Assembly: GCA_050298595.1 (NCBI GenBank)
Contig: JBNKUM010000058.1
Coordinates: 1-25,598, forward strand
Direction: 5' to 3'
DNA length: 25,598 bases
Source of the DNA: Gammaproteobacteria bacterium
GTDB taxonomy: Bacteria > Pseudomonadota > Gammaproteobacteria > GCA-001735895
In this document: one piece after another, positions 1 to 25,598 of the stretch
How the letters are laid out: every line of letters begins with the position of its first letter
Position numbering within the stretch: the first letter of the stretch is position 1
Translations under genes and position numbers: made by a program
The notes under the pieces: model-generated
The model's database searches: none
Seen by the model: the letters and a program-made list of their open reading frames with translations, nothing else
What the model was told of the DNA's origin: nothing

Positions 1-1764
1 ACGATCAATGGGACCAACGATGCAGCAACTGTATCTAGTGCAACCGTCGCGTTAACAGAAACCGATTCAGCTCTAACAACTTCCGGCACCTTGACCAGTA
101 TAGATGTGGACAATGTAGATAATGCTTTTACAGCATCTACAACTACTGGAACTTACGGTGATTTCAGTATTGATGCCTCAGGCAACTGGACGTTTACGGC
201 CAACAGTGCATTCAATAATCTGAATGTTGGCGATAGCGTTAACGAAACCTTCAACGTCACATCAGAAGATGGAACACCTTCAACCGTCAAGATCACTATT
301 AATGGAACCAATGACGTCGCTACAGTATCCAGTGCAAGTGTGGCATTAACTGAAACCGACGCTGCTCTAACTACCTCTGGTACCTTAATTAGTACTGATG
401 TTGATAATTCGGATAATGCATTTACACCTGGTAGTACAACAGGAACCTATGGTGATTTTTCTATCGATGCTGCAGGTAACTGGACATTCACTGCAAATAA
501 TGCATTTGATAATCTGAATGTTGGGGATAGTGTTAACGAAACCTTTAGCGTCGCTTCAGTTGATGGAACACCTTCTACCATTCAGATTACGATCAATGGG
601 ACCAACGATGCAGCAACTGTATCTAGTGCAAGCGTCGTGTTAACAGAAACCGATTCAGCTCTAACAACTTCCGGCACCTTAACCAGTACCGATGTGGACA
701 ATGTAGATAATGCTTTTACAGCATCTTCAACTACTGGAACCTACGGAGATTTCTCTATTGATGCCTCGGGCAGTTGGACCTTCACAGCCAACAGTGCATT
801 TGATAATTTGAATGTTGGGGATAGTGTTAACGAAACCTTTAACGTCGCTTCAGTAGATGGAACACCTTCGACCGTTCAGATTACGATCAATGGGACCAAT
901 GATGTCGCAACCCTAAGTAGCGCTTCAATCGTCTTAACCGAAACTGATACCGCCCTGACAACCTCTGGAGTTCTGACCAGTAGTGACGTGGACAATACAG
1001 ATAACGCCTTTACCCCTTCAAGCACAAGTGGAACGATAGGCGATTTTAGTATTGATGCCTCAGGTAACTGGACATTTACAGCAAACAACGCCTTCGATAG
1101 TTTAAACGTTGGTGACAGTGTCAATGAAACTTTTACCGTAACCTCTATCGATGGCACAGCAAGTTCAGTTCAGATTACTATTAACGGTAGCAACGATACC
1201 GCTACAGTGAGTAGTGCATCTGTAGCCTTAACCGAAACAGATGCTGTGTTATCAACCACTGGTACTCTGACTAGTACGGATGTGGATGATGCTGCCAATG
1301 CCTTTAACCCATCAACTATCAGCGGTGCATTAGGTGATTTCAGTATCGATGCTAATGGTAACTGGACTTTCACAGCAAATAGTACATTCGATAGTTTAAA
1401 CACTGGCGACAGTGTGAATGAAACCTTTACTGTAAGCTCTGTCGATGGTACTGCCAGCACTGTCCAGATCACTATTAATGGTAGCAACGATGCCGCTGCA
1501 GTAAGCAGTGCTACCACAACACTGACAGAAACCGATGGCGCTTTAACTACTAACGGAACCTTAACCAGTACCGATGTAGATAACCCTGACAATTCATTTA
1601 CCCCCGCTACTATCGCAGGCACTCTGGGTGATTTTACTATGGATGCATCCGGTAACTGGGTATTCACTGCAAACAGTGCATTCGACAATCTGAATACCGG
1701 CGATAGCATTAACGAGACTTTCAACGTGACCAGTGTTGACGGTACTGCAAGCACTGTTCAAATC
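1..1764 (+). repeat. Six tandem 294-bp (98-aa) VCBS-type repeats within the adhesin
   Basis: The TING(T/S)ND codons start at 1, 295, 589, 883, 1177, 1471 and 1765, an exact 294-bp period. Unit consensus is TETD..L.T.G.L.S.DVD....F......G..GDF..DA.G.W.FTAN..FD.LN.GDS.NETF.V.S.DGT. Confidence 0.95.
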
Positions 1765-4700
1765 ACCATTAATGGTACTAACGATGCACCAACAACCTCT
1801 GCTAATAGCTATACAGTAGCCGAAGGTTCAACACTCAGCACCACTGTTACCGGCGGCATTCTGGCTAATGATATCGACCCTGAAGGTAGTTCAATGTCGG
1901 TAGTGCAGGTTGCTACTGACAATCTGGGCAATGGAGCCGTTGTTGCAGATGGTGTTAACGAAATTACAACCGCATTGGGTGGAACCGTGGTGGTAAATAG
2001 CGATGGATCATTTAGCTACACAGCACCAGCTGTGTTAGATCACAGCAGTAGTGATACCTTGCTCGACAGCTTTGCTTATATGTCAACCGACGGCAGTCTC
2101 GACTCAAGCTGGACCACAGTCACTTTCAATGTTACCGATACTGCACCAGTAGCTGTCGCTGATGCCGATAGCGTCGGTTATGGTGGCACGATTTATGGCA
2201 ATGTGATTACAGGTGCTGGTGGTACCGGATCTGGTGAAGATAGTGTGGGTGCTGATGGCGCGCAACTGACCTCGGTAACCTATAAAGGCACTACCTATAG
2301 TAACTTTGATGCCTCCGGCAATGTTTCAATAAACGCCGATCATGGATCACTGGCCATTAATAAGGATGGGTCCTACAGTTATCATTCTAATGAATTGACC
2401 ATAACGCCAGTAAGCGATGAATTATTCAGCTATACGATTCAGGATAATGATGGTGATAGCGCTTCTGCAGTACTTACTGTTAATCATGACAATATCAACG
2501 CTGCGATAGGTGATGTAACTACTGTCTACGAATCAGGCCTTGCACGTGGTACCGAACATAATACCAACCTTGAATTTACCAGTGGCAATTTACTGGACAA
2601 CGATACTGGCATAGGTGCTAACACCGAGATAAGCCAACTGACCTTCGGTGGTCACACAGTGTCTCCGTCTGGAGGAGTGATTACCATTAACGGTAACTAT
2701 GGAACCTTAACAGTTTATACCGCTGATACTGCAACCAATCGTATGGGGGATTATGAATATACACTCACCAGCGCAAGTTCAGGCGATGCAGTTACTGAGT
2801 CATTTCAGTATAGCTTACAGGATTCTGTTACCGGACAGTCCAGTACTGCGAACCTTAGCGTTGGCATCGTTGACGATGCGCCAGGTGGAATAGATATCGT
2901 TCAAAACCTGGCTACAGGTGCTGCGCCCAACACTTACAACCTGTCAATCGTGCTGGATGTATCAGGTAGTATGGATTGGTTAGCTCCAGATGGGCAAACT
3001 CGTTTACAGATTGCAAAAGACTCGCTCGAAGCGTTGATCAGAGAGGTTGATGGACTGGGTAATGTGAATGTTCAGATTGTTGCTTTCTCCGACTTCACGT
3101 CTAGCTCCGGCTGGTTTATTGATGATGTTTACGGTGCAATGGATTTCCTCAACGGCCTGTCCGCTGGCGGCGGCACCTATTACGATTCTGCACTGAACAC
3201 CCTGATCAATTCAGGTGCTCAGCCCGCAGCAGATCAGAATCTGGTGTATTTCGTGTCTGATGGTGTATCAACATGGGATCATGGGGTCGATAACACGATT
3301 ACTTATACCAATAATGCAGGTATTACCTTGAATGGCCAGGATGCCTGGGAATCATATGTTGAAGAAAATGTAGATATCGCTTTTGGAATTGGCATTGGTT
3401 CAGCCAGCCTGAGTGAGCTTCAGCAGGTGGCTCATCCTGAGGTCAATGGAGCAGACCCGTATGCTATCACGGTAGCCGATCCAGCAGATCTGACAGTCAC
3501 ACTACTGGAAACCGTATCCAATAATATTATTTCTGGTTCGATTGATGTACTAGGTGCAAATGGCGCGGCAGGTTTTGTGATTGGCGCTGATGGTGGTTAT
3601 ATCTCAGAAATCATCATTGACGGAGTGAGCTATAGCTATGACCCCTTAAGTGGTGCAAGCAATTTACTAACTGTAGTCACTGCTCTGGGTGGTACACTGG
3701 ATATCGATTTTGCTTCGGGTGAATATGTATATACGCTTGATGTTGATCAATCAGTACTGGGTCAGGTAGAACACTTTCCTGTAACGGTTATAGATAATGA
3801 TGGTGATGTATTCTCAGCCAATATCCAGTTCAATATCGATTACCAGCCAGGTCTGGATGCGAATCAGGATATCATAATTACCAATATTAGCGATGGAACT
3901 CCAATACATATCAGTGACTCAGCTTTGCTACATAATGATCGTGTTGATGCCAATGCATTTCTAAGCGCAGCCGATAATGCAGTCGGTGGAACCGTAAGCA
4001 TGGGTAGTGGCGAAGTAATTTTCAGCACTGAAGGCAATGCTCTTTCAGAGTCAGATTTTTCAACAACCAGTGCTGCCGTTGAGATTAACGACAGAGGTGA
4101 ATACACAGCAACCAACAACTCTGCCTTGACAGCAACCGACATGTCTGACAGGTCACTATTCAGCTCTAACGTTGGCAACCTGTCTGGTGTGAATTCTAAT
4201 GGCTACAGTGCCGCTTACTACGGCAGTATTTACTCTAGTGATGACCAGGACTGGATTAAAGTGACTCTGGCGCAGGGCGAAACTATACACCTGAACGTTT
4301 CAAGTTTTGCAGTGAGTGCCTCTATCTATGATAGTAATGGAAACTATGTTTTAGATGTCGCTAGTCATTCATGGGAACCAAACGGTGGTTTTACCGCACC
4401 AGCATCGGGTGAATACTATGTTGTGATCAAAGCTGATTATACCTGGAGCAGTGGAAAGTATGACCTCTTAATGACGATTGATACCTCTTCAGCTGATTAT
4501 TCGACCTTTGACTATACTCTGGATAATGGAGCTGGAGTGTTAGATACTACATCTGCAGGTATTCATACAGTCAGTGGTAATACCCTGACCGGCGGCAAGG
4601 AATCTGAAATCCTTATCTCGGGGGATCAAAGTGATACCCTCGCTGGTAATGCCGGAGATGATGTATTATTTGGTAATGCTGGCAATGACATACTGCAGGG

Positions 4701-5109
4701 AGGTACGGGCGATGATCTGTTAATTGGCGGTAGTGGAAACGATAGTCTGCTAGGTGGTGCTGGTATCGATATATTCGCTCTGGAAGCAGGGGATGAAGGT
4801 AGCAGTCTGGCTCCTGCAGTGGATACCATTGCTGATTTTACTGTTGGCACTGGTGGTGACGTGCTGGACCTCTCCGATATTTTGGTTAGTGAGGATCTGT
4901 CGACACTAGATAACTATCTCAACTTTAGTTATGACAGCAATACTGGCAATACCACCATTAACATAGATCCAGCGGGAGTAGATGCCGCATTAGAAGCATC
5001 ACAGCAGATTATTTTGACAGGAGTTGATTTAACTTCGAATGGGTCGTTAAGTGATCAACAAATACTGGATAACCTGTTGAATCATGGTAATCTGATCGTC
5101 GATCATTAA
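1..5109 (+). CDS. Giant T1SS-secreted RTX adhesin (VCBS repeats, Ig-like domains, vWA, PPC-like, RTX repeats, C-terminal T1SS target domain); 5'-truncated by the window
   Basis: Frame 1 is open from base 1 (TINGTNDAATVSSA...), so the TTG at 91 is not the real start. Contains tandem 98-aa repeats, a vWA MIDAS motif DVSGS (2956-2970), a PPC-like segment DDQDWIKVTLAQGETI...GEYYVVI (~4240-4480), GGxGxDxLx repeats (4591-4776) and a C-terminal DTIADF..G.GGDVLDLSDIL motif typical of T1SS substrates. Stop TAA at 5107-5109. Confidence 0.93.
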   Translation, partial: TINGTNDAATVSSATVALTETDSALTTSGTLTSIDVDNVDNAFTASTTTGTYGDFSIDASGNWTFTANSAFNNLNVGDSVNETFNVTSEDGTPSTVKITINGTNDVATVSSASVALTETDAALTTSGTLISTDVDNSDNAFTPGSTTGTYGDFSIDAAGNWTFTANNAFDNLNVGDSVNETFSVASVDGTPSTIQITINGTNDAATVSSASVVLTETDSALTTSGTLTSTDVDNVDNAFTASSTTGTYGDFSIDASGSWTFTANSAFDNLNVGDSVNETFNVASVDGTPSTVQITINGTNDVATLSSASIVLTETDTALTTSGVLTSSDVDNTDNAFTPSSTSGTIGDFSIDASGNWTFTANNAFDSLNVGDSVNETFTVTSIDGTASSVQITINGSNDTATVSSASVALTETDAVLSTTGTLTSTDVDDAANAFNPSTISGALGDFSIDANGNWTFTANSTFDSLNTGDSVNETFTVSSVDGTASTVQITINGSNDAAAVSSATTTLTETDGALTTNGTLTSTDVDNPDNSFTPATIAGTLGDFTMDASGNWVFTANSAFDNLNTGDSINETFNVTSVDGTASTVQITINGTNDAPTTSANSYTVAEGSTLSTTVTGGILANDIDPEGSSMSVVQVATDNLGNGAVVADGVNEITTALGGTVVVNSDGSFSYTAPAVLDHSSSDTLLDSFAYMSTDGSLDSSWTTVTFNVTDTAPVAVADADSVGYGGTIYGNVITGAGGTGSGEDSVGADGAQLTSVTYKGTTYSNFDASGNVSINADHGSLAINKDGSYSYHSNELTITPVSDELFSYTIQDNDGDSASAVLTVNHDNINAAIGDVTTVYESGLARGTEHNTNLEFTSGNLLDNDTGIGANTEISQLTFGGHTVSPSGGVITINGNYGTLTVYTADTATNRMGDYEYTLTSASSGDAVTESFQYSLQDSVTGQSSTANLSVGIVDDAPGGIDIVQNLATGAAPNTYNLSIVLDVSGSMDWLAPDGQTRLQIAKDSLEALIREVDGLGNVNVQIVAFSDFTSSSGWFIDDVYGAMDFLNGLSAGGGTYYDSALNTLINSGAQPAADQNLVYFVSDGVSTWDHGVDNTITYTNNAGITLNGQDAWESYVEENVDIAFGIGIGSASLSELQQVAHPEVNGADPYAITVADPADLTVTLLETVSNNIISGSIDVLGANGAAGFVIGADGGYISEIIIDGVSYSYDPLSGASNLLTVVTALGGTLDIDFASGEYVYTLDVDQSVLGQVEHFPVTVIDNDGDVFSANIQFNIDYQPGLDANQDIIITNISDGTPIHISDSALLHNDRVDANAFLSAADNAVGGTVSMGSGEVIFSTEGNALSESDFSTTSAAVEINDRGEYTATNNSALTATDMSDRSLFSSNVGNLSGVNSNGYSAAYYGSIYSSDDQDWIKVTLAQGETIHLNVSSFAVSASIYDSNGNYVLDVASHSWEPNGGFTAPASGEYYVVIKADYTWSSGKYDLLMTIDTSSADYSTFDYTLDNGAGVLDTTSAGIHTVSGNTLTGGKESEILISGDQSDTLAGNAGDDVLFGNAGNDILQGGTGDDLLIGGSGNDSLLGGAGIDIFALEAGDEGSSLAPAVDTIADFTVGTGGDVLDLSDILVSEDLSTLDNYLNFSYDSNTGNTTINIDPAGVDAALEASQQIILTGVDLTSNGSLSDQQILDNLLNHGNLIVDH
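4591..4776 (+). repeat. RTX (hemolysin-type Ca2+-binding) nonapeptide repeats
   Basis: Translation reads GNAGDDVLF, GNAGNDILQ, GGTGDDLLI, GGSGNDSLL, GGAGIDIF, preceded by degenerate units. Confidence 0.92.
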
Positions 5110-5133
5110 TGTTACTTTCTGGTGTTAAATTAA

Positions 5134-5961
5134 ATGAATGTAGAGTCAACTACGGCTGCTATCGACGATCTGGCTGAAGCGAAATTTCAACGCGATGGTT
5201 ACCTGATTGTGCCTCAGTTATATGAGGTCGATCGCTGCATGGCAATCCGTGAAGAAATCCTTGAGTCGCTCAATCCATTACGTGGCCCGGCAGAATTTGA
5301 AGTAGATGTGCAGTATCCCGGTTCGCCTGAGGATAGATCCAGCGAGGGAGGCAATACGCCACGCCGTTTATTGCATGCCTATGGTCGTAGTCAACTGTTA
5401 AGAGAATGGTCAACCGGGTCTATCGTCAGAGATTATCTGCAAAGGCTGATGGGCAGTAAAGACGTGTTATTGTCGCAATGTCATCACAACTGTGTGATGA
5501 CCAAGCACCCCGGGTACAGCTCTATTACATCCTGGCATCAGGATAACCGCTACTGGCGCTTCGACCGACCTGAACTGGTGTCGGTGTGGCTGGCGCTGGG
5601 TGATGAGTATGAAGCGAATGGAAGCCTGATGTTTATTCCAGGCTCACATCGACTGGATCTTGCATTAGGTCGCTTTGACAGAGATATTTTTTTCCGTACC
5701 GATTTAGAAGAAAACAGCGAATTACTGGCGTCTGCAGTTACTGCAGATTTAAAGATGGGAGATGTGGTTTTTTTCCATTCACGAACCCTGCATGCAGCTG
5801 GTATGAATAATACTGATTCGGTAAAACTCTCGCCTGTTTTTACTTATCACACTGAGGATAACCAGCCGATACCAGGAACCCGCTCAGCGCTTTATCCCTC
5901 TATCAGGCTACAGGCTCCAATTACTAAACAGAGTCTGCAGCCTTCAAATGACAATATTTAA
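5134..5961 (+). CDS. Phytanoyl-CoA dioxygenase (PhyH) family Fe(II)/2-oxoglutarate dioxygenase
   Basis: N-terminal F.RDGYL motif, WHQD (HxD), SVWLAL, NGSLMFIPGSH, and GDVVFFHSRTLHAA (distal His). Confidence 0.9.
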   Translation: MNVESTTAAIDDLAEAKFQRDGYLIVPQLYEVDRCMAIREEILESLNPLRGPAEFEVDVQYPGSPEDRSSEGGNTPRRLLHAYGRSQLLREWSTGSIVRDYLQRLMGSKDVLLSQCHHNCVMTKHPGYSSITSWHQDNRYWRFDRPELVSVWLALGDEYEANGSLMFIPGSHRLDLALGRFDRDIFFRTDLEENSELLASAVTADLKMGDVVFFHSRTLHAAGMNNTDSVKLSPVFTYHTEDNQPIPGTRSALYPSIRLQAPITKQSLQPSNDNI

Positions 5962-5970
5962 AACCTTTTC

Positions 5971-6005
5971 ACCTCAGATTATGGTGTGCTGCCCTAATCT
6001 GAGGT
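5971..6005. terminator. Stem-loop between the convergent phyH-like and fcs-like genes; probable bidirectional terminator
   Basis: ACCTCAGATTA (5971-5981) and TAATCTGAGGT (5995-6005) are perfect 11-bp inverted arms located between the two stop codons. U-tracts are weak. Confidence 0.6.
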
Positions 6006-6007
6006 AA

Positions 6008-7834
6008 TTATTTGATCGTCAATACATCAGCCCCCGGTTTGTCCTGGTAAAGCGCTTTTACCAGATCGGCTCTTCTCGCCAGTACCGAACGCTGGTTAAC
6101 CGATCCCTTGTCGGTCATTTCGCCAGTTTGTATCGAGGCGTCTTCGCTCATGATCATGACACGTTTGATCAGGGTGGAGCTGCCTGTTGAAACTTCTTTA
6201 TATTCGTTCAAAGCGCGCTGGATATACTCCCTGATGATGTGATTTGAGGCCAGTTCTTCAGTGCTTGCATTGGTGAGTGTTGGGTCCATTTTTCGGGCCT
6301 GTTCCACATCAAGAAATAGTAAAGCTCCGATAAAGTCCAAATCGTGTCCGGTTAGCACCAGCTCTCGTACCAGCGGTGCAGCATGGTTGATAAAACCTGC
6401 ACGCAGATTGGCAAAGTTGACCCAGGTTCCGGTCGACAGTTTGAAGTCTTCTGCGAGTCTTCCGTTGTACATCAGGCCTTTAGATATATCGTCAGGATCG
6501 GCCAGTTTGACGGCATCCTTGATACAGTAAAAACCTTCGTCATCAAAGGCTTCGGCGGTTTTGTCGGGCTCGCCCCAGTAGCCTGGTGTAATCGATGGGC
6601 CGCGTACACGAAGTTCGGTTTTGACATCGTGTGGAACCAGCTTGAATTCAACACCGACAGCAGGTAGGCCGACCAGGCCTGGTTTTCTCATCGGCCCAAT
6701 CGGGCAGGTGGCGAAAGGTGCAGTTTCGGTGGCACCGTATCCGGTAATGATCAGGGTTTCCTTGCCTACGGTTTCGATCGACATCTCTTCCAGACGTTTG
6801 AAGATATGCGGGGACAGGCCGGCGCCTGAGTATTGAATTAACTTGACGTTTGAAAAGAATTTTTCTTTCAACTCAACGTTTTTTTCCATTTCGGCGACCA
6901 GCAATTCAAAGCCTTTAGGGACATTGAAATACAGCGTGGGTGCTATGTCACACAGGTTTGTGACCGAATGATGCATTAAGTTTGGAGTGGGCTTTCCTTC
7001 ATCGATATACAGCGTACCGCCATTATAAAGCGTCAGGCCAAAGTTGTGATTACCACCTGCTGTGTGATTCCATGGTAGCCAGTCGACCAGCACTGGAGGT
7101 TCATCCTGCAGAAAAGCAATGGATTGACGAATCATTTCCTGGTTGGAACACAGCATGCGCTGGGTATTGATCACTCCTTTAGGCATGCCGGTAGATCCTG
7201 AGGTAAAAAGAAGTTTGGCAACGGTATCCGGTGTGATAGACGCTTCGGCAGCAAGCAGAGATTCACCCGGAACAGTTGCCAGAGCATCTGCAAGACTGAA
7301 GCCGCTTTCGGCATTGTCTACGGCCATTACCATGCAATCGACTTCAACTGCCTGTATAGCCTGTTTGAATGGCTCGGTGTCATCCACGAAAATCATCGAT
7401 GGAGACATGAGTTCAAGAACGTAACTGAGTTTGACGTAGTCGGTAGATAGCAGCGCATAGGCGGGAGTGATGGCTGCATAGGGAACACCGGCACGCATCG
7501 CGCCCAGAGCCATGAGTGCGTGGTCAATAGAGTTGGGTGCCATAATGGCGAGACCATGTTCTGCGCTCAAGCCCTTATCCAGCAGGTATTGACCAATGGC
7601 GCGAGACTGATCTTTAATCTGTTTATAGGTTAGTGATCTCCAGCCAGAGTCTGCGCGTCTATCAGCGATAGCCATGTTATCCGGCGTTTTTTCAGCCCAT
7701 TCATCCAGCTTGTCGAATAGCGCTCTCGGGTAATCGGGCAGGGGGGCGTCATTAGTAATGTAAAGCACCCCGTCATCAGCGTGGCGTAAAGTTGCTTTTG
7801 CCCAGTTCATGTTGACCGAACGTAGATTAGCCAT
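6008..7834 (-). CDS. fcs: Feruloyl-CoA synthetase-like (hydroxycinnamoyl-CoA) ligase, AMP-binding family
   Basis: AMP-binding P-loop [58 protein letters not shown] and C-terminal [11 protein letters not shown], all characteristic of the Fcs subfamily. RBS GAGGA upstream. Confidence 0.88.
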
Positions 7835-7904
7835 TTAATTGTTCCTCGAAATAAGGTTTTCCAGGCCGTGTAATTTTATATCTGACTCTGGGTTAAGTTA
7901 GTCG

Positions 7905-8783
7905 TTATTTGTTTTCAGACTCAGCCAGTCCTAATAAACGGACCGCGTTATCTTTTAGAATCCGTTGATGAACTTCGGGCTTGAACCCCGCATTCTGGAA
8001 ATCAGATATCCAGCGTTCAGGTGTAATCAATGGAAAATCGGATCCGAACAGTATGCGATCCTTCAACAGCGTATTGGAATACTGGATGAGCTGTTTAGGA
8101 AAATATTTTGGCGACCAGCCGGATAGATCGATATAGATATTCGGCTTATGCACAGCCAGTGACAAAGCTTCGTCCTGCCAGGGCCAGGAAGGATGCGCAA
8201 TAATAATCTTGATGTCTGGAAAATCGATAGCCACATCTTCCAGTAGCATGGGGTTTGAATTCTGCAGACGCAGTCCACCACCAGCACGCATACCTGAGCC
8301 AATGCCTGAGTGACCACTATGGAAGATTGCAGGCATGTTATATTCTGCAATTACTTCATAGATAGGCCAGGCCATCTTGTCGTAAGGCAGAAACCCCTGT
8401 ACGGTCGGGTGAAACTTGAAGCCCCTGACACCATAGTCTTCGATCATACGGCGAGCTTCTCGCGCACCCATTTTACCTTTATGAGGATCGATACTGGCGA
8501 AAGCGATCATCATGTCGCTATTTTTCTGAGCGGCTTCGGCAACTTCTTCGTTAGGAATACGGCGACGTCCGAGCTGGCTTTCAGAGTCTACAGTGAACAT
8601 CACCAGGCCGATTTTCTGCTCACGATAATACGCAACAGTTTCATCTATGGTAGGACGGTGCGACGAACCGAAATATTTATCTGCAGCTCGATCATACTCT
8701 TCACCAAAGCTGTCTGGCGGAGCGCAACAGGATACTTCAGCATGGGTATGCATATCGATGGCAACGAGTTCATCTATATTCAT
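7905..8783 (-). CDS. Amidohydrolase-2 family protein; probable aryl-beta-ketoacyl-CoA hydrolase (CouO/PhdC/Atu1421-like)
   Basis: Metal-binding D-x-H-x-H (DMHTHAE), GFKFHP, FHSGHSGIG, AHPSWPW, YIDLSGWSPKYF and FGSDFP. It is adjacent to the fcs-like ligase. The family call is firm; the specific activity is inferred from context. Confidence 0.82.
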   Translation of the reverse strand: MNIDELVAIDMHTHAEVSCCAPPDSFGEEYDRAADKYFGSSHRPTIDETVAYYREQKIGLVMFTVDSESQLGRRRIPNEEVAEAAQKNSDMMIAFASIDPHKGKMGAREARRMIEDYGVRGFKFHPTVQGFLPYDKMAWPIYEVIAEYNMPAIFHSGHSGIGSGMRAGGGLRLQNSNPMLLEDVAIDFPDIKIIIAHPSWPWQDEALSLAVHKPNIYIDLSGWSPKYFPKQLIQYSNTLLKDRILFGSDFPLITPERWISDFQNAGFKPEVHQRILKDNAVRLLGLAESENK

Positions 8784-8812
8784 CAGAGATACCTTCTATT
8801 TTTTGTATGGGG

Positions 8813-10123
8813 TCATAGCGCTATACCCCAGGTCAATATTGGGAAAAGTACTAGCAGTACAACCCGAGTAAAGTCAGAAATCAGGAAAGGCAGAACACCC
8901 TTAAAGGTTTGGTTCATGGGTACATCACCAGCCATTTTGTTGATGACGAATACGTTCATGCCAACTGGTGGAGTAATCATGCCCACTTCAACTACGATCA
9001 GGCAGAGTATGCCAAACCAGAGTGCGGTTTGTTCCTGCGTCATACCAAAATCCAGCACCATAATAGCAGGGAAAAAGATGGGTATTGTAAGCAGAATCAT
9101 ACTCAGGGAATCCATCAGGCAACCCAGCACCAGATAAACTAGTAGTATCACAGCCATAACCATGTAAGGCGATAAACTGCTTTCAATAATATATTCGGCC
9201 AGATATTCAGGCATGCCACTAAGGCTAAGAAATGCATTGAAGATATCGGCACCCAGAATGATGACAAAAATCATACCGGTATTGATGGCTGTCTGGGTCA
9301 GGCATTCTAGAAAGCGATTGATATTCATCTGGCGATTTGCAATGGCGATTATCGTGGTTCCTATGACACCAAATGCGGCTGCTTCAGTTGGCGTAAATAT
9401 ACCGGCATAGATTCCGCCGAGTACCCCGAGAAACAGGATACTGGCAGGTAGCAGGTTGATTATGGCGTGAAGCTTTTCATTCCAGCTGGTTTTTTCGGAG
9501 CAATCGGCATAATCAGGGTGCAGCTTTACCACCACCAGAATCGCAATCATATATCCCAGTATTGCCATCACACCGGGTACCATTGCAGACAGAAATAGTT
9601 TGGCAATATTCTGTTCGGTTAATAATGCGTAGATGATTAATACGATTGAGGGTGGAATCAAAATCCCCAGTGTGCCACCCGCAGCAAGAGCACCGGTTGA
9701 CAGGGCTCCGTTGTATCCGTGACGACGCATTTCGGGTAATGCTACCTGACCCATGGTTGCAGCCGTTGCCAGAGAGCTTCCACAGATTGCGCCGAACAAG
9801 CCGCAACCACCTACCGCAGCCAGTGCCAGTCCACCTCGATAGTGGCCAATAAAGGCATTCATTCCATCAAACAACGATTTACTAATACCGGAGCGTGATG
9901 CCAGGTTCCCCATTAACAGAAATAGCGGAATGATCGAGTAACTATTATTAGCCATCTGATTAAAACTGGAGTTTTTCAAAAAGAAAAACAACGTTGTGTA
10001 ATCATCAATGATGGTGTATCCCAGAACACCTGCTGCCATCATGGCGACACCAATAGGGATGCGGATGAACATTAACACCAGCATCAGGATGACCATCAGG
10101 CCAGCTACACCTTCACTACTCAC
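8813..10123 (-). CDS. dctM: TRAP transporter large permease
   Basis: Highly hydrophobic 436 aa with motifs IPLFLLMG, GAICGSSLATAA, GGTLGILIPPS, FTPTEAAA and ITPPVGMNVFV. GTG start just after the dctQ stop. Confidence 0.95.
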   Translation of the reverse strand: MSSEGVAGLMVILMLVLMFIRIPIGVAMMAAGVLGYTIIDDYTTLFFFLKNSSFNQMANNSYSIIPLFLLMGNLASRSGISKSLFDGMNAFIGHYRGGLALAAVGGCGLFGAICGSSLATAATMGQVALPEMRRHGYNGALSTGALAAGGTLGILIPPSIVLIIYALLTEQNIAKLFLSAMVPGVMAILGYMIAILVVVKLHPDYADCSEKTSWNEKLHAIINLLPASILFLGVLGGIYAGIFTPTEAAAFGVIGTTIIAIANRQMNINRFLECLTQTAINTGMIFVIILGADIFNAFLSLSGMPEYLAEYIIESSLSPYMVMAVILLVYLVLGCLMDSLSMILLTIPIFFPAIMVLDFGMTQEQTALWFGILCLIVVEVGMITPPVGMNVFVINKMAGDVPMNQTFKGVLPFLISDFTRVVLLVLFPILTWGIAL

Positions 10124-10126
10124 GTT

Positions 10127-10636
10127 CTAGTCCTTTCTGATAAGAGTGAATTGTCGCGCGGCGATGATAAATCCCGCAATACTTAGCATATATAAACCGC
10201 CTGCAATGATGCCGTAAAACCACCATTCTTTTAGGCGTAGCATCATTGTTTCGTTATCGTAATTGTACGCATCTACCCCTCCTACAGAGGTTTGCCAGGC
10301 GAGTAGTAAAGCCAGTAAAGCCAGCAAAATACTGCCCGTAAAATCCAGAGAGGCTTTGAATCCAGTCGATGAATGTGCAGTAAAGACGTCGACGATGACA
10401 TTGCCGTAGCGCATGTGACAATAAGGCAGGCAAAGGCTAACCGCGACACCGGTTAGCAATTTGACAATTTCAGAGTCACCAACGATGGGGGAGTCAAAAA
10501 AATAACGCCCCGTCACGCTGATGACTGTAATGATAGACATGAGGACTAGCACGAAGCCTGCAATAATCGCCAGTTTTTTGCTAAACGATTCAAATAGAGC
10601 GCCAAAAGCAGGAGCCTCTGATCTCGTGGTTGTCAT
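10127..10636 (-). CDS. dctQ: TRAP transporter small permease
   Basis: 169 aa with about four TM segments, V.GRY.F..PI.G..E and GNVIVD motifs; lies between dctP and dctM. RBS AGGAGG. Confidence 0.92.
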   Translation of the reverse strand: MTTTRSEAPAFGALFESFSKKLAIIAGFVLVLMSIITVISVTGRYFFDSPIVGDSEIVKLLTGVAVSLCLPYCHMRYGNVIVDVFTAHSSTGFKASLDFTGSILLALLALLLAWQTSVGGVDAYNYDNETMMLRLKEWWFYGIIAGGLYMLSIAGFIIAARQFTLIRKD

Positions 10637-10677
10637 GCTGTCCTCCTGAATTTTTCGAACTTATGGTGAACGGCTAA

Positions 10678-11727
10678 TTATTGTTCGCTGTATTTGTTGA
10701 GCAATGCATTAGCAGAGTCCAGCAAGGCCTGACCGTGGAGACCTTTTTTGTTCATTTCTTCGACCCAGGCTGTGTGTACTGGCAAGGCTTCTTCACGCAT
10801 TTTATAAACATCTTCTGTTGGCATGGCAACGATAGTATTTCCATGTTTTCTGGCTATTTCGCGAATAGGACCTTCAGCATCTCTATAGTATTTACCAGCG
10901 ATTTTTGCCCATTTCATACCAGAGTTATCGTCGATCACTTTTTTCAGATCAGCAGGTAGTGAGTTGTATTTATCCTTATTCATCGCAAGCATCAGAACCG
11001 CCGTATATATACCACGTTCACCCAGTACTTCAGTAGAGCTATCTGCCAGTTCATGCAGACGGAAAGCCGGTACAATTTCCCAGGGTACAACTGTACCATC
11101 TATAACATTTTTGGATAATGCTGCAGGCATCTGAGGAATAGGCATTGCGACGGGTACCGCACCGTAGGCAGTCATGGCATCAGCAACTGGACGACTCGGA
11201 ATACGAATCTTCATACCTTTCAGGTCTGCCAGGCTTCTAACGGTTTTATTCTTGGTATGGATAACACCGCGATCATGTGACCACAGAATTAATGGATGGA
11301 TATCCTTGAATTCTTTCTGAACTTCTTTGTTGGTGTCGTAATATTCCTGAATTGCCTGAGAAGTCTGTACCGCGTCAGTGACCATGAAGGGGAGTTCAAA
11401 AGCAGATATGGCTGGAAAACGTCCAGGCGTATAGGCGGGTAAGGTGAAAACAACATCGACAAAACCGTCTTTTACCTGATCAACCAGATTTGGCGCTTTA
11501 CCGCCCAGTTGCATAGACGGATAGATCTTAACCTTGATGCGTCCATTGGATTCCTTTTCTATGGCGTTTTTCCAGGGAATGACAAAGTTTTTGTGGGCAG
11601 GAGACTGCTTGGGTAGAAAGTGATGCAGTTTAAGTGTTATTTCTGCTGCCTGTGCAGATACAGTAAGTACTGACATCAGGGCGCAGGTGGTAATGAGTCG
11701 TTTAGCCAGAAATTTGAGTTTAAACAT
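10678..11727 (-). CDS. dctP: TRAP transporter periplasmic substrate-binding protein, probably for aromatic carboxylates
   Basis: Signal peptide ending AQA; ESNGRIKVKIYPSMQLGG, YTPGRFP, FELPF, and DLKGMKIR with the conserved carboxylate-binding Arg. Confidence 0.93.
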   Translation of the reverse strand: MFKLKFLAKRLITTCALMSVLTVSAQAAEITLKLHHFLPKQSPAHKNFVIPWKNAIEKESNGRIKVKIYPSMQLGGKAPNLVDQVKDGFVDVVFTLPAYTPGRFPAISAFELPFMVTDAVQTSQAIQEYYDTNKEVQKEFKDIHPLILWSHDRGVIHTKNKTVRSLADLKGMKIRIPSRPVADAMTAYGAVPVAMPIPQMPAALSKNVIDGTVVPWEIVPAFRLHELADSSTEVLGERGIYTAVLMLAMNKDKYNSLPADLKKVIDDNSGMKWAKIAGKYYRDAEGPIREIARKHGNTIVAMPTEDVYKMREEALPVHTAWVEEMNKKGLHGQALLDSANALLNKYSEQ

Positions 11728-11792
11728 AATGTATTCCTCGATGAGTTTACGAACATGGCATGGGTCAGATTGCTGCCCATGACTCTATTTTT

Positions 11793-11807
11793 GTTATAAG
11801 TTATAAC
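11793..11807. promoter_or_regulatory. Putative MarR (CouR-like) operator upstream of dctP
   Basis: GTTATA-AGT-TATAAC, a perfect 6-3-6 inverted repeat 66 bp upstream of the dctP start. It overlaps a candidate minus-strand promoter (TTTACA at 11826-11821, 17-nt spacer, TAACTT). Confidence 0.75.
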
Positions 11808-12805
11808 TAAAAAAAGATTTTGTAAACCAGTTTTTCAGTTAGCAATCAAAAATATTGACAACTTATTTTGGCTTAACTGGCCCATAATGTGTATATAAAT
11901 CCATAAAAAATATTGCTAATAAATCAAATAGTGAGATTAAAGCTAAAATTATATAAATACAGAAGTTTGATGGTGATTTATTGAATAAATGAAATATGCT
12001 ATAAAATATAACTAAAAAATGGCTGAATGGCTATTTTTGGAGTAATACAGACATTGCATGTTTATTACTTAATATTGTTTAGATGCTGATCTTATTGGTG
12101 CTGACCGTATTTGTTAGCATCTTACAGACTGAAACCAGCAAAGCCTGTCCATCTAGGTCCATTGTATTCATTTCTATAATCCTCACTAAGTGTGCGGTAT
12201 AACTCACTGTACGCATCTTTGCCGACTTGTCCTCTGGCAAGTTATATAGGTGTTCCTATTATTAATGGTTATATTCCGTCCAAGAATTTCGGCTTTGTCC
12301 CAGACTTCAATCATCTCTTTTGCTTAGGGGAGCTCTGGTCGTTTACTTTTTCAGCTTATCGGGTACTAAATTGTATCTGGTTTCTATCAGCGGGTATTTC
12401 AGTAGGGCTTTTGCCTGTTTAAGCAGGTGAAGGCTGGGTGAAAATTGCTATGGAACCAGGGGGCTTTCGAAGATGTTCTTGCTCAGTGCTCACATTAATA
12501 TACGGGGCATCAAAAGCTGTTTGTTTAAGAACTTAAAGTCGATCAAAACCGGGGTTCCTGAAAAGTTTATGGAAATAGGCGGCGTATGGGAGCTAAATAA
12601 AAATTTTTGTTATAACTAATTATTACTTTATATTTATAAGTCAGAGCGGAATAAATAATTAATACATTAAGATCGAATATATTGGTCTCTATTCGGTAAA
12701 ACTGGCTACCAGTTAATGATTCTATGTATGATAAAAGTAGGTTTAATTCTTTAATATGGTGAAATTATTGAAAATATAGACTTCCCAAATTATAAGTTTT
12801 CAGCC

Positions 12806-12832
12806 TATAATGTTATACATTATAACATTATA
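12806..12832. promoter_or_regulatory. Putative MarR (CouR-like) operator upstream of the enoyl-CoA hydratase
   Basis: TATAATGTTATA-CAT-TATAACATTATA is a perfect 12-3-12 inverted repeat containing the GTTATA-N3-TATAAC core (12812-12826) and a TATAAT hexamer. It ends just before the GGAGA RBS. Confidence 0.82.
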
Positions 12833-12841
12833 TTTGGAGAA

Positions 12842-13624
12842 ATGATTGTGGAGTTACCAGCAACACTGGAATTAGAAATGAGGGATGATATTGCGATCCT
12901 TTCGTTAAACCGAATAGAGAAGCGTAATGCGATTAATGATGAGCTTGTTTTTGGGCTGGAGAGTTTTTTTCGTCAAATACCTGAGGGTATCAAGGCGATA
13001 ATACTGACAGCCAGGGGTGATAACTTTTCAGCCGGGCTAGATTTATCAGACATTGTAGAACGCTCAACCATCGAAGGTGTAAAGCATTCCATGAGCTGGC
13101 ATCGGGCATTTGAATTAATTGAATTTTCACCGGTACCGGTTATTTGTGTCATGAAAGGTGCTGTAGTGGGTGGTGGACTAGAGCTTGCTAGCTCGACACA
13201 TATACGTATAGCAGAAGACTCAACCTATTACTCACTCCCGGAAGGCCAGCGCGGGATCTTCGTCGGTGGTGGCGCGTCAGTACGTGTTCCCCGCCTGGTA
13301 GGTGTATCAGTAATGACTGATATGATGCTGACTGGACGTTTGTTTAATGCTGACGAAGGCGCAAAACTAGGGTTATCAAATTATCGGGTCGCAGATGGAG
13401 AAGGGTTAGCAAAGGGACTGGAAGTCGCGAGAAAAGTTGCCGACAACTCGCCAATGACCAATTTTGCAGTCATTCAGGCATTGCCGCGTATTGCTGAAAG
13501 CAACCCTGGTCAGGCATTTATGATGGAGTCTATGATGGCAGCCATCGCCCAGGGTAGTGAAGAGGCGAAAGGAAAATTAAGAGCTTTTCTTGAGAAACGA
13601 GCCAAGAAAGTCACCGACTTTTAA
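12842..13624 (+). CDS. Crotonase/enoyl-CoA hydratase, probably hydroxycinnamoyl-CoA hydratase (PhdE/Atu1417-like)
   Basis: LNRIEKRNA, FSAGLDL (oxyanion loop), GGGLELA and LPEGQRG (both catalytic Glu), and MMLTGR. Confidence 0.9.
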   Translation: MIVELPATLELEMRDDIAILSLNRIEKRNAINDELVFGLESFFRQIPEGIKAIILTARGDNFSAGLDLSDIVERSTIEGVKHSMSWHRAFELIEFSPVPVICVMKGAVVGGGLELASSTHIRIAEDSTYYSLPEGQRGIFVGGGASVRVPRLVGVSVMTDMMLTGRLFNADEGAKLGLSNYRVADGEGLAKGLEVARKVADNSPMTNFAVIQALPRIAESNPGQAFMMESMMAAIAQGSEEAKGKLRAFLEKRAKKVTDF

Positions 13625-13664
13625 TGCTTTTCAAATTTTTGGGAATTCCTGAGGGCTATAATTT

Positions 13665-14426
13665 ATGAATATTAAGAATAAAGTTGCTTTGGTTACCGGT
13701 GGGGGATCAGGCTTAGGTGCTGAAACAGCACGAATTCTTGCTGCTAATGGCGCCAAAGTTGCGGTGCTTGATATCAATGACCAGGCAGCAGCAAAAGTTG
13801 CCGATGAAATTCAAGGTATAGCGGTGCACTGCGATGTTTCTTCGGAGCAAAGTGTCTCTCAGGCATTAGATACCATTGAGCAAAAATTAGGTGTAGCTCA
13901 GATTGTTGTTAATAGTGCTGGTATCGGTACTGCGAAACGAATTCTGGGTCGAGACCAGGTGCACCCACTGGAAAATTTTACCAGAGTTATTGACGTTAAC
14001 CTGATTGGAAGTTTTAACCTGCTGCGCCTAAGTGCAGAAAGAATGTCAAAACTGGAACCTTCTGAAGATGGTGAACGAGGAGTCATTATTTTTACTGCTT
14101 CTATCGCGGCTTTTGAAGGCCAGATAGGGCAGGCGGCATACTCTGCTTCAAAAGGAGGCATAGTGTCTATGACTTTGCCTGCTGCAAGAGAATTGGCTCA
14201 ATTTGGCATTCGAGTATTAACATTGGCTCCAGGGTTGTTTAAAACGCCGTTGATGGAAGAGCTTCCTGAAGAAGTTCAACAGAGTCTTGGGGCTTCTATT
14301 CCATTCCCCGGTCGATTGGGTAAACCGATTGAATTTGCATCTCTGGCATTACATTGTGCAGAAAATACATTTTTGAACGGTGAAGTGATTCGAGTTGATG
14401 GTGGGTTAAGGTTGCCACCACGTTAA
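13665..14426 (+). CDS. SDR family type II 3-hydroxyacyl-CoA dehydrogenase (HSD17B10/PhdB-like)
   Basis: TGGGSGLG, NSAG, ERGVII.TASIAAFEGQIGQAAYSASKGG (YxxxK), PFPGRLG and NGEVIRVDG. Confidence 0.92.
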   Translation: MNIKNKVALVTGGGSGLGAETARILAANGAKVAVLDINDQAAAKVADEIQGIAVHCDVSSEQSVSQALDTIEQKLGVAQIVVNSAGIGTAKRILGRDQVHPLENFTRVIDVNLIGSFNLLRLSAERMSKLEPSEDGERGVIIFTASIAAFEGQIGQAAYSASKGGIVSMTLPAARELAQFGIRVLTLAPGLFKTPLMEELPEEVQQSLGASIPFPGRLGKPIEFASLALHCAENTFLNGEVIRVDGGLRLPPR

Positions 14427-14470
14427 AAAGTATCCAGAGAATCTCTGATTAAATCATTTTTTATTCTGGC

Positions 14471-14553
14471 TAGAAATGCCCCGATTCGTCCCGAAGATGG
14501 CAGCAACAGGGTGGCTATTACAGCTCGCTTCGAAACGAATCGGAGTATTTCTA
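14471..14553. repeat. 83-bp element with 26-bp imperfect inverted arms (MITE/REP-like or long RNA hairpin) between convergent genes
   Basis: TAGAAATGCCCCGATTCGTCCCGAAG (14471-14496) and CTTCGAAACGAATCGGAGTATTTCTA (14528-14553) are complementary at 22 of 26 positions. Both ends are TA. Confidence 0.7.
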
Positions 14554-14572
14554 TCTCAGTCTTCAACCAGGA

Positions 14573-15067
14573 TTAATCATAGGTTCCCAGGGTTTTTATT
14601 TTTTCAGCCTCAATGATAAGAAGCAGGCACTCTTTGAACAGTTGATATCGTTCTTCACCCAGACGTTCATGCAGTAGACTTTCGTGCAGGTGAAATTGTT
14701 GGTGTAGGTGATCGAGTAATTTTTCACCCTTGGTGGTCAGGTGTAGAGCATGCGCTCGCAAATCATTGGTTGAAGGTTTGCGTTCTATTAAGCCGCGTTG
14801 TTGCAGCTTATCTAGCATGCCGACCATGTTCGTACGTTGAATATTAAGTGCCTTAGCCAGGTTGGATTGGCGTAACCCAGGGTTGCTGTGAATGATCTCA
14901 AGAGCACTGAATTGGGCGGGTTTAATATCCAGTGCTTCAAAGAAGTGATTAAACTCCTGAAATATCCTGAGCTGGGCACGACGAATGAAATAGCCCAGAG
15001 AAGAATTGAGAACACCATAATTAAGGTCAGCGTTTTTAGCGGAGCTGTTTTTTTTTGATTTACTCAT
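14573..15067 (-). CDS. MarR family transcriptional repressor (CouR/FerC/HcaR/PhdR-like)
   Basis: LGYFIRRAQ N-terminal helix, PAQFSAL..I..NPGLRQ..LA..L.I.R.N....LD.L..RGLIER and DLRA..L.LT.KG wing motifs; embedded in the catabolic cluster. Confidence 0.93.
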   Translation of the reverse strand: MSKSKKNSSAKNADLNYGVLNSSLGYFIRRAQLRIFQEFNHFFEALDIKPAQFSALEIIHSNPGLRQSNLAKALNIQRTNMVGMLDKLQQRGLIERKPSTNDLRAHALHLTTKGEKLLDHLHQQFHLHESLLHERLGEERYQLFKECLLLIIEAEKIKTLGTYD

Positions 15068-15097
15068 AGATAGCTAAAGTCACATATTTATAAATTA

Positions 15098-15112
15098 ATT
15101 ATACATTATAAC
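15098..15112. promoter_or_regulatory. Putative MarR operator between the divergent marR and acyl-CoA dehydrogenase genes
   Basis: ATTATA-CAT-TATAAC has one mismatch to GTTATA-N3-TATAAC and the same CAT spacer as the 12812 site. It lies in an 86-bp divergent intergenic region. Confidence 0.7.
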
Positions 15113-15153
15113 TTTTAATATTATTTTAGTAGTGCTTTTTTGGGAGAAAAATT

Positions 15154-17244
15154 ATGAGTGATGTGGAAAATGAAAATGCCATTAATATTGAGGCAAACAA
15201 AAATGAGGTTGATCAACAGGATCGGGTCTCTCAATCCACAACATCGATTGCACTTGAGGCAGCAGGCGATAGTGAGTCAGCTCGAGATATTGGAGCGCTT
15301 GATGATGTCGCGCAAGCTGTAGATAAAAAACTCGCGGCAACCAGAACCGGGTTGGTCGAAAGGCTAATCTATGGTCCAGCTCCAGATGCGACCGAATTAC
15401 AGTCAGGCAGTCGTGTATGTACTCGACTCCAGCAACAGGATCAGCCAGTTGTCGATGCAGCAGTAGCCTGTATGGCAAATGGCGATGCGTTTACTCTTGA
15501 TGGGAAAATATCTGCTCAATTACGCAATGCAGTAGCGGCAGAAAAAGCCTATGGGTTAACCGTACCTGTAGAGTTTGGTGGTAAAGGAACTGCTTATGCC
15601 GGATTAGCGCGTATTGAAGAGTTATTAGCGGCAAAAGGTTTGGGTGCGCTGGCTGTTGAAATATCAGGTCAGTTGACTATCGGTGCAAGTTCGGTACTTG
15701 GGTATGGCAGTGATGAACAGAAAAAAACCTATTTACCCATGCTGGTCGAAGGTCGTTTAATTGGCTTTGGATTAACTGAGGTAGGTGTTGGCGTAAACGC
15801 TAAAAAAATTCAGGCCTATGTTGAAGAGGATGAAAATGGGGGCTTCCGCTTATTTGCTGATGGTCCGAGAAATAAATTATGGATTACCAGTGCAACTCAC
15901 GGAGGGCTATTAGGCCTGGTTGCACGTATTGGCAAAGGTAGTCGTAAGATTGGTTTATTTGTGGTTCAACTACCCGAAAAGGATGTAGAGAGTACCGATG
16001 ATTGTGATTACGAATTTCGTTGCGAACATTCTGGGGTTGCGGCGTTTGAAGCGAATATTAATTCTCGAATTCATTTTAAGAATTTTCCCATTCCAAAACA
16101 AAATCAAATTCCAGCCGATGGCGTTGAAGTCCTGTTCTATTGTCTACGCATGGGGCGCTGCATGCTGGCGGCAATGTCAGCGGGTTATCAACGGATGCTT
16201 GCACGAGATGCCAGTCTTTTTGCGATTCAAAGAATTGGTGTAGGCGGTCCGGTCATCAAGCATGAAATCCCGCGACTGGCACTCGCAAGAATGCTCGGAG
16301 GCTCATTACAGTCAAGAGCACTGTCCTATTTATCTTTAAAGCAGGATGAAGATGGCGTTGACCTGGCGGGTTTGCGCGATCTGACGAAATCAGCAGCAGC
16401 CAATACAGGACAGGAAAGCATGATCGCCTGTGAACATGTACTGGGTGGCCGTAGCTTTGCCAAAGGGAGCAGAGTAAGTGATGCGCGAGTCAATCTGCAT
16501 TTATTTGGTGTAGTCGAAGGCGAAGATGACATGATTCGTATGGGTATGGTACGTGATGTCACGCTGAAATTTGTTAATAATTATCTGTCTGGCATGATGG
16601 ATGCGATTAATGCAGCAAATCTGGATGAGCAAGGTCAGATGCTACCAGCCAGTGAGAGAATTTTACGCATTGGTCTAGATTCCTTTATTCAACAACCACA
16701 GCGTTCCTTTAAAGCATTATCTACCTTGTTTAAATCAAGGCAGGTCTATCAGCTGATGGGTTGGATTGTGAGCAATGCAGCAAGTGACCTTGTCAGGTTG
16801 CCAGGTAATCTATTACCCGTATCGTGGGTGGGGCGTTATAGTGGCTTGCCAAAAGAATTAAGAAGCTACGTACGCTTTGCTGAATCACATCTGAGACAAA
16901 TTCGCTGGAGCTATCTGGGATTCAGTCTGTTTTACCAGCTGGAGTTAACTCGTGCGCAGATTCCCTTGCAAAGACTCGGTTATGCGATTGAACAGTTGGT
17001 CTCTATGTTAGTGCTTTGTCATCATGCAGCCGTACAGGATAAATCACAGCAACAGATTGCATCAGTTCATGCACAGATACTGAAAGAAAAATATCAGGGA
17101 ATTAAGTTATTTACCTCGGTGGCAGAGATACAGAGATTGCGTCGACAGGTATCCAATGTTGGTGATGCGATTGAGAAAGGCCAGTCCAGCCTGCTTAACG
17201 AAATCGAACCGGAGCCATTTGCGCATCCATGGGCTGAGGAGTAG
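15154..17244 (+). CDS. Acyl-CoA dehydrogenase family protein (long, atypical)
   Basis: YGLTVPVEFGG, YGSDEQKKTYLP, FGLTE, KLWITSA, LRMGR, LGGRSF and VVEGEDDMIR (position of the MCAD-type catalytic Glu). It has a long C-terminal extension. RBS GGGAG. Confidence 0.85.
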   Translation: MSDVENENAINIEANKNEVDQQDRVSQSTTSIALEAAGDSESARDIGALDDVAQAVDKKLAATRTGLVERLIYGPAPDATELQSGSRVCTRLQQQDQPVVDAAVACMANGDAFTLDGKISAQLRNAVAAEKAYGLTVPVEFGGKGTAYAGLARIEELLAAKGLGALAVEISGQLTIGASSVLGYGSDEQKKTYLPMLVEGRLIGFGLTEVGVGVNAKKIQAYVEEDENGGFRLFADGPRNKLWITSATHGGLLGLVARIGKGSRKIGLFVVQLPEKDVESTDDCDYEFRCEHSGVAAFEANINSRIHFKNFPIPKQNQIPADGVEVLFYCLRMGRCMLAAMSAGYQRMLARDASLFAIQRIGVGGPVIKHEIPRLALARMLGGSLQSRALSYLSLKQDEDGVDLAGLRDLTKSAAANTGQESMIACEHVLGGRSFAKGSRVSDARVNLHLFGVVEGEDDMIRMGMVRDVTLKFVNNYLSGMMDAINAANLDEQGQMLPASERILRIGLDSFIQQPQRSFKALSTLFKSRQVYQLMGWIVSNAASDLVRLPGNLLPVSWVGRYSGLPKELRSYVRFAESHLRQIRWSYLGFSLFYQLELTRAQIPLQRLGYAIEQLVSMLVLCHHAAVQDKSQQQIASVHAQILKEKYQGIKLFTSVAEIQRLRRQVSNVGDAIEKGQSSLLNEIEPEPFAHPWAEE

Positions 17245-17554
17245 CCAGAGGCCTTAAAGAGAGCGGTGATAATAGCCTTGATGGGCGTAATGACCATGGC
17301 AAGTTACCTTTTTTTCATGCATAGAAATTAATCCCGTTTGCAGTATTTGGAGGTTTTTAAATTCACTTTGGACAGATTCGGCCTTGCCGTAAGTATCCTG
17401 CTTTTCTTCAATTTTATTTCACACATCCCCTGGCTTTTTTAAATCTCGCTACACAGCGGACTGATCAGCTACTCGAAACCTTTGCAGGGCGATATACGAG
17501 TATTGATTTGCGCAGTTAGCTACGAGTTTTTTGTTGAGATGTTCTAAATTTAAT

Positions 17555-17569
17555 GTTATAACAAATAAC
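17555..17569. promoter_or_regulatory. Putative MarR operator upstream of the porin gene
   Basis: GTTATA-ACA-AATAAC has one mismatch to the consensus, with complementary T/A flanks. It is about 430 bp upstream of the porin ATG, in AT-rich DNA where chance matches are more likely. Confidence 0.5.
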
Positions 17570-18000
17570 AAATAATAAAATGTATTTAAAAGATACGAAA
17601 TGATTGAAATAGCAGTTATTAACATATTAATAATTCAATAAATATAATTATATACAAAAGTACATAATCAATAGTTAATAAAATTTATAAGTATTTGAAA
17701 AATAGATATAAAATACAATCAAATTTATATTAGAAGACGTTAATATGTGCCTTAATATCTTAAATAAAATGATTAGAATGAGGTGATAAAGTAAAAAGAT
17801 AATAATGTTAAAAAAGTACAATATAATGATAAGGCATAACATAGATATTTTACTTTCTCAGGCTTAGCATGTTCGTCATATCAAGTTGTTGATATGAGAG
17901 CCTTGTAATGTCTTTGTGACAATGCCGATTTCAATTGCCATCTTGTTTACAAGCATAAAGGGCGTATGCCCAAAAAATTAATCTTTGAGGAAACCGATAT

Positions 18001-19212
18001 ATGAAAATCAATTTTCGAGAGGGTCAAGTACCTTCAAACACAGGAGCTAAGCGAGTTAATATAGCCCTTGCTAGCGCGATTGCAGCACTGTCAATTTCTA
18101 GCCAGACATTTGCAGCTGGTGATGCTCCTGCCATCACGGTTTATGGAAATCTGGATACAGGTATTGAATACCTGACCAATGTAGATTCAGGTAAAGATAC
18201 TGTCATCCGTATTCCGGGGATCACTGGAACCATGGCTTCCCGGCTTGGGTTTAAAGCCAATAAGGATATCGGTGACGGATACAGCGCGTTTGCAGTCATG
18301 GAGCTGGGTGTTAGTCCTGATGATGGAACCATTCGACAGGGTGGACGTATTTTTGGTCGTCAATTGAATTTTGGTATGCAAACCCCCGCTGGCCGCTTCG
18401 CGATTGGTCGTCAATACTCACCATTTTTGTTTGCGACTGGAGATTTAATGGGACCAAATATTTATTCTCTTGGCTCTCTGGACGCGTACTTGCCTAACGC
18501 TCGTATGGATAACTCGATTTCCTGGAGCAACAAATTCGGTGACAATCTGTCTGTTGCGCTGGCTTACTCGTTTGGTCGTGATACTACGGGTGCGGTACCT
18601 CTTTCGGGTACCTGCTCAGGTGAGGAAGGTGCGCCAGGTCCTGCTGAGGTAGATTCATCTGCCTGTAAACAGGTAGCGGCAACGCTGAAATATAAGGGTG
18701 ATGGGTTTAGCATAGCTGCAGGAATTGATAAGCAAAATGGCGGAGCAGGTGCTGAAGCTTATTTTTTTAATGGCTTAGATTTCTCGTCACCAGGCCATGG
18801 TATTGACATGAGTGATTCAGGTGATACTGATACAAGGACTACTATATCCGGCAGTTTTAACCTGGGTGCTGCTACCGTTGGTGTTGGTGTGCTCAACAGA
18901 AAGCTTGATACAGATGCCAGAAAAATCGAGTCAGATACGGTTTATGTGAGCGCAAGATATAAAGTTAGCCCGAAAACAACTGTCAATGCTGGAGTTTACA
19001 GTATTACCAATGATGACCAGGATGCGGATGCAACTCTAGCTGTAGTTAGAGCAATTTATAACCTAGATAAAGGAGTGGATTGGTATGCACAGGTTGGTAG
19101 TATCAGTAATAGCAGTAAAGCCAGTTATGGCTTGTCTCCAGGTGCAAACACGGCTGCTCCAGCGGGAGAAAGTCAGACTGGTGTAATGGTAGGTTTTCGT
19201 TACAAGTATTAA
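18001..19212 (+). CDS. Gram-negative porin (Porin_4 / Omp32-like type)
   Basis: Signal peptide ending TFA, mature N-terminus ..ITVYGNLD.G, SRLGFK, FGRQ, GRQY, DAYLPNARMDNSI, amphipathic strands and C-terminal VGFRYKY (aromatic last residue). RBS GAGG. Confidence 0.9.
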   Translation: MKINFREGQVPSNTGAKRVNIALASAIAALSISSQTFAAGDAPAITVYGNLDTGIEYLTNVDSGKDTVIRIPGITGTMASRLGFKANKDIGDGYSAFAVMELGVSPDDGTIRQGGRIFGRQLNFGMQTPAGRFAIGRQYSPFLFATGDLMGPNIYSLGSLDAYLPNARMDNSISWSNKFGDNLSVALAYSFGRDTTGAVPLSGTCSGEEGAPGPAEVDSSACKQVAATLKYKGDGFSIAAGIDKQNGGAGAEAYFFNGLDFSSPGHGIDMSDSGDTDTRTTISGSFNLGAATVGVGVLNRKLDTDARKIESDTVYVSARYKVSPKTTVNAGVYSITNDDQDADATLAVVRAIYNLDKGVDWYAQVGSISNSSKASYGLSPGANTAAPAGESQTGVMVGFRYKY

Positions 19213-19240
19213 ATTGTAAGTTTACTGAAGTTAAAGTGAA

Positions 19241-19272
19241 AACAAAGGCTGACTCTTATGTCAGCCTTTGTT
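19241..19272. terminator. Rho-independent terminator, probably bidirectional, between the porin and tetR
   Basis: AACAAAGGCTGAC-TCTTAT-GTCAGCCTTTGTT forms a perfect 13-bp stem with a 6-nt loop and A/T-rich tails on both sides. Confidence 0.85.
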
Positions 19273-19368
19273 GTCTTTGTCATCAAAATATATTTGGGCC
19301 AAAGGGTGAAATCTGAATTTAAAATTGCTTTTTACAGAGATCCTAAATCCGATTGCTTTCTTGCCAGG

Positions 19369-19974
19369 TTAAACGCTACAGATCCCTCTTAACAACGCCT
19401 CGGTTGCATTAAGCATCAGACTGTCGATATTGTCGGGCTGAGACAGCCAGGACTGGATGAAGATGCCGTCCATACCACCCACTAACAGATAGGCGACGGC
19501 CTGCGCATCCACGTCACTTCTGAATATTCCTCTGGTTTTTCCCTGTTCGATGAATCCGATGATCAAAGAGCGGTACTCGTCGTACATTGCTGCCAGGTCT
19601 CTGGCATAGTCGTAACGCATTCCCCTGAGACTGGCAGCGGCCCAGAAATCGAGAAATAACGGAACGAATTCGCGATGCTGGATTGCCACCTCAGCCCAGG
19701 TGGCAGTGATGCGACGAATCTTGTCTGCCTCATTATCGATACCTGTGATCGCTTCAATCACCATCTCTCCGGTCATTCTTCCAAACCAGCGGAATACCTC
19801 ACCGAACAAAGCCTCCTTGTTCTCAAAATAGAGGTAGAGCATCCCTTTACTGACCCCGGCACGTTGCGCGATTTCATCCATAGTGGTGGCCTGGTAACCG
19901 CGTTCTGCGAATACAGCTGTGGCGGTTTCCAGTAGTTCCGCCTGCCTCAATTCTTTGTCGACCCTTTTTGCCAT
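19369..19974 (-). CDS. TetR/AcrR family transcriptional regulator
   Basis: N-terminal HTH: [44 protein letters not shown]; C-terminal G...[15 protein letters not shown]. Confidence 0.95.
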
Positions 19975-19992
19975 ATATACCTCAAATCTATA

Positions 19993-20021
19993 TTGACTGA
20001 CCAGTCAGTCATAGTTATGAT
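19993..20021 (+). promoter_or_regulatory. Sigma70 promoter of the Lol-like operon, overlapped by a TetR operator
   Basis: TTGACT (19993-19998), 17-nt spacer, TATGAT (20016-20021). The perfect palindrome TGACTGAC-CA-GTCAGTCA at 19994-20011 covers the -35 box and spacer. Confidence 0.8.
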
Positions 20022-20095
20022 AGATGACGTTGAGAGTTTCGTACAGACTTCATTACATAAACGTAATAGAAGAAAGAGATGCTAAGGGAGGCAAT

Positions 20096-20872
20096 ATGTA
20101 CGTTTACAGAGCCCGGCTTTGGGGTGTACTTAAAGCGATATCGTTTTTAATTCTGTGGCTGGCCGTGATGTTCCCGGTACAGGCGATGGAAGTGGATGAG
20201 CTGATTCGCCACATCGATAAACTCTGGCGCGGTGAGACTTCTCTGGCGACCATGAGTATGACGGTTAACACCCGTCGTTATCAGCGCAGCATGACTATGC
20301 AGGCGTGGTCACGGGGCAAGGACTATTCTCTGGTCGTGATCCGCGAACCCGTCAAGGACCGTGGCATCGCCACCCTCAAGGTAGAGGAAAATATCTGGAA
20401 TTACCTGCCCAAGATCAATCGCGTTACCAGAGTGCCTTCGAGTATGATGTCCGGTTCATGGATGGGTAGCCACTTCACCAACGACGATCTGGTCAAGGAA
20501 AGCACCTATGAGGATGACTACGACTCCAGCATCACATTTGAAGGAGATCGCGATGGCAAGGCAATCTATGAAATCACTTCCATTCCCAAACCAGATGCGG
20601 CGGTAGTCTGGGGTAAGGTGGTCATGGAGATCGAACAGAAAAGTCTCGCACCTTACCGTGCCCTCTATTATGACGAAGAGTCAATACTGATCCGCACCAT
20701 GACCTTTGATCAGATCCAGCAAATCAATGGACGTGCCGTGCCCATGCGCATGAGCCTGCAACCGGAAGACAAACCCAGTGAATCGACGGTGATTCTCTAT
20801 CAGTCTATCGAATTTGGCGTGCCACTGGAGCCGTCATTCTTTTCACTGCAAAATCTAAAAAAAAGGCGTTAA
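20096..20872 (+). CDS. LolA-like periplasmic protein ('outer membrane lipoprotein-sorting protein' family)
   Basis: Start moved from 20024 to the in-frame ATG at 20096, which follows AAGGGAGG and the predicted promoter. Signal peptide ends VQA. Motifs P.KDRG.ATLK, WNYLPKINRV.R, SWMGSHFTNDDL and FFSLQNLK. Confidence 0.85.
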   Translation: MYVYRARLWGVLKAISFLILWLAVMFPVQAMEVDELIRHIDKLWRGETSLATMSMTVNTRRYQRSMTMQAWSRGKDYSLVVIREPVKDRGIATLKVEENIWNYLPKINRVTRVPSSMMSGSWMGSHFTNDDLVKESTYEDDYDSSITFEGDRDGKAIYEITSIPKPDAAVVWGKVVMEIEQKSLAPYRALYYDEESILIRTMTFDQIQQINGRAVPMRMSLQPEDKPSESTVILYQSIEFGVPLEPSFFSLQNLKKRR

Positions 20873-20882
20873 TTCCCAAGTC

Positions 20883-22199
20883 ATGAAGACAGCTGTTAAC
20901 AAGCACCCCTTCAGTCGTCTGCCGATATTGCTGTTCATCGCCTGGAGAAATATCTGGCGTAACCCTATGCGCAGCATGCTGACGATCTCAGCACTGGCCG
21001 GTGGTCTGGTGATGGTGGTTCTGTATGCCTCTATTCTGGAAGGTATGTCACGCCAGATGGTAGAGTATGCGACCGATAAGAATACGGGGCATCTTCAAGT
21101 GCATCGTCAGGCATTTATTGATGATCAGGATCTATACGCCACCTTGCCCTGGTCATATCTGGACCGCTTCGAGCACGACTTTCCTGCTATTCATTTTGCA
21201 CCGCGACTTTATGCTGCAGGACTCGCCAGCTCTAACACAACTTCAACGGGTGTTTTGATTAAAGCGATAGACCCACAGCGGGAAAGGAATGTGACTTCTC
21301 TACTTAAACATGTGCGCAAGGGTGTGGTCGACCTGGGCGTGGCGGATACCACTGATACAGGTCTGACTCGCTATAACATCGTCATTGGTACACAGTTGGC
21401 GAAGAATATGAATCTGGGTCCCGGTGATGAACTGGTGCTGGTTAGTCAGAGTGCAGATGGTAGCATCGGCAATGCGCTCTATCGCATCGCTGCGGTACTT
21501 AAGCCGTTGGAACCAAATTTTGATCGCATGGGTGTTTTGATGTCGATCGACGCCTACCGGCAACTGATGTATCTGGAAAGTGGTTTTCACGAGCTATCAA
21601 TCAAGCTGGATGATATTGCAATGCTGGAGCAGCTACAGCCAGAACTGGAAAATAAACTGCAGTCACTGCAACAGGAGCAGTCATTAGAAGAACTTGGCGG
21701 TGCAGCCGTACTGCGCAACTGGAAGCAGCTCAATCCTGCTGTTTTTGACATGTTGCAACTGAGCAGATCGATGTTATTGTTTATGGGCCTGGTGATTGTC
21801 GGCCTGGCTTCGCTAGGTATGTTAAATACCATGCTGATGGCGGTACACGAGCGCACCCATGAGTTTGGCATCCTGCTTTCTATTGGTATGAAACGTCGCT
21901 GGTTGCTATTGATGGTGATGCTGGAATCGTTTTTCCTGGCGCTTGTCTCGGCAGTGATTGGTTCAATCCTGGGTACATTACTATCGCGCTATTTGCAAAA
22001 CCACGGCATCGATTTTAGCTCCAGTATGCCCGATGGCTATGACTGGGCGGGAATCGCCTTTGAACCTGTGATCTGGGGTTATTTTGAAATAAGCCATATT
22101 ATTCAAGCCAGTCTACTGACGCTGATTATTAGTTTACTGGCTTCTCTCATACCCTCCTGGCGCACCATACGACTCAAACCTGCGGAGGTGCTGCGATGA
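20883..22199 (+). CDS. ABC transporter permease, FtsX/MacB/LolC-E type
   Basis: AWRNIWRNPMRS followed by a TM helix, a large periplasmic domain, NTMLMAVHERTHEFGILLSIGM, three C-terminal TMs and PSWR..RLKPAEVLR. Confidence 0.92.
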   Translation: MKTAVNKHPFSRLPILLFIAWRNIWRNPMRSMLTISALAGGLVMVVLYASILEGMSRQMVEYATDKNTGHLQVHRQAFIDDQDLYATLPWSYLDRFEHDFPAIHFAPRLYAAGLASSNTTSTGVLIKAIDPQRERNVTSLLKHVRKGVVDLGVADTTDTGLTRYNIVIGTQLAKNMNLGPGDELVLVSQSADGSIGNALYRIAAVLKPLEPNFDRMGVLMSIDAYRQLMYLESGFHELSIKLDDIAMLEQLQPELENKLQSLQQEQSLEELGGAAVLRNWKQLNPAVFDMLQLSRSMLLFMGLVIVGLASLGMLNTMLMAVHERTHEFGILLSIGMKRRWLLLMVMLESFFLALVSAVIGSILGTLLSRYLQNHGIDFSSSMPDGYDWAGIAFEPVIWGYFEISHIIQASLLTLIISLLASLIPSWRTIRLKPAEVLR

Positions 22200-23473
22200 C
22201 ACCACGGCACAGTCAAATGCCGCTCTCGCTTCTTATGAAGCTGGCCTGGCGCAACCTCTGGCGTAACCGTAAACGTACCGTGATCACACTTAGTTCCATC
22301 GCTATTGGTTTTGGTCTTGCGGTGTTTTCTATTGGCATTGGTGATGGCAGCCACAATTCGATGATCCGCAACGCGATTAAACTGGGTGAGGGTCACCTTG
22401 CTGTACAACCGCGAGGCTATCTGGAGGCACCAGCCAACCATAAGTACCTGGCCGATGGCCGTAGTCTGCAGGCGAAACTGAACAAGCTGGGTATTGCAGC
22501 CAGTATAGAGCCGCGCATATCGTTACAGGTGCTGGCGAGTACTGCCAACAATTCTGTCGGCGCTGCGCTTGAAGGCATGAGTGCAGTTAAAGATCCACGA
22601 GTCGTAATGCTCAAGCCCAAGCTGATTCAAGGTCACTGGATTAAACCGGATGATGAGCGGGGTGTGGTGATAGGTGATGGCATGGCACGTAAGCTCAAGG
22701 TGAAGGTGGGTGGCAAGGTTGTGTTGATGGCGGGTACTCAGGGTGGAGATACCCAGGCGCAGCTGGGTCGGGTGCGAGGCATTTTTGATTCGCACGTGGA
22801 CGAACTCGATGACTTCCTGGTTTTAAGCAGTATTAGCTTTGCTCGCTATTTCCTCGAAGGAGAGGGGGCCGATCCAGAGCTACAACCAGTGACGCGTTTT
22901 GCCATCTTCCTCGATGATGCTGACAGCATTAGTGAAGTTAAGAGCATTATCAAGCCTGCCATCAGCGACGACAAAACAGTAGTACTGGACTGGCAGGAAC
23001 TGATGCCGCAACTGGTACAGTTTATTGTGATCGACGATGCCGGTAACTACGTCTTTCTGCTGCTGATCCTGATCATGGTGGTATTTGGTATTCTCAACAC
23101 CGTGTTGATGAGCGTGCTGGAACGAACCCGAGAGTTTGGTCTATTGCGCGCTCTGGGTCTGGGGCGCCAGCACCTGCTGTTGCTGGTGTTTTGCGAATCG
23201 ATGCTACTCAGCCTGCTGGCGGTGGCTATCGGCTGGATCATCGGTGGTGGTACGCAATGGTGGTTCTCGCGCCACGGTGTCGACTTCTCGGCACTGTTGG
23301 GAGGTGATACAGCCATGATGGGGACATTTATCGACCCTGTGGTTTATACCGAGCTGTCACAGGGCAGGGTGATTCAGCTGACGGTTATAGTTTTCGTTGC
23401 CACGCTAGTCTCCGGGATCTATCCGGCACTCAAGGCAGCACGGGTGACACCAGTGCAGGCATTACACACCTGA
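22196..23473 (+). CDS. Second ABC transporter permease, FtsX/MacB/LolC-E type
   Basis: ATGA overlap with the upstream permease; AWRNLWRNRKRT, NTVLMSVLERTREFGLLRALG and YPALKAARVTPVQAL. Confidence 0.92.
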   Translation: MTPRHSQMPLSLLMKLAWRNLWRNRKRTVITLSSIAIGFGLAVFSIGIGDGSHNSMIRNAIKLGEGHLAVQPRGYLEAPANHKYLADGRSLQAKLNKLGIAASIEPRISLQVLASTANNSVGAALEGMSAVKDPRVVMLKPKLIQGHWIKPDDERGVVIGDGMARKLKVKVGGKVVLMAGTQGGDTQAQLGRVRGIFDSHVDELDDFLVLSSISFARYFLEGEGADPELQPVTRFAIFLDDADSISEVKSIIKPAISDDKTVVLDWQELMPQLVQFIVIDDAGNYVFLLLILIMVVFGILNTVLMSVLERTREFGLLRALGLGRQHLLLLVFCESMLLSLLAVAIGWIIGGGTQWWFSRHGVDFSALLGGDTAMMGTFIDPVVYTELSQGRVIQLTVIVFVATLVSGIYPALKAARVTPVQALHT

Positions 23474-23495
23474 GATTAATACAGGAATATTCACT

Positions 23496-24206
23496 ATGGC
23501 ACTATTAAGATTAAACAATATTGGTAAACACTACCTGCAGGGTGAGATAGAGGTTCAGGCGCTGCATGACATTAATCTGGAAGTGGAAGAGGGTGAATTC
23601 GCCGCTCTTGTCGGGCCTTCCGGTTCCGGTAAGACCACTCTGCTGAATATTATAGGTGCGCTTGATGCACCCAGCAGTGGCAATATTCACCTTAACAGCA
23701 CCGATCTGACATCCTTGAGTGAAGCAGCATTGTCTGATTTTCGCCTGTTCCAGCTGGGCTTTATCTTCCAGGCCTATAATCTGGTGCCAGTGTTGAGTGC
23801 GCTGGAGAATGTTGAACTGGTGATGGTGTTGCAGGGGCGCGAGTTATCTGAACAAAGGGAACGCGCCGAACACTATCTACAGCTGGTTGGTCTGAAGGAT
23901 ATGATGCATCGACGTCCCGCAGCACTGTCCGGTGGACAACAGCAACGCGTGGCGGTAGCGCGTGCGCTGGCAGCCAACCCGCGCCTGGTACTGGCCGATG
24001 AACCGACTGCTAACCTCGACTCGGAGAATGCCGGGGCGCTGCTCGACATCATGCATAAGCTCTCCAGTGAAGAGAAGACTACCTTTATCTTCTCCACCCA
24101 CGATCCACGGGTGATGGAACGCGCAGAACGCATTATTACCCTGCGCGATGGCAAAATCGAAACTGATGAAAGAGCAGCGCAAAAAGCAGATGCATCGATC
24201 CATTAA
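23496..24206 (+). CDS. ABC transporter ATP-binding protein (LolD/MacB-type)
   Basis: Walker A GPSGSGKT, Q-loop GFIFQAYNL, signature LSGGQQQR, Walker B LVLADEPT and H-loop STHD. Confidence 0.96.
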   Translation: MALLRLNNIGKHYLQGEIEVQALHDINLEVEEGEFAALVGPSGSGKTTLLNIIGALDAPSSGNIHLNSTDLTSLSEAALSDFRLFQLGFIFQAYNLVPVLSALENVELVMVLQGRELSEQRERAEHYLQLVGLKDMMHRRPAALSGGQQQRVAVARALAANPRLVLADEPTANLDSENAGALLDIMHKLSSEEKTTFIFSTHDPRVMERAERIITLRDGKIETDERAAQKADASIH

Positions 24207-25410
24207 TCTGTTGCTTATTGTCTTTGCGTTGCTATCGTTTAGCACGGCGCAGGCGCTACAACTGACAGGGCGTTTTTCGATGCTGGGCACAACCGCGCAG
24301 GCTGATGCGGGCGATATGGGTTATTTCAATGCCGATAATAGAATACTCAGTGCCGATCAGCAAAGCCTGCGTCTGATGCTAGATGACAGTAGCGAACAGG
24401 ATGAATGGTCAGTGCATCTGAAAATGGCACGCCAACATCTGGACGGTTACCCGGCAACTTACGCTACACCAGGCAGTCTGTTTCGTTATGATTCGGCGGC
24501 GGGAAGCTGGCTTGATGAAAACAATGGTCAAAGTAGTACGTTTATGGGTTATGAACTGGATCGAGCCGTCTATAAACGTCGCTTCGAAAACATCACATTG
24601 GCCGTAGGCCGTCAGCCCATAGACTGGGGCAGTGGGCGATTCTGGCAGCCGCTCAATATATTTGGTGCTTTCGCACCCACTGATCTAGATACCGATTACA
24701 AAGCAGGTATAGACTCAGTAGTATTTGACTGGTATCCCAGCGCATTCTCTTCACTGACTGCTGCCTATGTACTAAAGCCGCAGGATAATGATGCTCTGGA
24801 GAACAGCGGCGGGCTGTATTATCGCAGCCAGGTGGGAGAGCTTTCTGAACTTTCTCTATTGGGTGGTAGCGTACTGGGCAACTCGGTATTCGGTGCTGCA
24901 TTCGAGAGTGCCTGGGGAGGTATGGGCTGGCGGGTGGAAGGGGCGCATTACTCACTGAAAGAAAGTGATGAGAGTTTTCTGTTCTGGATAGCCGGGGTCG
25001 ACTATCAATTTTCCGATGGCACTCTAATTGCCGCTGAGTGGTACGACAATGCTCATGGCGCGAATTCGCAGATGGATCTTGGCGCAATGTCGAGTGATCG
25101 TTTGGTCGACTATGGTTTGCAACAGCAACTGGGCAGACGGGTATTGGGCCTGATGGTAGATCGGGATTTAACGCCGTTGTTGCATGGCAGTTATACCTTA
25201 CTGGTCGCACCCATTAACGATGATAACGACAAACTGACCAGCTCCCTGCTACATCAGCTTAGCCTGAGCTATTCGGTGAGCAATGAGTCAGATTTGCTAT
25301 TCTCGCTGCTGATTGCTGATGGCAAAGGGTTGAATGCCAGCAATGTGCCACAGTCTGAATTTGGACATTTACCTGATGCCATGACCCTGCGTCTGCGTTT
25401 TTATTTCTGA
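24190..25410 (+). CDS. Putative outer-membrane beta-barrel protein of unknown function
   Basis: The ATG at 24190 gives a clean signal peptide (MHRSINLLLIVFALLSFSTAQA) and overlaps the ATPase stop; 24166 and 24148 are alternative starts. Contains LDRA.Y, VGRQPIDWGSG..WQP, alternating hydrophobic strands and a C-terminal LRLRFYF beta-signal. Confidence 0.75.
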   Translation: MHRSINLLLIVFALLSFSTAQALQLTGRFSMLGTTAQADAGDMGYFNADNRILSADQQSLRLMLDDSSEQDEWSVHLKMARQHLDGYPATYATPGSLFRYDSAAGSWLDENNGQSSTFMGYELDRAVYKRRFENITLAVGRQPIDWGSGRFWQPLNIFGAFAPTDLDTDYKAGIDSVVFDWYPSAFSSLTAAYVLKPQDNDALENSGGLYYRSQVGELSELSLLGGSVLGNSVFGAAFESAWGGMGWRVEGAHYSLKESDESFLFWIAGVDYQFSDGTLIAAEWYDNAHGANSQMDLGAMSSDRLVDYGLQQQLGRRVLGLMVDRDLTPLLHGSYTLLVAPINDDNDKLTSSLLHQLSLSYSVSNESDLLFSLLIADGKGLNASNVPQSEFGHLPDAMTLRLRFYF

Positions 25411-25498
25411 GAGATTGCTATGTGCCAGGAGCGGACAATTTAGCGTATACCCAAGTCATTCTGCTTTAGTAGATTAGCAAGTACTGTGATCTGACCCG

Positions 25499-25598
25499 AA
25501 TGGTACTTACTTAAGCTGAAAACTGTCTTCGCGAGTACCCAAAGGGCATAAACTACGCGCGGCGATCTCTAAACAGTGCTGAGACCATCTGCCGAAAG
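25499..25598. mobile_element. Possible terminal inverted repeat of an IS4-family element or MITE running off the window
   Basis: AATGGTACTTACTTAAG (25499-25515) resembles my recollection of IS4-family ends (AATG...TTAAG). No partner repeat or transposase is visible. Confidence 0.25.

Follow-up and report, generated by a model that had tools for sequence, protein, structure and literature searches.

We interpret a gene cluster in the window, that is, the whole 25,598-nt stretch of gammaproteobacterial DNA analyzed here, as a regulon for the uptake and side-chain shortening of hydroxycinnamates or phenylpropanoates, a reading that is inferred from homology and gene context and to which we give a probability of roughly 80%.

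Gene content and organization of the cluster

Profile searches of the window recovered all 10 genes named in a preliminary description, each where that description had placed it (Table 1). Nine of them form a block of dctPQM-amidohydrolase-ligase, a divergent hydratase-SDR pair, then marR, and then the gene of a long acyl-CoA dehydrogenase (ACAD). The gene order of this block is also conserved, being the same in five further genomes from the genus. Gaps of 3–70 bp separate dctP, dctQ, dctM and the hydrolase and ligase genes in an operon-like manner, and 40 bp separate the hydratase and SDR genes. Around close relatives of the amidohydrolase, a ligase and a hydratase were found at 60 of 80 loci, and a ligase, a hydratase and an SDR at 34 of the 80. 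A search for RNA runs containing the sequence listed none. The window was correctly described as lacking ring-cleavage and demethylase genes, which sit on other contigs: contig C47 carries pobA (609.5 bits, above the cut-off), ligAB, ligK, an OMA tautomerase gene, ligI-/ligJ-like genes and a second TRAP system, and contig C9 carries a gene with a VanA_C domain. The protocatechuate 4,5-cleavage set, which lies outside the window, is complete.

Table 1. Cluster features and their positions in the window.
Feature	Position	Strand	Basis or remark
Fcs-type hydroxycinnamate/phenylpropanoate-CoA ligase, 608 aa	6008..7834	-	PF00501, PF23562; last gene of the dctP operon
Amidohydro_2 enzyme, 292 aa	7905..8783	-	PF04909, E 9.7e-49
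TRAP large permease, TarM-like DctM	8813..10123	-	PF06808; TIGR00786 306.6 bits, above cut-off
TRAP small permease, TarQ-like DctQ	10127..10636	-	PF04290
TRAP solute-binding protein DctP, TarP-like, 349 aa	10678..11727	-	phmmer to solved structures
Operator-like palindrome O1 (TTATAAGTTATAAC)	11794..11807	.	exact match; ~70 bp upstream of dctP
Sigma-70-like promoter of hydratase-SDR operon, TTCCCA-18-TATAAT	12782..12811	+	consensus scan only, 10/12 positions
Operator-like palindrome O2 (TTATACATTATAAC)	12813..12826	.	exact match; 16 bp upstream of hydratase start
Enoyl-CoA hydratase, crotonase, 260 aa	12842..13624	+	PF00378; NF006013/PRK08150 365.5 bits, cut-off 232
SDR, type II 3-hydroxyacyl-CoA dehydrogenase family, 253 aa	13665..14426	+	PF00106
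CouR/HcaR-like MarR repressor, 164 aa	14573..15067	-	PF01047
Operator-like palindrome O3 (TTATACATTATAAC)	15099..15112	.	exact match; 86-bp MarR/ACAD divergent region
Long ACAD, VLCAD architecture, 696 aa	15154..17244	+	weak PF02771, PF00441, PF02770
Porin_4 outer-membrane porin, 403 aa	18001..19212	+	PF13609; regulon membership uncertain

Enzymes of the predicted beta-oxidative route

The ligase, which is 82–98% identical to its counterparts in the genus relatives, scored 722.8 bits against NF009232/PRK12582, under the cut-off of 777, and is 48% identical to an annotated feruloyl-CoA synthase on a plasmid of Rhizobium sp. Q54. On the same plasmid, counterparts of the hydratase, the SDR and the amidohydrolase are 47%, 57% and 57% identical, respectively. 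The best solved relatives of the SDR are 3-hydroxyacyl-CoA dehydrogenases, including type II enzymes (4o5o, E 1.2e-83; 1uay, 2.8e-76; 1u7t, 1.5e-75). By sequence, the amidohydrolase is a putative aryl-beta-ketoacyl-CoA hydrolase, and its kinship to CouO, PhdC and Atu1421 was traced via annotated orthologues. A 73%-identical relative on a Pseudomonas putida plasmid neighbours acetoacetate-CoA ligase and biotin carboxylase genes, and given this different context, identity is a better guide to the type of reaction than to where the substrate comes from; homologues on Rhodococcus plasmids (49–53% identity) also lie in other gene sets.

By profile score the crotonase is not a hydratase/lyase: it gave 75.2 bits against NF006588/PRK09120, far below the cut-off of 276, which we take to be the hydroxycinnamoyl-CoA hydratase/lyase model; no protein in the whole genome exceeded the cut-off of that model. 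The second-best solved relatives of the crotonase are 4izb, 4izc and 4izd (E 1.6e-60), presumably DmdD of the DMSP pathway. Together with the co-occurrence of a ligase, a long ACAD and a crotonase, and with 3-hydroxy-2-methylbutyryl-CoA dehydrogenases also being annotated in the SDR family, this match could point to degradation of a non-aromatic acid, such as methylmercaptopropionate from DMSP by DmdB/C/D-like enzymes, or a short branched acid. We regard this as very improbable: aromatic acids are indicated independently by the binding protein, by the MarR and by the amidohydrolase, the genes show synteny with clusters whose annotation refers to feruloyl-CoA, and the DMSP route (DmdABCD) is not known to need an SDR or an amidohydrolase.

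The sole unusual part of the cluster is the VLCAD-like ACAD, and the preliminary description was right to call this dehydrogenase unusual: its architecture is that of a VLCAD, but its sequence is divergent for an ACAD. It belongs to a family of ~680-aa proteins without a functional name. Its AF2 model (pLDDT 84.6) matched 2uxw with Z 28.1 over residues 63–650 and 3owa with Z 27.7, and its invariant E455 aligned with the glutamate of the VLCAD ‘FEG’, so that the fold comes with a conserved catalytic glutamate. Relatives of 55–64% identity adjoin ligase/hydratase/SDR/MarR/TRAP sets in three metagenome contigs (L116, L162 and L172); no such cluster was found at the other 54 of the 57 metagenome loci where relatives of the long ACAD occur, many of which are on short contigs, and the neighbours were unrelated at those of the 54 that were inspected. 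We infer an arylpropanoyl-CoA dehydrogenase. PhdD of the Corynebacterium glutamicum phd cluster is an acyl-CoA dehydrogenase as well.

Substrate range suggested by the transporter and the regulator

DctP, whose AF2 model has a pLDDT of 92.2, matched 5i5p, 5iga, 5im2, 7nr2 and 7nsw by phmmer (E 5e-94 to 6e-80), and is 40–48% identical to solved TarP-type proteins, which were crystallized with coumarate, ferulate and caffeate (46% to TarP_Sse and 40% to TarP_Csal). Its identity to TarP of Rhodopseudomonas palustris (7nqg) is only 28%. Among solved structures, the MarR matched CouR best (6c28, E 3.2e-25), with the runner-up far behind at 4.8e-11. In the parts of the source available, CouR of Rhodococcus jostii RHA1 recognizes the phenolic part of p-coumaroyl-CoA, which triggers its release (PMC4737184).

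The same machinery might instead serve other aryl-alkanoates than the classic lignin hydroxycinnamates, for example non-phenolic cinnamate or 3-phenylpropionate, phloretate produced when flavonoids are broken down, or aryl-alkenoates with longer chains. The nearest solved binding proteins, at 48% identity, carry no description beyond that of ‘aromatic acid’ binders, TarP_Sse was solved with cinnamate, TarP-type proteins are promiscuous, with cinnamate and 4-hydroxyphenylpropionate also bound according to the portion of the source at hand (PMC3610893), and the ACAD in the cluster points to saturated side chains. Nevertheless, 4-hydroxylated products fit with the presence of pobA and of protocatechuate 4,5-cleavage genes elsewhere in the genome, the MarR is nearest to a sensor of the phenolic moiety, and the orthologous clusters are annotated for, and were investigated with, ferulate and coumarate, so that we consider such natural substrates unlikely.

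Operator-like palindromes in three promoter regions

Exact copies of TTATANNNTATAAC were found at 11794, 12813 and 15099, and the looser form TTATA-N3-TATAA occurs six times in the 5,491,039-base genome, three of which fall in the three promoter regions of the cluster. Shuffling the dctP-hydratase spacer 500 times never produced an exact site. Across five genus relatives the operator sites are conserved while the flanking sequence is variable: O1 keeps its position in L107, L108, L109, L110 and L111; O2 is kept in L107, L108, L110 and L111 and degenerate in L003/L109; and O3 lies within the block ATTATAC.TTATAACTT, which is invariant in a six-genome alignment. The predicted hydratase-SDR promoter ends immediately 5′ of O2. 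The operator motif had been described as shared by all the genes, and this stood for three of four promoter regions (dctP, hydratase and MarR/ACAD), the porin being without a convincing site.

Membership of the porin

Upstream of the porin gene only a one-mismatch site was found (17556, ~440 bp from the start codon), which was equalled in 47 of 500 shuffles of this region. Among the four relatives having both porin and cluster, the porin orthologues of three (G004, G010 and G012) are on other contigs. The porin is followed by a second MarR gene in G004 and G011, and also lies beside rpoH and ftsYEX in G004. The porin query had no other match in the genome at E<=1e-10. With no significant operator and these separate orthologues, the claim of a dedicated porin was not sustained, and it is somewhat more probable than not that this is a lineage-specific general porin under its own control, which is a chance neighbour of the cluster here. 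Against this, the porin was found in 4/5 cluster-bearing and 0/5 cluster-lacking genus members, which as kin are not independent, and in two Rugamonas genomes porins of 46–47% identity lie within ~3 kb of the amidohydrolase. In the source genome the porin adjoins the cluster; in L003 it is separated from the ligase by 2.3 kb. Of the pathway as first read, homology, synteny and genome context support MarR-controlled, CoA-dependent beta-oxidative deacetylation of hydroxycinnamates or phenylpropanoates with a TRAP importer and an ACAD, and the dedicated porin is the part that was not supported.

Comparison with known systems

The combination had been presented as unfamiliar, yet similar sets are carried by two plasmids: that of Rhizobium sp. 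Q54 (ACAD-SDR-feruloyl-CoA synthase / hydratase-MarR-hydrolase-TRAP; 36–57% identity gene by gene) and one of Alloyangia (MarR-ligase-hydratase-SDR-TRAP-esterase-amidohydrolase), and the CouR regulon of R. palustris includes TarPQM.

Acinetobacter baylyi ADP1, also Gram-negative, degrades hydroxycinnamates with the hca genes, which comprise a ligase, the ACAD HcaD, the porin HcaE, a permease and the MarR HcaR, so that neither a porin nor an ACAD in such a cluster would be new per se. Its route runs through a hydratase/lyase and an aldehyde dehydrogenase, and its porin is of the OprD type, whereas the present locus has a Porin_4 porin, a long VLCAD-type ACAD and a predicted hydrolytic route.

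The remaining systems are compared from the parts of their sources available. The SpG8-1b region of Agrobacterium fabrum (Atu1415-Atu1422, with HcaR) encodes a feruloyl-CoA synthase, an enoyl-CoA hydratase, a phenylhydroxypropionyl-CoA dehydrogenase, a beta-ketoacyl-CoA-cleaving enzyme and a MarR repressor (PMC7797058), a likeness drawn via the Rhizobium plasmid cluster bearing the same product names. Among its eight genes, as described there, are also those for a vanillate O-demethylase, a MetF-like enzyme and a second repressor, of the GntR type, but none for a transporter (PMC7797058), whereas here a TarPQM-like TRAP system lies in the hydrolase-ligase operon, a long ACAD is added and the demethylase is elsewhere. 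The RHA1 cou genes (CouL, CouM, CouN, CouO, CouR and CouT) likewise specify CoA thioesterification and then beta-oxidative deacetylation, with an amidohydrolase-superfamily enzyme performing the last step to the aromatic acid, and a MarR repressor, freed by p-hydroxycinnamoyl-CoA, that binds inverted repeats at several promoters (PMC4737184). That system is actinobacterial, its operator is ATTGA-N5-TCAAT rather than TTATA-N3-TATAA, and it has another kind of transporter. The C. glutamicum phd cluster (PhdT, A, R, B, C, D, E) is alike by description, with a ligase, a hydratase, a 3-hydroxyacyl-CoA dehydrogenase and a 3-oxoacyl-CoA ketohydrolase under the repressor PhdR, and differs in its MHS-family permease PhdT (PMC13434420); it has no porin because the organism is Gram-positive. 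In R. palustris, a p-coumaroyl-CoA-responsive MarR (CouR) controls a hydroxycinnamate TRAP importer and catabolic genes (couAB, TarPQM and CouPSTU) of a non-beta-oxidative hydratase/lyase route (PMC3610893). The MarR and DctP of the window group with CouR and the TarP structures, but the hydratase is not of the hydratase/lyase type, and the SDR and amidohydrolase would complete a beta-oxidative route.

Proposed pathway

In the proposed regulon, the TarP-like periplasmic protein would bind p-coumarate, ferulate and caffeate, and probably the dihydro derivatives too, the neighbouring porin may aid outer-membrane entry, and the TarQM-like membrane parts would bring the bound acids into the cell. 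The Fcs-type ligase would form the CoA thioester, which most likely frees the CouR-like MarR from the three TTATA-N3-TATAA(C) operators and derepresses dctPQM-hydrolase-ligase, hydratase-SDR, marR and the ACAD gene. The enoyl-CoA would be hydrated by the crotonase and oxidized by the type II hydroxyacyl-CoA dehydrogenase to an aryl-beta-ketoacyl-CoA, and the Amidohydro_2 enzyme would hydrolyze this to acetyl-CoA and a benzoate, namely 4-hydroxybenzoate, vanillate or protocatechuate; no free aldehyde would be formed on the way. [quoted passage not shown] The cluster thus most likely serves to take up cinnamic-type acids of plant origin and to trim them to benzoic-type acids; its route, transporter type and regulator type are all already known, and the locus is a further example of them.

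Gene organization of the cluster

The open reading frames and protein families of the window agreed with every gene named in the preliminary description, which had proposed a regulon comprising a porin, a TRAP importer and a β-oxidative route for phenylpropanoids. Based on homology, synteny and genomic context, the most likely reading of the locus is the known CoA-dependent β-oxidative (hydrolytic) deacetylation route for hydroxycinnamates, here joined to an importer of the TarPQM type and a repressor of the CouR/HcaR type, both of which are already known from other hydroxycinnamate systems. This retains the hydrolytic route, the TRAP importer and the MarR regulator of the proposed regulon and keeps its porin as a possible helper.

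Coordinates of the genes of the cluster and of the neighboring porin gene in the window
Gene	Position	Strand	Remark
AMP-binding ligase	6008-7834	minus	
Amidohydro_2 gene	7905-8783	minus	
dctM	8813-10123	minus	
dctQ	10127-10636	minus	
dctP	10678-11727	minus	
crotonase	12842-13624	plus	
SDR	13665-14426	plus	
MarR gene	14573-15067	minus	
ACAD-like gene	15154-17244	plus	696 aa
Porin_4 gene	18001-19212	plus	starts 756 bp beyond the ACAD-like gene

From dctP through dctQ, dctM and the Amidohydro_2 gene to the ligase, the successive intergenic gaps are 41, 3, 29 and 70 bp. Five further genomes from the genus have the nine-gene block, from the ligase to the long acyl-CoA dehydrogenase (ACAD), in an identical gene order. 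The window makes up the entire contig C58 (25,598 bases), which belongs to a 5.49-Mb genome of 119 contigs with an estimated completeness of 98.6%, and Rfam at gathering thresholds gave no non-coding RNA match across the window.

The flanks of the block carry genes of other kinds. A 5′-open reading frame of at least 1,702 aa (1-5109, plus strand), with six bacterial cadherin-like domains, a Big_9 and a VWA domain and RTX nonapeptide repeats at its C terminus, resembles a large secreted adhesin. Immediately adjoining the ligase is a PhyH-family (phytanoyl-CoA dioxygenase-like) gene (5134-5961, plus strand), of which a 96%-identical copy lies at the equivalent place in L111, the locus of the closest relative (genome G001), and none was seen near the cluster at the genus loci L003, L107, L108 and L110. 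At the other end (19369-25410), a TetR gene diverges from a set of genes for a LolA-like protein, an ABC ATPase, two permeases of the MacB/FtsX type and a 420-aa protein with neither a Pfam nor an NCBIfam match; the set resembles an exporter unit that has no relation to the hydroxycinnamate cluster.

Enzymes of the predicted hydrolytic route

By homology, the side-chain enzymes would make up a route that releases no aldehyde. The hydratase scored above the cut-off of PRK08150 (365.5 bits versus 232) and below that of PRK09120 (75.2 bits versus 276), which we take to be the hydroxycinnamoyl-CoA hydratase/lyase model, and no protein of the genome scored above the latter cut-off. Since the hydratase and the whole genome fall short of PRK09120, the aldehyde route seems absent, and by model scores the protein is an enoyl-CoA hydratase and not of the HCHL/Ech type. 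The ligase had PRK12582 as its best model, at 722.8 bits and thus below the cut-off of 777, and shared 48% identity over 585 aa with a protein annotated as feruloyl-CoA synthase. As first described, the SDR protein grouped with the type II 3-hydroxyacyl-CoA dehydrogenases (E = 1.2e-83 to 4o5o, a 3-hydroxyacyl-CoA dehydrogenase, and 1.5e-75 to the type II enzyme 1u7t), which is the SDR-type dehydrogenase expected in such a route.

The amidohydrolase, spanned over its full length by PF04909, was strikingly conserved, the best 120 of 8,000 scored database proteins being 78-93% identical to it; the β-ketoacyl-CoA hydrolase names of its relatives are annotations. Among 80 amidohydrolase loci in reference genomes, a ligase of at least 40% identity was found at 69, a hydratase of at least 45% at 64 and an SDR of at least 55% at 34; ligase and hydratase occurred together at 60/80 and all three at 34/80, as counted within the fetched flanks, with many of the contigs being short. 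Annotated plasmids supplied gene names for such settings: a Rhizobium plasmid cluster was 57%, 57%, 48%, 47% and 36% identical to the window in hydrolase, SDR, ligase, hydratase and MarR, respectively, and a plasmid of Alloyangia pacifica carried MarR, ligase, hydratase, SDR, TRAP and feruloyl esterase genes along with the amidohydrolase.

The same steps are described for Agrobacterium fabrum, with ligase Atu1416, hydratase Atu1417, dehydrogenase Atu1415, cleavage enzyme Atu1421 and the MarR regulator HcaR (PMC7797058), and for the Phd pathway of Corynebacterium glutamicum (PMC13434420). Aromatoleum aromaticum EbN1 was considered as the closest Gram-negative case and rejected because its regulator is of the TetR type, its importer is an ABC system and its pathway stops at 4-hydroxybenzoyl-CoA (PMC9765128). 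In the literature searched, no paper describing a TRAP importer combined with the hydrolytic route was found; we claim no novelty for the combination, and published gene-neighborhood accounts may overlap with it.

A 73%-identical amidohydrolase was also found as the last gene of an operon on a plasmid of Pseudomonas putida YC-AE1 (NZ_CP047312.1, 196726-217586), behind genes for an acetoacetate-CoA ligase, a Tm-1-like ATP-binding protein, biotin carboxylase and carrier, and a HAD hydrolase. The arrangement resembles an acetophenone-carboxylation route, and we infer that its gene set is another path to the same aroyl-acetyl-CoA (β-ketoacyl-CoA) intermediate.

The expected products of the cluster have an onward route in the genome, given pobA and the 4,5-cleavage genes of contig C47 and a VanA_C oxygenase on contig C9. 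The aromatic funnel cluster of C47 (26000-45999) contains pobA, whose score of 609.5 bits exceeded the cut-off, and, for the 4,5-cleavage of protocatechuate, ligA, ligB, ligK, an OMA tautomerase gene and ligC-, ligI- and ligJ-like reading frames. It also carries two HpaA-like AraC regulators, a P450 with ferredoxin reductase and a second TRAP system. Protocatechuate 3,4-dioxygenase had no match in the 98.6%-complete genome, the 4,5-cleavage route being present instead.

The cluster was detected in 5/13 other genomes of the genus, in none of 11 from other genera of the family and in none of 16 class representatives. Despite the patchy distribution within the genus, composition gave no signal of recent horizontal transfer (GC 0.447 in the cluster versus 0.450 in the genome), and that reading was rejected on this criterion.

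A TarPQM-type importer and a CouR-like regulator

The binding protein DctP matched six solved binding proteins at E values from 5e-94 to 6e-80, including 7nr2 (1e-86) and 7nsw (4e-80), with the next best at 3e-38. Being of DctP type, related to ligand-bound TarP structures and encoded immediately ahead of dctQ and dctM, it belongs with the TarPQM systems. Its structural model (pLDDT 92.2), for which 33 sequences were aligned, superposed on marine-metagenome TRAP binding proteins titled ‘specific for aromatic acid ligands’ with Z 48, 1.1 Å and 48% identity, on TarP_Csal, solved with coumarate, caffeate and ferulate, with Z 46 and 40% identity, and on TarP_Sse, solved with coumarate and cinnamate, with Z 45 and 46% identity; R175, invariant across the alignment, is a candidate for the carboxylate-binding arginine. 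The TarP of Rhodopseudomonas palustris has a nanomolar Kd for coumarate, caffeate, ferulate, cinnamate and 4-hydroxyphenylpropionate, and the CouR regulon of that species includes TarP (PMC3610893). CouR (6c28) was also the top solved relative of the window's MarR protein (E = 3.2e-25), followed by MarR itself (4.8e-11). Thus, the cluster repressor is probably of the CouR/HcaR type and, by homology, may be released by hydroxycinnamoyl-CoA.

A conserved operator-like palindrome in three promoter regions

The AT-rich promoter regions of the cluster have the palindrome TTATANNNTATAAC in common. One exact copy precedes dctP by about 70 bp (11794), a second precedes the hydratase start by 16 bp, right after a promoter-like TTCCCA-18-TATAAT (12813), and a third lies inside the 86-bp divergent region between the MarR and ACAD genes (15099). 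Its looser form, TTATA-N3-TATAA, occurs six times genome-wide, three of these in the cluster. In dinucleotide-preserving shuffles, the exact site appeared in 0/500 for the dctP-hydratase spacer (33% GC) and in 3/500 for the MarR/ACAD region. All three sites recur at the genus loci L107, L108, L110 and L111, and two at L109, which lies on the same contig as L003 and has a degenerate hydratase-proximal copy. When the MarR/ACAD spacers of six genomes were aligned, the sole long invariant block was ATTATAC.TTATAACTT. The shared motif which had been proposed for the whole regulon therefore holds for the dctP, hydratase and MarR/ACAD promoter regions, and not for the porin, which has no convincing site: its 756-bp upstream region contains a single one-mismatch site about 440 bp from the start, equalled by 47/500 shuffles.

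The AT-rich dctP-hydratase spacer (11728-12841) measures 1.1 kb, has no reading frame of at least 90 aa, matched nothing in Rfam and occurs once in the genome; its length across the genus, as estimated from tblastn match coordinates, varies between about 0.3 kb (L003) and 1.8 kb (L107). It carries further operator-like sites, a one-mismatch copy at 11999 and GTTATAAC at 12609, and the spacer of L108 has an additional fourth exact site.

Elsewhere in the genome, a fourth perfect palindrome, GTTATAATTTATAAC, was located at position 1955 of contig C85, flanked by one gene for an aldehyde dehydrogenase and one for a XylR/MobR-type sigma-54 activator. This site is conserved in the genus genome G004 (L115, position 3128) and not in G011 (L114), and the cluster's MarR may use it as an outlying operator.

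The porin is a candidate helper

OprD-type substrate-specific porins such as HcaE occur in aromatic catabolic clusters. The porin next to the block fell outside the OprD family, its sole match being PF13609 Porin_4 at 124.9 bits, and it was the only match in the genome to its own query at E ≤ 1e-10. Orthologues of 66-73% identity were present in 4/5 cluster-bearing and 0/5 cluster-lacking members of the genus at E ≤ 1e-30, these genomes being kin and not independent. In G004, G010 and G012, orthologue and cluster lie on separate contigs; the G004 orthologue is followed by a second MarR gene, with rpoH and ftsYEX alongside. In G011 (L003), it is found 2.3 kb beyond the ligase, adjoining a second MarR gene and a Liv-type ABC system, and two Rugamonas genomes have 46-47%-identical porins near an amidohydrolase. 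Considering the operator, contig and neighbor data together, we treated the porin as a possible helper of the cluster, and its proposed place in the regulon as uncertain.

A long VLCAD-like acyl-CoA dehydrogenase linked to the cluster

In the long ACAD, Pfam gave weak ACAD domains alone, at residues 117-467. Its homologues (472 at E ≤ 0.001 among 7,999 scored) are about 680 aa long, come from uncultured Gammaproteobacteria and Planctomycetota and bear generic names only. The structural model (pLDDT 84.6) aligned with human VLCAD (2uxw; Z 28.1, rmsd 4.1, 497 aligned, residues 63-650) and with a long ACAD of Bacillus anthracis (3owa; Z 27.7, rmsd 2.8, 505 aligned, residues 63-682), and ACAD9 was also among the top matches, while ordinary 380-aa ACADs aligned to residues 80-475 only, approximately. 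Sequence identity is just 15-20%. In a profile alignment the catalytic ‘FEG’ of VLCAD (‘FEGTND’) sits on the family's ‘VEGEDD’, in which E455 is invariant in 32 sequences. By model and alignment, the protein thus has the VLCAD/ACAD9-type architecture, with an ACAD core, a C-terminal helical domain and the catalytic glutamate in the ‘FEG’-type position. The 534-aa ACAD of the Rhizobium cluster had no match to it at E ≤ 1e-5, and the window's protein therefore represents a different ACAD lineage.

In a sample of 400 genomes from the class, each scored for no more than two candidates, only that of the window had the long ACAD at E ≤ 1e-80. Relatives of 47-67% identity were found at 57 metagenome loci, three of which (L116, L162 and L172) had relatives of the cluster proteins as neighbors: ligase (47%), hydratase (47-49%), SDR (55-58%), MarR (42-45%) and the TRAP protein DctM (52-53%). 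At L116 and L162 a thiolase occupies the place of the amidohydrolase, with an additional 4HBT thioesterase at L116 and a PobA-like flavoprotein at L162, and at L172 a search for matches to the window's amidohydrolase found none. The remaining loci inspected had unrelated neighbors; nine in the locus table had a short ACAD piece only, below the 50%-coverage filter.

The recurrence of this ACAD in such clusters and the putative MarR operator ahead of its gene support a role of the enzyme in desaturating saturated arylpropanoyl-CoAs, with the substrate inferred. At slightly less than even odds, we further propose that the ~680-aa VLCAD-like family, which has no characterized member, includes dedicated arylpropanoyl-CoA (dihydro-hydroxycinnamoyl-CoA) dehydrogenases that were repeatedly recruited into TarPQM-linked phenylpropanoid modules with an interchangeable last C-C cleavage, by an amidohydrolase-type hydrolase here and by a thiolase at L116 and L162, with a 4HBT thioesterase at L116.

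At L111, where most other cluster proteins are 97-99% identical to those of the window, the long ACAD was matched over query residues 58-141 only (contig C95 of G001, 11703-11954). A disrupted gene or an assembly fault could account for this.

Implications

Hydroxycinnamates are major carbon sources derived from lignin and suberin. A hydrolytic route is attractive for turning ferulate and coumarate into vanillate, 4-hydroxybenzoate or protocatechuate because it bypasses the toxic aldehydes, and the locus would offer a compact set from an uncultured gammaproteobacterium, predicted to comprise a high-affinity-type importer, four enzymes and a further dehydrogenase acting on saturated side chains, along with a repressor and its 13-14-bp operator. 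The general picture of how such pathways work is unchanged by it; its well-supported additions are the conserved operator-like palindrome and a lead on the uncharacterized long-ACAD family. This is a first functional lead for these unnamed proteins, and hydrolase and thiolase endings are seen to be exchanged among otherwise similar clusters. If the proposal for this family is true, a modular uptake-and-shortening unit under a single MarR would allow uncultured marine or sediment Gammaproteobacteria to use unsaturated as well as saturated plant phenylpropanoids.
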